Origin: Escherichia coli | GTDB lineage: Bacteria; Pseudomonadota; Gammaproteobacteria; Enterobacterales; Enterobacteriaceae | Assembly: GCF_001677475.2 (NCBI RefSeq) | Contig: NZ_CP015229.1 | DNA: 64,000 nt | Strand: one strand, 5' to 3' | Shown here: piece after piece, positions 1 through 64,000 of the stretch | How the letters are laid out: each line of letters opens with the position of its first letter | How positions within the stretch are numbered: the stretch's first letter is position 1 | The notes under the pieces: model-generated | Database searches by the model: none | The model's input: only the letters and a program-made list of their open reading frames with translations | Told to the model about the DNA's origin: nothing | Made by a program: the position numbers and the translations under genes

Positions 1-480
1 GACACTTTGTTGTGCCGGGCGGTTTTGCAGAGAAGCGATCACTTCTTCGGTATCCAGATAATGGTAAGCCAGCATATAGGTGAGCTCATCAAGCACCACT
101 AAGTCGTAACGCTTGTCAGCCAGCATCCGTTTGCTTTCCGACCAGACCTCTTTCGCCGCGTCGATATCCGCTTGTCGGTTCTGTGTTTCCCAGGTAAAAC
201 CGGTTCCCATAATATGAAACTCAACCCCCAGCGGCTGGAGAAGGTTGTATTCGCCGTTGTCCCATTGCCCCTTGATGTACTGCGCAACCCCCACCGTTTT
301 GCCATGACCCACCGCGCGCGTCACAGTACCAAACGCGGCAGTGGATTTCCCTTTGCCGTTGCCGGTGAAAACAATCAAGATCCCTTTTTTCTCTATCGCC
401 GCCGCGACGCGCGTATCGACCTGTTCCTTCAATTTCTGCTGGCGCTGCACATGCCGTTCTGTTGAAATTCGCGCTTCCAT
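1..480 (-). CDS. ATP:cob(I)alamin adenosyltransferase paralog (BtuR/CobA/CobO family), N-terminal part; gene continues past window start
   Basis: Minus-strand frame from ATG (complement 478-480) with AGGA Shine-Dalgarno upstream; translation MEARISTERHVQRQQKLKEQVDTRV...GILIVFTGNGKGKSTAAFG...VVLDELTYM matches BtuR P-loop and motifs. Not in ORF track because it runs off the window. Confidence 0.8.
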   Translation of the reverse strand, partial: MEARISTERHVQRQQKLKEQVDTRVAAAIEKKGILIVFTGNGKGKSTAAFGTVTRAVGHGKTVGVAQYIKGQWDNGEYNLLQPLGVEFHIMGTGFTWETQNRQADIDAAKEVWSESKRMLADKRYDLVVLDELTYMLAYHYLDTEEVIASLQNRPAQQSV

Positions 481-489
481 TCATTTTCC

Positions 490-2142
490 TTAATGTCCCG
501 CAGGGCAACTGGCGCAGCGGTGTTGCTGCTCAAACTGACTAAAGAAATTATTGCCTTTATCATCTACCAGGATGAATGCGGGCAGATTTTCCACTTCCAT
601 CATCCACACCGCTTCCATACCCAGCTCCGGGTATTCAAGGCAACGCAGACTTTTGACATATTCTTGCGCCAGTAACGCAGCTGCACCGCCAATACTTCCC
701 AGATTGAAGCCGCCATGTTTGTGACAGGCATCGGTGACCTGCTGGCTGCGGTTACCTTTCGATAACATCACCAGACTGCCGCCAGCCGCCTGGAAGGTAT
801 CGACATAACCGTCCATTCGACCGCCCGTGGTTGGACCCAGTGAACCGCAGGCCATGTTCTCCGGTGTTTTCGCCGGGCCAGCGTAATAGACAATATGATG
901 CTTCAGGTAATCCGGCATCGGTTCGGCGCTATCCAGCCGCGCTTTTATTTTGGCGTGGGCGATATCGCGTGCCACTACGATGGGACCACTTAACGACACG
1001 CGGGTGCCTACCGGTAATCTGGCGAGATCCTGCATCACGTCACGCAACGGACGGTTTAGATCCAGATGTACATGTTGCGCGTGATTTTCTTCCCGCAGTG
1101 AGGCTGGAATATATTGCCCCGGATTGTGTTCGAGTTTTTCCAGCCAGATACCGTGCTTGTTAATTTTTGCTTTGATATTGCGATCGGCAGAACAGGAGAG
1201 CGCCATAGCTATCGGACAAGAGCCACCGTGACGCGGCAGACGAATGACGCGAATATCATGAGCGAAATATTTACCCCCAAATTGCGCACCAATACCAAAT
1301 TGCTGACTGGCCTCGAGCAACACTTTTTCCAGCTCAATATCACGGAATGCTTGTCCCTGCTCGTTTCCGCTGGTGGGCAAATTGTCGTAATATTTCGTTG
1401 AGGCCAGCTTGGCAACTTTTAAGGTTTGATCGGCTGAAAGCCCTCCGACGACAAAGGCGATGTGGTAAGGCGGGCAGGCAGCGGTGCCCAGCGATTTCAT
1501 TTTTTCGATTAAAAATGCGGTCAGTTTTTCTGGTTGCAATAAGGATTTGGTTTCCTGATAAAGTGCGGCTTTATTGGCGGAGCCGCCCCCTTTATTAACA
1601 CAGAGAAAATGGTACTCATTACCAGCGACAGCGTTGATATCAATCTGCGCCGGGAGATTGGTTTGCGTATTGACTTCGGTATACATATCCAGCGGCGCAT
1701 TTTGTGAAAAGCGCAGATTATTTTCCTGGAAAGTGGTGTAAATGCCTTTGCTTAAGGCTTCAGCGTCGTTACCTCCGGTCCATATCTGTTGCCCTTTACT
1801 GGCAACAATAGTTGCGGTGCCGGTATCCTGACAGTTGGGTAATACCCCTTTTGCTGAGACTTCAGCATTACGTAATAACTGCAACGCAACGTATTTATCA
1901 TTACTACTGGCCTGCGGATCGTTAAGAATGCTGGCGACCTGTTGCAAATGAGCGGAACGTAAGAAAAAAGAAGCTTCATAAAATGCCTGCCGGGCAAGCA
2001 GCGTTAATGCTTCAGGTGCGATTTTTATCACTTCTTCGCCGTCTAATTCCGTTACTGTAATATGCTGATCGCTAATTAATGTATATTCTGTACCGTCTTT
2101 ATTTTGTAGAAATGGTTCTTGCCAGATAAATGGTTTGGACAT
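490..2142 (-). CDS. fumD: Class I (Fe-S) fumarate hydratase family; probable mesaconase/fumarase
   Basis: 550-aa ORF, length and sequence typical of FumA/FumB-type hydro-lyases; sits in a glutamate mutase/methylaspartase cluster. The fumD symbol is from my recollection of the E. coli O157:H7 locus. Confidence 0.8.
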
Positions 2143-2249
2143 ATTTCACTTTTCACCTTAAACGTTAGTGTTACTTAATTGCCGTCTAACTTCATGATCC
2201 GGCTTATAAAAATGCATAGTCATTGGCTTCTGATTGCTTAAGATCCCCC

Positions 2250-3530
2250 TCAGGGCAGAGCAACGTTCGATTCATTGGGTTTTAATGCTTTACCCCGACA
2301 GCCCTCGCCGAAATGTTCGCCTTCCCACCGACTCACCATCGCAGCGCCCATTGCGTTGCTCATGACGTTTGTCGCGGAACGCCCCATATCAAGGAACGGA
2401 TCAACGCCCATCAGCAAGATCAGCCCCGCTTCCGGAATATTGAACTGGTTGAGCGTGGCGGCGATAACCACCATTGAAGCGCGTGGTACGCCAGCCATTC
2501 CTTTCGAGGTCAACATCAGGATCAACAGCATGGTGATTTGCTCACCGATGGATAAATGGATATTGCAGGCCTGGGCGATGAAAACTGTGGCGAAGGAGCA
2601 GTAGGCCATTGATCCAACGAGATTAAATGAGTAGCCAATGGGTAAGACAAAGCTGGCAATTTTGGGGGAAACGCCAAATTGCTCCAGTTTTTCAAGCGTT
2701 CCTGGAAAAGCCGCTTCAGAACTGGATGTGGTAAATGCCAGCAGGGCGGGTTCCGAAAGGGCGCGGGTCAGGCGTCTGATGCAGGGGCCGACATAAACGA
2801 TGGCCAGACCGATAAGCAGCACCCAAAGTAACAACATGGTGAAATAAAATTCACCCATAAAGATCCCGGCGCTCACCATAACTGCCAGTCCTCGTTCAGC
2901 AATCAATGCTGAAATAGCGGCGAATACGGTCAGGGGAGCGAAGAGCATGACGTAGCCAGTGAGCTTTAACATGGCATGTGCCAGCGAATCTAAGGCGTGA
3001 ACGATGGCGCTGCCTTTCTCGCCAATCGCCGTCAGGCTACAGCCGAGGAAAATTGAGAACACCACGATTTGCAAAATTTCATTGTGCGCCATGGCATCGA
3101 CAATGCTGGTGGGGAAAGCATGCGAAATAAATACTTTTAGCGTGAAGGGTTCTGACGCGACCACTCCAGTGGTTTCGGCACCGTGTGCAACAAAATTAAT
3201 TCCTGTACCTGGCATGAAGAAATTTACTGTTATTAAGCCTAAGGCAATTGACAGCAATGAGGCGCAAATAAATAAAAAGAGTGTTTTAGAAAAAATACGA
3301 CCAAGGGCTTTGGCATCGCCCATTTTAGCAATACCTACCACCAGGGTAGAGACCACTAACGGAGCGATAATCATTTTTATCAGTCGTAAGAAAATCGTCG
3401 TGAATATCGATATTTCTTGCGCATAGAGTTTTGCGGTTTCCGGTGAAGCAGTGTTATTGAGCACTACGCCGATAACCATTCCAAGTACCAGCGCCAAAAG
3501 AATCATCGTGGTTAAACTTATTTTCTTCAT
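2250..3530 (-). CDS. Dicarboxylate/amino acid:cation symporter (GltP/DctA-like), possible glutamate or C4/C5-dicarboxylate transporter
   Basis: Hydrophobic multi-TM ORF with DAACS-like motifs; start chosen at MKKISL (complement ATG 3528-3530) preceded by GGAGG; ORF-track start at 3551 rejected. Confidence 0.75.
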   Translation of the reverse strand: MKKISLTTMILLALVLGMVIGVVLNNTASPETAKLYAQEISIFTTIFLRLIKMIIAPLVVSTLVVGIAKMGDAKALGRIFSKTLFLFICASLLSIALGLITVNFFMPGTGINFVAHGAETTGVVASEPFTLKVFISHAFPTSIVDAMAHNEILQIVVFSIFLGCSLTAIGEKGSAIVHALDSLAHAMLKLTGYVMLFAPLTVFAAISALIAERGLAVMVSAGIFMGEFYFTMLLLWVLLIGLAIVYVGPCIRRLTRALSEPALLAFTTSSSEAAFPGTLEKLEQFGVSPKIASFVLPIGYSFNLVGSMAYCSFATVFIAQACNIHLSIGEQITMLLILMLTSKGMAGVPRASMVVIAATLNQFNIPEAGLILLMGVDPFLDMGRSATNVMSNAMGAAMVSRWEGEHFGEGCRGKALKPNESNVALP

Positions 3531-3580
3531 TTTTTCCTCCATCAGGTGCACGGCGATAAATCAGAATCAGGAGAAGTAGA

Positions 3581-3602
3581 TGCCTGAATAGAGATTCAGG
3601 CA
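3581..3602 (-). other. Perfect hairpin (tgcctgaat-aga-attcaggca) in intergenic gap inside the island operon
   Basis: Inverted repeat read directly between the DUF4387-like gene stop and the transporter start. Confidence 0.4.
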
Positions 3603-3690
3603 TCTACCTGCTATTACAACCTTACAAATAGCTGAAGTGTTGAACTGCAATAAGTGACGGGATGTCAGTTGGCTAAAAGTGTTCGGATTT

Positions 3691-4008
3691 TTACAAATCG
3701 AAACTCATATTTAATAAAGGTGCATGTTGCTGTGCACCATAGACATCATTGTCACCTACATTCCCGGAGATAATATCTCGTGGCATGACGATTTTTACTG
3801 CGTTAGAAGGATCAAACCAGACAATACGATGAATAAAGTCAGGTTCAACATGATATAAGCGCGCAATCAGTTCTGGGGTTAATTGCCCTGATGATTTAAC
3901 TCGCTCATAGTTTTCTTTGGTTTTAAATAAAATATCTAAAACCAGTTCGTAAGGTCCGGCATTTTTCGAACGAATGACTTGCGCCAGTGAGACAATTGAC
4001 TGTTTCAT
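3691..4008 (-). CDS. Small conserved protein of unknown function (DUF4387-like), partner of upstream AtuA-like gene
   Basis: 105-aa ORF; start overlaps upstream gene stop by 4 bp; family assignment from memory of DUF1446/DUF4387 pairing. Confidence 0.6.
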   Translation of the reverse strand: MKQSIVSLAQVIRSKNAGPYELVLDILFKTKENYERVKSSGQLTPELIARLYHVEPDFIHRIVWFDPSNAVKIVMPRDIISGNVGDNDVYGAQQHAPLLNMSFDL

Positions 4009-5375
4009 GCCTGAACTCCTTCTGGCGTCACCTGTTCAATATGGAAATCAAAACGCAGAGCGTCGTTGGCTTCAATCAGGTGATATATGGAAAATTCGTA
4101 TACTGGCCCGCCCTGGATATCAGAAGGGGAGAACGGGAACGCCAGGTTGCCTGCGGTAGCGATGCGGTTTTCATAGCCGTAGTGCAGCATAGTAGAGCGC
4201 ACCAGCGAGCAAACGCTGTTGGCAATTTCCTGGGTCGATGCAACTACATCTAGCACAATCCCCAGCTCATGCCCGGCAGTTTGCATCGGTTCATGGTCGC
4301 CCATCACCCCGTTTTTGCCGTACAGGTGGAAATTGATGCGAATGCTGTCATCGTCGAGCGACAGGTTACGCGAAACGCTGGTTTTGACTTCATCGATGAT
4401 TTTATCGATCCCGGCGATCATGATCGGGTCGCGCGTTCCTGCGATGGTCAGACAGCGGAAGCCCACTCGTCGCGCACCTTCCAGTTTCAGGGCATACGGC
4501 GTTCCTTCATGCTTAGAACCGCTGACGTACACTTCGCCGTCATTGACCGCTTTAAATGTGCAGCCTTTCAGGTTCAACACGCCGCCAGGTCCAGGCAGGA
4601 AGTAGGGATCGGATTTCTCATACAGTGTGTGTGCAGCCGCTGACGTTTCGGTAAATTTACGCTTCGGATTAAATGTCTTCAGCGTAAAGCCGTTGTCATC
4701 AATGATGCCCATCGCACAGTCAGAGCCTGAGCCGGGCGTTGCGGCGATTGCCGCGCATTCAAGGATTTTCCCACAATGCAGCGCCAGACCTTCATCAAAG
4801 CCTTGCATGATCGGTAGCGCAGCAAAGCAGGCCGGGTCGTAAGCGCGCCCGCCCAGCACCACTTGCGCGCCTTCTTTCAGCGCCTGCTGGAAGGGTTCGA
4901 TGCCCATTTGCGCGACGATATACGTACTTTCGTCAATCGCGTCGTGGGTTAACGGCGGGACAAAATCCAGCGCCGTGATTTTGCCGTTATCCAGCGCCTG
5001 GTGGACGATGGCTTTGTCAACGTCTGCCGGGATCAACGCCATCGAGAACGAGAGGTGCTCTTCCCGGGCAATCTCATGAATTATTTCTCGGCACCACTCC
5101 AGGTGTGGTGCGGCACCAGAACCGCCAGCCGTTCCGATCACCACCGGTATATTATTTTGCACGCCTGCGGTGATCATATAGCGCAGATCGCGCTTGACCC
5201 CTGCGCGATCGGTAAACGGTTTGCCTGCCCCGAGGTAGTGGGGGCCTGGATCGGAAGAGCCTGCATCAACGGCGATCAGATCGGGCGATTCTGCCATCGC
5301 TTTGCGGAAGCTCTCTTCCGGGAATCCATACCCGAGGATTGCCGTTGGCGATAAGACTTTAAAAGAACGAGCCAT
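4005..5375 (-). CDS. AtuA-like (DUF1446) family protein of unknown function
   Basis: 456-aa ORF, in-operon between methylaspartase and the DUF4387-like gene; family call from sequence feel, not a search. Confidence 0.6.
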   Translation of the reverse strand: MARSFKVLSPTAILGYGFPEESFRKAMAESPDLIAVDAGSSDPGPHYLGAGKPFTDRAGVKRDLRYMITAGVQNNIPVVIGTAGGSGAAPHLEWCREIIHEIAREEHLSFSMALIPADVDKAIVHQALDNGKITALDFVPPLTHDAIDESTYIVAQMGIEPFQQALKEGAQVVLGGRAYDPACFAALPIMQGFDEGLALHCGKILECAAIAATPGSGSDCAMGIIDDNGFTLKTFNPKRKFTETSAAAHTLYEKSDPYFLPGPGGVLNLKGCTFKAVNDGEVYVSGSKHEGTPYALKLEGARRVGFRCLTIAGTRDPIMIAGIDKIIDEVKTSVSRNLSLDDDSIRINFHLYGKNGVMGDHEPMQTAGHELGIVLDVVASTQEIANSVCSLVRSTMLHYGYENRIATAGNLAFPFSPSDIQGGPVYEFSIYHLIEANDALRFDFHIEQVTPEGVQA

Positions 5376-5378
5376 TTG

Positions 5379-6620
5379 TTAATCCTTAGCCTGCAACAGC
5401 GCGATAGTACGATTCATTTCGTTGAAGACAATATCGAGGCCTTCGTCAAAGCCCATCCCAGGTTTTACCAGCATACGCATAGGGCGAGCGGCAAGGGCGA
5501 CGTGGACACAGGTGCGTGCACTGACATCAGTTTCATTGCAGGTGCCGCCCTGGTACGCTTCCATGTTGTGGCTGTTGCAATAAAGAACTGCATCGACGAT
5601 GTTGTGAATACTGCCCAGATCCGGGGTTTTGATTTGCACCATGTGGCAACTGGCGGCATCAGTGAAATCAACAATATCCTGGTAGGTGTTACACCATTCA
5701 TCGGCCACAATTTTCACGCCGGAACCGAGGCGCATCAGCTCTTTGGTAATCGCGGTCAGCAGGCGAATTTGATCGGGCTTGTTACCGGCATCGACCGGCC
5801 CTTCAATGTAGAGCGGCAGGCCTTGCGCTTCTTTTTCCAGGCTGGCGATGTATTGCGCACAGCGAAGCGGATCCATATCGAAGATCAGACCGATAGTGCC
5901 GTATACATCGATGTGCAGGGTTGGGTGGTAGCGTGCGCTGGTGCGCTTGCTCAGAATGCGATCCGACAGCCAGCGGACATATTCGCGCAGTTTTTCACCT
6001 TTAAAGCCCAGCTTCTCTTCGACGTTATTAATCAGCGCATGGGGCAGCACGTCGATGCCTTTAAGGATCATCTTATCGACGGCGATATATCGATCGTCGC
6101 CGCTCTGACCAAATAATGGAATGGATTCCGCCACGCGTGGCAACTGCCATTCATCACAGACCACTTCAGTTTTCAGACGGCCGGTTGCCAGCGCGGCAGC
6201 ATCAAGCAGCGCCTGTGATAATCCGTAGCGCACGGCGGTATGCAGCAAGTTGCCGTCAATACGCAATTTGTCGAAGAAACGGGCATTCGGCAGGAAAGCA
6301 TCCACATCGCGGCCTACCAGTAATGGCTTAATATGGTCGTTGAGGAACGGAATAAAGTGCTCTGCGAGGAACAGTGGATCGCGACCACCTGCCCCGGAAT
6401 ACTGTACGGCAGCACAGTCACCTACAGCGACCGCGCCGTTTTCCAGAATCAACTGTACCGATACGCACTCCCCAGCCTGACGTACGGCGTTAAACCCTTG
6501 TGTTACTGGCTCCCCGGTATAAAAAAAGCCGTCGTGACCCGCTCCGTTTTTTATCGCCTGCTGGTCATCGAAATAGAATGAGGAATAGCCAGCGGTGAAC
6601 AGGGCCTGTTTTATTTTCAT
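5379..6620 (-). CDS. 3-methylaspartate ammonia-lyase (methylaspartase)
   Basis: 413-aa ORF with blocks CAAVQYSGAGGRDPLF, HIDVYGTIG, HMVQIKTPDLG, KPGMG.DEG matching clostridial methylaspartase; enolase-superfamily length. Confidence 0.9.
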   Translation of the reverse strand: MKIKQALFTAGYSSFYFDDQQAIKNGAGHDGFFYTGEPVTQGFNAVRQAGECVSVQLILENGAVAVGDCAAVQYSGAGGRDPLFLAEHFIPFLNDHIKPLLVGRDVDAFLPNARFFDKLRIDGNLLHTAVRYGLSQALLDAAALATGRLKTEVVCDEWQLPRVAESIPLFGQSGDDRYIAVDKMILKGIDVLPHALINNVEEKLGFKGEKLREYVRWLSDRILSKRTSARYHPTLHIDVYGTIGLIFDMDPLRCAQYIASLEKEAQGLPLYIEGPVDAGNKPDQIRLLTAITKELMRLGSGVKIVADEWCNTYQDIVDFTDAASCHMVQIKTPDLGSIHNIVDAVLYCNSHNMEAYQGGTCNETDVSARTCVHVALAARPMRMLVKPGMGFDEGLDIVFNEMNRTIALLQAKD

Positions 6621-8065
6621 TATGGTCTTCCTATTAATTTACTGTGGGATACAGCATTGATGTCATCTACAACCATCTGGAATGTCGGTTGGCGTCCTTC
6701 AAAGCGTGCGCGTTCCGCAACGTAATCGTGGTGGAGGTCGAGAATATCTTTTGGCAATGGAACGGCTCCGGCTTCCAGTACGCGTATCGCGCCGGTGTTG
6801 TCACGGACCGGAAGAATTTTGCCCGCGTTGCAGGCGGCTGGCGCAAATGGCACATCCAGTACGCCCGCTTCAAATGCCAGCACCGTTCCGCGCGCAATAT
6901 CATCATTACCCAGTTCGAACACTTTATTCAGTACTGCGCGAACCTCGCTCTTAATCAGTTCAATTTCCAGTTCAACCGCAGGGCACGGCGGAAATTTCTG
7001 CTCATTGACCATGTTGAGCATCTGGCGGGAGGCTTTTAGCCCCTGAATGTTGGCAGCGGCAGTCGGGATGCCCCAGGCTTCGTGCGGACTTTTGGTGATG
7101 ACTTTGGTGGCACCAGACATCCCCGCGACGGCTGCGCCCCAGGAGATAATAGCGAACGCTTTCGATTCGTCTTCCGGAAAGCCGCCCATCCACTGGTGAA
7201 ACACGGTACTTAATTCATAGTCGGTATAGCCATAGCTCTGAAAGTAGTCATGTGCAAGTTCACGCAGAGACTGGATCGCCGCAACATCCTGCGTCAGGCT
7301 GCCGACCTGTCCATAACCAACGGTGATAGATTTCACACCCTGTTCCAGTGCCAGCAATCCTTCGATTATCGCGATAGAGTGCGAGATAAACGGCGGGATC
7401 AGCGTACCCGTTAGTGGGCCAAACGGTTCGCGGTTGATGCGGATCCCGTGTTCTTCATACATCCCCATTAAACGGTCGCAGTACTGCCAGTCGCGGATCG
7501 ATTTTTCCAGCGTTACGCGTTTGGCATACGGAATGTTGTAGGAAATGCCGCCGCCTTCATAACTGGTAAAGCCGCTGGACATCGAGATTTCAGCCAGCAG
7601 ACGTGCATCTGGCGTGCCGTGGCGGATCTGTAGCGGTTTTTGCAGGGTTTCGGTGAGGCGACGGCAAGCAGCGACACCATGGTTAACTACCGGTAAACCG
7701 TTCAGTTTAGAGGTTCCGGCTTCGATGGATTTTTTAATCCCTACAGCCGCTTCTTCGTACCGATTCAGACGGGTATATGCATCGATGGTGCTTGGCAGCA
7801 GATCGCACTCTTCTTGTAGTGTTTTCAGTAGTTCGATGTGTTCGTCCATCAGCGCCACACCTGCGCGTGGTTGGCTAAGGGTTTTTCCTTCCTTGTCTGC
7901 TTTCAGCAGCGCAAGAGAGAAGCGTTTATGCTCAGGAATGGTTTGTTGGTATTTAACGCCATCTTCAAAGTTTTCAACATCCTTGCCGGTTTCCCAGGTT
8001 TTCAGTACCTGTTGCCGCTCGGTCATGAATTCGTCATGGGTTAATTTCTTATTTCGAAGTTCCAT
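6620..8065 (-). CDS. Glutamate mutase epsilon (E, catalytic) subunit
   Basis: 481-aa ORF; MELRNKK..., PRAGVALMDEHIELL, HGTPDARLLAEI, FHQWMGGFPEDESKAF match GlmE/MutE; 1-bp overlap with downstream methylaspartase gene. Confidence 0.9.
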   Translation of the reverse strand: MELRNKKLTHDEFMTERQQVLKTWETGKDVENFEDGVKYQQTIPEHKRFSLALLKADKEGKTLSQPRAGVALMDEHIELLKTLQEECDLLPSTIDAYTRLNRYEEAAVGIKKSIEAGTSKLNGLPVVNHGVAACRRLTETLQKPLQIRHGTPDARLLAEISMSSGFTSYEGGGISYNIPYAKRVTLEKSIRDWQYCDRLMGMYEEHGIRINREPFGPLTGTLIPPFISHSIAIIEGLLALEQGVKSITVGYGQVGSLTQDVAAIQSLRELAHDYFQSYGYTDYELSTVFHQWMGGFPEDESKAFAIISWGAAVAGMSGATKVITKSPHEAWGIPTAAANIQGLKASRQMLNMVNEQKFPPCPAVELEIELIKSEVRAVLNKVFELGNDDIARGTVLAFEAGVLDVPFAPAACNAGKILPVRDNTGAIRVLEAGAVPLPKDILDLHHDYVAERARFEGRQPTFQMVVDDINAVSHSKLIGRP

Positions 8066-8083
8066 TGATTGCAGCCTTAATTG

Positions 8084-9472
8084 TTATAGGGTTAAGCATT
8101 GAATACTGGTGCGCGCGGCGGCCAGCGGATCGACTCTGGCGACGTTTGCCAGCAGTGGTAATAGCCCCCGGGAATCGCGGTAATATTCAAATTCGGTCGG
8201 TAAGAGAATGCGTTTACCGTCGTCGTTTAACTCGCGGTATTTCAACCAGTGATGCATATCGAACTGACTGGCACGCGAGAGCCATCCGCCGGAACCCACG
8301 ACTTTACGCACGGTTGTCAGGTCACGTCCCATCTGTAAATCGACATTGCCGACGCAGGTGCAGACCTCTTTTTTGGTGCCCGCATGTCTTTCGGTGGCAT
8401 AACCCACACACAGTCCGGCCAGGACGGTATCGAAATATTTCTCTTCTGCATTTGCGGGTAAGTAGTCGGGATGAGCGACTAAATGACGGAGATAATGATA
8501 AAAAGCGTCCAGCTGTGCGGGTTGCTGAGCAAAATTCACATTGACTAACTCTTTCGCACTTTCACCAACCACCACTGCCGAGACGCGCATTCCCAGATCG
8601 CCTTCCACCGTCCGTTTTACGAAGGGTTCCGGTACGCCGTGTAAAACGGTGTCGGGCGAGAGCGTGTTGGCACAGGCGGAATAGACATCGGTGGTTGCGC
8701 CGCCCATGTCGATCAGCATGAACTCTTTCCAGCTGTGATCGACGTTACTGATTGCCTTAACCAGTTCAAAGACCGTCCATGGTGTCGGCCTTGGTTCTTC
8801 GCCTGTTTTATCAACAATGACATCCAGCCCTTTCCCTTTAACGATGCGTTTAAGGAATATGTCGCAAATAGCCTGGCGTGCGGCTAAAGGGTTCGGATGG
8901 TCAAGATCGGGCAGAACGTTGTCGACGATGGTCAGGTCTTTATGCCCGAGGAGCTCCTGCACCTCGTCCTGAATATCCCGGTTTCCGGCATAAATAATGG
9001 CGCAGTCGAGTTGGGATTCTGCCAGCACACGGGCGTTATTCAGTCCGTAACTTTCTTCTCCGCCGTCGGTGCCGCCGGTGAACAAGAGAATATCGGGCTG
9101 CGTTTCTTCCAGTGCCTGGATATCACGGCGGTTCAGCTTGTAGGAGTAATATTGCGCAATTTTAGCCCCCGCAGAGTGAGCGGTTACTTTCGCGGTTTCC
9201 AGGGTGATAGAAGGCACCAATCCCATTGCGGCAACCGCCAGCCCACCTTTGGCAGAGGAGGAATACTTTAATGCAACCTCACCACTGTTTAACAGGGGGA
9301 GGGCATCATCTACGTTTAACACCTGGTCCAGGCTGGAGAAAAACCCCTTCGCCAGATGATGGGTGGTGGTTGGGGTCAGAACGTGGTTAACCAACGTTAA
9401 CGCGTCCCCCTCCCGGGTGAAGAGGGCTGCTTTGGTCCACGTCGAACCAATATCGACAGAGACGATTTGCAT
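8084..9472 (-). CDS. Glutamate mutase component L (MutL/GlmL-type putative reactivating chaperone)
   Basis: 462-aa ORF between the S and E subunit genes, the position GlmL occupies in clostridial operons; N-terminus [18 protein letters not shown] is actin/hsp70-fold like. Confidence 0.8.
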   Translation of the reverse strand: MQIVSVDIGSTWTKAALFTREGDALTLVNHVLTPTTTHHLAKGFFSSLDQVLNVDDALPLLNSGEVALKYSSSAKGGLAVAAMGLVPSITLETAKVTAHSAGAKIAQYYSYKLNRRDIQALEETQPDILLFTGGTDGGEESYGLNNARVLAESQLDCAIIYAGNRDIQDEVQELLGHKDLTIVDNVLPDLDHPNPLAARQAICDIFLKRIVKGKGLDVIVDKTGEEPRPTPWTVFELVKAISNVDHSWKEFMLIDMGGATTDVYSACANTLSPDTVLHGVPEPFVKRTVEGDLGMRVSAVVVGESAKELVNVNFAQQPAQLDAFYHYLRHLVAHPDYLPANAEEKYFDTVLAGLCVGYATERHAGTKKEVCTCVGNVDLQMGRDLTTVRKVVGSGGWLSRASQFDMHHWLKYRELNDDGKRILLPTEFEYYRDSRGLLPLLANVARVDPLAAARTSIQCLTL

Positions 9473-9921
9473 CAGATTGCCTCTTCAAGAATGCGAGTAT
9501 CAACGTCATGACGTTGGTTGATATCGTGGGCCATCAGCTGACAAACATCTTCTAAGTCATGACTTGGGGAAAAGACGCGATCAAATCCCATCTCTTTGAA
9601 CTTGGTTTCCACGTCAGCGAAGTCATGTTTTCCGACCACCAGGTTACCGCCCACATAGAGCAGGATGTTACCCAGCCCACGCTCGATGCAGCGTTCGCGC
9701 ATGCCCAGACAATCGATATCGCCATGCCCATAGATAGAAGAGACGACAATCGCGTCAGCGCCAGTTTCAATAGCAGCATCAATATATTCGTCCTGGCTGA
9801 CCATTACGCCCAGATTAATGACTCTGAAGTCGTGGTTGCTAAAAACGCGGTCCAGAACTTTATTGCCTACTGCATGGCAGTCCGCGCCAATAACGCCAAT
9901 CACAAGTGTTGCTTTCTTCAT
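9472..9921 (-). CDS. Glutamate mutase sigma (S, B12-binding) subunit
   Basis: [24 protein letters not shown] carries the DxHxxG cobalamin-binding motif; start moved to internal ATG (complement 9919-9921) with AAGGA SD; ORF-track start 9984 rejected. Confidence 0.9.
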
Positions 9922-10468
9922 GGGTAATCCTTTGTAAGACAGAGAGTAAAATAAGTTACACACGTCGTATTTATGGCCGCTCATAACGGCACAGGTTTAA
10001 TATCACAGGAGTGTCTTTATCTGACCGTAATGTTGCAATTGATCTATTTTCAAAATGTCTTTCGGGAAATGATTGTTTAAAGTGTGTTTTCAAATTCTCA
10101 TTTTAATTCAGTGTGTTATGTCAACTAATGTCATGAATGTTAAATTTTTAAAATTAACTTGATTTGATGTATTGAGATAATTGTGATCAACTTCTAATTT
10201 GCATTTTTGTGACGTGGCTTTAGCCATGAGTAAATGCATTTCATAAAAGTTAAGTCGAATTTCACTGCAATTCATCTCTGCTTAATGTAAAAATAATGTT
10301 GAAAATAACAAATAATTAATGATTCATGCGAATTATGACCTTTGTTAGCTCTTTTGATTTTTCGTAAAAAAGAAAAGCACATGAAGGTGCTACCAGTACG
10401 AGAAACGTTAATCAAAAGTTTTATTACGTCTGGCAATAACGCAGGCCATTTTTCGCGACAGGAGGGAT
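9922..10468 (-). promoter_or_regulatory. AT-rich leader/promoter region of the glutamate mutase operon
   Basis: About 550 bp non-coding, very AT-rich, directly upstream of the first operon gene; no specific sites identified. Confidence 0.4.
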
Positions 10469-10891
10469 TTAATCAGTATAATCCTCATACAATAGGTCAG
10501 GATTTACAGAACCGTTAACGGGGTTTTGGTGTTGAAATTTAGAAATGGTGGAGTCAATCAATGAAGACAGTATCGAAAAAATGACTGTGTCAGAACTAAT
10601 TTCAATTAATCCTTCTCGTTGTTGATCAAAAAAGATATTTATCTTGATTTCATTTGTACTACGGCAATCAATATGTAGTAATTTTTGATCGCTGAGATTT
10701 TCTGTTTCATAAATGTTTTTGGCGATAGTCGGATGTATTGATGCCAGACATCTGCTCAGATAAGCCATATCCTTTAAGGAACTCCCCGCTGAGTAGAGGA
10801 TGTCAGAGAATTTTTGTGTGTCAACTGTTGTCTCTGAAGCGTATGTTGCATTGACAGGAAGAGTATTGAAAGAGATCTGAGATGGTATCAT
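10469..10891 (-). CDS. Hypothetical acidic small protein (140 aa), second gene of AT-rich two-gene module
   Basis: Complete ORF in AT-rich DNA; Asp/Glu-rich, no motif I recognise. Confidence 0.55.
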   Translation of the reverse strand: MIPSQISFNTLPVNATYASETTVDTQKFSDILYSAGSSLKDMAYLSRCLASIHPTIAKNIYETENLSDQKLLHIDCRSTNEIKINIFFDQQREGLIEISSDTVIFSILSSLIDSTISKFQHQNPVNGSVNPDLLYEDYTD

Positions 10892-10972
10892 TATTTAAAT
10901 CTTTCCGTGAGTAATAAAAATTAATCCCCAGGCATTGTTTAGCAATATTTGCCATAGGGGATATATAGAAAA

Positions 10973-11917
10973 TTAAAGTATTTTATTGGCTTCGGTTAAC
11001 TGATCTATAACCAGTGCCAGATTGGTAAACATTTTGAAAAAGCGATACTGGCTCGGAATATCTCTTTCAAAGACGAAACATTCAAGGTCATTGTTTGAAA
11101 AATAAAGGACTAGTGTTGCTGATTCGTCAGGGAAAACATGGAAATGTATCTGGTTACCAGAAGGAGGATAGTCCAGAAGAAGGGTATCTTTGCCCGTCAC
11201 ATACCTGTTGTTGTCGTGGACGCTACGCTCACACTTCATCAGAGGTGTCAGGATACTCATGTATTCATCTGATGTTAATTTATTAAAATCATCATTCATT
11301 TTAAAGAAACGATAAAGTAACAGTACATCCTCTTGCGTAACCGGTTCGTTTGTTTTTAGAGGGAAATAAGCGGGAACCAGAAGATGAGGTTCTAATCTAT
11401 TTTGTTGAGCGCTATAACTGAATTTGAACATAAATTCTGGATCGCTCATCAATTGAGCGACATAATTATGCCTGGCTTCAAAAATTTTAATTTTTATCAG
11501 GTTGAATAAGTCTGTTTCGTCATCCTGTATTAAAAGACATTGGCCATAGCAGCCTGGATTTTTTTCATTATAAGCAGAAACGGTTATTCTGTCAGAGGTG
11601 TCAACGTTATATTCAAAAGCCAGATAGTGACCTTCTTCATCGCGATTTGTTTCCAGGTTATTTAAATTCATCACATGAAGTGTTTGCAATGCTGATTCAA
11701 TGAGTTGTTGACTCTCTGAGGTAAATGTTTTGCGCTGCGTTGTATAAAGTGTATCAATTCCAACGACTATCCGATGTGGATCAAGGATGGCGGCAATCAT
11801 CTTTATTACCTGCACAGTCACGGGTGATGTCATTGATTCTTCATCTGTTTTTAGAGGATCATTAGATGGCCAACCTGAGAAGCGATTGACAGCCGAACCG
11901 ATATTATCTGGACTCAT
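10973..11917 (-). CDS. Hypothetical protein (314 aa), first gene of AT-rich two-gene module
   Basis: Complete ORF, same strand and 81 bp upstream of the 140-aa ORF; no TM segments or known motifs recognised; spot-checked 60-bp lines are about one-third G+C. Confidence 0.55.
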   Translation of the reverse strand: MSPDNIGSAVNRFSGWPSNDPLKTDEESMTSPVTVQVIKMIAAILDPHRIVVGIDTLYTTQRKTFTSESQQLIESALQTLHVMNLNNLETNRDEEGHYLAFEYNVDTSDRITVSAYNEKNPGCYGQCLLIQDDETDLFNLIKIKIFEARHNYVAQLMSDPEFMFKFSYSAQQNRLEPHLLVPAYFPLKTNEPVTQEDVLLLYRFFKMNDDFNKLTSDEYMSILTPLMKCERSVHDNNRYVTGKDTLLLDYPPSGNQIHFHVFPDESATLVLYFSNNDLECFVFERDIPSQYRFFKMFTNLALVIDQLTEANKIL

Positions 11918-12722
11918 AGCAGCAACCTCATTGTAATCAAGCGAGGCGCTGAGCGTACTCGGCTATAGAAAAACTAACTTGCAAAAATCGCTCATTTTTC
12001 ATTTATCAGGCGAAAGTGGCCTCTGTTCACTCAGAAACAATCACTCCCGCTAAGTCATACCTGTTTCATCGATACATTTAAGTGATTATTACTAATGAAA
12101 CAATAACATAACGGGCTTACGGTCGGTGCTCATAAAGGCAACAATCAATTAACTTTGATAAAAATATGTTATGTAAAATAGCAACAAATTGGCTACTCTA
12201 ATCAATTGGTATTATAAAAAGAGGATAAGGCGGTTCTGTTAAATAAAACACTGGTTTTTTATCTATACCTTTTCATTGTAATAATTGTGTTGCATAAATA
12301 TTTCACAATAAATTAACAATAAAATCACCAATGATCTATGGTTTATACATAATTAACATATTTGGTTGGTTTTGATATAAATCAATTTTTAATTCTTGAA
12401 AAAAATCTGCAAAACACGATAAATTGTCGTAGATCAAATTGGTGAGATCGTGACAATTTCGCTATAAATTGATCACTGTCGAAAAATGCAAATTTGCTCA
12501 ATAAAAACCTGTTTATTGTAAGGATTTTGCGGCGTAATATAATTACGGGATCAATTTGGTTTATTCATTAACATATTTGTAACTTTTTTATCATTGTCTT
12601 TTCCTCTTTTGATGAAATGGCAACGATAGAGGCGAGCAAATAATTTTGTATTGGGGCATGCGTGTGACCCTTTCTAACGGGGTTCACTCTCGGAGTCTTC
12701 ATGCGATGAGCAAGGAGTCATG
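11918..12722 (+). promoter_or_regulatory. cydAB upstream regulatory region, AT-rich
   Basis: Long AT-rich non-coding region before cydA; in E. coli the cydAB promoters are controlled by ArcA, FNR and H-NS (established knowledge); individual sites not resolved by eye. Confidence 0.5.
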
Positions 12723-14291
12723 ATGTTAGATATAGTCGAACTGTCGCGCTTACAGTTTGCCTTGACCGCGATGTACCACTTCCTTTTTGTGCCACTGACG
12801 CTCGGTATGGCGTTCCTGCTGGCCATTATGGAAACGGTCTACGTCCTTTCCGGCAAACAGATTTATAAAGATATGACCAAGTTCTGGGGCAAGTTGTTTG
12901 GTATCAACTTCGCTCTGGGTGTGGCTACCGGTCTGACCATGGAGTTCCAGTTCGGGACTAACTGGTCTTACTATTCCCACTATGTAGGGGATATCTTCGG
13001 TGCGCCGCTGGCAATCGAAGGTCTGATGGCCTTCTTCCTCGAATCCACCTTTGTAGGTCTGTTCTTCTTCGGTTGGGATCGTCTGGGTAAGGTTCAGCAT
13101 ATGTGTGTCACCTGGCTGGTGGCGCTCGGTTCAAACCTGTCCGCGCTGTGGATTCTGGTTGCGAACGGCTGGATGCAAAACCCAATCGCGTCCGATTTCA
13201 ACTTTGAAACTATGCGTATGGAGATGGTGAGCTTCTCCGAGCTGGTGCTTAACCCGGTTGCTCAGGTGAAATTCGTTCACACTGTAGCGTCTGGTTATGT
13301 GACTGGCGCGATGTTCATCCTCGGTATCAGCGCATGGTATATGCTGAAAGGTCGTGACTTCGCCTTCGCTAAACGCTCCTTTGCTATCGCTGCCAGCTTC
13401 GGTATGGCTGCCGTTCTGTCTGTTATTGTTCTGGGTGATGAATCCGGCTACGAAATGGGCGACGTGCAGAAAACCAAACTGGCTGCTATTGAAGCTGAGT
13501 GGGAAACGCAACCTGCGCCTGCTGCCTTTACTCTGTTCGGCATTCCTGATCAGGAAGAGGAGACGAACAAATTTGCGATCCAGATCCCTTACGCGCTGGG
13601 CATCATTGCAACGCGTTCCGTGGATACTCCAGTTATCGGCCTGAAAGAACTGATGGTGCAGCATGAAGAACGCATTCGTAACGGGATGAAGGCGTACTCT
13701 CTGCTCGAACAACTGCGTTCTGGTTCTACCGACCAGGCGGTTCGTGACCAGTTCAATAGCATGAAGAAAGACCTCGGTTACGGTCTGCTGCTGAAACGCT
13801 ATACGCCAAACGTGGCTGATGCGACTGAAGCTCAGATTCAACAGGCAACCAAAGACTCCATTCCGCGTGTAGCGCCGCTGTACTTTGCGTTCCGTATCAT
13901 GGTGGCGTGTGGCTTCTTGCTGCTGGCAATCATCGCGCTCTCTTTCTGGAGTGTCATCCGCAACCGCATTGGCGAGAAAAAATGGTTGCTGCGCGCCGCG
14001 CTGTACGGTATTCCGCTGCCGTGGATTGCTGTAGAAGCGGGCTGGTTCGTGGCTGAATATGGCCGCCAACCGTGGGCTATCGGTGAAGTGCTGCCGACAG
14101 CTGTGGCAAACTCGTCACTGACCGCAGGCGATCTCATCTTCTCAATGGTGCTGATTTGTGGCCTGTATACCCTGTTCCTGGTGGCAGAATTGTTCTTAAT
14201 GTTCAAGTTTGCACGCCTCGGCCCAAGCAGCCTGAAAACCGGTCGCTATCACTTTGAGCAGTCTTCCACGACTACTCAGCCGGCACGCTAA
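12723..14291 (+). CDS. cydA: Cytochrome bd-I ubiquinol oxidase subunit I
   Basis: Translation [28 protein letters not shown]... recognised as CydA; start at second ATG to give 522 aa. Confidence 0.97.
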
Positions 14292-14306
14292 GACAGGAGT
14301 CGTCAA

Positions 14307-15446
14307 ATGATCGATTATGAAGTATTGCGTTTTATCTGGTGGCTGCTGGTTGGCGTTCTGCTGATTGGTTTTGCAGTCACTGACGGTTTCGACATGGGGG
14401 TGGGCATGCTCACCCGTTTCCTCGGTCGTAACGACACCGAGCGTCGAATTATGATTAACTCCATTGCTCCACACTGGGACGGTAACCAGGTTTGGCTGAT
14501 CACCGCGGGCGGCGCACTCTTTGCTGCCTGGCCGATGGTCTATGCTGCTGCGTTCTCCGGCTTCTATGTGGCGATGATTCTCGTGCTGGCGTCTTTGTTC
14601 TTCCGTCCGGTCGGTTTTGACTACCGCTCCAAGATTGAAGAAACCCGCTGGCGTAACATGTGGGACTGGGGCATCTTCATTGGTAGCTTCGTTCCGCCGC
14701 TGGTAATTGGTGTAGCGTTCGGTAACCTGTTGCAGGGCGTACCGTTCAACGTTGATGAATATCTGCGTCTGTACTACACCGGTAACTTCTTCCAGTTGCT
14801 TAACCCGTTCGGCCTGCTGGCAGGCGTGGTGAGCGTAGGGATGATCATTACTCAGGGCGCGACTTATCTGCAGATGCGCACCGTGGGCGAACTGCACCTG
14901 CGTACCCGTGCAACGGCTCAGGTGGCGGCACTGGTGACACTGGTCTGCTTCGCACTGGCTGGCGTATGGGTGATGTACGGTATCGATGGTTATGTCGTGA
15001 AATCGACAATGGACCATTACGCAGCCTCTAACCCGCTGAATAAAGAAGTGGTTCGTGAAGCTGGCGCATGGCTGGTTAACTTCAACAACACGCCAATTCT
15101 GTGGGCTATTCCGGCACTGGGTGTGGTTCTGCCGCTGCTGACCATCCTGACTGCACGTATGGATAAAGCCGCATGGGCGTTTGTGTTCTCCTCCCTGACG
15201 CTGGCCTGCATCATCCTGACTGCCGGTATCGCAATGTTCCCGTTTGTGATGCCGTCCAGCACCATGATGAACGCAAGTCTGACAATGTGGGATGCAACTT
15301 CCAGCCAGCTGACACTTAACGTCATGACCTGGGTTGCGGTGGTTCTGGTACCGATCATTCTGCTCTACACCGCCTGGTGTTACTGGAAAATGTTCGGTCG
15401 TATCACCAAAGAAGATATTGAACGTAACACCCACTCTCTGTACTAA
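14307..15446 (+). CDS. cydB: Cytochrome bd-I ubiquinol oxidase subunit II
   Basis: 379-aa [36 protein letters not shown]... immediately after cydA. Confidence 0.97.
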   Translation: MIDYEVLRFIWWLLVGVLLIGFAVTDGFDMGVGMLTRFLGRNDTERRIMINSIAPHWDGNQVWLITAGGALFAAWPMVYAAAFSGFYVAMILVLASLFFRPVGFDYRSKIEETRWRNMWDWGIFIGSFVPPLVIGVAFGNLLQGVPFNVDEYLRLYYTGNFFQLLNPFGLLAGVVSVGMIITQGATYLQMRTVGELHLRTRATAQVAALVTLVCFALAGVWVMYGIDGYVVKSTMDHYAASNPLNKEVVREAGAWLVNFNNTPILWAIPALGVVLPLLTILTARMDKAAWAFVFSSLTLACIILTAGIAMFPFVMPSSTMMNASLTMWDATSSQLTLNVMTWVAVVLVPIILLYTAWCYWKMFGRITKEDIERNTHSLY

Positions 15447-15460
15447 GTAAGGAGCTAAAA

Positions 15461-15574
15461 ATGTGGTATTTCGCATGGATTCTGGGAACGCTTCTTGCCT
15501 GTTCGTTTGGGGTAATCACCGCGCTGGCGCTTGAGCACGTCGAATCAGGCAAAGCCGGTCAAGAAGACATCTGA
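15461..15574 (+). CDS. cydX: Cytochrome bd-I small subunit CydX (37 aa)
   Basis: ATG at 15461 after GGAG SD; translation MWYFAWILGTLLACSFGVITALALEHVESGKAGQEDI; absent from ORF track because under 60 aa. Confidence 0.9.
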   Translation: MWYFAWILGTLLACSFGVITALALEHVESGKAGQEDI

Positions 15575-15867
15575 TGAGTAAGATTATCGCAACCTTGTAT
15601 GCGGTAATGGACAAGCGCCCCCTGCGGGCGCTTTCCTTCGTGATGGCGCTTCTGTTAGCAGGATGTATGTTTTGGGACCCATCACGTTTTGCCGCGAAGA
15701 CCAGTGAACTGGAAATCTGGCATGGTTTATTGCTGATGTGGGCCGTCTGTGCTGGTGTGATTCACGGCGTGGGCTTTCGTCCGCAGAAGGTTCTTTGGCA
15801 AGGGATTTTTTGCCCATTGCTTGCCGATATTGTTCTCATTGTCGGGCTGATTTTCTTCTTCTTTTAA
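15574..15867 (+). CDS. ybgE: Cyd operon protein YbgE
   Basis: 97-aa hydrophobic ORF overlapping the cydX stop. Confidence 0.9.
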   Translation: MSKIIATLYAVMDKRPLRALSFVMALLLAGCMFWDPSRFAAKTSELEIWHGLLLMWAVCAGVIHGVGFRPQKVLWQGIFCPLLADIVLIVGLIFFFF

Positions 15868-15888
15868 ATCAGAATTCTCTTTAAAAAA

Positions 15889-15918
15889 TTATGGGCCGCT
15901 CCAGGCCCATAAATTTTT
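15889..15918 (+). terminator. Rho-independent terminator after cydABX-ybgE
   Basis: Hairpin atgggccgctccaggcccat followed by a T-rich run. Confidence 0.6.
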
Positions 15919-16016
15919 ACGCTCCCTTAACTTGCCCTCATTCCCAAACCTCAATCGCGCGCGTATAGTAGCAGCGTTTAAAAGCTCTAACTTTTGTTGC
16001 ATTACCGGGATGTAAA

Positions 16017-17110
<1,094 letters not shown>

Positions 17111-17113
17111 GCC

Positions 17114-17542
17114 ATGGCCAGAGCGCGTGGACGAGGTCGTCGCGATCTCAAGTCCGAAATCAACATTGTACCGTTGCTGGACGTACTGCTGGTGCTGTTG
17201 CTGATCTTTATGGCGACAGCGCCCATCATCACCCAGAGCGTGGAGGTCGATCTGCCAGACGCTACTGAATCACAGGCGGTGAGCAGTAACGATAATCCGC
17301 CAGTGATTGTTGAAGTGTCTGGTATTGGTCAGTACACCGTGGTGGTTGAGAAAGATCGCCTGGAGCGTTTACCACCAGAGCAGGTGGTGGCGGAAGTGTC
17401 CAGCCGTTTCAAGGCCAACCCGAAAACGGTCTTTCTGATCGGTGGCGCAAAAGATGTGCCTTACGATGAAATAATTAAAGCACTGAACTTGTTACATAGT
17501 GCGGGTGTGAAATCGGTTGGTTTAATGACGCAGCCTATCTAA
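17114..17542 (+). CDS. tolR: Tol-Pal system protein TolR
   Basis: 142-aa ExbD-like ORF. Confidence 0.97.
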   Translation: MARARGRGRRDLKSEINIVPLLDVLLVLLLIFMATAPIITQSVEVDLPDATESQAVSSNDNPPVIVEVSGIGQYTVVVEKDRLERLPPEQVVAEVSSRFKANPKTVFLIGGAKDVPYDEIIKALNLLHSAGVKSVGLMTQPI

Positions 17543-17606
17543 ACATCTGCGTTTCCCTTGCTTGAAAGAGAGCGGGTAACAGGCGAACAGTTTTTGGAAA
17601 CCGAGA

Positions 17607-18872
17607 GTGTCAAAGGCAACCGAACAAAACGACAAGCTCAAGCGGGCGATAATTATTTCAGCAGTGCTGCATGTCATCTTATTTGCGGCGCTGATCTGGA
17701 GTTCGTTCGATGAGAATATAGAAGCTTCAGCTGGAGGCGGCGGTGGTTCGTCCATCGACGCTGTCATGGTTGATTCAGGTGCGGTAGTTGAGCAGTACAA
17801 ACGCATGCAAAGCCAGGAATCAAGCGCGAAGCGTTCTGATGAGCAGCGCAAGATGAAGGAACAGCAGGCTGCTGAAGAACTGCGTGAGAAACAAGCGGCT
17901 GAACAGGAACGCCTGAAGCAACTTGAGAAAGAGCGGTTAGCTGCTCAGGAACAGAAAAAGCAGGCTGAAGAAGCCGCAAAACAGGCCGAGTTAAAGCAGA
18001 AGCAAGCGGAAGAGGCGGCAGCGAAAGCGGCGGCAGATGCTAAAGCGAAGGCCGAAGCGGATGCTAAAGCTGCGGAAGAAGCAGCGAAGAAAGCGGCTGC
18101 AGACGCGAAGAAAAAAGCAGAAGCAGAAGCCGCCAAAGCCGCAGCCGAAGCGCAGAAAAAAGCCGAGGCAGCCGCTGCGGCACTGAAGAAGAAAGCGGAA
18201 GCGGCAGAAGCAGCTGCAGCTGAAGCAAGAAAGAAAGCGGCAACTGAAGCTGCTGAAAAAGCCAAGGCAGAAGCTGAGAAGAAAGCGGCTGCTGAAAAGG
18301 CTGCAGCTGATAAGAAAGCGGCAGCAGAGAAAGCTGCAGCCGACAAAAAAGCAGCAGAAAAAGCGGCTGCTGAAAAAGCAGCAGCTGATAAGAAAGCAGC
18401 GGCAGAAAAAGCCGCCGCAGACAAAAAAGCGGCAGCGGCAAAAGCAGCAGCTGAAAAAGCCGCTGCAGCAAAAGCGGCCGCAGAGGCAGATGATATTTTC
18501 GGTGAGCTAAGCTCTGGTAAGAATGCACCGAAAACTGGGGGAGGGGCGAAAGGGAACAATGCTTCGCCTGCCGGGAGTGGTAATACTAAAAACAATGGCG
18601 CATCAGGGGCCGATATCAATAACTATGCCGGGCAGATTAAATCTGCTATCGAAAGTAAGTTCTATGACGCATCGTCCTATGCAGGCAAAACCTGTACGCT
18701 GCGCATAAAACTGGCACCCGATGGTATGTTACTGGATATCAAACCTGAAGGTGGCGATCCCGCACTTTGTCAGGCTGCGTTGGCAGCAGCTAAACTTGCG
18801 AAGATCCCGAAACCACCAAGCCAGGCAGTATATGAAGTGTTCAAAAACGCGCCATTGGACTTCAAACCGTAA
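17607..18872 (+). CDS. tolA: Tol-Pal system protein TolA
   Basis: 421-aa ORF with N-terminal TM segment, long Ala/Lys/Glu-rich helical domain II and C-terminal domain III. Confidence 0.97.
   Translation: MSKATEQNDKLKRAIIISAVLHVILFAALIWSSFDENIEASAGGGGGSSIDAVMVDSGAVVEQYKRMQSQESSAKRSDEQRKMKEQQAAEELREKQAAEQERLKQLEKERLAAQEQKKQAEEAAKQAELKQKQAEEAAAKAAADAKAKAEADAKAAEEAAKKAAADAKKKAEAEAAKAAAEAQKKAEAAAAALKKKAEAAEAAAAEARKKAATEAAEKAKAEAEKKAAAEKAAADKKAAAEKAAADKKAAEKAAAEKAAADKKAAAEKAAADKKAAAAKAAAEKAAAAKAAAEADDIFGELSSGKNAPKTGGGAKGNNASPAGSGNTKNNGASGADINNYAGQIKSAIESKFYDASSYAGKTCTLRIKLAPDGMLLDIKPEGGDPALCQAALAAAKLAKIPKPPSQAVYEVFKNAPLDFKP
17980..18480 (+). repeat. Low-complexity tandem repeat DNA encoding TolA domain II (A/K/E-rich)
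   Basis: Visible reiterated gcggc(a/t)gc(a/t)gaaaaagc units; generates spurious antisense ORFs. Confidence 0.85.
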
Positions 18873-19004
18873 TCGCGATGTTGACTGTTCCGACGGTCAA
18901 CATCAGGCACCGGTTGCCACGGGGTTCTGGTAGTTTTGTGTATTTTAGTTTGTTAACATTCTGCTAAATTATCGTGGGCCATCGGTCCAGATAAGGGAGA
19001 TATG

Positions 19005-20297
19005 ATGAAGCAGGCATTACGAGTAGCATTTGGTTTTCTCATACTGTGGGCATCAGTTCTGCATGCTGAAGTCCGCATTGTGATCGACAGCGGTGTAGAT
19101 TCCGGTCGTCCTATTGGTGTTGTTCCTTTCCAGTGGGCGGGTCCTGGTGCGGCACCTGAAGATATTGGCGGTATCGTTGCTGCTGACTTGCGTAACAGCG
19201 GTAAATTTAATCCGTTAGATCGCGCTCGTCTGCCACAGCAGCCGGGTAGTGCGCAGGAAGTTCAACCAGCTGCATGGTCTGCGCTGGGTATTGACGCTGT
19301 GGTTGTCGGCCAGGTCACTCCGAATCCGGACGGCTCTTACAATGTTGCTTATCAACTTGTTGACACTGGCGGCGCACCGGGTACTGTACTTGCTCAGAAC
19401 TCGTACAAAGTGAACAAGCAGTGGCTGCGTTATGCTGGTCATACCGCTAGTGACGAAGTATTTGAAAAACTGACCGGCATTAAAGGTGCGTTCCGTACCC
19501 GTATTGCCTACGTTGTTCAGACCAACGGCGGTCAGTTCCCGTATGAACTGCGCGTATCTGACTATGACGGTTACAACCAGTTTGTCGTTCACCGTTCACC
19601 ACAGCCGCTGATGTCTCCGGCGTGGTCACCGGATGGTTCTAAACTGGCTTATGTGACCTTCGAAAGCGGTCGTTCCGCGCTGGTCATCCAAACGCTGGCA
19701 AATGGCGCTGTACGTCAGGTGGCTTCATTCCCACGTCACAACGGCGCACCTGCATTCTCGCCAGACGGCAGCAAACTGGCATTTGCCTTGTCGAAAACCG
19801 GTAGTCTGAACCTGTACGTAATGGATTTGGCTTCTGGTCAGATCCGCCAGGTGACTGATGGTCGCAGTAACAATACCGAACCGACCTGGTTCCCGGACAG
19901 CCAGAACCTGGCATTTACTTCTGACCAGGCCGGTCGTCCACAGGTTTATAAAGTGAATATCAACGGCGGTGCGCCACAACGTATTACCTGGGAAGGTTCG
20001 CAGAACCAGGATGCGGATGTCAGCAGCGACGGTAAATTTATGGTAATGGTCAGCTCCAATGGTGGGCAGCAGCACATTGCCAAACAAGATCTGGCAACGG
20101 GAGGCGTACAAGTTCTGTCGTCCACGTTCCTGGATGAAACGCCAAGTCTGGCACCTAACGGCACTATGGTAATCTACAGCTCTTCTCAGGGGATGGGATC
20201 CGTGCTGAATTTGGTTTCTACAGATGGGCGTTTCAAAGCGCGTCTTCCGGCAACTGATGGACAGGTCAAATTCCCTGCCTGGTCGCCGTATCTGTGA
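19005..20297 (+). CDS. tolB: Tol-Pal system periplasmic protein TolB
   Basis: Recognised TolB sequence with signal peptide; start at second ATG (430 aa). Confidence 0.97.
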
Positions 20298-20307
20298 TAA
20301 TAATTAA

Positions 20308-20853
<546 letters not shown>

Positions 20854-20862
20854 GAGAATTGC

Positions 20863-21654
20863 ATGAGCAGTAACTTCAGACATCAACTATTGAGTCTGTC
20901 GTTACTGGTTGGTATAGCGGCCCCCTGGGCCGCTTTTGCTCAGGCACCAATCAGTAGTGTCGGCTCAGGCTCGGTCGAAGACCGCGTCACTCAACTTGAG
21001 CGTATTTCAAATGCTCACAGCCAGCTTTTAACCCAACTCCAGCAACAACTCTCTGATAATCAATCCGATATTGATTCCCTGCGCGGTCAGATTCAGGAAA
21101 ATCAGTATCAACTGAATCAGGTCGTGGAGCGGCAAAAGCAGATCCTGTTGCAGATCGACAGCCTCAGCAGCGGTGGTGCAGCGGCGCAATCAACCAGTGG
21201 TGATCAAAGCGGTGCGGCGGCATCAACGACGCCGACAGCTGATGCTGGTACTGCGAATGCTGGCGCGCCGGTGAAAAGCGGCGATGCAAACACGGATTAC
21301 AATGCAGCAATTGCGCTGGTGCAGGATAAATCCCGCCAGGATGACGCAATGGTGGCATTTCAGAATTTCATCAAAAATTACCCTGATTCAACTTACCTGC
21401 CAAACGCCAATTATTGGCTGGGTCAGTTAAACTACAACAAGGGTAAAAAAGATGATGCGGCGTACTATTTTGCTTCGGTAGTAAAAAACTATCCGAAGTC
21501 ACCAAAGGCTGCAGATGCGATGTTTAAAGTCGGTGTCATCATGCAGGACAAAGGTGACACCGCAAAAGCGAAAGCCGTATACCAGCAGGTTATCAGTAAA
21601 TACCCTGGTACTGATGGCGCTAAACAGGCACAAAAACGTCTGAACGCGATGTAA
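20863..21654 (+). CDS. cpoB: Cell division coordinator CpoB (YbgF), TPR protein
   Basis: 263-aa ORF with signal peptide, coiled-coil region and C-terminal TPR repeats. Confidence 0.95.
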   Translation: MSSNFRHQLLSLSLLVGIAAPWAAFAQAPISSVGSGSVEDRVTQLERISNAHSQLLTQLQQQLSDNQSDIDSLRGQIQENQYQLNQVVERQKQILLQIDSLSSGGAAAQSTSGDQSGAAASTTPTADAGTANAGAPVKSGDANTDYNAAIALVQDKSRQDDAMVAFQNFIKNYPDSTYLPNANYWLGQLNYNKGKKDDAAYYFASVVKNYPKSPKAADAMFKVGVIMQDKGDTAKAKAVYQQVISKYPGTDGAKQAQKRLNAM

Positions 21655-21663
21655 TGCATAACA

Positions 21664-21695
21664 CACGACCAGAAGTCGCATTATTTCTGGTCGTG
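21664..21695 (+). terminator. Stem-loop after cpoB (11-bp perfect stem cacgaccagaa/ttctggtcgtg)
   Basis: Inverted repeat read directly; lacks a strong T-run, so terminator role uncertain. Confidence 0.4.
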
Positions 21696-21818
21696 TCGTG
21701 CGAATCATAAGCAGTTGAGTGATCTACATCGAAATTTTTGTTGCGCTCAAGTCTGAAATCAGTAATATATGCCGCCGTTGCCACGGGATATCAAACAAAC
21801 CGAAAGCAACGAAAAAGT

Positions 21819-21894
21819 GGGTCGTTAGCTCAGTTGGTAGAGCAGTTGACTTTTAATCAATTGGTCGCAGGTTCGAATCCTGCACGACCCACCA
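21819..21894 (+). tRNA. lysT: tRNA-Lys (anticodon UUU)
   Basis: 76-nt gggtcgttagctcagttggtagagcagttgacttttaatcaattggtcgcaggttcgaatcctgcacgacccacca, anticodon loop cTTTTaa, CCA encoded. Confidence 0.97.
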
Positions 21895-21922
21895 ATCGCT
21901 AAGGTGGAAGCGGTAGTAAAAC

Positions 21923-21994
21923 GTGAAGGATAACGTTGCGTCAGCAACGGCCCGAAGGGCGAGACGAAGTCGAGTCATCCTGCACGACCCACCA
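21923..21994 (+). repeat. Spacer repeat ending in a tRNA-Lys 3' fragment (tcctgcacgacccacca)
   Basis: gtgaaggataacgttgcg.cagcaacggcccg.agggcgag..gaag.cgagtcatcctgcacgacccacca recurs three times in the array. Confidence 0.7.
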
Positions 21995-22029
21995 CTAACA
22001 TAGTTAGTTGTAGTATCCAGCGTAGTATC

Positions 22030-22105
22030 GGGTGATTAGCTCAGCTGGGAGAGCACCTCCCTTACAAGGAGGGGGTCGGCGGTTCGATCCCGTCATCACC
22101 CACCA
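22030..22105 (+). tRNA. valT: tRNA-Val (anticodon UAC)
   Basis: 76-nt gggtgattagctcagctgggagagcacctcccttacaaggaggg...cacccacca. Confidence 0.97.
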
Positions 22106-22107
22106 CC

Positions 22108-22183
22108 GGGTCGTTAGCTCAGTTGGTAGAGCAGTTGACTTTTAATCAATTGGTCGCAGGTTCGAATCCTGCACGACCCACCA
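22108..22183 (+). tRNA. lysW: tRNA-Lys (UUU)
   Basis: Identical to the first tRNA-Lys copy. Confidence 0.97.
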
Positions 22184-22234
22184 CTAATTACGGTGGGTTC
22201 GGTGGAAGTAGTTTGTAGTATCCAGCGCAGTATC

Positions 22235-22310
22235 GGGTGATTAGCTCAGCTGGGAGAGCACCTCCCTTACAAGGAGGGGGTCGGCGGTTCGATCCCGTCA
22301 TCACCCACCA
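22235..22310 (+). tRNA. valZ: tRNA-Val (UAC)
   Basis: Identical to the first tRNA-Val copy. Confidence 0.97.
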
Positions 22311-22313
22311 CTC

Positions 22314-22389
22314 GGGTCGTTAGCTCAGTTGGTAGAGCAGTTGACTTTTAATCAATTGGTCGCAGGTTCGAATCCTGCACGACCCACCA
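22314..22389 (+). tRNA. lysY: tRNA-Lys (UUU)
   Basis: Identical tRNA-Lys copy. Confidence 0.97.
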
Positions 22390-22417
22390 ATTTTAACATC
22401 AAACTCAGATGTTAAGC

Positions 22418-22487
22418 GTGAAGGATAACGTTGCGCCAGCAACGGCCCGTAGGGCGAGCGAAGCGAGTCATCCTGCACGACACACCA
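22418..22487 (+). repeat. Spacer repeat with degenerate tRNA-Lys 3' fragment (tcctgcacgacacacca)
   Basis: Second copy of the spacer element, with one substitution in the acceptor-stem fragment. Confidence 0.7.
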
Positions 22488-22535
22488 ATTTTAAAGATTG
22501 GTTCCGAGTAGAAATCTTTCAGGTAACACCCGTAT

Positions 22536-22611
22536 GGGTCGTTAGCTCAGTTGGTAGAGCAGTTGACTTTTAATCAATTGGTCGCAGGTTCGAATCCTGC
22601 ACGACCCACCA
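22536..22611 (+). tRNA. lysZ: tRNA-Lys (UUU)
   Basis: Identical tRNA-Lys copy. Confidence 0.97.
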
Positions 22612-22644
22612 TCCTGAATGATTAAAGCAGCATAATCCCGCAAG

Positions 22645-22720
22645 GGGTCGTTAGCTCAGTTGGTAGAGCAGTTGACTTTTAATCAATTGGTCGCAGGTTC
22701 GAATCCTGCACGACCCACCA
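22645..22720 (+). tRNA. lysQ: tRNA-Lys (UUU)
   Basis: Identical tRNA-Lys copy, last gene of the array. Confidence 0.97.
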
Positions 22721-22724
22721 ATGT

Positions 22725-22751
22725 AAAAAAGCGCCCTAAAGGCGCTTTTTT
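22725..22751 (+). terminator. Rho-independent terminator of the tRNA operon
   Basis: aaaaaagcgccctaaaggcgctttttt: GC stem flanked by A- and T-runs. Confidence 0.85.
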
Positions 22752-22775
22752 GCTATCTGAGATATTCAAAGATTC

Positions 22776-22876
22776 GAACCTGCAGCAGGTTCGAGTTGAG
22801 CGCAGCGAAACAACGGAGCCGCTCGCGGCGACGGCCCGAAGGGCGAGCGAAGCGAGTCATCCTGCACGACCCACCA
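22776..22876 (+). repeat. Third spacer repeat with tRNA 3' fragment, downstream of the terminator
   Basis: gattcgaacctgcagcaggttcgag...cggcccgaagggcgagcgaagcgagtcatcctgcacgacccacca; T-arm-like and acceptor-like fragments without a full tRNA. Confidence 0.65.
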
Positions 22877-22880
22877 ATGC

Positions 22881-22907
22881 AAAAAAGCGCCCTAAAGGCG
22901 CTTTTTT
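22881..22907 (+). terminator. Duplicate copy of the tRNA-operon terminator hairpin
   Basis: Exact repeat of aaaaaagcgccctaaaggcgctttttt. Confidence 0.8.
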
Positions 22908-23063
22908 GCTATTCAGGCATCTCTCAATTTCAATTCTTGACCCTGATGACATACTCCGCGCTTGCTGCGTAAACAACTCTACGTCGGAGGAATAAGACGC
23001 AAAGTGTGGCATTCGGCATCTCATACGTAATTCGAGTGACTTTTCCCCACCATTCGACTATCT

Positions 23064-23081
23064 TGTTTAGCATATAAAACA
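23064..23081 (+). promoter_or_regulatory. Possible NadR operator (NAD box-like palindrome) upstream of nadA
   Basis: tgtttagcatataaaaca inverted repeat about 70 bp upstream of the nadA start; nadA is a known NadR target, exact box boundaries uncertain. Confidence 0.35.
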
Positions 23082-23153
23082 AATTTCACCGATAACAGCG
23101 AATATTACGCTCATGTCGGTTTTAACGTTAAGCCTGTAAAACGAGATGGTAAG

Positions 23154-24197
23154 ATGAGCGTGATGTTTGATCCAGACACGGCGATTTATCCTTTCCCCCC
23201 GAAGCCGACGCCGTTAAGCATTGATGAAAAAGCGTATTACCGCGAGAAGATAAAACGTCTGCTAAAAGAACGTAATGCGGTGATGGTTGCCCATTACTAT
23301 ACCGATCCCGAAATTCAACAACTGGCAGAAGAAACCGGTGGCTGTATTTCTGATTCTCTGGAAATGGCGCGCTTCGGTGCAAAGCATCCCGCTTCTACGT
23401 TGTTAGTCGCTGGGGTGAGATTTATGGGAGAAACCGCCAAAATTCTCAGTCCGGAAAAAACAATTCTGATGCCGACACTTCAGGCTGAATGTTCACTGGA
23501 TCTCGGCTGCCCTGTTGAAGAATTTAACGCATTTTGCGATGCCCATCCCGATCATACTGTCGTCGTCTACGCCAACACTTCTGCTGCGGTAAAAGCGCGG
23601 GCAGATTGGGTGGTAACTTCAAGCATTGCCGTCGAACTTATTGATCATCTGGATAGTTTGGGTGAAAAAATCATCTGGGCACCCGACAAACATCTGGGAC
23701 GTTACGTGCAAAAACAGACGGGCGCAGACATTTTATGCTGGCAGGGTGCCTGCATTGTGCATGATGAATTTAAGACTCAGGCGTTAACCCGCTTGCAAGA
23801 AGAATACCCGGATGCTGCCATACTGGTGCATCCAGAATCACCGCAAGCTATTGTAGAGATGGCGGATGCGGTCGGTTCCACCAGTCAACTGATTGCTGCT
23901 GCGAAAACATTGCCACATCAGCGACTTATCGTGGCAACCGATCGGGGTATTTTCTACAAAATGCAGCAGGCGGTGCCAGATAAAGAGTTACTGGAAGCAC
24001 CAACCGCGGGTGAGGGCGCAACCTGCCGCAGCTGCGCGCATTGTCCGTGGATGGCCATGAATGGCCTTCAGGCCATCGCAGAGGCATTAGAACAGGAAGG
24101 AAGCAATCACGAGGTTCATGTTGAGGAAAGGCTGCGAGAGAGGGCGCTGGTGCCGCTCAATCGTATGCTGGATTTTGCGGCTACACTACGTGGATAA
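23154..24197 (+). CDS. nadA: Quinolinate synthase A
   Basis: 347-aa [21 protein letters not shown]... recognised as NadA. Confidence 0.96.
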
Positions 24198-24234
24198 CGA
24201 ATAATAAGGCGTAACGTTACGCTTTGGGGGAAAG

Positions 24235-24954
24235 ATGGATTTTTTTAGTGTGCAGAATATCCTGGTACATATACCAATAGGGGCAGGCGGTTATGATCTC
24301 TCATGGATCGAAGCGGTAGGCACGATCGCCGGGTTGCTGTGTATTGGCCTTGCCAGTCTGGAGAAGATCAGCAACTACTTCTTTGGCCTGATCAACGTCA
24401 CCTTGTTTGGCATTATTTTCTTTCAGATTCAGCTGTATGCCAGCCTGCTATTACAGGTGTTTTTCTTTGCCGCGAATATTTACGGTTGGTATGCGTGGTC
24501 GCGACAAACCAGTCAGAACGAGGCGGAGTTGAAAATTCGCTGGTTGCCATTGCCGAAGGCGCTAAGCTGGTTGGCGGTTTGCGTTGTTTCGATTGGTCTG
24601 ATGACGGTATTTATCAATCCGGTGTTTGCATTTTTGACCCGCGTGGCAGTCATGATCATGCAAGCATTAGGATTACAGGTTGTGATGCCTGAACTGCAAC
24701 CGGACGCTTTCCCGTTCTGGGATTCATGCATGATGGTGTTATCTATCGTGGCAATGATTCTGATGACGCGTAAGTATGTGGAAAACTGGCTGTTGTGGGT
24801 GATTATTAACGTAATTAGCGTCGTTATTTTTGCACTTCAGGGCGTTTACGCCATGTCTCTGGAGTACATCATCCTGACCTTTATTGCCCTTAACGGCAGC
24901 CGGATGTGGATCAACAGCGCACGCGAAAGAGGTTCACGCGCGCTGTCCCATTAA
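24235..24954 (+). CDS. pnuC: Nicotinamide riboside transporter PnuC
   Basis: 239-aa multi-TM ORF downstream of nadA. Confidence 0.95.
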
Positions 24955-25892
24955 TGGTGATGATGTGAATGGCCAGACACCCCTTCATTCAGGTGGCAGT
25001 CTGGCCCATGACAAGGTTGATATTCCATCTGAATAGTGGCGTGCTCAATCTGATAGTGATCCATCAGGTAGTGTTGGATCTGATCTAACAAGGCATCGTG
25101 ATCGTGTGGCGGGATCACCTGCACATGCAGCGTCATCACCGGCTTCTCGCCTACCATCCATACATGTACATGGTGCACATTGCGGACTTCCGGGATTTCC
25201 CGGCACATACGACGCTTCAGTTCAGCGATATCCAGCGATACCGGTGCACCTTCAAGTAATTCATTCACGCTATCTTTCAACAGTCGCCACGCGCTACGCA
25301 GAACCAGAAGCGACACCAGTATTGAGAGAATGGGGTCAGCAGGTGTCCAGCCGGTCCAGATAATAATCAACGCGGCAATAATAGCCCCAACCGAACCCAG
25401 CAGGTCCCCGAGCACATGCAGTGCCGCTGCTCGCACGTTGAGGTTTTTCTCTTCGCTGCCGTGATGAAGTAACCAGAAAGAAAGTATATTTGCCAGCAGC
25501 CCAGCCACGGCAATTGCCATCATCATGCCGCCCTCGACCGGACGCGGAGTGCGGAAGCGTTCTATCGCCTCCCAGACAATCAAAATAGTAATCACCACCA
25601 GGGCGATGGCATTCACAAACGCCGCGAGCGTGGTCAATCTTAGCCAACCGAAAGTGTGGCGAATGGTGGGAGGACGACGGGAAAATTGTACTGCGAGTAG
25701 GGCGAAAAGCAGGGCGGCAGTATCGGTCAACATATGACCCGCATCGGCCAGCAATGCCAGAGAACCGGAAAGAAAACCACCAATGACTTCTACGAGCATA
25801 AACCCGGCAGTCACGCCGAAAGCATACAACAAGCGACGAGCATTATTATCTTCTGGCAGGTGTGAGGACGTGTGTGAGTGTGAGTGCGCCAT
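24951..25892 (-). CDS. zitB: Zinc/cation diffusion facilitator ZitB
   Basis: 313-aa CDF-family ORF with His-rich termini ([11 protein letters not shown]..., ...SGHSHHHH). Confidence 0.95.
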
Positions 25893-26005
25893 GACGAGTC
25901 ATCCCTTAATTATTCTCACTTAACTTTATGACATCATACTGCTTTTAGAAGGGAAAAATTAAAAGGGAGAGACTCCGCTCTCCCATTATTGGCTATTTCG
26001 CAGGG

Positions 26006-26386
26006 TTACTGCGTGGTACCGTCGGTTTTGGTATCGACATCATTGTTGATGCCATCACCGGTTTGGACTTTTTTATTGATATCCGGGCAGCGACCATCTT
26101 TGCACATGGTGTTCTTGTGCTCTTCATCTTTGGTCATGCCGTCATTGTTCATTGAAGAACCATCCGGATGCAGCATTGTGCCGCCAGAACCGGTATTTAC
26201 CCCGTTATTGTCGACGTTATTTGGCGCGACATTTTCACGGGCATCAGGGGCTACCTGGCCCGCATCAGCTGCGGCGTTTGCCTGGCCGTTATTGCTTTGC
26301 GCTCCGCTATCGGCAGCCAGTGCGGCACCGCTGGCAAGGCTTAGAGTGGCAGTCAAAAATAGTGTGGCCAGTTTTGTCATTTTCAT
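26006..26386 (-). CDS. ybgS: Secreted protein YbgS (unknown function)
   Basis: 126-aa ORF with signal peptide [24 protein letters not shown] and Asn/Asp/Gly-rich mature part. Confidence 0.9.
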
Positions 26387-26613
26387 AGGATGCTCCTGTT
26401 ATGGTCGTTATGTCGGATAACCTCTTCCAACAGTGCATTTGCAGGTGAATATAAGGCAATGGTTTAAGATTTCAGCCAGGCAAAGATACCCAGCAGAGAA
26501 TCTTGAAATAATTAACAAACAAAGGAGTTACAGTTAGAAATTGTAGGAGAGATCTCGTTTTTCGCGACAATCTGGCGTTTTTCTTGCTAATTCCAGGATT
26601 AATCCGTTCATAG

Positions 26614-26631
26614 TGTAAAACCCCGTTTACA
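26614..26631 (+). promoter_or_regulatory. TyrR box upstream of aroG
   Basis: tgtaaa-accccg-tttaca fits TGTAAA-N6-TTTACA; aroG is a TyrR-regulon gene (established knowledge). Confidence 0.6.
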
Positions 26632-26701
26632 CATTCTGACGGAAGATATAGATTGGAAGTATTGCATTCACCAAGATAAGTATGGCAACACTGGAACAGA
26701 C

Positions 26702-27754
26702 ATGAATTATCAGAACGACGATTTACGCATCAAAGAAATCAAAGAGTTACTTCCTCCTGTCGCATTGCTGGAAAAATTCCCCGCTACTGAAAATGCCGCG
26801 AATACGGTCGCCCATGCCCGAAAAGCGATCCATAAGATCCTGAAAGGTAATGATGATCGCCTGTTGGTGGTGATTGGCCCGTGCTCAATTCATGATCCTG
26901 TCGCGGCTAAAGAGTATGCCATTCGCTTGCTGGCGCTGCGTGAAGAGCTGAAAGATGAGCTGGAAATCGTAATGCGCGTCTATTTTGAAAAGCCGCGTAC
27001 CACGGTGGGCTGGAAAGGGCTGATTAACGATCCGCATATGGATAACAGTTTCCAGATCAACGACGGTCTGCGTATTGCCCGTAAATTGCTGCTCGATATT
27101 AACGACAGCGGTTTGCCAGCGGCGGGTGAGTTTCTTGATATGATCACTCCACAATATCTCGCTGACCTGATGAGCTGGGGCGCAATTGGCGCACGTACCA
27201 CCGAATCGCAGGTGCACCGCGAACTGGCGTCTGGTCTTTCTTGTCCGGTCGGCTTCAAAAATGGCACCGACGGTACGATTAAAGTGGCTATCGATGCCAT
27301 TAATGCCGCCGGTGCGCCGCACTGCTTCCTGTCTGTAACCAAATGGGGGCATTCGGCGATTGTGAATACCAGCGGTAACGGTGATTGCCATATCATTCTG
27401 CGCGGCGGTAAAGAGCCTAACTACAGTGCGAAACACGTTGCTGAAGTGAAAGAAGGGCTGAACAAGGCGGGTTTACCGGCGCAGGTGATGATCGATTTCA
27501 GCCATGCAAATTCGTCCAAACAGTTCAAAAAGCAGATGGAAGTTTGCGCTGACGTTTGCCAGCAAATTGCCGGTGGCGAAAAAGCTATTATTGGCGTGAT
27601 GGTTGAAAGCCACCTGGCGGAAGGGAACCAGAGCCTGGAAAGCGGTGAGCCGCTGGCCTATGGCAAGAGTATCACCGACGCCTGCATTGGCTGGGAAGAT
27701 ACCGATACTCTGTTACGTCAACTGGCGAATGCAGTAAAAGCGCGTCGCGGGTAA
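26702..27754 (+). CDS. aroG: DAHP synthase, Phe-sensitive
   Basis: 350-aa ORF MNYQNDDLRIKEIKELLPPVALLEKFPA... recognised as AroG. Confidence 0.97.
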   Translation: MNYQNDDLRIKEIKELLPPVALLEKFPATENAANTVAHARKAIHKILKGNDDRLLVVIGPCSIHDPVAAKEYAIRLLALREELKDELEIVMRVYFEKPRTTVGWKGLINDPHMDNSFQINDGLRIARKLLLDINDSGLPAAGEFLDMITPQYLADLMSWGAIGARTTESQVHRELASGLSCPVGFKNGTDGTIKVAIDAINAAGAPHCFLSVTKWGHSAIVNTSGNGDCHIILRGGKEPNYSAKHVAEVKEGLNKAGLPAQVMIDFSHANSSKQFKKQMEVCADVCQQIAGGEKAIIGVMVESHLAEGNQSLESGEPLAYGKSITDACIGWEDTDTLLRQLANAVKARRG

Positions 27755-27785
27755 TTTATAGTCGAATCGCATGACTGTAAGTTTG

Positions 27786-27818
27786 TAGCCTTGATAAGAC
27801 GCGCAGCGTCGCATCAAG
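27786..27818. repeat. REP-like palindromic element between aroG and gpmA
   Basis: gccttgataagacgcgcagcgtcgcatcaagc imperfect palindrome resembling REP. Confidence 0.5.
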
Positions 27819-27845
27819 CAATGTGCTCCATTGTTAGCAACGACA

Positions 27846-27887
27846 AACAAAAAAGCCGACTCACTTGCAGTCGGCTTTCTCATTTTT
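27846..27887. terminator. Bidirectional rho-independent terminator between convergent aroG and gpmA
   Basis: aaaaaagccgactcacttgcagtcggctttctcattttt: stem with A-run and T-run on either side. Confidence 0.75.
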
Positions 27888-27900
27888 AAACGAATGACGT

Positions 27901-28653
27901 TTACTTCGCTTTACCCTGGTTAGCCACCGCCGCTGCTTTCGCTGCGATCTCGTCAGCATTACCCAGATAATAGCGTTTCAGCGGTTTGAAGTTCTCGTCA
28001 AACTCATACACCAGCGGCACGCCAGTCGGGATATTCAGCTCAAGAATCTCTTCTTCGCTCATGTTGTCGAGATATTTCACCAGCGCACGCAGGGAGTTAC
28101 CATGAGCGGCGATGATGACGCGCTCACCGCTCTTCATACGCGGCAGAATGGTTTCATTCCAGTAAGGGATCACGCGATCAATGGTCAGCGCTAGACTTTC
28201 AGTCAGCGGCAGTTCTTTCTCGCTCAGCTTCGCGTAACGCGGATCGTGACCCGGATAACGCTCATCATCTTTAGTCAGCTCCGGCGGAGTCACCGCAAAA
28301 CCACGACGCCACTGTTTCACCTGCTCGTCGCCATACTTTTCAGCGGTTTCTGCTTTGTTCAGACCCTGCAACGCACCGTAGTGACGTTCGTTCAGTTTCC
28401 AGGATTTCTCAACGGGCAGCCATGCCTGATCCAGTTCGTCCAGCACATTCCACAGGGTATGGATAGCGCGTTTCAGCACAGAGGTGTAAGCAAAGTCAAA
28501 GCTGTAACCTTCCTCTTTCAGCAACTTACCTGCTGCTTTTGCTTCGCTTACGCCTTTCTCAGACAGATCCACGTCGTACCAACCGGTGAAACGGTTTTCT
28601 TTGTTCCACTGACTTTCGCCATGACGAACCAGAACTAGCTTAGTTACAGCCAT
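27901..28653 (-). CDS. gpmA: 2,3-bisphosphoglycerate-dependent phosphoglycerate mutase
   Basis: [25 protein letters not shown] catalytic-His motif; internal start chosen (250 aa). Confidence 0.96.
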
Positions 28654-28855
28654 ATACTTACTCCTCAAATCATCTTTTAATGATAATAATTCTCATTATA
28701 TTGCCGTAACGAAGCAACAGCAATGCTTACGCATAACCATAGCGAAAATAGTGTCGCAGTGTAAGGTTGTTGTGAATATTGAGTTGCAAATATGTCGGTG
28801 TTTGCTGGTGATTTGAACAATATGAAGATAAAGCCCTCATGACGAGGGCTTAACA

Positions 28856-29896
28856 TTACTCAGCAATAAACTGATATTCCGTCAGGCTGGAATACTCTTC
28901 GCCAGGACGCAGGAAACAGTCCGGTTGCGGCCATTCAGGGTGGTTCGGGCTGTCCGGCAGAAACTCGCTTTCCAGAGCCAGCCCTTGCCAGTCGGCGTAA
29001 GGTTCGGTTCCCCGCGACGGTGTGCCGCCGAGGAAGTTGCCGGAGTAGAATTGCAGAGCCGGAGCGGTGGTGTAGACCTTCAGCTGCAATTTTTCATCTG
29101 CTGACCAGACATGCGCCGCCACTTTCTTGCCATCGCCTTTGGCCTGTAACAAGAACGCGTGATCGTAACCTTTCACTTTGCGCTGATCGTCGTCGGCAAG
29201 AAACTCACTGGCGATGATTTTGGCGCTGCGGAAATCAAAAGACGTTCCGGCGACAGATTTCAGGCCGTCGTGGGGAATGCCGCCTTCATCAACCGGCAGA
29301 TATTCGTCCGCCAGAATCTGCAACTTGTGATTGCGCACGTCAGACTGCTCGCCGTCAAGATTGAAATAGACGTGATTAGTCATATTCACCGGGCAAGGTT
29401 TATCAACTGTGGCGCGATAAGTAATGGAGATACGGTTATCGTCGGTCAGACGATATTGCACCGTCGCGCCGAGATTACCCGGGAAGCCCTGATCGCCATC
29501 ATCTGAACTCAGGGCAAATAGCACCTGACGATCGTTCTGGTTCACAATCTGCCAGCGACGTTTGTCGAACCCTTCCGGGCCGCCGTGCAGCTGGTTAACG
29601 CCCTGACTTGGCGAAAGCGTCACGGTTTCACCGTCAAAGGTATAACGGCTATTGGCGATACGGTTGGCATAACGACCAATAGAGGCCCCCAGAAACGCGG
29701 CCTGATCCTGATAGCATTCCGGGCTGGCACAGCCGAGCAGCGCCTCGCGGACGCTGCCATCGGAAAGCGGAATACGGGCGGAAAGTAAAGTCGCACCCCA
29801 GTCCATCAGCGTGACTACCATCCCTGCGTTGTTACGCAAAGTTAACAGTCGGTACGGCTGACCATCGGGTGCCAGTGCGGGAGTTTCGTTCAGCAC
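28856..29896 (-). CDS. galM: Aldose 1-epimerase (galactose mutarotase)
   Basis: 346-aa ORF, last gene of the gal operon. Confidence 0.96.
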
Positions 29897-31038
29897 TGTC
29901 CTGCTCCTTGTGATGGTTTACAAACGTAAAAAGTCTCTTTAATACCTGTTTTTGCTTCATATTGTTCAGCGACAGCTTGCTGTACGGCAGGCACCAGCTC
30001 TTCCGGGATCAGCGCGACGATACAGCCGCCAAATCCGCCGCCGGTCATGCGTACGCCACCTTTGTCGCCAATCACAGCTTTGACGATTTCTACCAGAGTG
30101 TCAATTTGCGGCACGGTGATTTCGAAATCATCGCGCATAGAGGCATGAGACTCCGCCATCAACTCGCCCATACGTTTCAGGTCGCCTTGCTCCAGCGCGC
30201 TGGCAGCTTCAACGGTGCGGGCGTTTTCAGTCAGGATATGACGCACGCGTTTTGCCACGATCGGGTCCAGTTCATGTGCAACAGCGTTGAACTCTTCAAT
30301 GGTGACATCGCGCAGAGCTGGCTGCTGGAAGAAACGCGCACCGGTTTCGCACTGTTCACGACGGGTGTTGTATTCGCTGCCAACCAGGGTACGTTTGAAG
30401 TTACTGTTGATGATGACGACAGCCACACCTTTCGGCATGGAGACTGCTTTGGTACCCAGTGAGCGGCAGTCAATCAGCAAGGCATGATCTTTCTTGCCGA
30501 GCGCGGAAATTAGCTGATCCATGATCCCGCAGTTACAGCCAACAAACTGGTTTTCTGCTTCCTGGCCGTTAAGCGCGATTTGTGCGCCGTCCAGCGGCAG
30601 ATGATAAAGCTGCTGCAATACGGTTCCGACCGCGACTTCCAGTGAGGCGGAAGAACTTAACCCGGCACCCTGCGGCACATTGCCGCTAATCACCATGTCC
30701 ACGCCGCCGAAGCTGTTGTTACGCAGTTGCAGATGTTTCACCACGCCACGAACGTAGTTCGCCCATTGATAGTTTTCATGTGCGACAATGGGCGCATCAA
30801 GGGAAAACTCGTCGAGCTGATTTTCATAATCGGCTGCCATTACGCGAACTTTACGGTCATCGCGTGGCGCACAACTGATCACGGTTTGATAATCAATCGC
30901 GCAGGGCAGAACGAAACCGTCATTGTAGTCGGTGTGTTCACCAATCAAATTCACGCGGCCAGGCGCCTGAATGGTGTGAGTGGCAGGGTAGCCAAATGCG
31001 TTGGCAAACAGAGATTGTGTTTTTTCTTTCAGACTCAT
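29890..31038 (-). CDS. galK: Galactokinase
   Basis: 382-aa GHMP-kinase ORF; overlaps galM start. Confidence 0.97.
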
Positions 31039-31041
31039 TTC

Positions 31042-32088
31042 TTACACTCCGGATTCGCGAAAATGGATATCGCTGACTGCGCGCAAACGCTCTGCTGCCT
31101 GTTCTGCGGTCAGGTCTCGCTGGGTCTCTGCCAGCATTTCATAACCAACCATAAATTTACGTACGGTGGCGGAGCGCAACAGAGGCGGATAAAAGTGCGC
31201 GTGCAGCTGCCAGTGTTGATTCTCTTCGCCATTAAATGGCGCGCCGTGCCAGCCCATAGAGTAGGGGAAGGAGCACTGGAAGAGGTTGTCATAACGACTG
31301 GTCAGCTTTTTCAACGCCAGCGCCAAATCGCTGCGCTGGGCGTCGGTCAAATCGGTGATCCGCAAAACGTGGGCTTTGGGCAGCAGTAGCGTTTCGAACG
31401 GCCAGGCAGCCCAGTAAGGCACAACGGCTAACCAGTGTTCGGTTTCGACAACGGTACGGCTACCGTCTGCCAGCTCGCGCTGAACATAATCCACCAGCAT
31501 TGGCGATTTCTGCTCGGCAAAATATTCTTTTTGCAGGCGGTCTTCGCGCTCAGCTTCGTTAGGCAGGAAGCTATTTGCCCAAATCTGTCCGTGCGGATGC
31601 GGGTTAGAGCAGCCCATCGCCGCGCCTTTGTTTTCAAAGACCTGCACCCACGGGTATGTTTTCCCCAGTTCTGCGGTTTGCTCCTGCCAGGTTTTGACGA
31701 TTTCCGTCAATGCCGCAACGCTCAGTTCTGGCAACGTTTTACTGTGATCCGGTGAAAAGCAGATCACCCGGCTGGTACCGCGCGCGCTCTGGCAACGCAT
31801 TAGCGGATCGTTGCTTTCTGGCGCATCTGGCGTGTCAGACATCAAGGCCGCAAAGTCATTAGTGAAAACGTAAGTCCCGGTGTAATCGGGGTTTTTATCG
31901 CCTGTCACCCGCACATTACCTGCGCAGAGGAAGCAATCTGGATCGTGCGCAGGTAACACCTGTTTGGCTGGCGTTTCCTGCGCCCCCTGCCAGGGGCGCT
32001 TAGCGCGGTGCGGTGAAACCAGAATCCATTGCCCGGTGAGCGGGTTGTAGCGGCGATGTGGATGATCAACGGGATTAAATTGCGTCAT
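31042..32088 (-). CDS. galT: Galactose-1-phosphate uridylyltransferase
   Basis: 348-aa ORF with HPHGQ active-site motif. Confidence 0.97.
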
Positions 32089-32097
32089 GGTCGTTCC

Positions 32098-33114
32098 TTA
32101 ATCGGGATATCCCTGTGGATGGCGTGACTGCCAGTGCCAGGTGTCCTGCGCCATTTCATCGAGTGTGCGCGTCACGCGCCAGTTCAGTTCACGGTCGGCT
32201 TTGCTGGCGTCCGCCCAGTAGGCCGGAAGGTCGCCCTCGCGACGCGGTGCAAAATGATAGTTAACTGGTTTGCCGCAGGCTTTGCTGAAGGCATTAACCA
32301 CGTCCAGCACGCTGCTGCCTATGCCAGCGCCGAGGTTGTAGATGTGTACGCCTGGCTTGTTCGCCAGTTTCTCCATCGCCACGACGTGACCGTCCGCCAG
32401 ATCCATTACGTGGATGTAATCGCGTACGCCAGTACCGTCTTCGGTCGGATAATCGTTACCAAAAATCGCCAGAGAATCGCGACGACCTACAGCAACCTGG
32501 GCGATGTATGGCATCAGGTTATTCGGAATGCCTTGCGGATCTTCGCCCATATCGCCCGACGGATGTGCGCCAACCGGGTTGAAGTAGCGCAGCAGGGCAA
32601 TGCTCCAGTCCGGCTGGGCTTTTTGCAGATCGGTGAGGATCTGTTCAACCATCAGTTTGCTTTTGCCGTAAGGGCTTTGCGGTGTGCCGGTCGGGAAGCT
32701 TTCAACGTATGGAATTTGGGGCTGATCGCCATAAACGGTGGCGGAGGAGCTAAAGATAAAGTTTTTGACGTTAGCGGCGCGCATGGCGCTAATCAGGCGC
32801 AGAGTGCCGTTGACATTGTTGTCGTAATATTCCAGCGGTTTTTGTACCGATTCGCCAACGGCTTTCAGCCCGGCGAAGTGGATCACGGTGTCGATAGCGT
32901 GATCGTGCAGGATCTCGGTCATCAACGCTTCGTTACGAATATCGCCTTCAACAAACGTTGGATGTTTGCCGCCTAAACGCTCGATAACAGGCAGTACGCT
33001 GCGCTTACTGTTACAGAGGTTATCAAGAATGATGACATCATGACCGTTTTGCAGTAATTGCACACAGGTATGACTTCCAATGTAACCGCTACCACCGGTA
33101 ACCAGAACTCTCAT
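32098..33114 (-). CDS. galE: UDP-glucose 4-epimerase
   Basis: MRVLVTGGSGYIGSHT Rossmann motif; internal start (338 aa) chosen over the ORF-track extension. Confidence 0.97.
   Translation of the reverse strand: MRVLVTGGSGYIGSHTCVQLLQNGHDVIILDNLCNSKRSVLPVIERLGGKHPTFVEGDIRNEALMTEILHDHAIDTVIHFAGLKAVGESVQKPLEYYDNNVNGTLRLISAMRAANVKNFIFSSSATVYGDQPQIPYVESFPTGTPQSPYGKSKLMVEQILTDLQKAQPDWSIALLRYFNPVGAHPSGDMGEDPQGIPNNLMPYIAQVAVGRRDSLAIFGNDYPTEDGTGVRDYIHVMDLADGHVVAMEKLANKPGVHIYNLGAGIGSSVLDVVNAFSKACGKPVNYHFAPRREGDLPAYWADASKADRELNWRVTRTLDEMAQDTWHWQSRHPQGYPD
33080..33095 (-). promoter_or_regulatory. gal internal operator OI (GalR/GalS site) inside galE 5' end
   Basis: Plus-strand atgtaaccgctaccac is the reverse complement of GTGGTAGCGGTTACAT. 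Confidence 0.75.
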
Positions 33115-33250
33115 AATTCGCTCCATTAGGCTTATGGTATGAAATAACCATAGCATAACAAAGATGCGAAAAGTGTGACATGGAATAAATTAGTGGAATC
33201 GTTTACACAAGAATTTAGCCGTTTTTTATGCGCGATTAAGTGATTATAAA
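33115..33250 (-). promoter_or_regulatory. gal operon promoter region (P1/P2, CRP site)
   Basis: Minus-strand reads ...TTATTCCATGTCACACTTTTCGCATCTTTGTTATGCTATGGTTATTTCATACCATAAGCC, the classical gal promoter. Confidence 0.8.
33193..33208 (-). promoter_or_regulatory. gal external operator OE
   Basis: Plus-strand gtggaatcgtttacac is the reverse complement of GTGTAAACGATTCCAC. Confidence 0.8.
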
Positions 33251-33375
33251 ACAGAGGGTTTATGAATGATTGCGCTTTTTATCTGAAAAAAAGACGCGGT
33301 TTCATGCCTGGATGTGTCTGACCGTGAGCCGGATAACACGTTTACGCCACATCCGGCACGGTCAGCACTACCGAC

Positions 33376-34848
33376 TCAATTTATTTTTGTCAGCACATAG
33401 CGATAGAGTCCACCGTCCGGCACGAACTCCAGACGATGTGTAATACAGGCTGGCGCATCTTCGGCGTGGTGCGAAACAAACAATAACTGCGTTTCACCTT
33501 CGCTAATCAGCACATCAACAAATCTACGGATAAGCTGGCGATTCAGCGGATCAAGCCCTTGCAATGGTTCATCAAGAATAAGCAAGGTCGGATGCTTCAC
33601 TAGTGCGCGGACGATCAATGCCAGACGCTGTTGTCCCCAGGAAAGACTATGGAAAGGAGCGTCAGCCGTGCGTTTATCAATGCCGAGAATATCCAGCCAC
33701 TGTTGCACCAGTTTTTGCTGGCGATCCGAAACGGCCTGATAAATGCCAATCGAATCAAAATAGCCAGAAAGGATCACATTACGCACAGTGGTGCTGACGC
33801 GGTAATCCAGATGCAAACTACTGCTGACGTAACCGATATGCTTTTTGATATCCCAGATGGTTTCGCCGCTGCCACGGCGTCGTCCGAAAAGCGTCAAATC
33901 GTTGCTGTAACCTTGCGGGTGATCGCCAGTAATCAGGCTTAATAACGTCGATTTTCCCGCGCCATTTGGCCCGATAATTTGCCAGTGTTCGCCTGGATTC
34001 ACCTGCCAGCTAAGGTTATTAAGAATGGGGCGATCGTTATAAGAAACTACGCCATTGTTCAGCACAATGCGCGGTTCGCTGGCGGGTAAGGCGTGACGCG
34101 CTGAAGGCTCATCCGGTTCCGGCAGTTGCACACCATCAAGTCGCTCGCTGTGCGCCAGTTGCGCGACGAGAGCTTGCTGGAGCAGTTCCTCTTTAGCGCC
34201 CGTTTCTGCTAACGTGCAATCCGCCAGCACTCCGGCAAACTGGACAAATTCCGGGATCTCATCGAAGCGATTGAGCACCAGTACCAGAGTAATACCGGAC
34301 TGATGTAACGAGGCGAGTAGCTCAGCCAGCTGCTGACGTGAGGCAACGTCAAGGCCATCGAACGGTTCATCAAGAATCAACAAGTCAGGCTCCGACATCA
34401 GCGCCTGACAGAGCAGGGTTTTTCGCGTCTCGCCAGTGGAAAGGTATTTAAAGCGTCGGTCGAGGAGTGCGGTAATACCGAACTGCTGTGCCAGTTGCAT
34501 GCAACGCGGTGCATCCTTTACTTCATCCTGAATGATCTCAGCCGTAGTGCGTCCGGTGTCATCTTCGCCAGGGCCGAGCATATCGGTGTTATTCCGCTGC
34601 CATTCGTCGCTGACGAGCTTTTGCAATTGCTCGAAAGAGAGACGAGTGATGTGGGAAAACTGGCTTTGCCGTTCACCTTTCAAAAGCGGAAGTTCCCCCG
34701 CCAGCGCGCGGGCCAGCGCCGACTTTCCACTTCCATTCGAACCGACAAACGCCCAACTATCACCCGCGTTTAACGTTAGCTGAGGCAATTGCAGCGTTTT
34801 TGTGTCGCTAAGACGAAACGTGCCTTGCAAAATTTGCAACGATGACAT
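33376..34848 (-). CDS. modF: ABC-family ATPase ModF (two ATP-binding domains)
   Basis: Two Walker A motifs (GSNGSGKS, GPNGAGKS); start at MSSLQIL (490 aa). Confidence 0.93.
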   Translation of the reverse strand: MSSLQILQGTFRLSDTKTLQLPQLTLNAGDSWAFVGSNGSGKSALARALAGELPLLKGERQSQFSHITRLSFEQLQKLVSDEWQRNNTDMLGPGEDDTGRTTAEIIQDEVKDAPRCMQLAQQFGITALLDRRFKYLSTGETRKTLLCQALMSEPDLLILDEPFDGLDVASRQQLAELLASLHQSGITLVLVLNRFDEIPEFVQFAGVLADCTLAETGAKEELLQQALVAQLAHSERLDGVQLPEPDEPSARHALPASEPRIVLNNGVVSYNDRPILNNLSWQVNPGEHWQIIGPNGAGKSTLLSLITGDHPQGYSNDLTLFGRRRGSGETIWDIKKHIGYVSSSLHLDYRVSTTVRNVILSGYFDSIGIYQAVSDRQQKLVQQWLDILGIDKRTADAPFHSLSWGQQRLALIVRALVKHPTLLILDEPLQGLDPLNRQLIRRFVDVLISEGETQLLFVSHHAEDAPACITHRLEFVPDGGLYRYVLTKIN

Positions 34849-34915
34849 TTTATATCCCATTTTGTGCAGCGATTACTGACAGGGATACGTGTTTCATAAC
34901 AAATTGTCAACACGC

Positions 34916-35704
34916 TTAGCACAGCGTGGCGATAATCACGCTGTCGGCATTAAAGTAGGCCGTGACATTCTGTCCTTGCTGAAGAGAAGTCGCTTCATTT
35001 ACCGGCACTGTGGCGCACAGTGTTTGCCCGTCGGGTAGCGCCATTAATACTTCGCACTGCTCTGCGCCGCGCTCAATATGACTAATAATACCCGGTAATT
35101 GGTTGTCGGCGTTTTGTGCGACCGCTTCGTCCTGAGTAATGCCTACCCACGGCGCTTTTAGCAATATCAACACTTCTTTGCCTTCATCCAGCCCCAGACG
35201 TGCGCCGCTTTGTGCGGTAATTGCGACTTTCAGGCGTGTTTTTCCGTCAGCCAGTAAGACATCAACATGCTGTTGAACGTCATCATGATCGCGGGCGGTG
35301 ATGGTGCCGAACCACTGGTTACGGGCGCTGGTTTGCAGTGAAAAACGTGAGATCGCGGCCAGCAGGCTGTTCAGCGGCAGGGCGTCATCGTCACTTAACA
35401 CATCAAAGGCTTTTTGCTGGATTTGCGCCAGTAAGTCATAGAGCTGAATCAGTCGCTGACCATAGCGGGTCAGAACTGCGCCGCCGCCACCTTTACCGCC
35501 TGTTGCGCGCTCGACCAGAATATGCTCACTTAACTGATTCATTTCGTTAATGGCATCCCAGGCACTTTTATAGCTGATACCGGCATCTTTCGCTCCCTGG
35601 CTAATGGAACCGGAAAGCGCAATGTGTTTTAGTAGCGAAATGCGGCGCGGGTCGGCGAATAATTTTTGTTGGAGCTTAAGGGTGAGAAGGATTTCGGCCT
35701 GCAT
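34916..35704 (-). CDS. modE: Molybdate-responsive transcriptional regulator ModE
   Basis: 262-aa ORF with N-terminal HTH and C-terminal di-Mop domains. Confidence 0.95.
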   Translation of the reverse strand: MQAEILLTLKLQQKLFADPRRISLLKHIALSGSISQGAKDAGISYKSAWDAINEMNQLSEHILVERATGGKGGGGAVLTRYGQRLIQLYDLLAQIQQKAFDVLSDDDALPLNSLLAAISRFSLQTSARNQWFGTITARDHDDVQQHVDVLLADGKTRLKVAITAQSGARLGLDEGKEVLILLKAPWVGITQDEAVAQNADNQLPGIISHIERGAEQCEVLMALPDGQTLCATVPVNEATSLQQGQNVTAYFNADSVIIATLC

Positions 35705-35814
35705 AACAATGTCCTGACAAAAGTCTTATTGTGACGGAAAACGAACGCCACGCAAAGCTGACAGCACAAAAGGGGAGTGCTTTTCTGTGCTTAGCGGTTA
35801 GAATAGTCTCATGA

Positions 35815-35982
<168 letters not shown>

Positions 35983-36105
35983 TTCCCTGAATGCCCGCTT
36001 AGTCGGGCATTTTCTTTTTCTCAACTTCCTGCTTTTCCTGCCGATATTTTTTCTCATCTACCTCACAAAGGTTAGCAATAACTGCTGGGAAAATTCCGAA
36101 CTTGC

Positions 36106-36130
36106 CGTTATATTGACGCCTACATAACGT
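36106..36130 (+). promoter_or_regulatory. ModE operator in modA promoter
   Basis: cgttatattgacgcctacataacg with CGTTATAT / TACATAACG half-sites about 20 bp upstream of modA. Confidence 0.6.
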
Positions 36131-36148
36131 TAGATTAAGGGGTTACCA

Positions 36149-36922
36149 ATGGCTCGTAAATGGTTGAACTTGTTTGCCGGGGCGGCACTCTCTTTCGCTG
36201 TTGCTGGCAATGCACTGGCAGATGAAGGGAAAATCACGGTGTTCGCCGCCGCATCACTGACTAACGCAATGCAGGACATTGCTACGCAGTATAAAAAAGA
36301 GAAAGGCGTGGATGTGGTTTCTTCTTTCGCTTCGTCATCTACTCTCGCCCGTCAGATTGAAGCGGGAGCCCCTGCGGATCTGTTTATTTCTGCCGATCAG
36401 AAATGGATGGATTATGCGGTTGATAAAAAAGCGATCGATACAGCTACGCGTCAGACACTGCTCGGCAATAGCCTGGTCGTTGTAGCACCGAAAGCCAGCG
36501 AGCAGAAAGATTTCACCATCGACAGCAAAACCAACTGGACTTCGCTGCTGAATGGCGGTCGCCTCGCGGTTGGCGATCCGGAACATGTCCCTGCTGGCAT
36601 TTATGCAAAAGAAGCACTGCAAAAACTGGGCGCATGGGATACGCTCTCCCCGAAACTGGCTCCGGCGGAAGATGTTCGTGGCGCGCTGGCGTTGGTCGAA
36701 CGCAATGAAGCGCCGCTGGGCATTGTTTACGGTTCTGACGCAGTTGCCAGCAAAGGGGTAAAAGTGGTCGCCACCTTCCCGGAAGATTCACATAAAAAAG
36801 TGGAATATCCGGTTGCTGTTGTGGAAGGGCATAACAATGCGACAGTGAAAGCATTTTATGATTATTTGAAAGGGCCGCAGGCTGCGGAAATCTTTAAACG
36901 TTACGGATTTACAACCAAGTAA
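36149..36922 (+). CDS. modA: Molybdate ABC transporter periplasmic binding protein
   Basis: 257-aa ORF with signal peptide. Confidence 0.96.
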   Translation: MARKWLNLFAGAALSFAVAGNALADEGKITVFAAASLTNAMQDIATQYKKEKGVDVVSSFASSSTLARQIEAGAPADLFISADQKWMDYAVDKKAIDTATRQTLLGNSLVVVAPKASEQKDFTIDSKTNWTSLLNGGRLAVGDPEHVPAGIYAKEALQKLGAWDTLSPKLAPAEDVRGALALVERNEAPLGIVYGSDAVASKGVKVVATFPEDSHKKVEYPVAVVEGHNNATVKAFYDYLKGPQAAEIFKRYGFTTK

Positions 36923-37611
36923 TGATACTGACCGATCCAGAATGGCAGGCAGTTTTATTAAGCCTGAAAGTTTCTTCCCTGGCTGTGCTGTTTAGCCTGC
37001 CGTTTGGGATCTTTTTTGCCTGGTTACTGGTGCGTTGCACGTTTCCGGGCAAAGCTCTGCTCGACAGCGTACTGCATCTACCGCTGGTGTTACCGCCCGT
37101 GGTCGTCGGTTACTTATTATTAGTTTCGATGGGACGGCGCGGATTTATCGGTGAACGTCTGTATGACTGGTTTGGTATTACCTTCGCCTTTAGCTGGCGC
37201 GGCGCGGTTCTCGCTGCCGCCGTCATGTCGTTTCCGCTGATGGTGCGGGCAATTCGTCTGGCGCTGGAAGGGGTTGATGTCAAACTGGAACAGGCCGCAA
37301 GAACACTGGGGGCCGGGCGCTGGCGCGTTTTCTTTACTATCACGTTACCGCTGACCTTACCGGGAATTATTGTTGGTACGGTACTGGCTTTTGCTCGTTC
37401 TCTCGGTGAATTTGGCGCAACCATCACCTTTGTGTCGAACATTCCTGGTGAAACGCGAACCATTCCTTCGGCCATGTATACCCTGATCCAGACCCCCGGC
37501 GGGGAAAGTGGCGCAGCGAGACTGTGCATTATTTCTATTGCGCTGGCGATGATCTCCCTGTTGATTTCAGAATGGCTGGCCAGAATCAGCCGTGAACGGG
37601 CGGGGCGCTAA
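36922..37611 (+). CDS. modB: Molybdate ABC transporter permease
   Basis: 229-aa multi-TM permease. Confidence 0.96.
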
Positions 37612-37613
37612 TC

Positions 37614-38672
37614 ATGCTGGAACTGAATTTTTCCCAGACGTTGGGCAACCATTGCCTGACTATTAATGAAACGCTGCCCGCCAATGGCATCACTGCTATC
37701 TTTGGCGTCTCCGGTGCCGGAAAAACTTCGCTGATTAACGCCATCAGTGGACTGACGCGCCCGCAAAAAGGGAGGATTGTCCTCAATGGTCGGGTACTAA
37801 ATGACGCCGATAAAGGTATCTGCCTGACGCCAGAAAAGCGTCGCGTAGGCTATGTGTTTCAGGATGCGCGGCTGTTTCCGCATTATAAAGTGCGTGGCAA
37901 TTTGCGCTACGGCATGGCGAAAAGCATGGTCGATCAGTTCGATAAGCTGGTGGCGCTTTTAGGCATTGAACCGTTGCTTGACCGTTTACCGGGCAGCCTG
38001 TCCGGAGGCGAAAAACAGCGTGTGGCGATTGGGCGGGCTTTGCTGACAGCACCGGAATTGCTGTTGCTGGATGAACCGCTGGCGTCACTGGATATTCCGC
38101 GTAAACGCGAACTGTTGCCTTATCTGCAACGTTTGACGCGGGAAATCAACATTCCGATGTTGTATGTCAGCCATTCGCTGGATGAGATCCTCCATCTGGC
38201 AGACAGAGTGATGGTACTGGAAAACGGTCAGGTGAAAGCCTTTGGCGCGCTGGAAGAAGTCTGGGGTAGTAGCGTGATGAATCCGTGGCTGCCGAAAGAG
38301 CAACAAAGTAGCATTCTGAAAGTGACGGTGCTTGAGCATCATCCGCATTACGCGATGACCGCGCTGGCGCTGGGCGATCAGCATTTGTGGGTCAATAAGC
38401 TGGACGAACCGCTGCAAGCTGCGCTACGTATCCGCATTCAGGCTTCCGATGTTTCTCTGGTTTTACAACCGCCGCAGCAAACCAGCATTCGTAACGTATT
38501 GCGGGCAAAAGTTGTTAATAGTTATGACGACAACGGCCAGGTGGAAGTGGAGTTGGAAGTCGGCGGTAAAACGCTGTGGGCGCGTATCAGCCCGTGGGCC
38601 AGGGATGAACTGGCGATCAAACCTGGCCTGTGGCTGTATGCGCAAATTAAAAGTGTGTCGATAACCGCCTGA
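37614..38672 (+). CDS. modC: Molybdate ABC transporter ATPase
   Basis: 352-aa ORF with Walker [10 protein letters not shown] and signature LSGGEKQR. Confidence 0.96.
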
Positions 38673-39491
38673 TTAAATCAGGTGGCTATAAATGAACCGG
38701 GCAATGCTGTCGGTGGTGTTATCACCAATCACAATGTTGGCGCGCGCTTTTACTGCGTCATCGGCGTTGCCCATCGCTACACCCGTTCCGGCGGCTTCCA
38801 GCATACTGATATCATTAAAGTTATCGCCGAACGCCACGACGTTTTCCATCGACCAGCCTTGCGCCTCAACCCATTTCATCAAACGTTTACCTTTGCTGTT
38901 GCCGCCGCGTGCAATATCAACCTGATCGTGCCAGGACCATTCGCACTCCAGTCCTAATTCATGTTCAACATGCTTACCAAAATGCTGCAATTGCGGCAGG
39001 TCATCGTGCGTCAGGGCGAACTTCCATACGGCGTTAACTTGTTGCGCCGTTTCAGCCAGAGAAGCGACTTGTGTGAAAGTCGGACGCTGTTCCGGCGGCA
39101 GGGTTTGCGCCCAGTTAGACGTGCGAATGACATGCCCGGTCGGGTGCTCATAGACCATTGCATCATCGACATACATCAGACCGTGAATGTGGTGTTCATT
39201 CAGCATCTCAATGAGTTGCAGGGCTTTATTAACGGGCATTGGGTCCGCTTCCAGCACGGTTTTTGCATGATAATCATACAAATAGGTGCCATTACAGCAA
39301 ATAGCAGGTGTATCCAGCGCCAGCGCCTGATAAAAAGGATGAATAGCGACGTGATGGCGACCTGTGACGATGATTAATTGATAGCCTGCTTCGCGAGCGC
39401 GGGCCAGGGCTTCTATCGATGATGGAAGCAAGGTCTTTTTCGGGGTCAATAAGGTGCCGTCTAAGTCGAGAGCAATCACGCGTGTGGTCAT
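38673..39491 (-). CDS. ybhA: HAD-family sugar/pyridoxal phosphate phosphatase YbhA
   Basis: MTTRVIALDLDGTLL HAD motif; internal start chosen (272 aa). Confidence 0.92.
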   Translation of the reverse strand: MTTRVIALDLDGTLLTPKKTLLPSSIEALARAREAGYQLIIVTGRHHVAIHPFYQALALDTPAICCNGTYLYDYHAKTVLEADPMPVNKALQLIEMLNEHHIHGLMYVDDAMVYEHPTGHVIRTSNWAQTLPPEQRPTFTQVASLAETAQQVNAVWKFALTHDDLPQLQHFGKHVEHELGLECEWSWHDQVDIARGGNSKGKRLMKWVEAQGWSMENVVAFGDNFNDISMLEAAGTGVAMGNADDAVKARANIVIGDNTTDSIARFIYSHLI

Positions 39492-39609
39492 GGCGTATTC
39501 CAGATTAAGGTTAAGAATTTTCGTCTGTGCGAATGGTACACCGATACCACTATCGGACAAAATTCTGCGTTTTAATTCAGCATTCACCGCCAAAAGCGAC
39601 TAATTTTAG

Positions 39610-40641
<1,032 letters not shown>

Positions 40642-40681
40642 CCGCTGATTTACCCGGCGCAGTCTCTCCTGCGCCGGTGTA

Positions 40682-41635
40682 TTAACCTATCTCCTGTAAC
40701 GCATGTCTCTGGCGTTCGACGATATTGGTCCACAAGTTATCTTTATCGTCGGTCCATAAATTAATCAGCAAGGCAAAAAAGCGTTCTGCAGCCGGAGAAA
40801 GCACGGCATCTTTGCGGCGAATAATCCCCAATGTCCGACGTATAACCGGTTCCACCAGCGGGATACCAATAATCGAAGAATAGGGTGCATGGGGCATTGC
40901 CAGACCAGGAAGCGCCGAAATCCCCAGTCCCGCCTCCACCAGTCCTAATGACGTCGAAAGATGACGCACTTCGTAAAACCAGTCCAGCTTCCAGGGCTTG
41001 TCGGCCAGCTGTTGTTCTATCAACAGTCGGTTGCCGCTGGAGGAGCGCACGCCAATCATTTTGTAACCCACTAACTCCTGCCATTCTACAAGCTGCTTTT
41101 TGGCCAATGGATGGTCACGCCGACAGGCCAGCACGAACGGCTCGTTGACCAGTGGGGTAAAATCAATGGATGAATTTGTGACGTTGTTCATGTTTATGCC
41201 AAAGTCTGATTCGTTACACAGCACCGATTCCATGCAATTATTCGTGCCTTGTTCCAGAATCCGCACTTTAATATTGGGATACAGCTCATTAAATTTACCA
41301 ATTGCCAGTGGTAAAAAATAAAATACTGCGGTCGGAATACACGCTAACGTCACCATACCACGATGATAAGCATTCATATCACGAATGCTAAAAAGCGTTT
41401 CATCGAATTTCTTTATTAATTCCCGCGCCTCCGGGAGCAACCTTTTTCCTGCTTTTGTTAACGTAACCTTGCGAGTTGTACGCTCAAAAAGTTGTATGTG
41501 TAAATCTTCTTCCATCTTTTTTATTCTTCGCGTTAATGCAGGTTGCGTAATATTGAGTAATTTAGCGGCATTGTTAAATGAACTGGACTCTGCCAGTATG
41601 ACAAATGCCTTCATACTTGATAATTCATGCTTCAT
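40682..41635 (-). CDS. ybhD: LysR-family transcriptional regulator YbhD
   Basis: HTH segment SSFNNAAKLLNITQPALTRRIKKMEEDL; start at MKHELSSMKAF (317 aa) is my choice and is uncertain. Confidence 0.88.
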   Translation of the reverse strand: MKHELSSMKAFVILAESSSFNNAAKLLNITQPALTRRIKKMEEDLHIQLFERTTRKVTLTKAGKRLLPEARELIKKFDETLFSIRDMNAYHRGMVTLACIPTAVFYFLPLAIGKFNELYPNIKVRILEQGTNNCMESVLCNESDFGINMNNVTNSSIDFTPLVNEPFVLACRRDHPLAKKQLVEWQELVGYKMIGVRSSSGNRLLIEQQLADKPWKLDWFYEVRHLSTSLGLVEAGLGISALPGLAMPHAPYSSIIGIPLVEPVIRRTLGIIRRKDAVLSPAAERFFALLINLWTDDKDNLWTNIVERQRHALQEIG

Positions 41636-41818
41636 TATTACTCCGGAAAATGGAAGCGACGATTTTGGGTGGCTGGCCGTTAAAAATTTTAACTGCATTT
41701 AGCCAACTTAAATTAATGAAAAAATGTTATTAATCGTTGAGCTAAAGTCATTAGAGATGCTTTGCCCTTAATGTAACCATATCGCAATAAGTTATGTTTT
41801 TAAATTGAGGGCATTATT

Positions 41819-42871
41819 ATGAAAAAAATACCCTGCGTGATGATGCGAGGTGGAACCTCGAGGGGCGCGTTCCTGTTAGCGGAACATCTACCCGAAGATC
41901 AAACGCAGCGCGATAAAATATTGATGGCAATTATGGGTTCCGGTAACGATCTGGAAATTGACGGTATTGGCGGCGGTAATCCGCTGACCAGTAAAGTCGC
42001 CATTATTAGCCGCTCCAGCGATCCGCGTGCAGATGTCGATTATCTGTTTGCTCAAGTTATCGTCCATGAGCAATGTGTCGATACCACGCCTAACTGCGGC
42101 AATATGCTGTCTGGCGTTGGGGCATTCGCCATTGAAAATGGTTTGATTGCAGCGACTTCGCCAGTTACCCGCGTACGTATCCGCAACGTCAATACTGGTA
42201 CGTTCATCGAGGCTGATGTGCAAACGCCAAATGGTGTTGTCGAGTACGAGGGTAGCGCCAGAATTGACGGCGTACCGGGTACTGCCGCACCGGTTGCGCT
42301 CACTTTCCTGAATGCCGCCGGAACCAAAACCGGAAAAGTCTTCCCGACTGATAATCAGATTGATTATTTTGACGATGTCCCGGTGACCTGTATCGATATG
42401 GCGATGCCAGTTGTCATTATTCCTGCTGAATATCTGGGAAAAACAGGCTATGAATTACCGGCGGAGCTGGATGCCGACAAAGCATTATTAGCCCGCATTG
42501 AATCTATCCGTCTACAAGCGGGTAAAGCAATGGGCTTAGGTGATGTCAGTAATATGGTTATCCCTAAACCTGTGCTTATTTCTCCAGCGCAGAAAGGCGG
42601 GGCAATTAATGTGCGTTATTTTATGCCGCATTCTTGCCATCGCGCGCTGGCGATAACCGGTGCTATTGCTATTTCCAGTAGTTGTGCATTGGAAGGCACC
42701 GTCACCCGACAAATCGTCCCTTCTGTTGGATACGGCAATATCAATATTGAACACCCCAGTGGTGCGCTTGACGTTCATTTAAGCAATGAGGGTCAGGATG
42801 CCACGACGTTACGCGCATCTGTTATTCGGACGACCAGAAAAATATTTTCCGGTGAAGTTTATCTTCCCTGA
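41819..42871 (+). CDS. ybhH: PrpF/AcnD-accessory family isomerase YbhH
   Basis: 350-aa ORF, divergent from ybhD. Confidence 0.9.
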   Translation: MKKIPCVMMRGGTSRGAFLLAEHLPEDQTQRDKILMAIMGSGNDLEIDGIGGGNPLTSKVAIISRSSDPRADVDYLFAQVIVHEQCVDTTPNCGNMLSGVGAFAIENGLIAATSPVTRVRIRNVNTGTFIEADVQTPNGVVEYEGSARIDGVPGTAAPVALTFLNAAGTKTGKVFPTDNQIDYFDDVPVTCIDMAMPVVIIPAEYLGKTGYELPAELDADKALLARIESIRLQAGKAMGLGDVSNMVIPKPVLISPAQKGGAINVRYFMPHSCHRALAITGAIAISSSCALEGTVTRQIVPSVGYGNINIEHPSGALDVHLSNEGQDATTLRASVIRTTRKIFSGEVYLP

Positions 42872-42946
42872 AAAAATTCTTTGTCGTGATAAGGACAATC
42901 AATAAAGGACTTCTGTATGAGTCATACAGAAAGAACAGGATTTTAA

Positions 42947-44380
42947 ATGAATAAGAAATCGTTATGGAAGCTAATTCTGATATTAGCGATCCCATGTATT
43001 ATTGGCTTTATGCCAGCTCCGGCAGGATTAAGCGAACTGGCGTGGGTACTGTTTGGTATCTACCTTGCGGCAATTGTGGGTCTGGTTATTAAGCCATTCC
43101 CGGAACCTGTCGTACTGTTAATTGCGGTTGCCGCTTCAATGGTCGTCGTGGGTAACTTATCCGACGGTGCGTTTAAGACCACCGCCGTATTAAGCGGTTA
43201 CTCTTCAGGTACCACCTGGCTGGTGTTCTCGGCGTTCACCTTAAGCGCCGCATTTGTGACCACCGGCTTAGGCAAACGTATAGCCTATCTGCTGATTGGT
43301 AAAATCGGTAACACCACGCTGGGTCTGGGTTACGTTACGGTATTCCTCGATCTGGTACTGGCTCCGGCAACACCGTCTAACACCGCGCGTGCGGGCGGCA
43401 TTGTGTTACCGATCATCAACAGTGTGGCGGTGGCTTTGGGGTCCGAACCGGAAAAAAGTCCGCGTCGTGTCGGACATTACCTGATGATGTCCATTTACAT
43501 GGTCACCAAAACCACCAGCTATATGTTCTTTACCGCAATGGCGGGGAACATTCTGGCGCTGAAAATGATTAACGACATTCTGCACCTGCAAATTAGCTGG
43601 GGTGGATGGGCGCTGGCCGCCGGATTGCCGGGCATCATTATGCTGCTGGTCACCCCGCTGGTGATTTACACCATGTATCCGCCAGAAATTAAGAAGGTGG
43701 ATAATAAAACCATCGCCAAAGCGGGCCTTGCCGAACTGGGACCGATGAAAATCCGCGAAAAAATGCTGCTCGGTGTCTTTGTGCTGGCGCTGCTGGGCTG
43801 GATTTTCAGTAAGTCCCTGGGGGTTGATGAATCCACCGTGGCAATCGTTGTTATGGCGACCATGCTGCTGCTGGGTATCGTTACCTGGGAAGACGTGGTT
43901 AAAAATAAAGGCGGCTGGAATACCTTAATCTGGTACGGCGGTATTATCGGCTTAAGCTCCTTATTATCGAAAGTTAAATTCTTCGAATGGTTAGCTGAAG
44001 TCTTTAAAAATAACTTGGCATTTGATGGTCACGGTAACGTTGCTTTCTTCGTTATTATTTTCCTCAGCATCATCGTTCGTTATTTCTTCGCTTCCGGTAG
44101 TGCCTATATCGTTGCTATGTTACCGGTATTTGCCATGCTGGCGAACGTCTCCGGCGCACCGTTAATGTTAACCGCGCTGGCACTGTTGTTCTCCAACTCC
44201 TATGGCGGCATGGTTACTCACTATGGCGGCGCGGCAGGTCCGGTCATCTTTGGCGTGGGTTATAACGATATTAAATCCTGGTGGTTGGTCGGTGCGGTAC
44301 TGACGATATTAACCTTCCTGGTGCATATCACCCTTGGCGTGTGGTGGTGGAATATGCTGATCGGCTGGAACATGCTGTAA
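42947..44380 (+). CDS. ybhI: DASS-family anion (di/tricarboxylate) transporter YbhI
   Basis: 477-aa multi-TM ORF. Confidence 0.92.
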   Translation: MNKKSLWKLILILAIPCIIGFMPAPAGLSELAWVLFGIYLAAIVGLVIKPFPEPVVLLIAVAASMVVVGNLSDGAFKTTAVLSGYSSGTTWLVFSAFTLSAAFVTTGLGKRIAYLLIGKIGNTTLGLGYVTVFLDLVLAPATPSNTARAGGIVLPIINSVAVALGSEPEKSPRRVGHYLMMSIYMVTKTTSYMFFTAMAGNILALKMINDILHLQISWGGWALAAGLPGIIMLLVTPLVIYTMYPPEIKKVDNKTIAKAGLAELGPMKIREKMLLGVFVLALLGWIFSKSLGVDESTVAIVVMATMLLLGIVTWEDVVKNKGGWNTLIWYGGIIGLSSLLSKVKFFEWLAEVFKNNLAFDGHGNVAFFVIIFLSIIVRYFFASGSAYIVAMLPVFAMLANVSGAPLMLTALALLFSNSYGGMVTHYGGAAGPVIFGVGYNDIKSWWLVGAVLTILTFLVHITLGVWWWNMLIGWNML

Positions 44381-44562
44381 ATATACTCGTCATACTTCAA
44401 GTTGCATGTGCTGCGTCTGCGTTCGCTCACCCCAGTCACTTACTTATGTAAGCTCCTGGGGATTCACTCGCTTGTCGCCTTCCTGCAACTCGAATTATTT
44501 AGAGTATATCCATTTATTATCTTTCTGCGCACTTCACGGTGCGCAGATATCTGGAGCATTTG

Positions 44563-46824
44563 ATGATCAAGTTATCTGAAAAAGGCGTGTTTCTCGCCAG
44601 TAATAACGAAATAATTGCCGAAGAACATTTCACCGGCGAAATTAAAAAAGAAGAAGCAAAAAAAGGCACTATTGCCTGGTCTATTCTCTCTTCTCATAAT
44701 ACGTCCGGAAATATGGATAAACTTAAAATTAAGTTTGATTCATTAGCCTCTCACGATATTACCTTTGTTGGTATTGTACAGACCGCTAAAGCGTCCGGTA
44801 TGGAACGTTTCCCGCTGCCGTATGTGCTGACCAACTGCCATAACTCACTCTGCGCCGTCGGCGGCACCATTAACGGTGATGACCATGTTTTTGGTTTATC
44901 GGCGGCTCAGCGTTATGGCGGTATTTTTGTGCCTCCGCATATTGCGGTCATCCATCAATATATGCGTGAGATGATGGCAGGCGGCGGCAAAATGATCCTC
45001 GGGTCAGACAGCCACACCCGTTACGGTGCATTAGGGACAATGGCAGTCGGTGAGGGTGGCGGTGAGTTGGTAAAACAGCTGCTTAATGACACCTGGGATA
45101 TCGACTATCCGGGAGTTGTTGCGGTGCATTTGACCGGAAAACCTGCGCCGTATGTGGGGCCACAGGATGTGGCGCTGGCTATCATCGGTGCCGTGTTCAA
45201 AAACGGCTACGTCAAAAACAAAGTGATGGAATTCGTAGGTCCCGGTGTTGCTGCGCTCTCTACCGATTTCCGTAACAGCGTTGACGTTATGACCACTGAA
45301 ACGACCTGTTTAAGTTCTGTCTGGCAAACCGATGAAGAAGTCCATAACTGGCTGGCGCTGCACGGTCGCGGCCAGGATTACTGCCAGCTTAACCCTCAAC
45401 CGATGGCATACTACGATGGCTGCATCAGCGTTGATTTAAGCGCCATCAAACCAATGATTGCGCTGCCGTTCCACCCGAGCAACGTATATGAAATCGACAC
45501 GCTGAACCAGAACCTGACCGACATTCTGCGTGAGATTGAAATTGAGTCCGAACGCGTGGCGCACGGTAAAGCCAAACTCTCGCTGCTGGATAAAGTGGAA
45601 AATGGTCGCCTGAAAGTGCAGCAGGGGATTATCGCGGGCTGTTCTGGCGGTAACTACGAAAACGTCATCGCGGCGGCGAATGCACTGCGCGGTCAATCCT
45701 GTGGCAACGATACCTTCTCGCTGGCGGTTTACCCGTCATCACAGCCGGTGTTTATGGATTTAGCCAAAAAAGGCGTGGTAGCAGATTTGATTGGCGCAGG
45801 CGCAATCATCAGAACCGCGTTCTGCGGCCCATGCTTTGGCGCGGGCGATACGCCAATCAACAACGGTTTGAGTATTCGCCACACCACGCGTAACTTCCCG
45901 AACCGCGAAGGCTCTAAGCCAGCCAATGGGCAGATGTCAGCAGTGGCGTTGATGGACGCTCGTTCTATCGCTGCGACTGCGGCAAACGGTGGCTATTTAA
46001 CCTCTGCGAGCGAACTTGATTGCTGGGATAACGTGCCGGAGTACGCCTTCGATGTAACGCCGTATAAAAATCGTGTTTATCAGGGCTTTGTGAAAGGGGC
46101 GACCCAGCAACCGTTGATTTACGGACCGAACATTAAAGACTGGCCAGAATTGGGGGCGCTGACTGACAATATCGTCCTCAAAGTGTGCTCGAAGATCCTC
46201 GACGAAGTCACCACCACCGACGAACTGATTCCTTCCGGTGAAACCTCTTCTTATCGTTCAAATCCGATTGGTCTGGCGGAGTTTACCCTGTCACGCCGCG
46301 ATCCAGGTTATGTTGGCAGAAGTAAAGCGACTGCTGAGCTGGAAAATCAGCGTCTGGCGGGGAATGTCAGCGAGCTGACAGAGGTGTTTGCGCGCATTAA
46401 GCAGATTGCTGGTCAGGAGCATATTGATCCGCTGCAAACTGAAATTGGCAGCATGGTCTATGCGGTGAAACCAGGCGATGGTTCTGCGCGTGAGCAGGCG
46501 GCGAGCTGCCAGCGTGTGATTGGCGGTCTGGCGAATATTGCCGAGGAATACGCGACTAAACGCTACCGTTCTAACGTCATCAACTGGGGGATGTTACCGC
46601 TGCAAATGGCGGAAGCACCAACGTTTGAAGTGGGGGATTACATTTACATCCCTGGCATTAAAGCGGCGCTGGATAATCCGGGTACGACGTTTAAAGGTTA
46701 TGTGATCCATGAAGATGCGCCGGTAACAGAGATTATGCTCTATATGGAAAGTCTGACTGCTGAAGAGCGCGAGATTATCAAGGCGGGTAGTTTGATTAAC
46801 TTCAATAAAAACCGTCAGATGTAA
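44563..46824 (+). CDS. ybhJ: Aconitase-family protein YbhJ
   Basis: About 753-aa ORF with aconitase-like Cys/Gly-rich regions; start at MIKLSEKG. Confidence 0.9.
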
Positions 46825-46828
46825 AAAA

Positions 46829-46895
46829 AGGCGCTATGAAATATAGCGCCCAGTTTCATTAACCCGATGGTTCAGACTATCGGGTTTTCTTTTTT
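46829..46895. terminator. Two adjacent hairpins between convergent ybhJ and ybhC
   Basis: ggcgctatgaaatatagcgcc and aacccgatggttcagactatcgggtt followed by a T-run. Confidence 0.65.
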
Positions 46896-48177
46896 ACTTC
46901 TTCGCCTCTGCAACCACTTTGCTACCCACGCCGCGGTTATTGTACTCCCACATGCGGTTGTAGTTAGTGTCATTTAGATTACGCTGTACTTCGTCGTTAT
47001 CATCAACGTTGCCAGTATTACCCGCAAACGGACGATTGGAAATCACCGCATCGGCCCACGGTTTCGCCGTGTTAAAACCTTCGTTGATGGCGCTATCACG
47101 GATCACCACCTGACCGTTGGTATTGGCATCAACATCCAGCGAGCGACCCAGTTGCGCCACGCCATCACCGGAAGCATTGAAACGGCTGTTTACGGCGAGG
47201 AAACCGTAATAGATGTTAGACAGTGTTGCCGGTGCAAACACATACGCTTCTTGCTGAGTACGTGAGTTCACCACGCGGAACTCGGTATTATCGAACACCA
47301 CTGCGCCGCGACCAGAAACGATATCCACATCCCCTTCAATGTAACTGTTGGTCACCAGAGTACGCGGCTGACGGTTGGTTTCCAGACGGTTTTGCACACC
47401 ACTGTTGGTGACAAAGAAGGTATTCTGACGACCGAGAATGTTGACGTTATTGATCTGCACTTTGTCGCCATCAGTACGCAGTGCCACCGCCGGATGGTTA
47501 CCCGCATCTACGCTATCGCCCAGCGTGTTTTCGATAGTCAGGTTTTGCAGTTGCAGGCCATTGTTTTGTGACCAGAAGACCGCAGAGCAGAGAACGCCGA
47601 TACTGTCGCTGCGTTTGCTCTGGCAGCTATCATACATATACCACGCTGGTTTACCTGGCATATATTTGCCGCGCGGGTTGACGTCGTGACGCCAGTCGGC
47701 AGGGCTCATGCCCCCATCAAGGGAAAGCCCAATCTTCACATCAATCGGTTTTTCACCTGTACCGTACAGAGTAATTCCACCCGGAGTGGCAGGAACATAC
47801 ACCGTTCCCTGATACTCACCAGGCATCACGGCAATATACTGGCGCTTGTTGGTACGCTTGATAATTGCCGCATCTACCGCCGCCTGAATCGTGGTATGCG
47901 TTACACCTTGAGTACCCGCCGGGCCGACAACAAAGTCAGGTTGCGCAGGCAGGGTAATCGGGGAAGGATTCCATGCTGCAGCACCTGGTGTCAGGGACGC
48001 AAAATAGTGTTGAGCATCGAAATTCTGCGCTTCTTTTGCCGACAGAATCGGGCGAGAAGAGGTACCAGGCGCGGTTTGATCAGAAGGACGTTGATCGGGC
48101 GGTGTTGAGCTACAGGCGGTCAGCGTCACGCCAAAAGCCAATGCCAGCGCCAGACGGGAAACTGAAAATGTGTTCAC
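46894..48177 (-). CDS. ybhC: Outer-membrane lipoprotein YbhC (pectinesterase-fold, acyl-CoA thioesterase)
   Basis: 427-aa ORF with lipobox signal peptide ...GVTLTAC. Confidence 0.92.
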   Translation of the reverse strand: MNTFSVSRLALALAFGVTLTACSSTPPDQRPSDQTAPGTSSRPILSAKEAQNFDAQHYFASLTPGAAAWNPSPITLPAQPDFVVGPAGTQGVTHTTIQAAVDAAIIKRTNKRQYIAVMPGEYQGTVYVPATPGGITLYGTGEKPIDVKIGLSLDGGMSPADWRHDVNPRGKYMPGKPAWYMYDSCQSKRSDSIGVLCSAVFWSQNNGLQLQNLTIENTLGDSVDAGNHPAVALRTDGDKVQINNVNILGRQNTFFVTNSGVQNRLETNRQPRTLVTNSYIEGDVDIVSGRGAVVFDNTEFRVVNSRTQQEAYVFAPATLSNIYYGFLAVNSRFNASGDGVAQLGRSLDVDANTNGQVVIRDSAINEGFNTAKPWADAVISNRPFAGNTGNVDDNDEVQRNLNDTNYNRMWEYNNRGVGSKVVAEAKK

Positions 48178-48328
48178 AGGTTGCTCCGGGCTATGAAATA
48201 GAAAAATGAATCCGTTGAAGCCTGCTTTTTTATACTAACTTTAGCGAAACGGGAAGGTAAAAAGACAAAAAGTTGTTTTTAATACCTTTAAGTGATACCA
48301 GATGGCATTGCGCCATCTGGCAGAGTGA

Positions 48329-48805
48329 TTAACTAAACATCGCCGTAATCGAGGCGCTGGCCAGAGAGTGGAAATGAACGTTAAACCCGACCATCGCGCC
48401 GCTGGCACCTTCATCGACATCAATACGTTCTACATCCAGCGCGTGAACGGTAAAAATGTAGCGATGGGTTTCGCCTTTCGGCGGCGCTGCACCATCGTAC
48501 CCGGTTTTACCAAAGTCGGTACGCGTCTGCAAAACGCCGTCTGGCATTGCTACCAGACCAGAGCCAAACCCTTGCGGTAATACGCGGGTATCAGCGGGTA
48601 AATTAACAACTACCCAGTGCCACCAGCCGGAGCCGGTTGGCGCATCCGGGTCGTAGCAGGTGACGACAAAACTTTTCGTTCCCGCAGGAACATCATCCCA
48701 CGCCAGATGCGGTGAAATATTATCGCCATCGTAACCCATGCCGTTAAAGACATGACGATGCGGCAACTTATCGCCATCGCGCAGATCATTACTGATGAGT
48801 TTCAT
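48329..48805 (-). CDS. ybhB: PEBP/RKIP-family protein YbhB
   Basis: 158-aa ORF. Confidence 0.92.
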   Translation of the reverse strand: MKLISNDLRDGDKLPHRHVFNGMGYDGDNISPHLAWDDVPAGTKSFVVTCYDPDAPTGSGWWHWVVVNLPADTRVLPQGFGSGLVAMPDGVLQTRTDFGKTGYDGAAPPKGETHRYIFTVHALDVERIDVDEGASGAMVGFNVHFHSLASASITAMFS

Positions 48806-48863
48806 GAACCCTCCTTTCTAGTTTGCAGAAAGTGTAGCCAGAAACCCACACGCTGACTTCCCG

Positions 48864-50153
48864 TTATTGGCAAAAAAATGTTTCATCCTGCACCGCACGG
48901 TTAACCGCTGCGGTCAGACGCTGCAACTGTTGCGGGAGAATAATATAGGGCGGCATCAGGTAAATCAGTTTGCCAAAAGGCCGGATCCATACCCCCTGTT
49001 CGACAAAGAATTTTTGCAGCGCCGCCATATTCACCGGACGAGTGGTTTCGACCACGCCAATGGCCCCTAGCACGCGCACATCGGCAACCATTTCGGCATC
49101 ACGGACGGGGGCAAGTTGCTCGCGCAGCTGTACTTCAATATCCGCCACCTGTTGCTGCCAGTCGCCAGATTCGAGAATCGCCAGGCTGGCGTTTGCTGCC
49201 GCGCAGGCCAGCGGATTGCCCATAAAAGTTGGCCCGTGCATAAAGCAGCCGGCTTCGCCGTTACTGATGGTTTCTGCAACCTCGCGCGTGGTGAGTGTGG
49301 CGGAAAGGGTCATTGTGCCGCCGGTTAAGGCTTTACCGAGGCACAAAATGTCCGGCGCGATTTCTGCATATTCACAGGCAAACAGTTTGCCGGTACGACC
49401 AAATCCGGTGGCGATCTCGTCGGCAATCAGCAAGATACCTTCGCGATCGCACATTTTGCGGATTCGTTTTAACCATTCCGGATGGTACATGCGCATCCCG
49501 CCTGCGCCCTGGACAATCGGCTCAATGATCACCGCCGCGATTTCATGACGATGCGCCGCCATCAGGCGGGCAAAACCAACCATATCGCGTTCATCCCATT
49601 CACCATCCATGCGGCTTTGCGGGGCTGGAGCAAACAAGTTTTCTGGCAGATAGCCTTTCCACAGGCTGTGCATTGAGTTGTCCGGATCGCACACCGACAT
49701 CGCGCCAAAGGTATCGCCATGATAACCATTGCGGAAGGTCAGAAAACGCTGGCGCGCTTCGCCTTTGGCTTGCCAGTACTGCAACGCCATTTTCATCGCC
49801 ACTTCCACCGCTACGGAACCGGAGTCCGCGAGAAAAACGCACTCCAGCGGTTGCGGCGTCATCGCCACCAGTTTGCGGCACAGCTCAATGGCTGGCGCAT
49901 GAGTGATACCGCCAAACATCACATGCGACATGGCATCAATTTGCGACTTCATCGCCGTATTAAGCTGCGGGTGATTGTAGCCGTGGATCGCCGCCCACCA
50001 GGACGACATACCGTCAACCAGGCGTCTGCCGTCAGACAAAATTAGCTCGCAACCTTCGGCGCTCGCCACCGGATAAACCGGCAGAGGGGAGGTCATGGAT
50101 GTGTAGGGGTGCCAGATATGGCGTTGGTCAAAGGCAAGATCGTCCGTTGTCAT
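48864..50153 (-). CDS. bioA: Adenosylmethionine-8-amino-7-oxononanoate aminotransferase
   Basis: [20 protein letters not shown]...; internal start (429 aa) chosen over 466-aa ORF-track extension. Confidence 0.96.
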
Positions 50154-50160
50154 AATCGAC

Positions 50161-50195
50161 TTGTAAACCAAATTGAAAAGATTTAGGTTTACAAG
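50161..50195. promoter_or_regulatory. bio operator (BirA binding palindrome) in the divergent bioA/bioBFCD promoter
   Basis: ttgtaaaccaaattgaaaagatttaggtttacaag imperfect palindrome between bioA and bioB starts. Confidence 0.8.
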
Positions 50196-50239
50196 TCTAC
50201 ACCGAATTAACAACAAAAAACACGTTTTGGAGAAGCCCC

Positions 50240-51280
50240 ATGGCTCACCGCCCACGCTGGACATTGTCGCAAGTCACAGAATTATTTGAAAAACCGTTGC
50301 TGGATCTGCTGTTTGAAGCGCAGCAGGTGCATCGTCAGCATTTCGATCCTCGTCAGGTACAGGTCAGCACTTTGCTGTCGATTAAAACCGGAGCTTGTCC
50401 GGAAGATTGCAAATACTGCCCGCAAAGCTCGCGCTACAAAACCGGGCTGGAAGCCGAGCGGTTGATGGAAGTTGAACAGGTGCTGGAGTCGGCGCGCAAA
50501 GCGAAAGCGGCAGGATCGACGCGCTTCTGTATGGGCGCGGCGTGGAAGAATCCCCACGAACGCGATATGCCGTACCTGGAACAAATGGTGCAGGGGGTAA
50601 AAGCGATGGGGCTGGAGGCGTGTATGACGCTGGGCACGTTGAGTGAATCTCAGGCGCAGCGCCTCGCGAACGCCGGGCTGGATTACTACAACCACAACCT
50701 GGACACCTCGCCGGAGTTTTACGGCAATATCATCACCACCCGCACTTATCAGGAACGCCTCGATACGCTGGAAAAAGTGCGCGATGCCGGGATCAAAGTC
50801 TGTTCTGGCGGCATTGTGGGCTTAGGCGAAACGGTAAAAGATCGCGCCGGATTATTGCTGCAACTGGCAAACATGCCGACGCCGCCGGAAAGCGTGCCAA
50901 TCAACATGCTGGTGAAGGTGAAAGGCACGCCGCTTGCTGATAACGATGATGTCGATGCCTTTGATTTTATTCGCACCATTGCGGTCGCGCGGATCATGAT
51001 GCCGACCTCTTACGTACGCCTTTCTGCCGGACGCGAGCAGATGAACGAACAGACTCAGGCGATGTGCTTTATGGCAGGCGCAAACTCGATTTTCTACGGT
51101 TGCAAACTGCTGACCACGCCGAATCCGGAAGAAGATAAAGACCTGCAACTGTTCCGCAAACTGGGGCTAAATCCGCAGCAAACTGCCGTGCTGGCAGGCG
51201 ATAACGAACAACAGCAACGTCTTGAACAGGCACTGATGACCCCGGATACTGACGAATATTACAACGCGGCAGCACTATGA
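50240..51280 (+). CDS. bioB: Biotin synthase
   Basis: 346-aa radical-SAM ORF with CPEDCKYC motif. Confidence 0.97.
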
Positions 51281-52431
51281 GCTGGCAGGAGAAAATCAAC
51301 GCGGCGCTCGATGCGCGGCGTGCTGCCGATGCCCTGCGTCGCCGTTATCCGGTGGCACAAGGCGCCGGACGCTGGCTGGTGGCGGACGAACGGCAGTATC
51401 TGAACTTTTCCAGTAACGATTACTTAGGTTTAAGCCATCATCCGCAAATTATCCGTGCCTGGCAGCAGGGGGCGGAGCAATTTGGCGTCGGTAGTGGCGG
51501 TTCCGGTCACGTCAGCGGTTATAGCGTGGCGCATCAGGCGCTGGAAGAAGAACTGGCCGAGTGGCTGGGTTATTCGCGGGCGCTGCTGTTTATCTCCGGT
51601 TTTGCCGCGAATCAGGCGGTCATTGCCGCGATGATGGCGAAAGATGACCGCATCGTTGCCGACCGGCTTAGCCACGCCTCCTTGCTGGAAGCGGCCAGTT
51701 TAAGTCCGGCGCAGCTTCGCCGTTTTGCTCATAACGATGTCGCTCATCTGGCGCGCCTGCTTGCTTCCTCCAGTCCAGGGTTGCGACTGGTGGTGACAGA
51801 AGGCGTATTCAGTATGGACGGCGATAGTGCGCCGCTGACGGAAATCCACCGTGAGACGCAGCAGCACAATGGCTGGTTGATGGTCGATGATGCCCACGGT
51901 ACGGGCGTTATCGGTGAACAGGGGCGCGGTAGCTGCTGGCAACAGCAGGTGAAGCCGGAATTGCTGGTGGTTACTTTTGGCAAAGGATTTGGTGTCAGCG
52001 GTGCGGCGGTGCTTTGCTCTGAAACTGTGGCGGATTATCTGCTGCAATTTGCCCGCCATCTTATCTACAGCACCAGTATGCCGCCCGCTCAGGCGCAGGC
52101 ATTACGTGCGTCGCTGGCGGTCATTCGCAGTGAAGAAGGTGACGCGCGACGCGCAAAACTGGCAGCACTCATTACGCGTTTTCGTGCCGGAGTACAGGAT
52201 TTGCCGTTTACGCTTGCGGATTCATGCAGCGCCATCCAGCCATTGATCGTCGGTGATAACAGCCGTGCGTTACAACTGGCAGAAAAACTGCGCCAGCAAG
52301 GCTGCTGGGTCACGGCGATTCGCCCGCCAACCGTACCCGCCGGCACTGCGCGACTGCGCCTGACTTTAACCACAGCTCATGAAACGCAGGATATCGACCG
52401 TCTGGTGGAGGTGCTGCATGGCAACAGTTAA
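51277..52431 (+). CDS. bioF: 8-amino-7-oxononanoate synthase
   Basis: 384-aa PLP-enzyme ORF overlapping bioB stop. Confidence 0.97.
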
Positions 52432-53173
52432 TAAACAAGCCATTGCAGCGGCATTTGGTCGGGCAGCCTCACAGTATGAGCAACACGCAGAGTTACAGCG
52501 TCAGAGCGCCGATGCCTTGCTGGCAATGCTCCCGCAACGCAAATACGCCCGAGTGCTGGATGCTGGCTGTGGACCTGGCTGGATGAGCCGCCACTGGCGC
52601 GAGCGCAGCGAGCAGGTGATGGCGTTAGATCTCTCGCCGCCAATGCTTGCCCAGGCACGCCAGAAGGATGCCGCAGATCATTATCTGGCGGGGGATATCG
52701 AATCCCTGCCGTTAGCGACTGCGACGTTCGATCTTGCATGGAGCAATCTCGCGGTGCAGTGGTGCGGTAATTTATCCACGGCATTAGGTGAGCTTTGCCG
52801 CGTAGTACGCCCCGGCGGCGTAGTGGCGTTTACCACGCTGGCGCAGGGTTCGTTACCCGAACTGCATCAGGCGTGGCAAGCAGTAGACGAACGCCCCCAT
52901 GTCAATCGCTTTTTACCGTCAGCAGATATTGAACAGGCGCTAAAAGGTTTTCGTTATCAACATAATATGCAGCCTGTCACGCTGTGGTTTGATGATGCGC
53001 TCAGTGCCATGCGTTCGCTGAAAGGCATTGGCGCAACGCATCTTCACGCAGGGCGCGATCAGCGAGTATTAACCCGTTCACAGTTACAACAACTGCAACT
53101 GGCCTGGCCGCAACAACAGGGGCGATATCCTCTGACGTATCATCTTTTTTTGGGAGTGATTGCTCGTGAGTAA
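52418..53173 (+). CDS. bioC: Malonyl-ACP O-methyltransferase
   Basis: SAM-MTase motif VLDAGCGPG; start at [13 protein letters not shown] (251 aa). Confidence 0.95.
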
Positions 53174-53843
53174 ACGTTATTTTGTCACCGGAACGGATAC
53201 CGAAGTGGGGAAAACCGTCGCCAGTTGTGCACTTTTACAAGCCGCGAAGGCAGTAGGTTATCGGACGGCAGGTTATAAACCGGTCGCCTCTGGCAGCGAA
53301 AAGACCCCGGAAGGCTTACGTAATAGTGACGCGCTGGCGTTACAGCACAACAGCAGCCTGCAGCTAGATTACGCAACGGTAAATCCTTACACCTTCGCAG
53401 AACCCACCTCGCCGCACATCATCAGCGCGCAAGAGGGCAGGCCGATAGAATCATTGGTAATGAGCGCCGGATTACGCGCGCTTGAACAACAGGCTGACTG
53501 GGTGTTAGTGGAAGGTGCTGGCGGCTGGTTTACGCCGCTTTCTGACACTTTCACTTTCGCGGATTGGGTAACACAGGAACAACTGCCGGTAATACTGGTG
53601 GTTGGCGTGAAACTCGGCTGTATTAATCACGCGATGTTGACTGCGCAGGCAATACAACACGCCGGACTGACTCTGGCGGGTTGGGTGGCGAACGATGTCA
53701 CGCCTCCTGGAAAACGTCACGCTGAATATATGACCACGCTCACCCGCATGATTCCCGCGCCGCTGCTGGGAGAGATCCCCTGGCTTGCAGAAAATCCAGA
53801 AAATGCGGCAACCGGAAAGTACATAAACCTTGCCTTGTTGTAG
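53166..53843 (+). CDS. bioD: Dethiobiotin synthetase
   Basis: GTG start giving (M)[17 protein letters not shown]-loop; 225 aa; overlaps bioC 3' end. Confidence 0.95.
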
Positions 53844-54002
53844 CCATCCTGTATTTGGTTAAATTGCGAGCGAGATCGCGTCTTCGATTGACTGCAATTT
53901 AACCAATTAAATTCTAAAATAATCACGAAAAAAATTTTACTTCCGCCTCATGCGGCGAATGTGGGAATTGCCCAGGCGGCGGGGGATAGGGGCTGGAGAC
54001 AG

Positions 54003-54026
54003 TTATCCACTATTCCTGTGGATAAC
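54003..54026. promoter_or_regulatory. Inverted pair of DnaA-box-like 9-mers (ttatccact ... gtggataac) upstream of uvrB
   Basis: Read directly; a DnaA site in the uvrB control region is established knowledge, assignment to this exact pair is inferred. Confidence 0.45.
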
Positions 54027-54329
54027 CATGTGTATTAGAGTTAGAAAACACGAGGCAAGCGAGAGAATACGCGGCTTGCACGCGAATTGGCGTTAAAGAC
54101 GGCTCAAAGAAATATCTTTTATTTTTTAACTGGTTAGATAAATGCAATGGCAGTCACTGAACAGGCATCTCTTGCCATAAAACTGTCATCACTCATCTTG
54201 ACAAATGTTAAAAAAGCCGTTGCTTTGGGGATAACCCGGTAAGGCCGGAGTTTTATCTCGCCACAGAGTAAATTTTGCTCATGATTGACAGCGGAGTTTA
54301 CGCTGTAACAGAAATATTATGGTGATGAA

Positions 54330-54345
54330 CTGTTTTTTTATCCAG
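54330..54345 (+). promoter_or_regulatory. LexA (SOS) box of uvrB
   Basis: ctgtttttttatccag fits CTGT-N8-ACAG-type SOS box; uvrB is LexA-regulated. Confidence 0.8.
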
Positions 54346-54421
54346 TATAATTTGTTGGCATAATTAAGTACGACGAGTAAAATTACATACCTGCCCGCCC
54401 AACTCCTTCAGGTAGCGACTC

Positions 54422-56443
54422 ATGAGTAAACCGTTCAAACTGAATTCCGCTTTTAAACCTTCTGGCGATCAGCCAGAGGCGATTCGACGTCTCGAAGAGG
54501 GGCTGGAAGATGGCCTGGCGCACCAGACGTTACTTGGCGTGACTGGCTCCGGGAAAACCTTCACCATTGCCAATGTCATTGCTGACCTTCAGCGCCCAAC
54601 CATGGTACTTGCGCCCAACAAAACGCTGGCGGCCCAGCTGTATGGCGAAATGAAAGAGTTCTTCCCGGAAAACGCGGTGGAGTATTTCGTCTCCTACTAC
54701 GACTACTATCAGCCGGAAGCCTATGTACCGAGTTCCGACACCTTCATTGAGAAAGATGCCTCGGTTAACGAACATATTGAGCAGATGCGTTTATCCGCCA
54801 CCAAAGCGATGCTGGAGCGACGTGATGTGGTTGTAGTGGCGTCTGTTTCCGCGATTTATGGTCTGGGCGATCCTGATTTATATCTCAAGATGATGCTCCA
54901 TCTCACGGTCGGTATGATTATCGATCAGCGCGCGATTCTGCGCCGACTGGCGGAGCTGCAATACGCTCGTAATGATCAAGCATTCCAGCGTGGTACTTTC
55001 CGCGTTCGTGGCGAGGTGATAGATATCTTCCCGGCAGAATCGGATGACATTGCACTTCGCGTGGAACTGTTTGACGAGGAAGTGGAACGATTGTCGTTAT
55101 TTGACCCGCTGACCGGGCAGATTGTTTCCACTATTCCACGTTTTACCATCTACCCGAAAACGCACTACGTCACACCGCGCGAGCGCATCGTACAGGCGAT
55201 GGAGGAGATCAAAGAAGAACTGGCCGCCAGACGCAAAGTGCTGTTGGAAAACAACAAACTGCTGGAAGAGCAGCGGCTGACCCAGCGTACCCAGTTTGAT
55301 CTGGAGATGATGAACGAGCTGGGCTACTGTTCGGGGATTGAAAACTACTCGCGCTTCCTCTCCGGTCGTGGACCGGGTGAGCCACCGCCGACGCTGTTTG
55401 ATTACCTGCCTGCCGATGGGCTGCTGGTCGTCGATGAATCTCACGTCACCATTCCACAAATTGGCGGCATGTATCGCGGTGACCGGGCGCGTAAAGAGAC
55501 ACTGGTGGAGTACGGCTTCCGCCTGCCATCAGCGCTGGATAACCGTCCGCTTAAGTTTGAAGAGTTCGAAGCATTAGCGCCGCAAACCATCTATGTTTCG
55601 GCGACGCCGGGTAATTACGAGCTGGAAAAATCCGGCGGCGATGTGGTGGATCAGGTGGTGCGTCCAACCGGATTGCTTGACCCGATTATCGAAGTGCGGC
55701 CGGTGGCGACACAGGTTGATGATCTTCTTTCGGAGATTCGTCAGCGAGCGGCAATTAACGAACGCGTACTGGTCACCACACTGACCAAGCGGATGGCGGA
55801 AGATCTTACCGAATATCTCGAAGAACATGGCGAGCGCGTGCGTTATCTTCACTCAGATATCGACACCGTCGAACGTATGGAGATTATCCGCGACTTGCGT
55901 CTGGGTGAGTTCGACGTGCTGGTAGGGATCAACTTACTGCGCGAAGGTCTGGATATGCCGGAAGTGTCGCTGGTGGCGATCCTCGACGCTGACAAAGAAG
56001 GCTTCCTGCGTTCCGAACGTTCGTTGATCCAGACTATTGGTCGTGCGGCACGTAACGTTAACGGTAAAGCGATTCTCTACGGCGATAAGATCACCCCATC
56101 AATGGCGAAAGCGATTGGCGAAACCGAACGTCGCCGCGAGAAACAGCAGAAGTACAACGAGGAACACGGCATTACGCCGCAAGGCTTGAACAAGAAAGTG
56201 GTCGATATCCTGGCGCTGGGGCAGAACATCGCCAAAACCAAAGCGAAGGGCAGAGGAAAATCGCGCCCGATTGTTGAGCCGGATAATGTGCCGATGGATA
56301 TGTCGCCTAAAGCGCTGCAGCAGAAAATCTATGAACTGGAAGGGTTGATGATGAAACACGCGCAAAACCTGGAGTTCGAAGAGGCGGCGCAAATTCGTGA
56401 CCAGTTGCATCAGTTGCGTGAGCTGTTTATTGCGGCTTCGTGA
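54422..56443 (+). CDS. uvrB: Excinuclease ABC subunit B
   Basis: 673-aa helicase-like ORF with Walker A GVTGSGKT. Confidence 0.98.
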
Positions 56444-56500
56444 CGAGATGAAAAAGCCGGAATATTTTTCTGGTTTGAGGCTGATGAGAAACGCGAAATT

Positions 56501-56598
56501 GCCTGATGCGCTACGCTTATCAGGCCTACATGCACTCTGCAATATATTGAATTTGCGCGATTTGTAGGCCGGATAAGGCGTTCACGCCACATCCGGCA
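56501..56598. repeat. REP/BIME palindromic elements downstream of uvrB
   Basis: gcctgatgcgctacgcttatcaggcctaca and tgtaggccggataaggcgttcacgccacatccggca are typical REP sequences. Confidence 0.85.
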
Positions 56599-56654
56599 TG
56601 AACAACGCGCACTTTGTCTGCAATCTGACGCCGGAATGTTCTTCCGGTTTTCCA

Positions 56655-57623
<969 letters not shown>

Positions 57624-57824
57624 TTAACCTGCCAATATTGAGGATACAAACTATTTTCTTCTACCTCTAAAGGACGATGTACGCTATGACTCCCTGATGA
57701 TGTATATCAAAGTAAAACCGCCATTTTCCCTTATTCTGTAGCGAAATAGCACGATCATGACGCTATATACATGATTACATAGCGAAAGTGTAGATGGTAA
57801 AAATCACATTTACACGCTAGTATC

Positions 57825-57959
57825 GGCTTAACCACTAAACACTCTAGCCTCTGCACCTGGGTCAACTGATACGGTGCTTTGGCCGTGACAATGCTCGTAA
57901 AGATTGCCACCAGGGCGAAGGAAGAAATGACTTCGCCTCCCGTATCTGGAAAGGTGTAC
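57825..57959 (+). promoter_or_regulatory. Molybdenum-cofactor (Moco) riboswitch-like leader of the moa operon
   Basis: Long structured leader (...gcctctgcacctgggtcaactgatacggtgctttggccgtgacaatgctcgtaaagattgccaccagggcgaaggaag...) directly before moaA; boundaries approximate. Confidence 0.55.
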
Positions 57960-58949
57960 ATGGCTTCACAACTGACTGATGCATTTGCGCGTAAGTTTTA
58001 CTACTTGCGCCTGTCGATTACCGATGTGTGTAACTTTCGTTGCACCTACTGCCTGCCGGATGGCTACAAACCGAGCGGCGTCACTAATAAAGGCTTTCTT
58101 ACCGTCGATGAAATTCGCCGGGTTACGTGCGCCTTCGCCAGCCTGGGCACCGAAAAAGTGCGCCTGACAGGCGGTGAGCCGTCTTTACGCCGCGACTTTA
58201 CCGATATCATCGCCGCTGTGCGAGAAAACGACGCTATCCGCCAGATTGCGGTCACCACCAATGGTTACCGTCTGGAACGCGATGTGGCGAACTGGCGCGA
58301 TGCTGGACTTACTGGCATCAACGTCAGCGTTGATAGTCTGGACGCCCGCCAGTTTCACGCTATTACCGGGCAGGACAAATTCAACCAGGTCATGGCAGGG
58401 ATTGATGCTGCATTTGAGGCCGGTTTTGAGAAGGTCAAAGTCAATACCGTGCTGATGCGTGATGTTAATCATCACCAGCTCGAGACCTTTCTGAACTGGA
58501 TCCAGCATCGCCCTATCCAGCTGCGTTTCATCGAACTGATGGAAACGGGCGAGGGCAGCGAGCTCTTCCGTAAGCATCACATCTCTGGTCAGGTTCTGCG
58601 TGACGAGCTACTGCGTCGCGGCTGGATCCACCAATTACGTCAACGCAGCGACGGGCCCGCGCAAGTCTTTTGTCATCCGGATTACGCCGGAGAGATTGGC
58701 CTTATCATGCCGTATGAAAAAGACTTCTGCGCCACTTGCAACCGCCTGCGCGTTTCCTCCATTGGTAAACTCCATCTCTGCCTGTTTGGTGAAGGCGGCG
58801 TTAACCTGCGCGATCTGCTGGAAGACGATACCCAGCAACAGGCGCTGGAAGCGCGTATTTCAGCGGCGCTGCGGGAGAAGAAACAGACCCATTTCCTGCA
58901 TCAAAACAACACCGGTATTACGCAAAACTTATCGTACATTGGCGGCTAA
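57960..58949 (+). CDS. moaA: GTP 3',8-cyclase (Moco biosynthesis, radical SAM)
   Basis: [31 protein letters not shown] radical-SAM cluster motif; internal start (329 aa). Confidence 0.97.
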
Positions 58950-58970
58950 AACGTCAAAAGGAGAGATCAG

Positions 58971-59483
58971 ATGAGTCAGGTAAGCACTGAATTTATCCCG
59001 ACCCGTATTGCTATTCTTACGGTTTCTAATCGTCGCGGTGAAGAAGACGATACCTCCGGTCACTATCTGCGCGATTCGGCGCAGGAAGCGGGCCATCACG
59101 TTGTCGATAAAGCCATTGTGAAAGAAAACCGCTACGCTATTCGCGCTCAGGTATCTGCGTGGATCGCCAGCGACGATGTACAAGTGGTATTGATTACGGG
59201 GGGTACTGGCCTGACGGAAGGTGATCAGGCTCCCGAAGCGCTGCTGCCGTTGTTCGACCGTGAGGTTGAAGGTTTTGGTGAAGTGTTCCGGATGTTGTCG
59301 TTCGAAGAGATTGGCACTTCCACGTTGCAATCTCGTGCGGTAGCGGGCGTCGCTAACAAAACGCTGATTTTCGCCATGCCAGGTTCGACCAAAGCGTGCC
59401 GCACCGCATGGGAAAATATCATCGCGCCGCAGCTGGATGCCCGTACGCGTCCGTGTAATTTCCATCCACATTTGAAGAAATAA
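58971..59483 (+). CDS. moaB: Molybdenum cofactor biosynthesis protein B
   Basis: 170-aa MogA/MoaB-fold ORF. Confidence 0.96.
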
Positions 59484-59485
59484 GT

Positions 59486-59971
59486 ATGTCGCAACTGACC
59501 CATATCAACGCCGCTGGCGAAGCGCACATGGTGGATGTCTCCGCCAAAGCGGAAACCGTGCGTGAAGCGCGCGCCGAAGCCTTTGTCACCATGCGCAGCG
59601 AGACGCTGGCGATGATTATTGATGGTCGCCACCACAAAGGCGACGTATTTGCCACTGCGCGTATTGCCGGTATTCAGGCGGCAAAACGCACCTGGGATCT
59701 GATCCCGCTCTGTCACCCGCTGATGCTCAGCAAAGTTGAAGTCAATTTACAGGCCGAGCCGGAGCACAATCGGGTACGTATAGAAACCTTATGCCGCCTG
59801 ACCGGGAAAACCGGTGTCGAAATGGAAGCGTTAACCGCGGCCTCCGTGGCGGCGCTGACCATTTATGACATGTGCAAAGCGGTGCAAAAAGATATGGTAA
59901 TTGGTCCGGTACGTTTGCTGGCGAAGAGCGGCGGCAAGTCGGGTGACTTTAAGGTGGAAGCGGATGATTAA
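59486..59971 (+). CDS. moaC: Cyclic pyranopterin monophosphate synthase
   Basis: 161-aa [22 protein letters not shown]... Confidence 0.96.
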
Positions 59972-60209
59972 AGTTCTTTTTTTCGCCCAGGTGCGCGAGT
60001 TGGTGGGAACAGATGCAACCGAAGTGGCTGCGGATTTCCCAACCGTTGAAGCGTTACGCCAACATCTGGCTGCGCAGAGCGATCGCTGGACGCTGGCGCT
60101 GGAAGATGGCAAATTGCTGGCTGCCGTCAACCAGACGCTGGTGAGTTTTGACCATCCGCTGACTGACGGCGACGAAGTGGCTTTCTTCCCGCCGGTAACC
60201 GGAGGTTAA
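59964..60209 (+). CDS. moaD: Molybdopterin synthase sulfur-carrier subunit
   Basis: [17 protein letters not shown]...FFPPVTGG with C-terminal Gly-Gly; internal start (81 aa), overlaps moaC end. Confidence 0.95.
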
Positions 60210-60210
60210 G

Positions 60211-60663
60211 ATGGCAGAAACCAAAATTGTTGTCGACCCGCAGCCATTCAGCGTAGGAGAAGAGTATCCGTGGCTGGCGGAGCGTGATGAAGACGGTGCG
60301 GTAGTCACCTTTACCGGTAAGGTGCGCAACCATAACCTTGGCGACAGCGTCAAAGCATTAACCCTCGAACACTATCCGGGGATGACTGAAAAAGCACTGG
60401 CAGAAATTGTCGATGAAGCGCGTAACCGCTGGCCGCTGGGGCGCGTCACGGTGATTCACCGCATCGGGGAATTATGGCCGGGCGATGAAATCGTTTTTGT
60501 CGGTGTCACCAGTGCGCATCGCAGCAGTGCGTTTGAAGCCGGGCAGTTTATTATGGATTATCTCAAAACCCGCGCACCGTTCTGGAAGCGCGAAGCCACG
60601 CCGGAAGGCGACCGCTGGGTCGAAGCTCGGGAGAGCGATCAGCAGGCGGCAAAACGCTGGTAG
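60211..60663 (+). CDS. moaE: Molybdopterin synthase catalytic subunit
   Basis: 150-aa ORF immediately after moaD. Confidence 0.96.
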   Translation: MAETKIVVDPQPFSVGEEYPWLAERDEDGAVVTFTGKVRNHNLGDSVKALTLEHYPGMTEKALAEIVDEARNRWPLGRVTVIHRIGELWPGDEIVFVGVTSAHRSSAFEAGQFIMDYLKTRAPFWKREATPEGDRWVEARESDQQAAKRW

Positions 60664-60799
60664 TTTTTTGTTAGCCGGATCAGGCACCGCTGCGTCCGGC
60701 AATTTCACCGCTCAGTACATGCGTTTACGCTGCGTCGATGCACAGCCTCATCATTTTGCAGTATCCTTAAGATATTCCTTATATCTTCAGGAGATCGTC

Positions 60800-61504
60800 A
60801 TGGACAGATTCCCACGTTCTGATTCAATTGTACAACCCCGGGCTGGCTTGCAAACTTATATGGCGCAAGTCTATGGCTGGATGACCGTTGGCTTGTTGCT
60901 GACCGCATTTGTTGCCTGGTATGCGGCTAATTCCGCGGCCGTGATGGAGCTGTTGTTCACTAACCGTGTCTTTTTAATCGGTCTGATCATCGCGCAATTA
61001 GCATTGGTTATTGTGTTATCAGCAATGATTCAAAAGCTGAGCGCAGGTGTAACGACGATGCTCTTTATGCTTTATTCGGCGCTGACGGGTCTTACGCTTT
61101 CCAGTATTTTCATTGTCTATACCGCTGCTTCTATCGCCAGTACTTTCGTCGTTACTGCCGGGATGTTCGGCGCAATGAGCCTGTACGGTTACACCACGAA
61201 GCGCGATCTAAGCGGCTTTGGCAATATGCTGTTTATGGCGTTAATCGGCATTGTGCTGGCATCGCTGGTCAACTTCTGGCTGAAAAGCGAAGCGTTGATG
61301 TGGGCGGTTACCTACATCGGCGTGATTGTCTTTGTCGGATTGACGGCGTATGACACGCAGAAACTGAAAAATATGGGTGAGCAGATTGATACCCGCGACA
61401 CGTCGAACCTGCGCAAATATTCCATTCTTGGCGCGTTAACCTTGTATCTGGACTTCATCAACCTGTTCCTGATGTTGCTGCGGATCTTCGGCAACCGCCG
61501 TTAA
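60800..61504 (+). CDS. ybhL: BAX inhibitor-1 family inner membrane protein YbhL
   Basis: MDRFPRSDSIVQPRAGLQTYMAQVYGWMTVGLL...; internal ATG at 60800 after GGAG SD; 339-aa ORF-track extension rejected. Confidence 0.92.
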   Translation: MDRFPRSDSIVQPRAGLQTYMAQVYGWMTVGLLLTAFVAWYAANSAAVMELLFTNRVFLIGLIIAQLALVIVLSAMIQKLSAGVTTMLFMLYSALTGLTLSSIFIVYTAASIASTFVVTAGMFGAMSLYGYTTKRDLSGFGNMLFMALIGIVLASLVNFWLKSEALMWAVTYIGVIVFVGLTAYDTQKLKNMGEQIDTRDTSNLRKYSILGALTLYLDFINLFLMLLRIFGNRR

Positions 61505-61523
61505 TTCTTTTTTCACCATCAAT

Positions 61524-61550
61524 ATCCCGGCCATGTGTCGGGATTTTTTT
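61524..61550 (+). terminator. Rho-independent terminator after ybhL
   Basis: atcccggccatgtgtcgggat followed by ttttttt. Confidence 0.7.
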
Positions 61551-61710
61551 CTTACGAAAAAACGACACTTAACAAGTACCAGGTATAAAATATGCCTTAT
61601 GAGCGAGCGGAAGCGTTTTCCGTATCCATAAATAAAAAAGTATTTTGTATGCGTGGCTTTAAATTTATTGATGATAAATATTAATGTTTTTTCTAAGGAC
61701 AACTAAAAGA

Positions 61711-62424
61711 ATGGAATCATACTCGCAAAACAGCAAAAAATTAGATTTTCAGCACGAGGCCAGGATATTAAACGGCGTATGGCTTATTACCGCTTTAGGT
61801 TTGGTGGCAACCGCAGGACTGGCCTGGGGAGCTAAGCATCTCGAAATTACGGCAACAAAATATGATTCACCGCAAATGTATGTCGCCATAGGATTATTAT
61901 TACTTTGTATGTATAGCTTAAGTAAGGATATCAACAAGATAAATGCCGCCATCACGGGCGTAATGTATTTGTTTTTAATCTCTTTGGTGGCGATTGTCGT
62001 TGCAAGTTTAGTTCCTGTACCTGCCATTATCCTTGTGTTCAGCACTGCGGGCGCGATGTTTTTTATCAGTATGCTGGCCGGTTTATTATTCAATGTTGAT
62101 CCTGGTTCTCACCGTTTTATCATTATGATGACGTTGACAGGGTTGGCCCTGGTAATCATCGTGAATGCGGCATTAATGAGTGAACGGCCCATTTGGGTAA
62201 TAAGTTGCTTAATGATTGTGTTATGGTCAGGCATTATCTCGCATGGACGAAATAAGCTCCTTGAACTGGCGGGGAAATGCCATAGTGAAGAGTTGTGGAG
62301 TCCGGTTCGTTGCGCTTTTACAGGTGCATTAATACTCTATTACTATTTTATCGGCTTCTTTGGGATACTTGCAGCAATAGCGATAACGCTTGTCTGGCAA
62401 AGGCATACGCGTTTTTTTCATTAG
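61711..62424 (+). CDS. ybhM: BAX inhibitor-1-like inner membrane protein YbhM
   Basis: MESYSQNSKKLDFQHEARILNG...; internal start (237 aa); AT-richer and hydrophobic. Confidence 0.9.
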   Translation: MESYSQNSKKLDFQHEARILNGVWLITALGLVATAGLAWGAKHLEITATKYDSPQMYVAIGLLLLCMYSLSKDINKINAAITGVMYLFLISLVAIVVASLVPVPAIILVFSTAGAMFFISMLAGLLFNVDPGSHRFIIMMTLTGLALVIIVNAALMSERPIWVISCLMIVLWSGIISHGRNKLLELAGKCHSEELWSPVRCAFTGALILYYYFIGFFGILAAIAITLVWQRHTRFFH

Positions 62425-62584
62425 TCGTAAAAAATAGGTAAGTTTCTCTTTTGGGAAAAATGCGTGTTAATGGTTTTTATATAACCTCATGAATAAAATC
62501 GTGAAGAAATGTAGTGAGGCTGATGCGCTATGCTTAGCCGGTACTGACTGGAATTGTAAACTATTAACTGAGTCCGGTTGTGTT

Positions 62585-62650
<66 letters not shown>

Positions 62651-62672
62651 ACCAAAAGAACTTAACTAAACT

Positions 62673-63629
62673 TCACATCGCCGCTTCATTTTTCGCCCGT
62701 AGCTTCTTCGCCTGACTTTCCAGTAGCAGGTAACAGATCAGCGCCAGCAGCAGTGGGATAAAGTAATACAGCACACGGTAAGCGAGTAGGGCGGCGATAA
62801 TTGTACCTTTGGAGGTATGCTCCCCAGCCAGTAGCGCGATAAATACCGCTTCCAGCACACCAATTCCCGCCGGAATATGCACGATGACGCCAGCAATACT
62901 ACTAACCAGCAACACGCCCAGTACAAAGAAATAGTTCACGCTTTGACCGAGTAACAGCCAGATAATCGCTCCCATTACCATCCAGTTAACGCTGGAAATC
63001 AGCATCTGGGCGAAGGCGAATTTCCATGAAGGCAGCACCAGCTTTTGTCCTTTGATGGTCATATGGCGGTGCTTCGCGAAAGCGCAAAACCACAAATAAA
63101 CCGCGATAATCATCAGTAAGCCAATGCCGAGAATACGTAGCGTAGTTTGATCGACATACCAGTGATCCGGCAACTCCACCACGCCCGCGGTAAAGATAAT
63201 CCCTGCCAGTAAAATATAGCCCAGCCAGTTGGTGGTAATACTGAGCGAGAAAATCCGCGTAATAGTGCTGCCCGGTAACCCTAGCCGGGAGTACAAACGA
63301 TAGCGCATACCAATGCCGCCGACCCAGGTACTGAGTGTCAGGTTGAAGGCGTAGCAGATAAACGACACCAGCATCACCTGGCGCTTCGCCAGTTTGTGAC
63401 CGCAGTAAAAGCGGGCGAGCAGGTCATAGCAGCCGTAAATCAGATAGCTGACGACCACCAGCCCGACCGCACTGAGCAGCGCAACGCGATTGTAGTCGCG
63501 GATGACCTTCCAGACCTCTTCCCAGTCCACTTTTTTGGCGTAGACCACCAACAACACAATCACCGCGATAAAAAACAGCCAGGTGAGGATCTTCTTTGCT
63601 AAGCGCCAGCGCGGGTGTGATTTACTCAT
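62673..63629 (-). CDS. ybhN: Inner membrane protein YbhN (UPF0104, flippase-like)
   Basis: 318-aa multi-TM ORF immediately downstream of clsB on the minus strand. Confidence 0.92.
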   Translation of the reverse strand: MSKSHPRWRLAKKILTWLFFIAVIVLLVVYAKKVDWEEVWKVIRDYNRVALLSAVGLVVVSYLIYGCYDLLARFYCGHKLAKRQVMLVSFICYAFNLTLSTWVGGIGMRYRLYSRLGLPGSTITRIFSLSITTNWLGYILLAGIIFTAGVVELPDHWYVDQTTLRILGIGLLMIIAVYLWFCAFAKHRHMTIKGQKLVLPSWKFAFAQMLISSVNWMVMGAIIWLLLGQSVNYFFVLGVLLVSSIAGVIVHIPAGIGVLEAVFIALLAGEHTSKGTIIAALLAYRVLYYFIPLLLALICYLLLESQAKKLRAKNEAAM

Positions 63630-64000
63630 CAGGGTTTTACCCCCGTGTTTTCAGTTTCTACCCGATCCTGAGTTTCCATTGTCGGTTGGGCGGGGGGATC
63701 AACCTGCGCCAGACGTGGCGTGTGTGCCGGAAGCCAGCCAACCAGCGCCGGGAAGTGGCGTAAAAAGTGGAACGCCAGCACGCTTTTGGTCAGGTTCCAC
63801 CAGGTGCGTTTGGGCAGCATGGTTTCATCCACCTGCTGGCAGTCTGCGGCGATAATGCCGTTCAGATTATCGCGCAGCGTCTGGTTAAAATGACGATCGT
63901 GGATGATGACATTTGCTTCGAGATTCAGTGACAAACTGAGCGGATCGAGATTACTGGACCCTACTGTCGCCCAGTGATCGTCCATCAATGCTACTTTGCC
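63629..64000 (-). CDS. clsB: Cardiolipin synthase B (phospholipase D family), C-terminal part; gene continues past window end
   Basis: ...HDRHFNQTLRDNLNGIIAADCQQVDETMLPK... with second HKD-region context (ATVGSSNLD); 1-bp overlap with ybhN start. Confidence 0.88.
   Translation of the reverse strand, partial: GKVALMDDHWATVGSSNLDPLSLSLNLEANVIIHDRHFNQTLRDNLNGIIAADCQQVDETMLPKRTWWNLTKSVLAFHFLRHFPALVGWLPAHTPRLAQVDPPAQPTMETQDRVETENTGVKP

Follow-up and report, generated by a model that had tools for sequence, protein, structure and literature searches.

We conclude that an accessory island next to cydA in this Escherichia coli genome is very probably an enterobacterial methylaspartate-pathway cluster with genes for all the enzymatic steps that lead from L-glutamate to pyruvate, acetate and ammonia. 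The last step would lie inside the cluster, because the genes at 3691..4008 and 4005..5375 are orthologues of those for CmlB and CmlA, the two subunits of a citramalate lyase. The original prediction left these two genes unnamed; it held that no citramalate lyase gene was visible and that the last step must be encoded elsewhere, a claim that we now correct.

Gene content and location of the cluster

Open reading frames and their translations define nine co-directional minus-strand genes at 1..9921 of the window (the whole 64,000-nucleotide stretch that we analysed): cobO, fumD, a DctA/GltP-type symporter gene, a DUF4387 gene, an AtuA-family gene, a methylaspartase gene, glmE, glmL and glmS. 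Matches of the cluster proteins to NCBIfam models are far beyond chance. The features of the region are as follows.

1..480, minus strand: cobO/cobA-type ATP:cob(I)alamin adenosyltransferase (NF004637, 219.5 bits, cut-off 185; TIGR00708, 177.9 bits, cut-off 167.75)
490..2142, minus strand: fumD, class I [4Fe-4S] fumarase as mesaconase, mesaconate to (S)-citramalate (NF011921, 1279 bits, cut-off 1060)
2250..3530, minus strand: dicarboxylate/amino acid:cation symporter (DAACS family), presumed glutamate importer (DctA model, 313.8 bits; GltP model, 304.2 bits)
3691..4008, minus strand: cmlB, predicted small subunit (DUF4387) of a two-subunit citramalate lyase (Pfam DUF4387, E=2.9e-39; 88/104 residues identical to 9ERQ/9EVF chain B)
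4005..5375, minus strand: cmlA, AtuA/DUF1446-family gene for the predicted large citramalate lyase subunit, (S)-citramalate to pyruvate and acetate
5379..6620, minus strand: mal, 3-methylaspartate ammonia-lyase (TIGR01502, 545 bits, cut-off 286)
6620..8065, minus strand: glmE, glutamate (methylaspartate) mutase catalytic subunit E (TIGR01503, 858 bits, cut-off 390)
8084..9472, minus strand: glmL (mutL), glutamate mutase accessory/reactivating protein (NF040745, 505 bits, cut-off 475; TIGR01319, 884.6 bits)
9472..9921, minus strand: glmS, glutamate mutase B12-binding subunit S (NF002612, 251 bits, cut-off 110; 1I9C chain A, E=2.8e-49)
9922..10468, no strand: non-coding AT-rich stretch upstream of glmS, presumed promoter/regulatory region (about 31% G+C)
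10469..10891 and 10973..11917, minus strand: two low-G+C orphan genes of 140 and 314 aa (G+C 36-38%)

The genes are tightly packed, as originally described. glmS and glmL overlap by 1 nt, glmE follows glmL after 18 nt and overlaps mal by 1 nt, the AtuA-family gene begins 3 nt beyond mal and overlaps the DUF4387 gene by 4 nt, and gaps of ~160, 107 and 9 nt separate the DUF4387 gene, symporter gene, fumD and cobO. Position 9921 is the RefSeq start codon of glmS, and the symporter frame is open up to a GTG at 3551. The description of the operon as complete stands for eight ORFs, all of them complete and intact. It does not extend to cobO, which is cut by the window edge (the first 160 of ~200 codons are present and the last 41 absent), or to the LysR regulator gene that flanks the O157:H7 cluster and is located past coordinate 1; the position of the window cut alone accounts for the missing cobO 3' end and LysR gene.

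The cluster is placed between sucD and cydA. At the same locus, and with the same gene order and orientation, O157:H7 carries ECs0755-ECs0764, whose products are 98.4-100% identical to those of the window; both locus and gene order are found in the O157:H7 genomes Sakai and MB41-1. The window cluster is thus the orthologue of an already known cluster, described by Kronen & Berg in 2015, who also characterised FumD as a mesaconase (PMC4682846). Comparison with K-12 and O157:H7 bore out the predictions that K-12 has mngR-mngA-mngB here, and not this cluster, and that O157:H7 has a similar one: a 13,970-bp segment in O157:H7 stands in place of 5,932 bp of K-12. In the window, the accessory segment extends past the cluster to 12346, adding the two orphan genes; the right junction is 12346..12347, and K-12 homology is back from 12347, 373 bp upstream of cydA. 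The left junction, just after sdhX, is outside the window.

The stretch at 9922..10468, which begins just past a terminator-like hairpin at 10391-10376, may have a regulatory function. Scanning 1..13000 against Rfam (E <= 1) gave no match, and so no cobalamin riboswitch. We assigned no transcription units, because the scan of 1..12720 performed no better than chance (12 promoter-like sites against 19.5 expected; 16 terminator-like sites against 14.3 expected). Neither orphan gene matched NCBIfam, Pfam, PADLOC or PHROGs, and a tblastn search of plasmids returned only mislabelled Escherichia chromosomes. Their O157:H7 orthologues are ECs_0766/0767. The 314-aa product has no similarity to that of a conserved ~315-aa P-loop gene that follows cmlB in other phyla, and we rejected it as a counterpart. 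The orphan genes are therefore in the accessory segment without being a recognisable part of the pathway.

Enzyme assignments

The seven gene functions originally named all hold on profile scores. GlmS and GlmE pass the equivalog cut-offs for glutamate mutase, and GlmS scores at most 46 bits on the methylmalonyl-CoA mutase, ornithine aminomutase and lysine aminomutase models. GlmS has the base-off/His-on B12-binding motif D-x-H-x-x-G (D14, H16, G19). GlmE matches structures of Clostridium cochlearium GlmE over its full length (E about 1e-188); its R67, R99, R148, E170 and Y180 align with R66, R100, R149, E171 and Y181 of that enzyme, so that the substrate-binding arginine triad and Glu171/Tyr181 (C. 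cochlearium numbering) are kept. Judged by sequence, the two proteins are an adenosylcobalamin-dependent glutamate mutase and not a member of another B12 mutase family, in agreement with the original reading. Mal aligns ungapped and at full length with the Citrobacter amalonaticus enzyme 1KKO (E=1.1e-268), and all 11 residues checked are present (Q73, Q172, H194, D238, E273, D307, Q329, K331, T360, C361 and L384). We take K331 and H194 to be the catalytic bases and D238, E273 and D307 the Mg ligands, with Q329 also in the active site; the roles given to residues here are those in the structures of the C. cochlearium and C. tetanomorphum/C. amalonaticus enzymes.

FumD falls below cut-off on the FumA model (923 < 1105) and on the FumB model. 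It has Cys104, Cys223 and Cys317, the three predicted [4Fe-4S] ligand cysteines, which would correspond to C105, C224 and C318 of FumA. It is identical at 541 of 550 residues (98.4%) to the characterised ECs_0757 of O157:H7, for which others have demonstrated the activity: this enzyme prefers mesaconate, with a kcat/Km of 2e6 against 7.5e5 for fumarate (PMC4682846). The CobO fragment is identical to the O157:H7 product at all 160 residues, and the symporter to ECs_0758 at 424 of 426. The symporter lies under the equivalog cut-offs of both the DctA and GltP models; it was labelled GltP in Fig 5 of the earlier study (PMC4682846), and it probably imports glutamate.

For the final step, CmlA (456 aa) and CmlB (105 aa) are 91.9% and 84.6% identical to chains A and B of PDB 9ERQ/9EVF, likewise encoded by adjacent AtuA-family and DUF4387 genes. 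The PDB depositions of 2025, released in October of that year, name these chains "Citramalate lyase, subunit A (cmlA)" and "subunit B (cmlB)". The predicted fold of the window protein superposes on this citramalate lyase at TM 0.93. According to the depositors' titles, CmlAB was crystallised with AMPPNP and citramalate and with ADP and pyruvate, which suggests a role for a nucleotide in the reaction. A two-subunit Cml, that of Raoultella planticola, has been used to cleave citramalate to pyruvate and acetate in vivo (2026 preprint, bioRxiv 10.64898/2026.01.16.699985), from which we infer that the crystallised protein is also from R. planticola. Together, the depositors' names and the use of an orthologue in this preprint indicate that the window CmlAB is a citramalate lyase. 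None of the nine ORFs matched the CitD acyl-carrier, CitE or CitF families in NCBIfam and Pfam profiles, and CmlAB has no relationship to the CitDEF-type lyase of clostridia.

Common database names hide this enzyme. CmlA shares Pfam family PF07287 with AtuA of the Pseudomonas acyclic terpene utilisation cluster, but matches it only weakly, with 67 bits over residues 63-392, and the context is glutamate catabolism in place of the terpene/geranyl-CoA context of AtuA; hence the annotation "acyclic terpene utilization AtuA family protein" is misleading. "DUF4387" and, in older records, "3-methylaspartate ammonia-lyase" and "acyl-CoA synthetase" conceal it equally.

Distribution and descent

We counted a genome as carrying the cluster if it retained at least 80% of the segment. 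By this measure 1116 of 5426 complete E. coli genomes (about one fifth) carry it, in line with its predicted accessory status, and the locus shows three alternative states. In DNA sequence, the window lineage differs by ~1.7% from all the complete E. coli genomes that we searched, and identity to other E. coli is 98.4% in the island and 98.3% in the flank. G+C content is 51.0% in the cluster and 51.3% in the flanking core genome. We rejected a recent clostridial origin on this core-like G+C and the equal divergence of island and flank. Between the window and O157:H7, lineages ~1.7% apart, the cluster has accumulated 105 synonymous and 30 non-synonymous changes (dN/dS = 0.087); its genes are under purifying selection.

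At this variable locus, the cluster resembles an exchangeable segment. Of the signs of a mobile island, it has a patchy distribution and evidence of transfer: in Salmonella Macclesfield, a copy is located on a conjugative IncFIB plasmid, flanked by transposase genes, with an additional glutaminase gene, glsA, and without the two orphan genes. Mobility genes and repeats are lacking, as no integrase, transposase or tRNA attachment site was found between sucD and cydA in O157:H7, and the right junction has only short, low-identity repeats at chance level.

The predicted S-L-E-methylaspartase order is present in the window and in three distant phyla: of the four distant loci that we examined, three have the genes in the order glmS-glmL-glmE-mal-cmlA-cmlB and lack CitDEF within 10 kb. 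The clostridial operons (C. tetanomorphum, C. tetani, C. cochlearium) share the chemistry of the first three steps and the order glmS/mutS - glmL/mutL - glmE/mutE - mal (PMC4682846; also textbook). In clostridia, however, the mesaconase has two subunits (MesAB), citramalate lyase is of the CitDEF type and is accompanied by the maturation genes CitCXG, and the regulator is a GntR protein (PMC4682846), whereas the window has single-chain FumD, CmlAB, a LysR neighbour, cobO, a symporter gene and, like the Escherichia core, a G+C of 51%. In the haloarchaeal methylaspartate cycle, too, glutamate mutase and methylaspartase lead to mesaconate, but this is then activated to mesaconyl-CoA for acetate assimilation, without mesaconase or citramalate lyase (PMC4682846).

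Proposed pathway and alternative readings

In the pathway that we propose, the DAACS symporter would bring in glutamate, which adenosylcobalamin-dependent GlmS/GlmE would convert to (2S,3S)-3-methylaspartate. GlmL would maintain the active mutase and CobO would adenosylate salvaged corrinoid. Mesaconate would form as methylaspartase releases ammonia, FumD, an oxygen-sensitive class I fumarase, would hydrate mesaconate to (S)-citramalate, and CmlAB is predicted to cleave this to pyruvate and acetate. We established the gene identities here; Cml activity, like that of FumD, was demonstrated by others on orthologues (92%/85% and 98% identical, respectively). The whole pathway may run in Escherichia cells.

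The cluster could instead serve mainly for external C5-dicarboxylates (mesaconate, citramalate and methylaspartate), with the symporter as a dicarboxylate carrier and FumD and CmlAB as its core. The marginally higher score of the symporter on the DctA than on the GltP model, with both under cut-off, would fit, as would one distant locus that has cmlAB without glm or mal genes and the finding that FumA and Cml alone support growth of engineered E. coli on mesaconate (bioRxiv 10.64898/2026.01.16.699985). We consider this unlikely, since four of the nine genes (glmS, glmL, glmE and cobO) are required for the B12-dependent glutamate step alone and are intact and under purifying selection, and since the glsA of the Salmonella plasmid copy points to glutamine/glutamate as the input.

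It is very unlikely that the cluster ends at (S)-citramalate, to be excreted or cleaved by an enzyme encoded elsewhere, such as citrate lyase. That reading agrees with the lack of CitD-, CitE- or CitF-type genes, and in 2015 the fate of citramalate was unclear and DUF1446 had no known function (PMC4682846). However, the DUF1446/AtuA and DUF4387 proteins of the cluster are near-identical to a solved CmlAB that has served as a lyase in vivo, and O157:H7 extracts gave no citramalate lyase activity under citrate lyase, isocitrate lyase or methylisocitrate lyase conditions (PMC4682846).

Under the conditions tried in strain ATCC 700728, neither expression of the cluster nor methylaspartase activity, anaerobic growth on glutamate or citramalate lyase activity was found (PMC4682846). 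The symporter gene of the O157:H7 genome MB41-1 has a 1-bp deletion, which we rejected as an explanation for the lack of growth reported in 2015: the frameshift is confined to MB41-1, and the Sakai gene is intact. A reading of the island as a relic that is silent in Escherichia, its genes intact through recent descent and no longer used, would accord with the ATCC 700728 results, the MB41-1 deletion and the fact that E. coli is not known to make cobalamin de novo, but is hardly credible given the dN/dS of the cluster, its retention in about one fifth of complete genomes and the intact symporter genes of Sakai and the window.

We prefer the reading of a pathway from glutamate to pyruvate and acetate, and regard as a real but tentative possibility a more specific form of it: that the island is a self-sufficient, selectively maintained module for anaerobic catabolism of gut glutamate, given corrinoids, in which a new-fold CmlAB uses ATP chemically (for example through an acyl-phosphate and not a CitDEF thioester) and the orphan genes might tie to control.

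The window contributes no more than a further orthologous copy, because the composition of the cluster and its mesaconase have been in the literature since 2015 and a structure of the last enzyme has become available in the meantime. The useful outcome is the correction that the pathway is, as far as the orthologues indicate, complete within the cluster. Genes for converting glutamate to pyruvate and acetate given vitamin B12 are present in about one fifth of E. coli strains, most O157:H7 among them, and could matter for colonisation of the gut.

Gene content and enzyme families

Nine minus-strand ORFs, separated by short gaps or overlapping, occupy the leftmost 10 kb:

1..480, minus strand: cobO, truncated by the window edge; CobA-type adenosyltransferase (NF004637, 219.5 bits; cut-off 185)
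490..2142, minus strand: FumD, 550 aa; class I fumarate hydratase (NF011921, 1279 bits; cut-off 1060)
2250..3530, minus strand: symporter, 426 aa from the RefSeq ATG; ORF open to a GTG at 3551
3691..4008, minus strand: DUF4387 protein (CmlB), 105 aa
4005..5375, minus strand: AtuA-family protein (CmlA), 456 aa
5379..6620, minus strand: methylaspartase, 413 aa (TIGR01502, 545 bits; cut-off 286)
6620..8065, minus strand: GlmE, 481 aa (TIGR01503, 858 bits; cut-off 390)
8084..9472, minus strand: GlmL, 462 aa (NF040745, 505 bits; cut-off 475)
9472..9921, minus strand: GlmS, 149 aa (NF002612, 251 bits; cut-off 110)

Enzymes were assigned with an NCBIfam scan at the equivalog level against curated cut-offs, and scores were well above these. 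The ORFs and the scan confirm the nine-gene cluster of the original prediction. Its description as a complete operon needs correcting as to cobO, whose last 41 codons are lost at the window edge; in O157:H7, cobO is followed by a LysR gene, which falls beyond that edge here. Models for methylmalonyl-CoA mutase and for ornithine and lysine aminomutases scored at most 46 bits on GlmS; hence, the proposed refutation, membership of another B12 mutase family, does not apply.

By alignment to solved structures, we found that known essential residues of GlmS, GlmE and methylaspartase are all conserved. GlmS has the cobalamin-binding motif D14-x-H16-x-x-G19, GlmE has counterparts of Clostridium cochlearium R66, R100, R149, E171 and Y181, and methylaspartase retains Q73, Q172, H194, D238, E273, D307, Q329, K331, T360, C361 and L384. 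FumD has cysteines at positions 104, 223 and 317, and is identical to ECs_0757 of O157:H7 at 541 of 550 positions. Kronen and Berg described exactly this cluster (PLoS One 2015, PMC4682846), and their purified FumD (ECs0757) favours mesaconate over fumarate (kcat/Km of 2e6 versus 7.5e5 M-1 s-1).

CmlAB as the probable citramalate lyase

PDB sequence searches matched the AtuA-family product over its full length to chain A of 9ERQ and 9EVF (E=4e-291, 419/456 identical), and the DUF4387 product to chain B (E=5e-57, 88/104 identical). The depositors name these chains 'Citramalate lyase, subunit A (cmlA)' and 'Citramalate lyase, subunit B (cmlB)'; the entries, titled 'Citramalate lyase - AMPPNP - citramalate complex' and 'Citramalate lyase - ADP - pyruvate complex', were released in October 2025. 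The original prediction was thus right as to feature, location and interpretation, and wrong in placing the citramalate lyase outside the cluster. The 2015 authors found no citramalate-cleaving enzyme and left the fate of citramalate open (PMC4682846). A pathway that stops at citramalate within the cluster is improbable: these authors saw no activity under citrate, isocitrate or methylisocitrate lyase conditions, and the genes at 3691..4008 and 4005..5375 match the two chains named as citramalate lyase subunits.

Since both products match these chains, CmlAB has no structural relationship with the clostridial CitDEF-type lyase. The nucleotide in the crystals points to a part for ATP in the reaction, be it consumed, regenerated or regulatory, and one may speculate about an acyl-phosphate intermediate. 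A literature search found no primary paper on 9ERQ/9EVF. A 2026 preprint used the two-subunit Cml (cmlAB) of Raoultella planticola, a gift of the Berg laboratory, and reported from isotope labelling and plasmid curing that Cml is the only route of mesaconate carbon to acetyl-CoA (10.64898/2026.01.16.699985). In the Sakai record (ECs_0759/ECs_0760, L005 11934..13618), cmlB and cmlA bear the older names 'acyl-CoA synthetase' and '3-methylaspartate ammonia-lyase'; RefSeq now labels them DUF4387 and AtuA family. Neither the old nor the current names convey the function given in the PDB.

CmlA homologues at 60-70% identity are widespread. Three of the four distant loci that we opened (in a Riflebacteria genome, a 5.46-Mb ENA genome and a metagenome contig) have the order glmS - glmL - glmE - mal - cmlA - cmlB, with a class I fumarase nearby in two and no CitD/E/F gene within 10 kb in any of the three; the fourth has cmlAB alone. 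This linkage across phyla fits cmlAB occupying the place of citDEF in clostridial clusters.

Locus, distribution and selection

Gene order in O157:H7 strains MB41-1 and Sakai is sucD - LysR - cobO - fumD - symporter - DUF4387 - AtuA - mal - glmE - glmL - glmS - two hypothetical genes - cydA, with the cluster and hypothetical genes numbered ECs_0755 to ECs_0767 in Sakai. K-12 MG1655 has sucD - sdhX - mngR - mngA - mngB - cydA, as had been predicted. Pairwise alignment shows 5,932 bp of K-12 swapped for a 13,970-bp segment in O157:H7, with the left junction directly after sdhX and the right one, 373 bp upstream of cydA, at window 12346/12347. A third locus state has a TPR-protein pseudogene and a junction at 12082. 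The segment lacks integrase, transposase and tRNA genes and has no meaningful repeats at its flanks. G+C content is 51.0% in the nine genes, 51.3% in the remaining window and 35.3% in the 2.4 kb from glmS to the junction.

Of 5426 complete E. coli genomes, 1116 carry at least 80% of window 1..12700, a share similar to the 26.5% published for the species in 2015 (PMC4682846). The highest identity to any of these genomes is 98.4% for the island and 98.3% for the flanking 23 kb, with core genes (cydA to modF) in the same range; hence, the window represents an Escherichia lineage without a close relative among the 5426, and the near-equal values indicate that island and core genome have diverged to the same extent.

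Gene order matches Sakai collinearly up to at least 37186. The tRNA array at 21819..22720 (Lys-Val-Lys-Val-Lys-Lys-Lys) has seven genes versus six annotated in Sakai; such differences in lysT-valT copy number are ordinary. Upstream of cydA, K-12-type genomes align only from 12347, at ~80% identity, and the third locus type (FDAARGOS_1255, TPR pseudogene after sucD) from 12082 at 91.5%; coding sequence adjacent to 12082..12720 is 96-98% identical. Since 12082..12720 varies with locus state, island carriers may differ in the distal cydAB regulatory region.

Two orphan genes (36-38% G+C) lie between glmS and cydA:

10469..10891, minus strand: orphan gene, 140 aa
10973..11917, minus strand: orphan gene, 314 aa

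Neither matched NCBIfam, Pfam, PADLOC or PHROGs. Their O157:H7 orthologues, ECs_0766/0767, are 94.3% and 97.8% identical (dN/dS 0.27 and 0.23, with few changes behind each); we found none beyond E. coli chromosomes, and the Salmonella plasmid cluster lacks them. The gene directly after cmlB in three distant clusters, one of them from Riflebacteria (L006 11712..12665, L007 11677..12618, L008 11698..12654), encodes a conserved protein of ~315 aa with a Walker A motif (GVIGAEGSGKST). Its copies are 61-71% identical mutually, it matched no Pfam or NCBIfam family, and it is missing from the enterobacterial cluster; identity with the 314-aa orphan was ruled out, the two being unrelated.

Salmonella enterica Macclesfield carries the same nine-gene cluster on a conjugative IncFIB plasmid of 416 kb (NZ_CP022118.1, L004 5826..16970), with transposase genes on both sides, an extra glutaminase gene, glsA, between fumD and the symporter, and products 83-93% identical to those of the window. 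Thus, the cluster moves between replicons.

Searches of the cluster region found no riboswitch and no promoter signal above chance. Neither cluster expression nor growth on glutamate was seen in ATCC 700728 (PMC4682846). However, comparison of the eight comparable genes with those of O157:H7 gives a dN/dS of ~0.09 (105 synonymous against 30 non-synonymous changes), and all cluster ORFs in the window are intact, which argues against a decaying, silent relic, an improbable reading, and is silent on the timing of expression. In MB41-1, the symporter gene (L001 11250..12529) is annotated as frameshifted, a 1-bp deletion lying close to its 3' end (~window 2382); Sakai and the window lack this deletion and are intact.

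A proposed route from glutamate to pyruvate and acetate

In the pathway that we propose, imported glutamate would be converted by GlmSE with adenosylcobalamin to 3-methylaspartate, with GlmL maintaining the mutase. Since E. coli is not known to synthesize cobalamin de novo, CobO would make the cofactor from salvaged corrinoid. Methylaspartase would deaminate 3-methylaspartate to mesaconate, FumD would hydrate this to (S)-citramalate, and CmlAB would cleave citramalate to pyruvate and acetate, the pyruvate probably entering ordinary mixed-acid fermentation. A use of the cluster for external C5-dicarboxylates is unlikely. The symporter, a member of the DAACS family, scores 313.8 bits with DctA and 304.2 bits with GltP, reaching neither cut-off.

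The 2015 publication already covers the cluster with its locus, distribution and mesaconase (PMC4682846), and the PDB entries for the lyase date from 2025. Existing strains allow as much testing of the cluster's physiological role in Escherichia, and of CmlAB chemistry, as this window does.

Follow-up and report, generated by a model that had tools for sequence, protein, structure and literature searches.

Glutamate mutase requires adenosylcobalamin (AdoCbl) on its GlmS subunit and is not enclosed in a microcompartment. PduO and EutT, which belong to the pdu and eut operons, respectively, are operon-dedicated adenosyltransferases. Together with CobA, they represent the three known adenosyltransferase (ACAT) families (PMC5282855). 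A gene cluster for glutamate fermentation in enterobacteria has been described by Kronen and Berg, who characterised the FumD protein of O157:H7 biochemically (PLoS One 2015, PMC4682846). Their Fig. 5 legend lists GltP, FumD, “CobA, cob(I)alamin adenosyltransferase” and an LTTR alongside the glutamate mutase and methylaspartase genes, and their Fig. 4 legend presents GlmL/MutL as a chaperone that reactivates the mutase (PMC4682846). The cluster occurs in 26.5% of E. coli and in 90.6% of O157:H7 strains (PMC4682846). In O157:H7 ATCC 700728, no condition was found under which the cluster is expressed, neither methylaspartase nor citramalate lyase activity was present, and glutamate did not support growth, whether or not hydroxo-, cyano- or adenosylcobalamin was supplied; the pathway is incomplete and silent in this one strain tested (PMC4682846). 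A further paper names methylaspartase just in a metatranscriptome list (PMC11000858).

In our search of the literature, locus tags such as ECs0756 led only to Kronen and Berg, and none of the searchable papers said more on the cobA gene of this cluster than the label in PMC4682846. Novelty cannot be claimed for the gene itself, as it carries the name CobA in Fig. 5 of that paper and is annotated as cobO by RefSeq in more than 1000 genomes. As an annotation the gene is not new; its product is an unexceptional representative of a known enzyme family, and the kind of arrangement is familiar too. What we add here is the presence of two copies per genome, a strict division of these copies by locus and clade, a conserved coupling junction, an estimate of selection, and a clade signature.

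Results

Island cobA is the last cistron of a glutamate mutase gene series

The window (the whole 64,000-nucleotide stretch of E. coli DNA that was analysed) opens inside the island-borne cobA (Table 1). The reading frame starts with an ATG at 478-480 on the minus strand and runs off at base 1 after 160 codons, so that the window edge cuts the gene with 80% of it inside. The visible 480 nt contain no stop codon or frameshift. All 160 residues are identical (100%) to the first 160 of the 200-residue protein WP_000388207.1; E. coli VCSW7 and O157:H7 strain 380-94 both encode this protein and have the same gene arrangement. The intact gene of VCSW7 measures 603 bp (200 aa). The TAA stop codon of fumD at 490-492 leaves a fumD-cobA gap of exactly 9 nt (481-489), in agreement with the earlier description of a CobA-like gene 9 nt after the mesaconase gene. 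Read on the coding strand, this junction is TAAGGAAAATGAATG and comprises the stop codon, an overlapping AAGGA Shine-Dalgarno sequence, six bases, and the ATG.

Table 1 Features of the cobA end of the window and of the genes preceding cobA (window coordinates).
Feature	Position	Strand	Remarks
Island cobA/BtuR-type adenosyltransferase gene, first 160 of 200 codons	1..480	-	RefSeq “cobO”; 3′ 123 nt lie beyond the window
FTW motif, F95-T-W97 (Phe91/Trp93 of Salmonella CobA)	190..198	-	Alignment to 1G5R
P-loop GNGKGKS, island residues 40-46 (housekeeping G36-T42)	343..363	-	Alignment
fumD stop codon (490-492) and 9-nt spacer with the cobA Shine-Dalgarno sequence TAAGGAAAATGA (coding strand)	481..492	-	
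fumD, mesaconase/FumD-type class I fumarate hydratase	490..2142	-	NF011921, 1279 bits, full length
GltP/DctA-like dicarboxylate/amino acid:cation symporter	2250..3530	-	Annotated start at window position 3530
DUF4387 protein, conserved operon member	3691..4008	-	
AtuA/DUF1446-family protein, conserved operon member	4005..5375	-	
Methylaspartate ammonia-lyase (mal)	5379..6620	-	TIGR01502, 545 bits
Glutamate (methylaspartate) mutase subunit E	6620..8065	-	TIGR01503, 858 bits
GlmL/MutL, glutamate mutase reactivating accessory protein	8084..9472	-	TIGR01319, 884.6 bits; NF040745, 505 bits
Glutamate mutase subunit S, B12-binding, presumed AdoCbl consumer	9472..9921	-	Annotated 149-aa form

The genes follow the order glmS-glmL-glmE-mal-atuA-DUF4387-gltP-fumD-cobA, all on the minus strand; neighbouring genes overlap or are separated by short gaps. 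Adjacent on this one strand, glmS, glmL, glmE, mal, and fumD all score above the equivalog cut-offs for their families; the GlmS family match begins at residue 22-24 of the longer open reading frame. No promoter-like sites were found on the coding strand inside the operon, and no tandem repeats were found between positions 1 and 13000 of the window. Beyond cobA, close relatives have 33 bp, then a convergent LysR-family gene, and then sucD. Directly behind the TAATAA stop of cobA, the 33-bp gap holds an 11-bp hairpin (9 GC) with the arms CTGCGCCTGGC...GCCAGGCGCAG and then GTTTTA, and this hairpin is the sole convincing terminator-like site of the region. Given the terminator-like hairpin directly after it and the LysR gene further on, cobA closes the operon but is not the last gene of the island, which corrects its earlier placement at the end of the island.

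The island sits at the sucD-cydA junction, where K-12 carries sdhX-mngR-mngA-mngB instead. Among 5426 complete E. coli genomes, 1121 contain a counterpart of window positions 1-2200 at 95-99% identity, and RefSeq names the matched loci “class I fumarate hydratase” and “cobO”. This distribution, together with the different content of the same junction in K-12, bears out the view that the cluster is island-borne. Over its conserved part, the window shares 98.5-98.7% identity with the best-matching E. coli genomes, and the island allele has about 1% DNA divergence from the nearest complete genomes. In Enterobacter, the cluster adjoins fimbrial genes.

Family assignment and active-site residues

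Even in its truncated form, the island protein scores 219.5 bits against PRK05986 and 177.9 bits against TIGR00708 (cobA), above the curated NCBIfam cut-offs of 185 and 167.75 bits, respectively, and its orthologues match PF02572. A full-length orthologue can be aligned over its entire length with Salmonella CobA (structure 1G5R; E=2.5e-88). Island CobA matches CobA-type families only (PF02572/PF12557; TIGR00708; PRK05986), with no match to a PduO-type or EutT-type family. The BtuR/CobA-like identity proposed from the raw sequence is thus upheld, and the predicted product is a CobA-type ATP:co(I)rrinoid adenosyltransferase (EC 2.5.1.17). Enzymes of this type form AdoCbl and triphosphate from cob(I)alamin and ATP and depend on reduced flavodoxin.

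We aligned 19 island-type and 67 yciK-linked proteins with one Morganella CobA. Eighty-five columns are invariant across both clades, including the P-loop, R9, F91, W93, R161, H164, K181, H182, and D195. Within the P-loop, an ATP-binding motif of the form GxxGKGK(T/S), G36, N37, G38, K39, G40, and K41 are invariant in the island and housekeeping clades, and position 42 is Thr in the housekeeping copies and Ser in all island copies; Ser also occupies this position in 51 of 128 CobA family representatives. In CobA, four-coordinate cob(II)alamin arises when the Phe91/Trp93 pair displaces the lower ligand. The title of a 2012 paper by Moore et al. describes both residues as critical to the formation of this species. 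The Phe/Trp pair is invariant in the 67 housekeeping sequences, the 19 island-type sequences, and 116 further island-type sequences.

Island carriers hold a second cobA beside housekeeping btuR

A sensitive blastn search with the full cobA gene returned a match in 5422 of the 5426 complete E. coli genomes. The match is only 60-80% identical in 4303 records and at least 95% identical, corresponding to the island allele, in 1122. With 6546 matching places in 5425 records, there is one extra place in essentially every island carrier. The weaker match (about 68% at the DNA level) is the classical btuR located between yciK and rluB, and this housekeeping gene is present in 5422/5426 complete E. coli genomes. 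These counts confirm the suggestion that the island gene is a second btuR copy. The 64-kb window contains no further CobA-like frame. Both CobA copies were also recovered from the genomes of nine other species.

Island CobA and housekeeping BtuR are 67% identical over 196 residues without gaps. We rejected a recent duplication of the host btuR as the source of the island gene: between E. coli and Citrobacter the housekeeping orthologues share 88-91% identity, versus 67% for the island copy and the E. coli gene, and the island copies fall into a clade of their own.

The idea that this gene makes the island “self-sufficient for cofactor activation” does not hold. The island lacks genes for corrinoid uptake, cobalt reductase, and lower-ligand functions, and no cobalamin riboswitch was detected at Rfam gathering thresholds in the whole 64 kb. 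Because every host examined owns a housekeeping CobA, self-sufficiency is not what island cobA provides. “Co-regulated extra capacity” fits better, with the island apparently supplying the adenosylation step only.

Linkage of cobA to the glutamate mutase genes is conserved across genera

A protein search returned homologues of 200 aa with 83-87% identity in Citrobacter, Enterobacter, Salmonella enterica, and [Enterobacter] lignolyticus. Contigs of Salmonella, Enterobacter, and C. koseri share the order glmS-glmL-glmE-mal-AtuA-DUF4387-SDF transporter-(glutaminase)-fumarase-CobA, followed by a convergent LysR gene, and in every one of these contigs compared the fumarase gene ends at 9991 and the CobA gene starts at 10001. 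We then surveyed one genome per species, typing gene context by tblastn, and obtained 80 loci with a bimodal distribution of identities. In all 18 loci with 80-86% identity, the gene immediately follows fumD as part of a glm cluster (Citrobacter spp., a Raoultella MAG, Lelliottia, Buttiauxella, Klebsiella michiganensis, Salmonella, Enterobacter, and C. koseri), and 61 of the 62 loci at 65-71% identity have the yciK-btuR-rluB context. The junction itself is kept as TAAGGAG-N5/6-ATG in Salmonella, Enterobacter, Citrobacter, Lelliottia, Buttiauxella, Klebsiella, and the Raoultella MAG. The linkage of cobA to glutamate mutase genes is conserved over at least seven genera.

Between E. coli and the other genera, dN/dS is about 0.04 for island cobA, compared with 0.03 for fumD, 0.03 for mal, 0.03 for glmE, and 0.04 for atuA; these values are rough because dS is saturated. 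Taken at this precision, they point to strong purifying selection on island cobA.

Clade signature and origin

In neighbor-joining (NJ) analysis of 38 taxa, the island-type CobAs are monophyletic in 50 of 50 bootstraps, and all enterobacterial CobAs group together against the outgroups in 43 of 50. The island proteins carry four extra N-terminal residues and differ from the yciK-linked proteins at 11 positions (T42S, P70D, R74Y, Q85H, V86I, A88G, T102I, H111E, L121Y, V133L, and D136H). Across 116 further island-type cluster representatives, these 11 residues show little or no variation, and three of the changes, Q85H, V86I, and A88G, flank the F91/W93 motif. Arg165 is present in all 67 yciK-linked proteins; in the 19 and 116 island proteins the residue is Ala, Ser, or Thr (rarely Asn, Val, or Lys) and never Arg. 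Buan and Escalante-Semerena are said to have identified R9 and R165 in 2005 as flavodoxin-docking residues.

For a family-wide check, we carried out a HMMER search of 1.84 billion representatives and aligned 128 family members (50%-identity clusters). Position 165 varies across these 128 representatives, and for this reason the idea that losing Arg165 reflects a switch of reductase partner was downgraded to a weak lead. G88, Y121, L133, H85, I102, and S42 are common states in the same alignment. Since these island “signature” states are common in the family, the yciK-linked enterobacterial clade appears to be the derived one, the island clade having kept older states. Retention of older states counts against a recent duplication of the host btuR and does not in itself indicate a new function.

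The CobA of Morganella morganii is 69-70% identical to both E. coli types. Its gene follows genes for a GltP homologue and a 70%-identical FumD and precedes an LTTR gene, and the junction reads TGAGGAG-N5-ATG. This gltP-fumD-cobA-LTTR block abuts the end of a cob operon (cobT, cobC, cobS, cobU, cbiP, cbiO, cbiQ ... cbiM), and no glm or mal genes lie within 10 kb of the fumD-cobA block. The arrangement suggests that the fumD-cobA linkage may predate glutamate mutase or be independent of it. The Morganella copy is sister to the island type in the full NJ tree, but this placement recurs in just 7 of 50 bootstraps, and we did not retain a Morganella-like donor as the origin of the island gene.

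Discussion

Our preferred reading, to which we assign a probability of roughly 0.6, is that island cobA encodes a functional CobA-type enzyme, expressed from the last cistron of the operon, that supplies or recycles AdoCbl for glutamate mutase alongside GlmL. From gene order and conservation, we infer its activity, its co-transcription with the preceding genes, and the use of its product by the mutase. The gene would be transcribed, and probably translationally coupled, as the final cistron of a glmS-to-cobA operon. Induction of the operon would then yield extra enzyme, allowing more of the imported or released cob(II)/cob(I)alamin to be converted with ATP to AdoCbl, which would load glutamate mutase (GlmS/GlmE). 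By analogy with other AdoCbl enzymes, GlmL may eject damaged cofactor, and island CobA would re-adenosylate the inactive cofactor thus released. It is not evident why a private enzyme should be required, since every host has a housekeeping CobA and no microcompartment separates the mutase from it, and this counts against the proposed role. The silence of the cluster in O157:H7 and the Morganella block without glm or mal count against it too. In its favor, a laboratory-evolution study with pseudocobalamin describes selection for btuR overexpression, which let E. coli grow better with a cobamide that it uses poorly (PMC10802341). Adenosyltransferase dose can therefore limit E. coli.

The gene could instead be a redundant passenger, an active or semi-active CobA that travels with fumD, gltP, and the LTTR gene by ancestral linkage from a cob-adjacent donor and does nothing specific for glutamate mutase. 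The Morganella block, with a cob operon at its edge and no glm or mal nearby, is what such a history would leave behind, and the retention of the housekeeping copy in all hosts examined and the undetected expression of the cluster in O157:H7 point the same way. A useless duplicate should decay, however, and this one is intact at the same position over at least seven genera, with a dN/dS of about 0.04, invariant signature residues, a conserved Shine-Dalgarno sequence and spacer, and a protein that is identical in a soil isolate and in O157:H7 E. coli. Purifying selection and positional conservation on this scale argue that the gene is used, and we consider a mere passenger unlikely, if still a serious contender. 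A far simpler objection, that the organism has no btuR besides this one, or that the gene is a remnant without function, derives from the fact that just 160 codons are visible in the window; it is scarcely credible given the yciK-linked gene in nearly all complete genomes (5422/5426), the two places in island carriers, the intact 603-bp gene of close relatives, and the 480 nt free of stops and frameshifts.

Use of the gene need not mean dose. The island protein may be a specialised variant, a diverged CobA subfamily adapted to other cobamides or incomplete corrinoids, to another electron donor, or to direct hand-off to the mutase. The 11 clade-specific residues and the four-residue N-terminal extension, fixed or nearly fixed over 116 representatives, are in keeping with this, as are the substitutions Q85H, V86I, and A88G beside F91/W93 and the replacement of Arg165. 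The family-wide alignment weakens the case, because position 165 varies throughout and many of the signature states are common family states, and we find specialisation improbable as an explanation. More speculative still is a glutamate-mutase-specific loader, in which island CobA and GlmL together would pass AdoCbl, or a different adenosyl-cobamide from the gut pool, directly to GlmS, possibly drawing on a non-flavodoxin donor. We regard this loader as a long shot; if real, it would give the CobA family its first equivalent of the PduO/MMAB-type “adenosyltransferase as chaperone”.

There is little new biology in the gene itself, and the linkage of adenosyltransferases to operons is well known. 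Should the paralogue supply glutamate mutase, as our preferred reading holds, it completes a B12 supply-and-repair module consisting of an adenosyltransferase and the GlmL reactivase, within a pathway that about one-fifth of E. coli genomes carry, O157:H7 among them, as do many strains of Salmonella, Citrobacter, Enterobacter, and Klebsiella. It would also provide a clean case in which a CobA-family enzyme, rather than PduO or EutT, has been recruited into a catabolic operon. Island cobA is a practical handle as well: it marks the 3′ end of the operon, and complementation of btuR offers a simple genetic test.

Comparison with known systems

Relative to the housekeeping CobA/BtuR enzymes (Salmonella CobA, 1G5R/1G5T/1G64/4HUT; E. 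coli BtuR), the island protein belongs to the same family and has the same length and fold-defining motifs, and it is colinear with BtuR at 67% identity. It differs from them in its locus, its separate clade, its N-terminal extension, its 11 substitutions, and the non-Arg residue at position 165. The nearest functional parallel is with PduO and EutT. PduO occurs with PduGH and EutT with EutA, which places an adenosyltransferase beside a reactivase in the operon of an AdoCbl enzyme, and island CobA is encoded alongside GlmL in the same way. Like the genes of this dedicated class, island cobA lies inside an AdoCbl-enzyme operon, with predicted co-transcription. PduO and EutT are, however, unrelated protein families, whereas the island version is built on the CobA scaffold, has no microcompartment, and is only putatively dedicated.

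At the level of the whole locus, the enterobacterial glutamate-fermentation (methylaspartate pathway) cluster of Kronen and Berg (2015) is this cluster, and there is no difference in kind between them. The clusters of C. tetanomorphum and C. tetani have glmS, mutL/glmL, glmE, mal, and a mesaconase of the class-I-fumarase type in common with it. The clostridial clusters include citramalate lyase genes, and an adenosyltransferase is not listed among their members (Fig. 4 legend, PMC4682846). The enterobacterial cluster, in contrast, is without the lyase and adds CobA, GltP, AtuA/DUF4387, and the LTTR.

Organization of the island in E. coli

The coordinates of the features discussed here are collected in the table below. 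Between glmS and cydA lies a stretch with a GC content of only 33-39% that holds two ORFs, both labelled "hypothetical" in E. coli VCSW7, neither of which has a match in Pfam or NCBIfam. This AT-rich stretch forms the island's left end. Between sucD and cydA (compare window 12000-12720), K-12 has sdhX, mngR, mngA, and mngB, whereas island carriers lack these four genes and have the glm island in their stead; the two cassettes therefore look mutually exclusive at this junction.

The family match in the mechanically called 170-aa glmS ORF begins only at residue 22-24, and RefSeq places the start at an ATG at 9921, preceded by AAAGGA, giving a protein of 149 aa. The true start of glmS is probably not that of the longer ORF.

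Positions of genes and RNA elements in the window
Feature	Window position	Strand	Length or basis
AtuA/DUF1446 and DUF4387 genes	3691-5375	-	456 aa and 105 aa
glmS, mechanical ORF	9472-9984	-	170 aa
ORF	10469-10891	-	140 aa
ORF	10973-11917	-	314 aa
CpoB/ybgF RNA thermometer	20754-20892		Rfam match
tRNA array (seven genes) with interspersed RtT repeats	21819-22876		Rfam matches
Molybdenum-cofactor riboswitch	57828-57972		Rfam match

All genera examined keep the AtuA/DUF1446 and DUF4387 genes, which overlap by 4 bp, as a pair flanked by mal and the transporter gene. According to Kronen & Berg (PMC4682846), what becomes of (S)-citramalate in O157:H7 is not known, which makes these two genes obvious candidates for the missing downstream step.

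Beyond the window, in the comparison locus L001, cobA and the LysR gene converge on a 33-bp gap that contains a strong hairpin (11848-11874) with an 11-bp stem, nine G-C pairs, and a following GTTTTA. This hairpin is likely to serve as a terminator for both genes. The RNA thermometer, the riboswitch, and the tRNA/RtT array all fall outside the cobA finding. Within the E. coli collection, fumD-cobA resides on a plasmid rather than the chromosome in one of 1122 carrier records, and a distant search returned seven plasmid-borne CobA-like places.

Arrangement in Salmonella and Morganella

The Salmonella enterica loci (L003/L004, 7244-14845) have a glutaminase gene between the transporter gene and fumD and, past the LTTR gene and before sucD, genes for a TP_methylase (uroporphyrinogen methyltransferase-like), a PocR/AraC regulator, and an Asp/Glu racemase. 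These genes are extra B12- and glutamate-related cargo of the Salmonella island.

The Morganella morganii locus (L067, 6573-20368) has the order gltP-fumD-cobA-LTTR, with an M48 peptidase fragment between the last two genes, and the cob operon (cobT, cobC, cobS, cobU, cbiP, cbiO, cbiQ, and cbiM) ends directly beside this block. No glm or mal genes occur within 10 kb of the block. The Morganella arrangement may reflect the ancestral setting in which fumD and cobA were linked.

Follow-up and report, generated by a model that had tools for sequence, protein, structure and literature searches.

The methylaspartate island of Escherichia coli encodes a B12-dependent route of glutamate fermentation and is carried by roughly one in five complete E. 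coli genomes, those of O157:H7 among them. Its regulation is essentially unstudied. An untranslated gap of its operon, between a run of enzyme genes and the gene of a transporter, carries a long perfect hairpin. The question raised by this locus is what the hairpin does: whether it acts as a DNA site, as a transcription terminator, as part of a regulatory leader or as a barrier to mRNA decay, or whether it is a neutral leftover. A search of the literature on ECs0757–0762 / Z0888–0893 returned the paper on the enzymology of FumD and otherwise unrelated matches, with nothing on the transcripts. The sole paper on the cluster being enzymological, no earlier description of the hairpin was found.

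The operon and its intercistronic gaps

The window, that is, the whole stretch of 64,000 nucleotides that was analyzed, is from E. coli and contains the methylaspartate (glutamate fermentation) island as an accessory segment between sucD and cydA, as identified from the RefSeq annotation of an O157:H7 match. The operon lies on the minus strand of the window, with the gene order glmS, glmL, glmE (methylaspartate mutase), methylaspartate ammonia-lyase, AtuA-family, DUF4387, symporter, class I fumarate hydratase, and cobO. The class I fumarate hydratase of the island is the mesaconase FumD (ECs0757), which has been characterised (PMC4682846), and the symporter of the cluster is named GltP in Fig. 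5 of the same paper. The operon seems to be built from modules, of which one (mutase/lyase) is Firmicutes-like and the other comprises transporter/fumarase/cobO (PMC4682846). The four genes closest to the hairpin were confirmed by Pfam, and the DUF4387 gene overlaps the AtuA-family gene (4005–5375). Of 5426 complete E. coli genomes, about 1120, O157:H7 included, contain the segment bearing the hairpin at 95% identity or more, once in each.

The initial annotation had placed the repeat in a gap of about 160 bp between the DUF4387 and transporter genes, upstream of a GGAGG ribosome-binding site. This placement was borne out by Pfam and RefSeq annotation, and the GGAGG was found where expected, 3′ of the hairpin and five nucleotides 5′ of the transporter ATG (Table 1). 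The size of the gap was also correct. It is the largest of the operon, but it is not the only sizeable one, as had been stated, since a second gap of 107 nt (2143–2249) separates the transporter gene from fumD. In E. coli this second gap contains no stable hairpin (best −6.0 kcal/mol). A promoter scan of the operon strand detected no sigma-70-like site in the DUF4387–transporter gap of E. coli or Citrobacter.

Two observations concern the surroundings of the operon and its distribution. The region upstream of glmS (9922–12000, minus strand) consists of an AT-rich non-coding leader of about 500 nt, containing TTGATCACAATTATC, which we take to resemble an FNR half-site, and beyond it two AT-rich open reading frames (about 10468–10890 and 10972–11916) that are annotated as hypothetical proteins only. 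Separately, a contig of a metagenome-assembled genome labelled Collinsella (JAIJJM010000101.1, locus L002) matches the island of E. coli at about 100% identity, down to an identical hairpin, and is probably a binning contaminant.

Geometry, stability and copy number of the hairpin

An inverted-repeat search returned two arms of 14 nt (3576–3589 and 3594–3607) that are 100% complementary and separated by a spacer of 4 nt, which reads AGAG on the plus strand and CUCU in the mRNA. A perfect repeat of 9 bp with a 3-nt loop had initially been described at 3581–3602. The repeat is indeed perfect, but this interval is the inner part of a 14-bp stem with a 4-nt loop. On the mRNA, the 5′ arm extends from 3607 to 3594, the loop from 3593 to 3590 and the 3′ arm from 3589 to 3576, giving the sequence GUAGAUGCCUGAAU-CUCU-AUUCAGGCAUCUAC. 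The hairpin, termed HP2, begins 83 nt past the stop codon of DUF4387 and is followed after 45 nt by the transporter AUG; the transporter initiation region thus lies 35–45 nt 3′ of it. With a closing G·U pair, HP2 has 15 bp (3575–3608) and a predicted folding energy of −22.5 kcal/mol. The extended helix consists of 16 contiguous pairs, including G3608·U3575, followed by two pairs past a bulged C3610.

Table 1 Features at the DUF4387–transporter junction, in window coordinates
Feature	Positions	Strand	Basis
HP2 core hairpin, 14-bp perfect stem	3576–3607	−	Inverted-repeat search; RNA fold
Extended HP2 RNA helix, 18 bp, −23.8 kcal/mol	3572–3612	−	Local hairpin scan
Second hairpin, weaker and irregular, predicted directly 5′ of HP2	3609–3649	−	MFE and centroid fold
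DUF4387 protein gene, 105 aa	3691–4008	−	Pfam PF14330, E 2.6e-39; RefSeq annotation
Dicarboxylate/amino acid:cation symporter (SDF/DAACS, GltP-like) gene, 426 aa	2250–3530	−	Pfam PF00375, E 1.6e-102; RefSeq
Intercistronic region (ICR), untranslated, 160 nt	3531–3690	−	ORF list and RefSeq annotation
Transporter translation initiation region	3528–3540	−	GGAGG 3540–3536, ATG 3530–3528; sequence, RefSeq start

HP2 is the longest perfect short-loop hairpin of the 64 kb, and 14 bp was not attained in any of 200 first-order Markov simulations, which excludes a chance palindrome of this length. When the mRNA strand of the operon was folded in 3452 sliding windows of 45 nt (mean −8.0 kcal/mol, sd 3.8), the one containing HP2 was the most stable, at −24.3 kcal/mol (z about −4.3). 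The folding energy in the transcribed orientation, proposed as a check in the initial annotation, is thus that of a highly stable hairpin by every estimate (−22.5 to −24.3 kcal/mol). The second most stable window of the operon mRNA (300–353, minus strand, −23.3 kcal/mol) is found within the cobO coding region near the operon end.

The hairpin is a single-copy element. Across 1123 E. coli genomes it was found at a single place in each (median 1). A search of the window for further copies with up to two mismatches returned nothing save its own other arm and one 12/14 match at chance level. Assignment to the REP, BIME or ERIC elements, which are defined by multiple copies, was rejected on this ground. 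An attC-like integron site was likewise discarded, as inspection by eye revealed no RYYYAAC or GTTRRRY cores at the base of HP2. Small open reading frames across HP2, such as 3454–3603 on the minus strand with its AUG inside the 5′ arm, were considered mechanical because the AUG is missing in other genera, and a reading frame running through HP2 is broken by 1-nt loop indels across genera. With Rfam 15 and a permissive E-value, the region 3000–4300 gave nothing but sub-threshold noise, the best score being 19 bits where the threshold is 50. No Rfam family was found in the gap at six orthologous loci or, when the whole window was scanned at the gathering score, elsewhere in the operon.

Other structured elements are present in the window. 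The CpoB/ybgF intercistronic RNA thermometer (Rfam RF02782, 142 bits) was identified in the tol-pal region at 20754–20892 (plus strand), and a molybdenum cofactor riboswitch (RF01055, 103 bits) at 57828–57972 (plus strand). Seven tRNA genes interleaved with three RtT RNA matches occupy 21819–22909 (plus strand). The next-longest perfect hairpins of the window, at 22725–22751 and 22879–22909, follow this array; they are associated with A/T runs and look like terminators. A perfect 9-bp inverted repeat, GTTATCCAC-N7-GTGGATAAC, is found at 54002–54026, and each of its arms presumably resembles a DnaA box (TTATCCACA).

Variation of HP2 within E. coli

The 52 nt around HP2 are identical in 610 records. 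The stem polymorphisms are mostly transitions that form G·U. Among the variants sampled, two in the stem were seen in more than one genome: A3603G, found as an exact match in 96 records, and A3585G, found in all four further genomes sampled. Each converts an A-U pair of the mRNA into G·U, which on the other strand is a C·A mismatch. In a third allele, A3585G is combined with two loop changes (CUCU to UUUU), and the stability is unchanged. One sampled allele carries U3578C, which creates an A·C mismatch near the base of the stem. An insertion was observed in E. coli strain 100416 (L062:1500–1620), where an IS1 element resides in the 5′ arm of HP2. The DUF4387 gene is deleted in this strain and the AtuA gene partly so, whereas neither the 3′ arm nor the transporter gene is damaged.

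Conservation of HP2 in other Enterobacterales

A scan for the DUF4387 protein with one genome per species yielded 58 loci. The transporter gene follows the DUF4387 gene in Citrobacter, Klebsiella, Raoultella, Enterobacter, Lelliottia, Pluralibacter and Buttiauxella, and also in Salmonella enterica subsp. arizonae and diarizonae, Yersinia, Morganella and Pseudescherichia. In these other genera the gap between the two genes measures 120–240 nt and is longer only where an ERIC-like insertion is present. ERIC/IRU-like elements (…CCCCAGG…GTGACTGGGG…) were seen in the gap of C. amalonaticus (L013:4319–4600) and K. oxytoca (L024:4319–4682) genomes, and REP-like sequences (CTTATCCGGCCTAC) in the transporter–fumD gap of loci L012, L016 and L026.

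An alignment of 39 orthologous gaps (A1) was built, of which the 33 that are not from Escherichia were used to estimate neutral rates and to construct a covariance model. Relatives in over 30 enterobacterial species have a stem-loop at the same position, in register with HP2 of E. coli and different in sequence, for example GGCGUGCGUCUGAGC...GCUCAGGCGCACGCC. RNAalifold predicts the HP2 helix from A1 unguided. Of the 15 pairs that HP2 of E. coli specifies, 13 display double-sided, compensatory changes. When HP2 is considered together with a second hairpin found upstream of it in other genera (HP1, see below), 88.4% of the cells at the 22 pairs are paired, versus 25–49% when the 3′ partners are slid by 1–3 columns, and the covariation score is reached by none of 500 column shuffles. 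Among the 33 sequences, identity is 0.63 in the loop, which is neutral, and 0.75 in the stem, where changes are compensated; third codon positions in the genes on either side have an identity of 0.67.

The covariance model, built without any Escherichia sequence, has a single match in the window, at 3528–3672 on the minus strand (22.6 bits, with a rough E-value of 0.003–0.009), and aligns all 15 HP2 pairs there. HP2 of E. coli and the hairpins of the other genera are therefore orthologous, and the E. coli ICR is homologous to the structured ICR of other Enterobacteriaceae.

The pairing is also better preserved on one strand than on the other. On the mRNA strand, 59 cells of HP2 hold a G·U pair and 16 an A·C combination, the latter corresponding to G·U on the other strand, and the antisense fold is usually several kcal/mol weaker. 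This asymmetry indicates a constraint on the RNA transcribed from the operon and not on a DNA palindrome. Pairing kept despite altered sequence, compensatory changes, wobble pairs on the mRNA strand and the polymorphisms of E. coli together demonstrate selection on RNA structure: HP2 is a selected mRNA stem-loop, conserved by compensatory evolution on the mRNA strand.

Two other readings conflict with the covariation, with the strand asymmetry and with the pattern of polymorphism. That HP2 functions as a DNA palindrome, be it the operator of a dimeric factor such as the adjacent LysR-type regulator, a recombination site or a REP/ERIC element, could be proposed from the perfect 14-bp palindrome in an intergenic region and from the LysR-family gene at the end of the cluster. 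However, the sequence of the half-sites varies between genera and complementarity persists, the 59:16 asymmetry would not arise from recognition of double-stranded DNA, and the E. coli polymorphisms break the DNA palindrome and keep the RNA paired. Moreover, there is one copy in each of the 1123 genomes with no second in the window, and an operator in the gap would have nothing to control, as the operon strand shows no promoter-like site there. A transcription-factor operator was rejected since neither conservation of half-sites nor equivalence of strands was observed, and a DNA role of any of these kinds is extremely improbable. That HP2 is a neutral leftover, either the fossil terminator of an ancestral operon boundary or a chance palindrome, would agree with the apparent assembly of the operon from modules (PMC4682846) and with the loss or degeneration of HP2 in Yersinia and Pseudescherichia. 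Beyond the simulations that exclude chance, 13 of 15 pairs have been compensated across genera in which synonymous sites are 67% identical, and a fossil would have decayed. This reading is considered very improbable.

Position of the hairpin relative to the flanking genes

All lineages have at least one stable hairpin (−12 to −38 kcal/mol) that starts 9–86 nt after the DUF4387 stop codon. The hairpin and the start codon that follows it are 29 to 220 nt apart. A hairpin after DUF4387 even persists in two Escherichia lineages that have no transporter gene, Escherichia sp. E1V33 and E. whittamii (loci L004 and L005, 4319–4586), where 268–290 nt separate DUF4387 from fumD. The steady presence of a hairpin behind the DUF4387 stop codon across lineages ties it to the upstream segment. 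The hairpin of E1V33 and E. whittamii is a different one, with 11 bp (AAAUGUACCUG...CAGGUGCAUUU) about 30 nt past the stop codon.

HP2 itself is replaced in Yersinia by an AU-rich sequence with a folding energy of about 0 kcal/mol, and Pseudescherichia is without HP2, from which it follows that the hairpin is not indispensable. In Morganella (loci L039, L041, L045 and L046), a 40-nt hairpin is found about 38–82 nt after the DUF4387 stop codon. Its base, UCGGUGUGG...CACAUCGA, is conserved, and its apical half has a wholly different sequence in each strain with pairing retained.

HP2 and transcription termination

A partial terminator was one of the two functions put forward in the initial annotation. 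It is poorly supported. An intrinsic terminator combines a stable G+C-containing stem with a U-tract. HP2 has the stem (14–18 bp) and lacks the tract: in E. coli the stem is followed by UUCUCCUG (UUCUCCUGAUUCUGAUUUAU), in which four of the first eight nucleotides are U. The terminator scan, which required at least five U in the eight nucleotides immediately 3′ of the stem, did not call the full hairpin, the tail falling one U below this rule. In addition, the fold of the extended helix predicts pairs between the first U's of the tail and upstream A/G. In about 30 other species, the tail of the orthologous hairpin is ACCCUACAC, with one U in nine, and no terminator-like site was called in the Citrobacter gap. 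Without a U-tract in either E. coli or its relatives, HP2 is not a canonical terminator, and with orthologous tails so poor in U the conserved function cannot be termination.

The situation may differ in single lineages. In Yersinia alsatica, the hairpin at the position of HP1 (L040:4360–4396) is canonical and terminator-like, with a 10-bp stem followed by TTTTTTCTAT. The DUF4387–transporter junction may thus be handled differently in Yersinia, and attenuation at this junction is plausible in some lineages. For E. coli specifically, HP2 could still be a leaky terminator because its tail has gained U's. As a leaky intrinsic terminator or attenuator, HP2 would lower transcription of transporter–fumD–cobO relative to the enzyme genes, and its strong GC-containing stem, the moderately U-rich E. 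coli tail and the terminator-like site of Y. alsatica in the same gap are compatible with this role. Against it stand the failure of the scan to call the full hairpin, the predicted absorption of the first U's into the extended helix, the covarying orthologues trailed by ACCCUACAC and the Citrobacter gap free of terminator-like sites. No promoter-like site lies downstream to restart transcription of the three further pathway genes. On balance, a leaky terminator is judged unlikely.

A candidate larger motif in other genera

In the 33 non-Escherichia gaps, HP2 is accompanied by additional conserved features. The upstream hairpin HP1 shows double-sided changes at five of its seven pairs. The linker AUUAUUCAUGCGGUUGGUCACAACA has an identity of 0.90 versus 0.67 for neutral sites. 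HP2 is possibly enclosed by a helix GGUUGGU:ACCARCC that is 95.9% paired, with compatible one-sided changes only, and that has a counterpart in Pseudescherichia (GCUGGU:ACCAGC). An ACCCUAC motif directly follows HP2 on its 3′ side. The gaps with HP1, the linker and the enclosing helix are those of loci L006–L037, L052 and L055, at about 4319–4490, from Citrobacter, Klebsiella, Enterobacter, Salmonella and Buttiauxella (alignments A1 and A3). In the MFE folds of several species, UCCAUUGG is a candidate anti-SD sequence pairing with CCGAUGGA in the SD region, with an unpaired probability of the SD of 0.07–0.16. This helix is 83% paired without covariation.

E. coli has kept HP2 and the SD region, which is invariant in A1. 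It has neither the conserved linker nor the enclosing helix nor the anti-SD sequence. The hairpin predicted directly 5′ of HP2 (Table 1) is not clearly the counterpart of HP1 of the other genera, although the covariance model aligns HP1 there in part.

It can be envisaged from these features that HP2 is the apical stem of a folded ICR domain of about 135 nt, composed of HP1, linker, HP2 and enclosing helix, that would serve as a cis-regulatory leader of the transporter gene. Such a leader might tune translation initiation or respond to a protein, a small RNA or a ligand. The covarying HP1 in 33 non-Escherichia species, the linker conserved above the neutral level, the highly paired enclosing helix and its recurrence in Pseudescherichia, and the anti-SD pairing in several MFE folds all speak for it, as does the presence in the window of a known intercistronic regulatory structure, the CpoB/ybgF thermometer. 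It is weakened by the E. coli version, where HP2 alone is kept of these elements, by the lack of covariation in the anti-SD helix and of double-sided changes in the enclosing helix inside A1, and by HP2, which neither contains nor pairs with the SD and belongs to no Rfam family. C/A-rich motifs are targets of the small RNA GcvB. Pairing between the R1 region of K-12 GcvB and ten ICRs, evaluated with RNAduplex, gave z-scores of −0.8 to +1.4 relative to dinucleotide shuffles, a crude comparison as the shuffles keep the C/A richness. Regulation by GcvB was therefore set aside, pairing being no better than with the shuffles. A leader function of HP2 is the second candidate reading, though an unlikely one.

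The linker and the possible enclosing helix, both conserved in sequence, would be unexplained by a plain exonuclease barrier and suggest a more elaborate element, which keeps the leader hypothesis alive. It is conceivable, though rather unlikely, that HP1, linker, HP2 and enclosing helix form an undescribed structured RNA motif, with HP2 as its most durable piece, that regulates the glutamate-type transporter and the downstream mesaconase/cobO genes upon a metabolite, protein or small-RNA signal, and of which E. coli has a simplified version. The larger motif of Citrobacter, Klebsiella, Enterobacter and Salmonella merits closer study as a candidate cis-regulatory RNA.

HP2 as a proposed barrier to mRNA decay

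The second function put forward in the initial annotation, an element of mRNA stability or processing, fits all the evidence that can be computed: stability, compensated structure and wobble on the mRNA strand. The best-supported reading makes HP2 a decay or processing barrier between cistrons, like that of malE-malF, rather than a terminator. We give this reading, which extrapolates from sequence analysis to function, a probability of about 45%. Its extreme stability, the indifference to the loop sequence, the conservation of pairing only and the tie to the end of the upstream gene fit a barrier, and the placement of HP2 between genes of soluble enzymes and the gene of a membrane protein agrees with it. 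In E. coli operons with differentially decaying segments, conserved protective 3′ structures are found at the boundaries (PMC5927463). HP2 likewise combines exceptional stability at a segment boundary (first of 3452 windows) with a structure conserved in relatives.

A barrier could operate as follows. The genes would be co-transcribed across the gap into a polycistronic mRNA, with glmS-glmL-glmE-mal-atuA-DUF4387 on one side of HP2 and transporter-fumD-cobO on the other, and HP2 would be the structural barrier that separates the fates of the two halves. Endonucleolytic cleavage is presumed to take place in the unstructured U-rich stretch 3′ of HP2, or in the poorly protected transporter segment. 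Exonucleases proceeding 3′ to 5′ would then stall at the HP2 helix. The predicted direction of the effect is that the upstream enzyme segment would outlive the downstream transporter segment. In a variant of this scheme, RNase III would cleave the HP2 helix itself.

If HP2 is merely a decay barrier, it is ordinary biology. It nevertheless represents a clean, single-copy, non-REP intercistronic hairpin maintained by compensatory evolution. A conserved RNA structure between the enzyme genes and the transporter/mesaconase/cobO genes also offers a handle on how the expression of both halves of the pathway is balanced.

Comparison with known systems

Rho-independent terminators and attenuators share with HP2 a GC-containing perfect stem with a tetraloop, and some U's are present in the E. 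coli tail. HP2 differs by the absence of the usual U-tract, by the C/A-rich tails of its orthologues and by its location inside a pathway operon. The CpoB/ybgF thermometer is, like HP2, a conserved structured RNA between cistrons of an enterobacterial operon. It sequesters the downstream ribosome-binding site, whereas HP2 ends 35 nt before the SD, is not paired with it and has no Rfam match.

Efficient substrates of RNase III typically have roughly two helical turns, and about 20 bp or more of near-continuous double-stranded RNA is expected of them. HP2 is comparable to the RNase III hairpins of the rpsO-pnp leader and of phage T7 (R1.1) in being a long, near-perfect double-stranded RNA between cistrons, but its helix of 16–18 bp (16 contiguous and 2 past the bulge) is shorter than these typical substrates.

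The 5′ protective hairpin of papB-papA (PMC5927463) is also intercistronic, upstream of the ribosome-binding site of the downstream gene and between co-transcribed genes. The papB-papA model calls for RNase E to have a site immediately 5′ of its hairpin, whereas in E. coli the RN|WUU-like matches, GAUUC and GAUUU, sit 3′ of HP2; these were picked by eye and, being short motifs, are expected by chance. Furthermore, HP2 tracks across lineages the upstream stop codon and not the downstream start.

The malE-malF element and the stem-loops described by Dar and Sorek in 2018 (PMC5927463) differ from HP2 in two respects. The malE-malF element is a multi-copy REP sequence and HP2 is single-copy; most of the elements of that study are inside coding regions, whereas HP2 occupies a 160-nt untranslated spacer. 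Among known kinds, they are the nearest to HP2 in presumed function. These stem-loops are very stable, located at the boundary of operon segments, conserved in Enterobacteriaceae and devoid of a U-tract. As in the malE-malF type, HP2 is found downstream of genes for soluble proteins and upstream of a gene for a membrane protein.

Follow-up and report, generated by a model that had tools for sequence, protein, structure and literature searches.

Which enzyme disposes of the (S)-citramalate that would be formed when enterobacteria degrade glutamate through methylaspartate? FumD of Escherichia coli O157:H7, which is encoded in the accessory island considered here, is a mesaconase that converts mesaconate to (S)-citramalate (Kronen and Berg, PMC4682846). 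In E. coli ATCC 700728 (O157:H7), no citramalate lyase activity was found from citrate, isocitrate or methylisocitrate lyase, and the authors of that 2015 study left the fate of citramalate open, while pointing to a DUF1446 gene downstream of mal (PMC4682846). We analyzed this gene and the small gene that follows it in a stretch of 64,000 nucleotides of E. coli DNA (RefSeq assembly GCF_001677475.2, contig NZ_CP015229.1), which we call the window.

Genes of the locus

A preliminary description of the window, made from its sequence, had placed a pair of DUF1446/DUF4387-like ORFs between the genes for methylaspartase and a transporter. Matches of the neighboring genes to NCBIfam models confirm this placement. 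The features of the locus are as follows, in the order in which they are read on the minus strand.

9472 to 9921, minus strand: glmS, glutamate mutase subunit S, B12-binding (NCBIfam NF002612, 252 bits; RefSeq annotation of a 99% identical E. coli locus; RefSeq start)
8084 to 9472, minus strand: glmL, mutase accessory protein (NCBIfam NF040745, 505 bits against a cutoff of 475)
6620 to 8065, minus strand: glmE, glutamate (methylaspartate) mutase subunit E (NCBIfam TIGR01503, 858 bits)
5379 to 6620, minus strand: mal, methylaspartate ammonia-lyase, two steps before CmlAB (NCBIfam TIGR01502 equivalog, 545 bits against a cutoff of 286)
5383 to 5387, minus strand: Shine-Dalgarno sequence AAGGA of cmlA, within the 3' end of mal (sequence reading)
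4005 to 5375, minus strand: cmlA, large subunit of a very probable CmlAB-type citramalate lyase, 456 aa, ATG start (AtuA/DUF1446 family)
4016 to 4021, minus strand: Shine-Dalgarno sequence AAGGAG of cmlB, within the 3' end of cmlA and 7 nt ahead of the ATG (sequence reading)
4005 to 4008, minus strand: ATGA start/stop overlap of cmlA and cmlB, translational coupling (direct sequence reading)
3691 to 4008, minus strand: cmlB, small subunit of the same very probable CmlAB-type citramalate lyase, 105 aa, ATG start (DUF4387)
2250 to 3530, minus strand: dicarboxylate/amino acid:cation symporter of the GltP/DctA family (NCBIfam DctA and GltP matches below the equivalog cutoffs, E ~1e-90; RefSeq start)
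490 to 2142, minus strand: fumD, class I fumarase/mesaconase (class I fumarate hydratase) (NCBIfam NF011921, 1279 bits against a cutoff of 1060)

The function of the symporter is probably glutamate uptake. Both ORFs of the pair are intact and full length in the window, and the ATG of cmlA follows the TAA of mal at a spacing of 3 nt. The 4-bp overlap between the 456-aa and 105-aa ORFs, as given in the preliminary description, can be read directly: the minus strand has GGC ATG A at 4005-4008, where the ATG of cmlB overlaps the TGA of cmlA. This overlap and the AAGGAG motif are kept in the orthologues of Klebsiella, Salmonella and Pseudescherichia. The GC content of cmlB is 38%, compared with 55% for cmlA, and an AT-richer cmlB is also a trend in other lineages.

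The region is an E. coli accessory island located between mngB/rtcB and cydA. Among the 5426 complete genomes of the species, 1125 carry this island with 95-99% identity. The number of sites from promoter and terminator scans of positions 1-12,700 did not exceed that in shuffled sequence, and we therefore do not claim operon boundaries on this basis. Positions 9,922-12,719 of the window have a GC content of mostly 32-38% and contain two hypothetical ORFs.

Domain searches agree with the initial assignment of the pair to DUF1446 and DUF4387. CmlA matches the Pfam family AtuA (PF07287, formerly DUF1446) with E = 1.8e-18; this is a partial match, from residues 63-392 to model positions 61-395 of 437. 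CmlB matches Pfam DUF4387 (PF14330) with E = 2.9e-39 (residues 6-101, model positions 2-97 of 98). Neither Pfam nor NCBIfam provides functional support for either protein, and NCBIfam (June 2026) has no model for either. RefSeq labels the large protein “acyclic terpene utilization AtuA family protein” and the small one “DUF4387 domain-containing protein”. Some records misannotate the large protein as “3-methylaspartate ammonia-lyase”, as noted in PMC4682846.

Comparison with crystallized CmlAB and other citramalate-cleaving enzymes

Both proteins match, over their full length, the two chains that are present together in PDB entries 9ERQ and 9EVF, released in October 2025. CmlA aligns to chain A over residues 1-456 (phmmer E = 4.3e-291), with 419 of 456 residues identical (91.9%), and CmlB aligns to chain B (E = 5.2e-57), with 88 of 104 identical (84.6%). 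The entities are named “Citramalate lyase, subunit A (cmlA) / B (cmlB)”, and the entries are titled “AMPPNP - citramalate complex” and “ADP - pyruvate complex”. In a fold comparison, CmlA of the window and the large subunit of the crystal structure share the same fold. At 100% identity, chain A corresponds to the product of a Klebsiella michiganensis gene that lies within glmS-glmL-glmE-mal-cmlA-cmlB-gltP-fumD. This operon arrangement is identical to that of the window, whose pair is therefore the positional orthologue of the crystallized enzyme.

Relative to this Raoultella/Klebsiella CmlAB (“Cml” in bioRxiv 10.64898/2026.01.16.699985), the window has 37 substitutions in the large subunit and 16 in the small one, and the host is E. 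coli. In an alignment of 30 CmlA sequences, at least 61% identical to the window protein (itself the first row), CmlA of the window has every residue that is invariant. Many Citrobacter and Klebsiella loci have glsA between the symporter gene and fumD, whereas the operon of the window lacks glsA.

The activity of the enzyme has been used in a preprint. [quoted passage not shown]

We consider it very likely, with a probability of roughly 0.9, that cmlA and cmlB encode a heteromeric, nucleotide-binding (S)-citramalate lyase that is independent of CoA and of an acyl-carrier protein, and that catalyzes the final reaction of the methylaspartate pathway. For the E. coli pair, the cleavage of (S)-citramalate to pyruvate and acetate is predicted from the Raoultella/Klebsiella orthologue. 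It is important to emphasize that the function of the pair is already known, in that it was publicly assigned by the PDB entries of October 2025 and the 2026 preprint. The answer is thus already public, including its use in metabolic engineering, and we add no new biology. An additional point is that we found no primary description of CmlAB in the searchable literature, where our searches yielded only the 2015 study by Kronen and Berg and the 2026 preprint in which the enzyme is used. The basis of the functional label is thus the names given by the depositors, the titles of the entries and a single preprint where CmlAB serves as a tool. The value of our analysis is in annotation, as RefSeq, Pfam and NCBIfam (June 2026) still say “AtuA family protein” and “DUF4387”. 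Re-annotation as cmlAB is possible in about one-fifth of complete E. coli genomes and in the clusters of at least ten phylum-level lineages.

These results change part of what was first said of the pair. It had been called uncharacterized, which is out of date given that 9ERQ and 9EVF name near-identical CmlA and CmlB and that the preprint, of January 2026, uses them. It had also been stated that neither protein corresponds to a known pathway step, but the two together constitute the citramalate lyase step. Of the functions that had been suggested, an enzyme acting on citramalate is borne out by 9ERQ, 9EVF and the preprint, whereas a role in enzyme maturation has found no support.

In the route that we propose, glutamate would be converted to methylaspartate by GlmSE with B12, then to mesaconate by Mal, to (S)-citramalate by FumD, and to pyruvate and acetate by CmlAB, the FumD step being the one that immediately precedes that of CmlAB. 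The island would then encode the whole route, i.e., uptake, glutamate mutase and its accessory protein, methylaspartase, mesaconase and citramalate lyase. On this reading, cmlAB closes the gap of 2015, namely the disposal of (S)-citramalate from glutamate in E. coli O157:H7 and other enterobacteria.

The classical citramalate lyase CitD-CitE-CitF, which works with CitC, CitG and CitX (Clostridium tetanomorphum; E. coli citCDEFXG), catalyzes the same net reaction and likewise stands at the end of the pathway (PMC4682846). However, CitDEF and CmlAB have no sequence or fold relationship, with no Pfam or NCBIfam match of the pair to Cit families. CitDEF uses an acyl-carrier subunit with phosphoribosyl-dephospho-CoA and an acetyl-thioester cycle, whereas CmlAB is without these and, in the crystals of the orthologue, binds an adenine nucleotide instead. 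CmlAB takes the place of the classical, CitDEF-type citramalate lyase found in clostridia without being homologous to it, and two versions of the methylaspartate pathway exist whose final enzymes are unrelated. The (S)-citramalate made by mesaconase is also disposed of, as pyruvate and a C2 unit, by the citramalyl-CoA route, which consists of succinyl-CoA:citramalate CoA-transferase and (S)-citramalyl-CoA lyase (PMC4682846). However, this route is CoA-dependent and yields acetyl-CoA, its CitE/HpcH-like enzymes are unrelated to CmlAB, and it is absent from most enterobacteria (PMC4682846).

Conservation of the pair and its context

With an alignment of CmlA relatives as the query, we searched GTDB genomes, one for each species, and studied the best 80 loci, all of which have at least 57% identity. 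These loci cover Enterobacterales, Betaproteobacteria, Riflebacteria, Aminicenantes/Acidobacteriota, Spirochaetes, Lentisphaerae, Chloroflexi, Firmicutes, Planctomycetes and others. Among them, cmlB is directly downstream of cmlA in 79, the exception being at a contig end, and mal adjoins the pair in 72 (including one copy truncated at a contig end). An adjacent mal is lacking in 7 of the best 80 loci; the 5 of these with full 10-kb flanks are from Accumulibacter, three Shewanella and Desulfospira. Orthologues at 57-68% identity occur with neither mal nor glm nearby. Outside enterobacteria, a conserved, unannotated TsaE-like/AlaX-like P-loop gene is found directly after cmlB in methylaspartate clusters.

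The preliminary description had raised the question of whether the pair is found mostly in genomes lacking glutamate mutase. For the orthologous group, with mal adjacent at 72 of 80 loci, this is not the case; there are more distant AtuA/DUF4387 pairs (44-50% identity), and also fungal fusions, that are not accompanied by glutamate mutase. Searches by tblastn with E. coli CitCDEFXG found homologues of CitC, CitD, CitE, CitF, CitX or CitG within 10 kb at none of the best 80 loci, and none in the window. This result fits a non-orthologous displacement of the classical lyase. By comparison, clostridial clusters do carry the classical lyase (PMC4682846).

Compared with Klebsiella michiganensis, dN/dS is 0.044/1.158 for cmlA and 0.094/1.273 for cmlB (ratios 0.04-0.07), and both genes are under strong purifying selection. 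We also searched 1.84 billion representative proteins with a concatenated CmlA and CmlB query, which yielded 3314 relatives. Among the best 150 relatives, all 22 of the long proteins (at least 520 aa) combine the two subunits in one chain, CmlA-like at the N-terminus and CmlB-like at the C-terminus. These fusions provide Rosetta-stone support for CmlA and CmlB being one functional unit. The stoichiometric pair that had been surmised from the overlap thus stands, in view of the presence of both chains in the crystal entries, the fusions and the adjacency in 79 of 80 loci. The idea that the 105-aa ORF arose by chance is ruled out by its Pfam E-value, dN/dS, adjacency and the fusions. In the distant split pairs, at 44-50% identity, the DUF4387 gene stays downstream and mal and glm neighbors are absent. 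The three fusions for which we checked the context are fungal, and their neighbors are MmgE/PrpD, aconitase, ICL/PEP-mutase-like and transporter genes, with acetate kinase in one case.

Some of these observations bear on explanations other than a citramalate lyase. It might seem that the pair is no pathway enzyme and instead serves glutamate mutase or methylaspartase as an accessory or maturation factor, e.g., by acting as a chaperone or by handling a cofactor. The pair is closely linked to mal and glmSLE in the operon and translationally coupled to them, and the historical misannotation of the large protein as a methylaspartate ammonia-lyase points in the same direction. However, the crystal complexes hold citramalate and pyruvate, and mutase or lyase partners are absent from them. 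CmlAB alone, moreover, gives mesaconate-dependent growth to an E. coli host without genes for glutamate mutase and methylaspartase; a dedicated mutase accessory protein is already present in the form of GlmL; and orthologues at 57-68% identity, as well as more distant pairs, exist without mal or glm nearby. On these grounds we rejected the maturation factor, which we regard as effectively refuted.

It is also improbable, though less drastically so, that the E. coli pair, or the island as a whole, is a remnant that is silent or in decay, or that the pair acts on a beta-hydroxy acid other than (S)-citramalate. E. coli ATCC 700728 was without methylaspartase activity and without growth on glutamate, and conditions for expression were not found (PMC4682846). 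Such observations would suit a remnant, as would the occurrence of the island in only 1125 of the 5426 complete genomes, and more distant members of the family are surrounded by other organic-acid contexts. Nevertheless, both ORFs are full length, all of the residues invariant among the 30 aligned CmlA sequences are present, the dN/dS ratios are 0.04-0.07, and both the coupling and the ribosome-binding sites are preserved. At least 80% of the region is retained at 95-99% identity in 1120 complete E. coli genomes, and the two proteins are 92% and 85% identical to an enzyme that was crystallized with citramalate.

Role of the nucleotide and the wider superfamily

Given a citramalate lyase, we considered what the nucleotide does. 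According to the entry titles, citramalate is bound to the crystallized orthologue together with AMPPNP in one complex, and pyruvate together with ADP in the other. We lean toward a mechanism in which ATP is a co-substrate and an acyl phosphate is the activated intermediate. The gamma-phosphate of ATP would be transferred to the C4 carboxylate of citramalate, and the resulting acyl phosphate, in the role that the thioester has in citrate lyase, would enable retro-aldol C2-C3 cleavage to pyruvate and acetyl phosphate. The acetyl phosphate would then return its phosphate to ADP, on the enzyme or via acetate kinase, so that the net products would be pyruvate and acetate at no ATP cost. We prefer this mechanism because the non-hydrolyzable analogue traps uncleaved citramalate while ADP accompanies the product, and because a lyase that hydrolyzes ATP would be too costly for fermenting anaerobes. 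Over 123 representatives of the superfamily, the residues D42, G44, G87 (in the loop GTAGGSGA), G176, R177, D180, E299 and G305 are invariant, and this conservation makes them candidate catalytic or phosphate-site residues.

Alternatively, the same reaction might occur with a nucleotide that is not a co-substrate, but rather a tightly bound structural or allosteric ligand or a positioner of a metal. Cleavage would then be direct, through a metal-stabilized aci-carboxylate, as in isocitrate lyase or 2,3-dimethylmalate lyase. The preprint describes direct cleavage to acetate and does not mention ATP, its evolved strains up-regulate Acs, an activator of free acetate, and its authors thought that high acetate would thermodynamically disfavor cleavage (bioRxiv 10.64898/2026.01.16.699985). 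The up-regulation of Acs and the concern about acetate fit free acetate as the product, while consumption of ATP fits less well. Genes for acetate kinase or pta were found near cmlAB at 1 of 80 bacterial loci and at one fungal locus; this lack of enrichment is consistent with a nucleotide that is not consumed, although it is uninformative with regard to acetyl phosphate. In addition, the crystal complexes accommodate both ADP and AMPPNP. However, AMPPNP with citramalate and ADP with pyruvate would be the expected Michaelis and product complexes of an enzyme that uses ATP, and the glycine-rich GTAGGSGA loop, together with the invariant D42, R177, D180 and E299, would fit a catalytic phosphate site. 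We therefore regard a nucleotide outside the reaction as a serious alternative, but as less probable than ATP as co-substrate.

Both types of chemistry have precedents among known enzymes. In ATP-citrate lyase, the carboxylate is activated as an acyl phosphate before C-C cleavage, and CoA is needed. In contrast, 2,3-dimethylmalate lyase, a member of the isocitrate-lyase/PEP-mutase superfamily, converts a beta-hydroxy dicarboxylate directly to pyruvate and a free carboxylic acid. These are analogies of mechanism only. We detected no fold or sequence similarity to CmlAB in ATP-citrate lyase or in the isocitrate-lyase/PEP-mutase superfamily.

The namesake of PF07287 is AtuA, which functions in acyclic terpene utilization in Pseudomonas and Thauera and is in the same Pfam family as CmlA. 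A tentative assignment of AtuA is that of a lyase which releases acetate from a tertiary beta-hydroxy acid (PMC4847356). As this is the chemistry of CmlAB, it would support a lyase function throughout the family. AtuA has about 600 aa (615 aa in Thauera), which is the length of a fused CmlA and CmlB, and this length and the fusions described above suggest that AtuA corresponds to both subunits. Its proposed substrate differs in being a CoA ester of terpene catabolism. To our knowledge, the activity of AtuA has never been demonstrated.

A tentative extension of the ATP-dependent mechanism is that the AtuA/DUF4387 superfamily might be a new class of nucleotide-dependent lyases, which release acetate or acyl units from beta-hydroxy acids via an acyl phosphate. 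Pseudomonas AtuA and the fungal fusions near PrpD, aconitase and ICL-like genes might then be analogous enzymes, and the P-loop protein might be a third partner. In bacteria and fungi together, the superfamily, with split as well as fused members, amounts to about 3,300 clusters when grouped at 50% identity.

Naming and base composition of cmlA and cmlB

In several public records, the CmlA protein (encoded at 4005-5375 in the window; homologues P0002, P0060 and P0071) carries the name "3-methylaspartate ammonia-lyase". This name is an annotation error, and Kronen and Berg have already remarked on the misnaming (PMC4682846). The present RefSeq names, which refer to the AtuA family for CmlA and to DUF4387 for CmlB, give no functional information.

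The two genes differ in base composition: the GC content of cmlA is 55.2%, versus 38.4% for the translationally coupled cmlB (3691-4008). A lower GC content in cmlB than in cmlA was found in all 10 of the other lineages compared, although the gap is larger in the window than in any of them. Its AT-richness is thus a property of the cmlB gene itself.

The low-GC stretch between glmS and cydA

Between glmS and cydA (9922-12719), the GC content is mostly 32-38%, as compared to 51% for the whole window. It contains two ORFs, for which the RefSeq annotation goes no further than "hypothetical protein":

10469..10891, minus strand, hypothetical protein of 140 aa
10973..11917, minus strand, hypothetical protein of 314 aa

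This stretch looks like a part of the island that was acquired separately.

Gene neighborhoods in other genomes

When the window was compared with loci L003-L016, the symporter gene and fumD were found to flank a gene for glutaminase A in many clusters from Citrobacter, Raoultella and Lelliottia. In the window, by contrast, the two genes are separated by just 107 nt (2143-2249), and the clusters of Salmonella arizonae and Pseudescherichia likewise have no more than a gap at this position.

For some close CmlAB orthologues, with 57-68% identity, neither mal, a glm gene nor a fumarase gene lies within 10 kb, namely for those in Accumulibacter (L030), Shewanella (L061, L075 and L077) and Desulfospira (L062). 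These solitary loci adjoin unrelated genes, i.e., hrpA, malQ and genes for an M4 protease and an RND efflux system. In these organisms, the other pathway genes may be located at a distance from cmlAB, or the citramalate may have a different origin.

On three fungal contigs (L082, L087 and L088), AtuA and DUF4387 are fused in one protein of 608-618 aa. The adjoining genes encode MmgE/PrpD, aconitase, ICL/PEP-mutase-like, MFS transporter and fungal transcription factor proteins and, in one case, acetate kinase. These neighbors suggest that the fungal fusions have roles in other organic-acid pathways.

Follow-up and report, generated by a model that had tools for sequence, protein, structure and literature searches.

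The question posed by this locus is whether the AT-rich DNA lying between a glutamate-fermentation operon and cydA is one acquired block that arrived with the operon, or something more ordinary. The AT-richness itself is confirmed. In the window, by which we mean the whole 64-kb stretch of DNA analysed, a log-odds maximal-segment scan placed the strongest AT-rich segment at 9898-12652 (2755 bp), with a GC of 0.345 compared with 0.506 for the window overall, which at the kilobase scale is an AT content of the kind found in H-NS-silenced xenogeneic DNA. The block lies about 15 points of GC under the genome. Values were 0.351 for the interval 9922-12722 to which the original prediction referred, 0.30-0.40 in the 500-bp bins from 10001 to 12500 and approximately 0.45-0.59 in bins elsewhere in the window. 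The prediction that this is the sole extended AT-rich stretch is borne out, with a GC of 0.456 in the lowest 2801-bp segment free of overlap with the block and all other low-GC runs no longer than 815 bp. The GC profile, which had been named as a check, departs clearly from the flanks, with non-overlapping 2801-bp segments averaging 0.513 (sd 0.023) and the block falling about 7 sd below that mean. The AT-tract curvature profile named alongside it did not single out the orphan genes: A-tract helical phasing, a proxy for curvature, showed no excess over them (10-11 bp versus off-period power of 2.21 in the block and 2.37 elsewhere) and stood out at the cydA promoter only. By part, GC was 0.324 in the glmS upstream region (9922-10468), 0.359 and 0.382 in the two minus-strand open reading frames (10469-10891 and 10973-11917, hereafter ORF140 and ORF314), and 0.333 in the 802-bp intergenic region between ORF314 and cydA.

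The region is fairly ordinary and is not a single recently imported block. The block is probably composite, made up of three neighboring units, each AT-rich for a reason of its own. The right 375-600 bp, from about 12130 or 12347 to 12722, would be the ordinary upstream control region of cydAB; the middle, at about 10366-12081, would be a pair of orphan genes pointing away from cydA and forming a cassette that is old, evolves fast and is restricted to Escherichia; and the left, at 9922-10365, would be the regulatory region of the glutamate-fermentation operon (glmS-glmL-glmE-mal and onward).

The right-hand unit is bounded by the core gene cydA (cytochrome bd-I subunit I; 12723-14291, plus strand, GC 0.526). 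The core cydAB promoter and 5′ leader (12347-12722, plus strand) are homologous in all E. coli, and positions 12347-12749 matched the K-12 mngB-cydA spacer at 81.6% identity (E 1e-103), compared with 98.8% identity to K-12 in the cydA coding sequence. Part of the 5′ leader, at about 12590-12660, is of a different haplotype from K-12. Upstream of 12347 there was no detectable homology with the K-12 spacer. The distal upstream region (12082-12346, plus strand) is common to LF82-type and E. albertii alleles, and the remaining 11918-12081 was found only in ORF314-carrying alleles and is absent from the LF82 and K-12 types. Other E. coli genomes correspondingly match the window only from 12347 (K-12 or mng type) or from 12082 (LF82 or TPR type). 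Every allele has an AT-rich spacer in front of cydA, with a GC of 0.365 in K-12, 0.319 in LF82 and 0.338 in E. albertii.

The block thus abuts and includes the cydAB promoters, as originally stated, and the K-12 orthologue of this region is a published target of ArcA, FNR and H-NS. ArcA acts at cydAB through disruption of H-NS (PMC3798270). In K-12, FNR, H-NS and, at three sites, ArcA bind the upstream region, and ArcA activates cydAB by displacing H-NS. Two FNR boxes are present here, TTGATATAAATCAA at 12372-12385, a perfect TTGAT-N4-ATCAA, and TTGATCACTGTCGA at 12469-12482; they are about 97 bp apart and 245-345 bp upstream of the cydA ATG, the same distances from the ATG as in K-12, and the K-12 FNR peak at 770404 maps between them at window position 12443. 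The K-12 ArcA sites 1 (770081-111), 2 (770260-311) and 3 (770526-556) map to 12132-12156, 12299-12350 and 12565-12594. The counterpart of site 3 is kept, with substitutions, and ArcA-like repeats occur at the positions of sites 1 and 2, where the sequence is weakly homologous or not homologous to K-12; matches to ArcA-box and H-NS motifs in the block are largely expected from AT-richness alone. A near-invariant footprint with ArcA-like half-sites, at about 12132-12179 and some 215-260 bp from the ORF314 start codon, lies where the strongest ArcA site of K-12 maps. The K-12 H-NS ChIP-chip region (770402-770674) corresponds to about 12441-12716, the cydA-proximal part. The region therefore resembles its K-12 equivalent in both FNR boxes, in a counterpart of ArcA site 3, in spacer length (802 versus 846 bp) and in low GC (0.333 versus 0.365), and differs in what lies beyond the spacer, which is the 3′ end of mngB in K-12 and a divergent orphan gene here.

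That orphan gene, ORF314 (10973-11917, minus strand), encodes 314 amino acids, is divergent from cydA and is confined to the genus Escherichia. A GAGG Shine-Dalgarno motif stands 8 nt before its ATG, and within it, in the sense direction, is a near-consensus sigma-70 promoter-like site (CTGACA-17-TATAAT, 11/12; 11567-11595, minus strand). The E. coli and E. albertii alleles differ by 220 substitutions with an excess at third positions (101 versus 65 and 54), and despite 23% nucleotide divergence the reading frame has kept precisely 314 codons and has acquired no indel. When the same 220 substitutions were placed at random, the frame stayed open in 0.02% of placements (2/10,000). With a dN/dS of 0.2-0.45, ORF314 is a genuine protein-coding gene on which purifying selection acts weakly. 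Both E. albertii and E. coli have numerous distinct variants that are intact at 314 aa; in an E. albertii cluster of 131 members, 13 of the 15 listed were full length. When ORF314 was compared exhaustively with 1.84 billion representatives by phmmer, the only matches were Escherichia fragments and a repeat-protein artefact (P0020), a profile search of the PDB gave no match, and the AlphaFold model had a pLDDT of 45 and no fold match.

Its neighbor ORF140 (10469-10891, minus strand; 140 aa) is found in E. coli only, and its coding status is weakly supported. In several lineages it carries a frameshift or survives only as a relic, and its substitutions were uninformative, with 11% of random placements keeping the frame and 17, 12 and 18 changes at the three codon positions; ORF140 is dispensable and decaying. 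The two genes are separated by an imperfect hairpin followed by a U-rich run (10924-10962, minus strand) that is conserved in a cryptic-clade Escherichia locus (L013). Approximately 80 nt past the ORF140 stop is a weak terminator-like hairpin with a T-run (10366-10391, minus strand; -10 kcal/mol, z -2.3), the stem of which is weakened in other alleles and which is probably the 3′ end of the orphan transcription unit. Searches of both proteins against Pfam, PADLOC, NCBIfam and PHROGs gave a best E of 0.0096, with all matches in libraries with curated cutoffs falling below the cutoff, and none of these model sets assigned the pair to anti-phage defense or toxin-antitoxin systems. Neither 5.8 billion clusters nor 1.8 billion representatives yielded a detectable relative outside Escherichia, and the AlphaFold model of ORF140, like that of ORF314, was of low confidence. 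A similar beta3-alpha pattern raised the idea that ORF140 is a paralogue of an ORF314 domain, which was rejected at an hhalign probability of 0.9%. The pair shares with other taxonomically restricted Escherichia orphan genes the lack of outside relatives, an elevated dN/dS, AT-richness and poor AlphaFold models, and differs from them in that ORF314 is unusually long and is fixed beside a core respiratory operon in two species.

The left-hand unit precedes glmS (methylaspartate/glutamate mutase subunit S; 9472-9921, minus strand), the first gene of the glutamate-fermentation operon in the RefSeq annotation of a 98%-identical O157:H7 locus, which has a GC of 0.489 and a dN/dS of 0.03-0.09 and lies outside the AT-rich block. 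The proximal upstream region (9922-10075, minus strand) is 97-99% identical across all alleles, including that of a cryptic-clade Escherichia, and is presumed to be the glm promoter/operator and 5′ UTR; a consensus sigma-70 site was not found on its minus strand. It contains a GC-rich palindrome or hairpin, GCCGTTATGA(G/A)CGGC (9976-9990, minus strand), in which allelic changes keep pairing (U-G to U-A), a candidate operator or 5′-UTR hairpin. An FNR site considered at 10039-10053 (TTGATCTATTTTCAA) was rejected because it requires 5-nt spacing, or 3 mismatches at 4-nt spacing, and none was found at 2 or fewer mismatches. The distal part (10076-10365, minus strand) is very AT-rich and is 86-98% identical between alleles (74-91% by an alternative figure), and its small open reading frames are not conserved, with 1-nt indels in the N96 and L005 alleles. 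The original prediction was right that 9922-10468 holds no open reading frame over 60 aa, the longest being 58, 55, 54 and 40 aa.

Several other explanations of the locus may be weighed against a composite origin. It is unlikely, in our judgement, that the 2.8 kb as a whole form a single xenogeneic block that came with the glutamate-fermentation island, is silenced by H-NS and rewires cydAB regulation. Such a block would account for the almost perfect linkage in E. coli of the orphan pair (1135 of 5426 complete genomes) with glmE-glmL (1131), both AT-richness and silence, and a cydA upstream haplotype linked to the island that diverges from K-12 far more than the cydA coding sequence does. The orphan genes are patchily distributed in the species, being missing from 79% of E. 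coli genomes. Against a single block, the island has a host-like GC of 0.509; the right 375-600 bp are homologous to, or positionally equivalent with, the cydAB control region universal in E. coli, for which the K-12 mngB-cydA spacer is itself at a GC of 0.365; the same non-K-12 haplotype upstream of cydA occurs in LF82-type genomes that have no island; and in the RefSeq annotation of the O157:H7 locus there is no integrase, transposase or IS, or tRNA between the LysR gene and cydA. Island and orphans are also separable. In an E. albertii-type locus (L004, with a cydA 98.8% identical to that of the E. albertii type strain) an intact ORF314 (64% amino acid identity) adjoins cydA, ORF140 is a relic and the glm island is absent, and in the cryptic-clade locus the glm cluster is present and both orphans are decayed. 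In E. albertii ORF314 adjoins cydA although no island is present, so it did not come in with the island, and the AT-rich DNA is an old genus-level neighbor of cydA as opposed to island cargo; neither the single acquired unit nor the island cargo of the original reading is supported. The same uncoupling bears on the very improbable suggestion that ORF314 and ORF140 are accessory proteins of glutamate fermentation, e.g. regulators or chaperones, that are AT-rich only through fast evolution. Tight linkage to glm in E. coli and a position immediately upstream of glmS on the same strand would fit that suggestion, but between the orphans and glmS lie a terminator-like site and a conserved promoter region of 440 bp, and the paper treating the cluster in other enterobacteria reports no such partners, the word "hypothetical" appearing nowhere in its main text.

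It could also be asked whether the two reading frames are genes at all, or whether the middle of the block is a decaying, non-coding AT-rich spacer, the fossil of an old insertion, with frames open by chance. The absence of homologues outside Escherichia and of family matches, the low-confidence structure models, the near-zero RNA-seq signal, the uninformative substitutions of ORF140 and the existence of disrupted copies (P0061 and P0062, frameshifted or fragmentary; the E. albertii type strain, split into 209+108 aa; and L013) would all be expected of such a fossil. We nonetheless regard it as quite improbable given the behavior of ORF314, with 314 codons free of indels at 23% divergence, a third-position excess, a dN/dS of 0.4, a frame that so rarely survives random substitution, many distinct intact variants in two species and a good Shine-Dalgarno motif. 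Turning to the glm leader, a 547-bp gap free of open reading frames before an operon for a B12-dependent mutase invites the idea that 9922-10468 is a riboswitch or small RNA, possibly cobalamin-sensing, that explains its length, and the very conserved proximal 150 bp and the pair-preserving changes in the 9976-9990 hairpin are compatible with this. We give it little credence. Rfam covariance models run against both strands of 9400-13000 gave no match at E<=1, the minimum free energy of the 444-nt leader showed no excess of structure over shuffled sequences (z +0.17), the proximal 89 nt had a folding z of -0.95, about 100 bp of the gap are the 3′ end of ORF140 and the terminator-like region, and a promoter/operator explains the conserved part equally well. 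The regulatory RNA originally proposed for the leader thus found no support from either Rfam or folding.

In published EDL933 RNA-seq covering 11 conditions, the whole stretch was near-silent while the adjoining cydA was expressed, in agreement with the low expression expected of the genes in the block, which were practically untranscribed. This makes H-NS silencing of the orphan cassette plausible, on the strength of its composition and low expression alone. The glm genes, which have normal GC, were equally silent, none of the 11 conditions having been designed as anaerobic and glutamate- and B12-supplemented, and silence could reflect missing induction without any involvement of H-NS. Under the composite reading, H-NS/StpA filaments would nucleate in the AT-rich DNA and, under ordinary conditions, prevent transcription both of ORF314-ORF140 and from the glm promoter, and they may be continuous with the H-NS-bound cydAB upstream region, such that ORF314 and cydAB would have in common an 800-bp divergent spacer controlled by ArcA and H-NS. 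Three points here are inferences: that H-NS occupies DNA beyond the cydA-proximal part, where the glm promoter lies, and that there is any cross-talk with cydAB. The locus is like known H-NS-silenced accessory DNA, such as bgl or the AT-rich O-islands of O157:H7, in low GC, patchy presence, near-silent orphans and a near-consensus promoter-like site within a gene. It differs in lacking mobility genes and any sign of recent import, and in being syntenic with cydA in E. albertii, by which the cassette behaves like long-resident DNA undergoing loss.

The value of these findings is mostly corrective, in that the AT-rich tract beside cydAB is not cargo of the glutamate-fermentation island and the island is compositionally native. 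That island is the methylaspartate, or FumD/ECs0757, cluster of E. coli O157:H7 (Kronen and Berg 2015, PMC4682846). As in the published cluster, the genes to the left of the block are fumD, a symporter, an AtuA-like gene, methylaspartate ammonia-lyase, glmE, glmL and glmS, the block holding the upstream regulatory region; GC is normal in the cluster, and many enterobacteria have homologues of it, whereas the AT-rich orphans are not part of it elsewhere. In addition, E. albertii and roughly one in five E. coli, O157:H7 among them, carry a sequence upstream of cydAB that diverges from the K-12 model beyond -376 and is flanked by a divergent orphan gene, and for this reason the K-12 picture of distal ArcA and H-NS control may not transfer unchanged. 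It is conceivable, if rather unlikely, that ORF314 is a functional genus-specific protein that responds to oxygen and either partners or modulates the cytochrome bd locus, its pairing with cydAB having lasted throughout the divergence of E. coli and E. albertii because the common ArcA/H-NS-controlled spacer drives its expression. If so, it would be an unrecognized partner of that locus, lost from the laboratory lineages used for work on cydAB regulation.

Comparison of alleles suggests that the cassette has stood beside cydA since before the split of E. coli and E. albertii, a vertical and ancient reading that rests on four non-E. coli or divergent loci and is subject to possible recombination between species at a hotspot. 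In most E. coli the orphan cassette would since have been deleted or replaced, with mngRAB taking its place in the K-12 type and a TPR gene in the LF82 type. The sucD-cydA interval is a multi-allele replacement hotspot, and relics allow the history of its states to be reconstructed. Neither this nor the non-K-12 sequence upstream of cydAB is surprising in kind, and both could be of interest to specialists. The states seen at sucD-cydA were mngRAB, the glm island with the orphans, a glmS relic accompanied by a TPR gene, and, in E. albertii, a version that may encode an outer-membrane protein.

The AT-rich block at 9922-12722 is a mosaic of three units, namely the cydAB control region, which is native, two orphan genes (ORF314 and ORF140) that form an old cassette specific to Escherichia, and the promoter region of the glutamate-fermentation (glm) operon. 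Gene order runs from the glutamate-fermentation cluster to cydABX-ybgE-ybgC-tolQRA-tolB-pal, and cydA (plus strand, RefSeq start 12723) has 98.8–99.3% identity with K-12-type and O157:H7 cydA. That this is the sole extended AT-rich block in the window was borne out by 500-bp bins (GC 0.30–0.40 over 10001-12500 versus about 0.45–0.59 elsewhere), by a maximal-segment scan (strongest segment 9898-12652, GC 0.345 versus 0.506 for the window), and by a GC of 0.456 in the next-lowest non-overlapping 2.8-kb window; the remaining low-GC runs are all 815 bp or less. Low GC extends over the 547-bp gap between glmS and ORF140 (9922-10468, GC 0.324), ORF140 (10469-10891, minus strand, 0.359), ORF314 (10973-11917, minus strand, 0.382), which lies beyond an 81-bp spacer, and the 802-bp spacer between ORF314 and cydA (0.333). 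glmS (9472-9921, minus strand) has a GC of 0.489 and, because the glutamate-fermentation genes at 490-9921 are at host level (0.509), the AT-rich DNA is not the island; it is made up only of the stretch upstream of the island, the orphan gene pair and the spacer before cydA.

K-12 coordinates were carried over via the K-12-type locus with the offset set by the cydA ATG, which yields the published ArcA site sequences exactly. The K-12 ArcA ChIP-seq regions 770081-111, 770260-311 and 770526-556 (PMC3798270 Tables S2-S4) map to 12132-12156, 12299-12350 and 12565-12594, respectively, the FNR ChIP peak at 770,404 (PMC3688515) maps to 12443, between a perfect FNR box (12372-12385) and a second one (12469-12482), and one H-NS ChIP-chip region, 770402-770674 (PMC3688515 Table S3), maps to about 12441-12716. 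Thus about 600 bp of the block is ordinary cydAB control region, and the original prediction was right that it adjoins an H-NS/ArcA/FNR-controlled promoter. Activation of cydAB by ArcA is thought to work via disruption of H-NS (PMC3798270). Detectable K-12 homology in the spacer is confined to 12347-12722, and 12082-12346 is common to the window, LF82-type and E. albertii alleles. Here species that differ by about 18% in the surrounding sequence are nearly identical over a stretch at approximately 12132-12179 (CAATCAATTAACTTTGATAAAAATATGTTATGTAA...); this stretch bears ArcA-like half-sites, coincides with the map point of K-12's strongest ArcA site and lies about 215–260 bp from the ORF314 start codon. 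ORF314 and cydAB thus have a divergent spacer in common. The cydA promoter and 5′ leader occur as two deeply diverged E. coli haplotypes (81.6% identity, 12347-12749 versus the K-12-type locus), in which one block, at about 12590-12660, is essentially exchanged, despite identical CydA proteins and 98.8% identity of the coding sequence. The non-K-12 haplotype is common to island carriers, LF82-type strains and E. albertii.

ORF314 is a genuine gene. Its length is fixed at 314 codons with zero indels over 23% nucleotide divergence, substitutions are most frequent at third codon positions (101 versus 65 and 54), dN/dS is 0.2–0.45, a GAGG Shine-Dalgarno motif is present, and the frame stays open in only 0.02% of cases when the observed substitutions are placed at random. 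The case for ORF140 is weaker, with dN/dS of 0.26–0.49, 11% of random placements leaving the frame open, frameshifts in some E. coli (variants P0061 and P0062), and no more than relics left in the cryptic clade and in E. albertii. A terminator-like hairpin and T-run lie 3′ of ORF140 (10391-10366), with a weaker stem in other alleles. The best sigma-70 match within 9400-13000 is a near-consensus promoter-like site (CTGACA-17-TATAAT, 11/12) at 11567-11595, minus strand, inside ORF314 in the sense direction. Promoter-like sites are common within AT-rich genes, and H-NS is reported to suppress them.

The original prediction treated the block as acquired, xenogeneic DNA. The orphan pair occurs in 1135 and glmE-glmL in 1131 of 5426 complete E. 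coli genomes, an almost perfect linkage within this species. In non-carriers the match to the window runs leftwards from cydA to one of two break points only, 12347 in genomes with mngR-mngAB upstream of cydA (K-12 type) and 12082 in those with a TPR-protein gene there (LF82/Nissle type). The LF82 locus retains at 5694-5795 a diverged glmS relic in syntenic position and orientation (window counterpart 9636-9688), a weak match (77% over 53 nt; amino acids 69-102 by tblastn, E 0.005) suggesting that the LF82/B2-type allele (sucD, TPR gene, cydA) derives from a glm-bearing ancestor by deletion. At an E. albertii locus (L004), whose cydA has 98.8% identity with that of the type strain, sucD is followed by a 258-aa ORF, some 960 bp of AT-rich DNA in which ORF140 survives only as a relic, an ORF314 that is intact (64% amino acid identity to the window's) and cydA, and the glm cluster is absent from this sucD-cydA locus. 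ORF314 of the type strain is frameshifted (209 + 108 aa), and the full-length 314-aa form was found in 13 of the 15 members listed of a 131-member E. albertii cluster. In the cryptic clade (L013) the glm cluster adjoins an ORF314 in advanced decay and an ORF140 of which the C-terminal third alone is left. The 2.6–3.1 kb upstream of cydA is AT-rich across all of these lineages (GC 0.34–0.36), as is the K-12 mngB-cydA spacer (GC 0.365), and dS is 0.55 for ORF314 versus 0.29–0.31 for cydA. The simplest reading would be that the AT-rich cassette beside cydA predates the E. coli/E. albertii split, that most E. coli probably later lost it or had it replaced, and that its arrival was probably separate from that of the glutamate island. 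What stood of the original reading is an AT-rich, silent block beside an H-NS/ArcA/FNR-controlled promoter; this block is not a single xenogeneic import linked to the island. Replacement hotspots holding AT-rich accessory DNA with little expression are already well known, and the new findings are modest: the history of the alleles at sucD-cydA, ORF314 as a conserved, positionally fixed orphan gene, and, in carriers of the window allele, a distal cydAB control region that differs from that of K-12.

The block was near-silent in 11 conditions of published EDL933 RNA-seq, in keeping with the expectation that it is not constitutively expressed, but the GC-normal glm genes were equally silent, so silence cannot separate H-NS silencing from lack of induction. 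AA/TT helical phasing, taken as a crude measure of curvature, was elevated only at the cydA promoter; the orphan genes showed no such rise. H-NS may silence the cassette, and cross-talk between cassette and cydAB is conceivable.

In the glm leader, the proximal part (9922-10075) has 97–99% identity across all alleles, cryptic clade included, versus only 74–91% between alleles in the distal part (10366-10468), a gradient steeper than predicted from synonymous divergence of neighbouring genes. This points to a putative constrained promoter/operator and short 5′ UTR upstream of glmS. A consensus sigma-70 site was not found on the glm strand of the leader, as would suit a promoter that depends on an activator. 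Read from the sequence alone are a candidate extended -10, TGTGATATT (10007-9999), and a palindrome at 9976-9990 whose substitutions preserve pairing. An ORF listing confirmed the absence of ORFs over 60 aa from 9922-10468. The suggestion of a regulatory RNA found no support, since the leader matched no Rfam family, showed no folding advantage over shuffled sequence (z +0.17), and has small ORFs disrupted by 1-nt indels in other alleles. The 547-bp gap is accounted for by the promoter region and the orphan unit's 3′ end.

Several minor observations concern the same hotspot. The L004 258-aa ORF (9907-10683 of that locus, between sucD and the AT-rich region) has a normal GC of 0.498 and no Pfam hit on record, and looks like a possible beta-barrel outer-membrane protein with signal peptide; its allele is the fourth at the hotspot and occurs in 0 of 5426 complete E. 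coli genomes. An imperfect palindromic element of roughly 130 bp (…GAATCCCGATGAGCTTACATAAATAAGTGATTCGGGG…), a putative ERIC/IRU-like repeat, is inserted between the ORF314 and ORF140 remains of L013 (Escherichia sp. MOD1-EC7003, about 9090-9230). An IS4-family transposase splits the orphan pair in one genome (E. coli Br_112_kylling, NZ_CP182371.1, H45), and in another record a 76-kb plasmid-labelled replicon (NZ_CP195869.1, H57) carries some of the glm region. ORF314 at 92–93% identity on MAG contigs labelled Collinsella sp. and Citrobacter sp. (L010, L011) most likely reflects mis-binned E. coli contigs, not genuine occurrences in those genera. Elsewhere in the window, shorter low-GC patches (GC 0.39–0.40, 450–815 bp) lie at 3468-4036 (a spacer and the DUF4387 gene within the glutamate island), 41122-41936 and 61436-61883, and the by far highest AT skew (0.71, 500-bp bin 18001-18500) lies within tolA, presumably where the gene encodes its Ala/Lys/Glu-rich repeats.

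Follow-up and report, generated by a model that had tools for sequence, protein, structure and literature searches.

Two adjoining genes, orf314 and orf140, lie between the glutamate-fermentation island and cydA in the window (the whole 64,000-nucleotide stretch of E. coli DNA that was analysed). On balance, and with modest confidence, we favor the reading that they are ORFans of Escherichia and Shigella, old residents of the cydA flank that are silenced by H-NS and retained for a conditional, non-enzymatic role. They would then be long-standing occupants of the cydA side of a variable sucD-cydA interval, and not a mobile cassette. That the genes encode 'hypothetical' proteins has been known since the first O157 genomes, 25 years ago, and as ORFans of E. 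coli they are nothing unusual; the present analysis newly dates them, provides evidence of selection, and excludes the module types that had been suggested for them.

Both open reading frames were found exactly where the original prediction had placed them, co-oriented on the minus strand: orf314 at 10973-11917 (314 aa, pI 4.77; the ECs0767 / WP_001310136 family) and orf140 at 10469-10891 (140 aa, pI 4.56; the ECs0766 / WP_000613119 family). Their counterparts in E. coli O157:H7 Sakai, ECs0767 for orf314 and ECs0766 for orf140, carry the annotation "hypothetical protein". The smaller product had been singled out as acidic, which is correct, but the product of orf314 is acidic as well. Direct reading of the sequence gave a spacer of 81 bp between the two genes (10892-10972, minus strand), with a Shine-Dalgarno-like GGAAAG about 11 nt 5′ of the orf140 start codon. 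A consensus scan, together with the sequence itself, predicted, 78 nt past the orf140 stop codon (10366-10391, minus strand), a hairpin resembling a terminator, AGCACCTTCATGTGCT with a T-run after it; its position 3′ of orf140 suggests that the transcript of the pair would be separate from that of glmS. At the other end, orf314 and cydA share a divergent intergenic region of 802 bp. The pair had been credited with an AT-rich upstream region of its own; the region is AT-rich, but it is common to cydA, and its cydA-proximal 373 bp (12347-12719, plus strand) are conserved regulatory DNA that is part of cydAB and not of the pair (95% identity to E. albertii, 99% to strain A26, and about 79% to K-12-type strains). 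The orf314-proximal part (11918-12346, no strand assigned) is 77-78% identical to E. albertii, and identities by segment showed that it diverges at the pace of orf314 itself. The orf314 promoter presumably lies within this part; no strong sigma-70 consensus was found in it, and the promoter scan did no better than shuffled expectation.

The composition of the pair also agreed with what had been described from the letters alone, namely low G+C and A/T-ending codons. The G+C content was 38.2% for orf314 and 35.9% for orf140 with GC3 values of 0.35 and 0.33, respectively, as against 48-54% and 0.52-0.65 for glmS, glmL, glmE, and cydAB; the window as a whole had 50.6% G+C. The low-GC block extended from about 9900 to 12700, and thus takes in the glmS spacer and the whole 802-bp intergenic region too. 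As had been noted, neither a tRNA nor an integrase marks a boundary: the closest tRNAs, a Lys/Val cluster, are 21.8 kb away, no integrase was found near the pair, and the neighbors are metabolic and respiratory genes. A search of Rfam at a permissive threshold gave no match, and the repeats detected were short, chance-level matches only.

Homology searches returned nothing beyond the families themselves. In a word-indexed search of 5.8 billion clusters only Escherichia and Shigella proteins were recovered; a HMMER profile scan of 1.84 billion representative proteins gave 14 matches, all of them fragments of the same families; and in a scan of 100,044 GTDB species genomes the sole matches were E. 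albertii and two MAG contigs resembling E. coli. The other genera for which the glutamate-fermentation cluster is reported gave no homologue. Pfam, NCBIfam, and PHROGs yielded nothing significant for either protein, nor did the PDB when searched by sequence and by profile. As far as these searches reach, orf314 and orf140 are restricted to Escherichia and Shigella, with no homologue detected elsewhere. A literature search found no paper naming the locus tags, and the supplements of PMC2241611, PMC5597208, and PMC4764244 held nothing on either gene.

Within E. coli, the pair travels with the island. Among 5,426 complete genomes, matches to orf314 and to orf140 were found in 1,135 each and matches to glmE-glmL in 1,131, and the whole segment was absent from about 79%. 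The original prediction had called for a neighborhood survey of the co-occurrence of the pair; these counts reflect linkage with the whole island, and since pair and island are inherited in one segment in E. coli, their co-occurrence is uninformative about function. Carriers include O157:H7, O145:H28, EPEC O127:H6, and E. albertii, and intact copies were also present in human extraintestinal isolates, for example a bloodstream strain and ST648. The content of the interval between sucD and cydA varies, and at least four states were distinguished: K-12-type strains have mngRAB, strain A26 has a TPR protein gene, a further state is the glutamate island with the orf314/orf140 pair, and E. albertii has an OMP-like gene of 258 aa, a decayed orf140, and orf314. 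The K-12-type and A26-type loci contained no remnants of orf314 or orf140.

The E. albertii state is informative about the history of the genes. There orf314 adjoins cydA in the same place without the glutamate island, which supports the earlier view that its origin was separate from that of the island, and which also points to a long, apparently vertical history. The synonymous divergence between E. coli and E. albertii was 0.56 for orf314 versus 0.31 for cydA. No phage copies of the pair were found and no true plasmid copies, the "plasmid" matches being mislabelled chromosomes of 0.7-4.9 Mb. Mobility of the pair is thus not supported; it looks to have been vertically inherited since before the split of E. 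coli and E. albertii. The description of the two genes as a two-gene module fared no better. Both E. albertii loci carried orf140 as a pseudogene with stops and frameshifts, whereas orf314 was intact in strain L002 and also in a sequence cluster with 131 members. Decay of one gene beside an intact copy of the other means that they are no obligate pair, and the persistence of orf314 without orf140 means that their products are not mutually dependent. The type strain of E. albertii had a frameshift in orf314 itself, and orf140 was truncated or frameshifted in some E. coli and Shigella; thus, each gene is dispensable in some lineages.

These losses raise the alternative that orf314 and orf140 are functionless relics, an ancient acquisition now drifting to pseudogenes, whose open frames record past selection. 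We consider this account unlikely, although it deserves real weight and has the most to commend it among the alternatives. Besides the decayed copies, it is favored by the absence of the segment from most complete E. coli genomes, by transcription near background (see below), and by the rate of divergence: nucleotide identity between the E. coli and E. albertii copies of orf314 was 76.7%, the level of the flanking non-coding DNA (74-78%), indicating that constraint is weak. Nonsynonymous divergence (dN) of the pair exceeded that of glmE, glmS, and cydA about 10-fold.

The reading frames themselves nevertheless argue against simple drift. Over the 945-nt orf314 stretch, in DNA of 38% G+C, the other five frames contained 15-35 stops each, so that open reading frames of this kind are far beyond chance. 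The comparison of orf314 with its E. albertii L002 orthologue (64% amino-acid identity) showed 220 substitutions with no indels and no new stops over 945 nt, and differences were concentrated at third positions (101, as against 65 and 54 at the other two). In a neutral simulation of 20,000 runs that used the observed substitution spectrum, a frame of 314 codons stayed open in 0.085% of the runs (P = 0.00085). Nei-Gojobori estimates, which may understate dN/dS for AT-rich genes, gave values for orf314 of 0.40-0.45 between the species and 0.23-0.57 within E. coli (0.34-0.46 as the summary range), with bootstrap confidence intervals below 1 in every comparison; those for orf140 ranged from 0.14 to 0.49, with intervals that excluded 1 only marginally. 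Conservation was also uneven along the proteins. Residues 56-112 of orf140 formed a nearly invariant core, with changes confined to the N-terminus and the C-terminal tail, although the extreme N-terminus was invariant; the best-conserved stretches of orf314 were residues 31-90 and 301-314. A contiguous 945-bp orf314 was annotated as intact in 29 of 30 sampled carrier genomes. The open frame, the dN/dS intervals of orf314, the orf140 core, and the intact copies all count against the relic account, and we concluded from these substitution patterns that orf314 and orf140 are genuine protein-coding genes under weak purifying selection.

What the products might do was approached through their sequences and predicted structures. 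The original prediction had recognized no catalytic motif, HTH, or transmembrane segment in either protein, and this was upheld: Pfam was empty, and no transmembrane segment was predicted, the maximum Kyte-Doolittle mean over 19 residues being 1.25 for orf314 and 1.52 for orf140. No enzyme motif (nuclease, ATPase, or other) and no DNA-binding domain was detected in either. As judged from these properties, the products are soluble, acidic, cytoplasmic proteins without a detectable relative. Structure prediction with AlphaFold2 was based on shallow alignments and gave unreliable models, with a pLDDT of 50 for orf314 and 39 for orf140. Foldseek found no PDB match below E = 0.37 for the orf140 model (pLDDT 39), and against AFDB50 it recovered only Escherichia and Shigella models of the same families, even those at TM 0.39-0.48. 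All fold matches were treated as noise. Profile and structure searches had been called for from the start as a check for a characterized family; no confident homology to such a family emerged, and the genes therefore remain undescribed.

One structural feature provides a lead. The predicted secondary structure runs from helices through three strands to a long helix, in two copies in orf314 and a single copy in orf140. Alignment of the profiles with hhalign paired residues 137-165 of orf314 with residues 108-136 of orf140 (best E = 0.012), and in a shuffle test orf140 against E. albertii orf314 gave p = 0.004; the other three of the four comparisons were not significant, and neither was BLASTP of orf314 against orf140. 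The two proteins may be paralogous, having one predicted helix/three-strand/helix unit in common. A bolder form of our interpretation would build on this unit, making the genes an undescribed Escherichia-specific family that has stood beside cydAB since before the species split, is silent in the laboratory and induced in the host, and might serve as a novel kind of type III substrate or as a new immunity or defense protein; we regard that fuller statement as rather improbable.

Expression data bear both on the relic account and on the reading that we prefer. Across 11 RNA-seq conditions in strain EDL933, the four tags between glmS and cydA gave 0-12 RPKM, so that the pair is nearly untranscribed there, and cydA gave 13-212 RPKM in 10 of the 11 conditions and 2 RPKM in LB with antibiotics (Landstorfer et al. 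2014; PMC4048457, Table S4). Proteome data showed neither protein. Two run series within an EHEC compendium had a joint increase of the four tags by 1.5-3.7 log2 units, shared by other silent, AT-rich genes. From the AT-richness and the transcriptional silence together we infer that the block of about 2.7 kb is probably subject to H-NS-type xenogeneic silencing. Under our preferred reading, the pair would be expressed only in conditions or backgrounds that have not been sampled, its products would be binding or adaptor proteins without enzymatic activity, and weak selection would maintain it for a conditional role.

The properties of the pair are best compared with a known class of genes. In 2004 Daubin and Ochman reportedly described a class of lineage-restricted E. 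coli ORFans that reside in AT-rich, H-NS-silenced DNA. Like these ORFans, orf314 and orf140 are AT-rich, confined to one genus, without detectable homologues, and variable in presence among strains; like them also, they evolve fast at nonsynonymous sites with dN/dS below 1 and are expressed at very low levels. They differ in that no prophage, IS, or integrase is linked to them, in that their chromosomal position has been held since before the E. coli/E. albertii split, and in the length of orf314, whose 314 aa are many for an ORFan. About one-fifth of complete E. coli genomes, as well as E. albertii, carry these genes. Should a function appear, for example in the gut or upon relief of H-NS silencing, a new protein family would be defined; should none exist, the pair would be a well-dated case of long-lived, weakly constrained orphan genes.

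A further alternative is that one or both proteins are type III secretion substrates, that is, effectors of attaching-effacing Escherichia with an N-terminal signal. The N-termini are the source of this idea. Residues 2-25 of orf314 and orf140 had Ser/Thr/Pro/Asn/Gln contents of 0.46 and 0.54, respectively, relative to a background of 0.26 ± 0.10; these were the highest N-terminal values among the 50 large open reading frames of the window, and the remainder of each protein was lower (0.29 for orf314 and 0.33 for orf140). Both N-termini were predicted to be disordered, and that of orf140 is, as noted, invariant at its extreme end. The genes would resemble nle genes in being AT-rich and silent in laboratory media, and their carriers include the O157:H7, O145:H28, and O127:H6 lineages and E. 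albertii. The layout likewise recalls type III effectors with class I chaperones such as Tir/CesT, where a larger gene adjoins one for a small acidic protein of about 15 kDa in AT-rich DNA, with N-termini that abound in Ser/Thr/Pro/Asn and with E. albertii and attaching-effacing lineages as hosts. The N-terminal composition is, however, weak evidence by itself, and neither protein matched a CesT, chaperone, or effector family. The predicted order of secondary-structure elements in orf140, taken from a low-confidence model, would differ from that of the class I chaperone fold. Since orf140 has been lost in E. albertii, where it is a pseudogene, it cannot be the required chaperone. The genes are not in a prophage or effector locus, and they are intact in extraintestinal E. 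coli (the bloodstream strain and ST648, which may or may not have a type III system). We therefore give little credence to a role in type III secretion.

No greater credence attaches to the idea that the pair is a two-gene conflict module, whether a toxin-antitoxin system, a toxin/immunity unit (perhaps an orphan immunity pair), or an anti-phage system of a new kind, although the original prediction had raised layouts of this sort without choosing among them. The outward features are suggestive. A larger gene is followed by a small acidic one, the sequences are fast-evolving and lineage-restricted, and, as in type II toxin-antitoxin and two-gene anti-phage modules, small co-oriented genes are separated by a short spacer in a variable interval flanked by core genes. 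Immunity proteins are typically small, acidic, and cytoplasmic, a description that fits the orf140 product. Other results, however, count against it. The PADLOC search (PADLOC-DB 2.0) gave no match for orf314, and for orf140 only Cmr6 at the noise level (E = 0.0096, 13.9 bits); no toxin, antitoxin, Imm, CesT-like, chaperone, or effector domain of Pfam matched either protein. Thus, neither has homology to a catalogued component of such modules or an enzymatic or DNA-binding domain, and both are acidic. No Rhs, CdiA, or T6SS remnant was found near the pair. Unlike type II toxin-antitoxin and anti-phage modules, the genes neither overlap nor are translationally coupled, being 81 bp apart, and they are not co-retained, orf140 having been lost with orf314 kept and orf314 having been lost in one strain. 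Toxin-antitoxin and immunity genes are normally expressed, whereas transcription of this pair is almost absent, and its history looks vertical and not that of mobile DNA. We concluded from these comparisons that nothing positive favors a toxin/immunity, effector/chaperone, or anti-phage function.

An accessory role for the pair in the adjacent methylaspartate (glutamate-fermentation) cluster, described as fumD-glmS in E. coli O157:H7 (Kronen and Berg 2015; PMC4682846), was ruled out by the E. albertii context, composition, and terminator-like hairpin: the pair is adjacent to the cluster, co-oriented with it, and co-occurs with it almost perfectly in complete E. coli genomes, but it differs in G+C content (36-38% versus about 52%), is set off by the hairpin and a 484-bp spacer, has orf314 in E. 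albertii without the cluster, and gave no homologue in the searches of other genera reported to have the cluster. The spacer between orf140 and glmS (9985-10468, no strand assigned) is itself AT-rich, with 31% G+C. The small open reading frames inside it are probably spurious, and ECs0765, formerly annotated there, no longer appears in the current annotation of Sakai. Identity over this spacer was 91% in a divergent E. coli lineage.

Comparison of the sequence between sucD and cydA (window positions ~1-12346) with the corresponding loci of E. albertii (L002, and L005 from the type strain NBRC 107761) and with two further loci (L006 and L007) showed that this interval varies in content and exists in at least four states of occupancy. 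It was occupied by mngRAB, by a gene for a TPR-repeat protein, by the methylaspartate glutamate-fermentation island together with the orphan pair orf314/orf140, or, in E. albertii, by a 258-aa OMP-like gene accompanied by remnants of the pair. No integrase, IS element or tRNA gene was found at the junctions of any of the four states.

The type strain of E. albertii carried disrupted copies of both orf314 and the OMP-like gene (L005 6001-6946 and 7862-8206); orf314 was present as pieces of 209 and 108 aa, and just 114 of the 258 aa of the OMP-like protein were left. At L002 both genes were intact. The disruption represents local decay of these genes in a single strain. A different alteration was seen in E. 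coli strain MEI003, the E. coli record nearest to the window, where the equivalent of orf140 (window 10469-10891) aligned as two pieces across 750 bp (NZ_CP071263.1 4550393-4551142) and was annotated as two hypothetical proteins. This span implies a putative insertion or duplication of ~327 bp within the gene.

Two MAGs that serve as species representatives and are classified in other genera, a 'Collinsella sp.' (L003, JAIJJM010000209.1) and a 'Citrobacter sp.' (L004, DXKH01000067.1), also carried the pair, with 92-93% amino-acid identity to the E. coli proteins; at least the latter contig also contained the glm genes with their order conserved. Both contigs most likely derive from E. coli and were assigned to these MAGs by mis-binning.

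Deeply divergent haplotypes of the cydA regulatory region (window 12347-12722) were observed when the window was compared with L006, L007, L001 (another compared locus) and L002. Across the 375 bp ending at the cydA ATG, the window was only ~79% identical to the K-12 type, despite 98.9% identity in the cydA coding sequence; this difference implies that an old recombination breakpoint would lie at the start of cydA. The window-type upstream sequence was 93-98% identical to that of E. albertii and 99% identical to that of strain A26, and the K-12 type, assigned by identity band, was present in ~3181 complete genomes. Regulation of cydAB is possibly lineage-specific.

Within the glutamate island, the longest ORF for glmS (window 9472-9984) encoded 170 aa from an ATG at 9984; the product in RefSeq and in the called genes of related loci was 149 aa, starting at 9921, and the upstream 21 codons are probably untranslated. 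In the same genome comparisons, dN/dS for glmL (window 8084-9472) was 0.19-0.25, clearly above the values for its operon partners glmE (0.03) and glmS (0.05-0.09).
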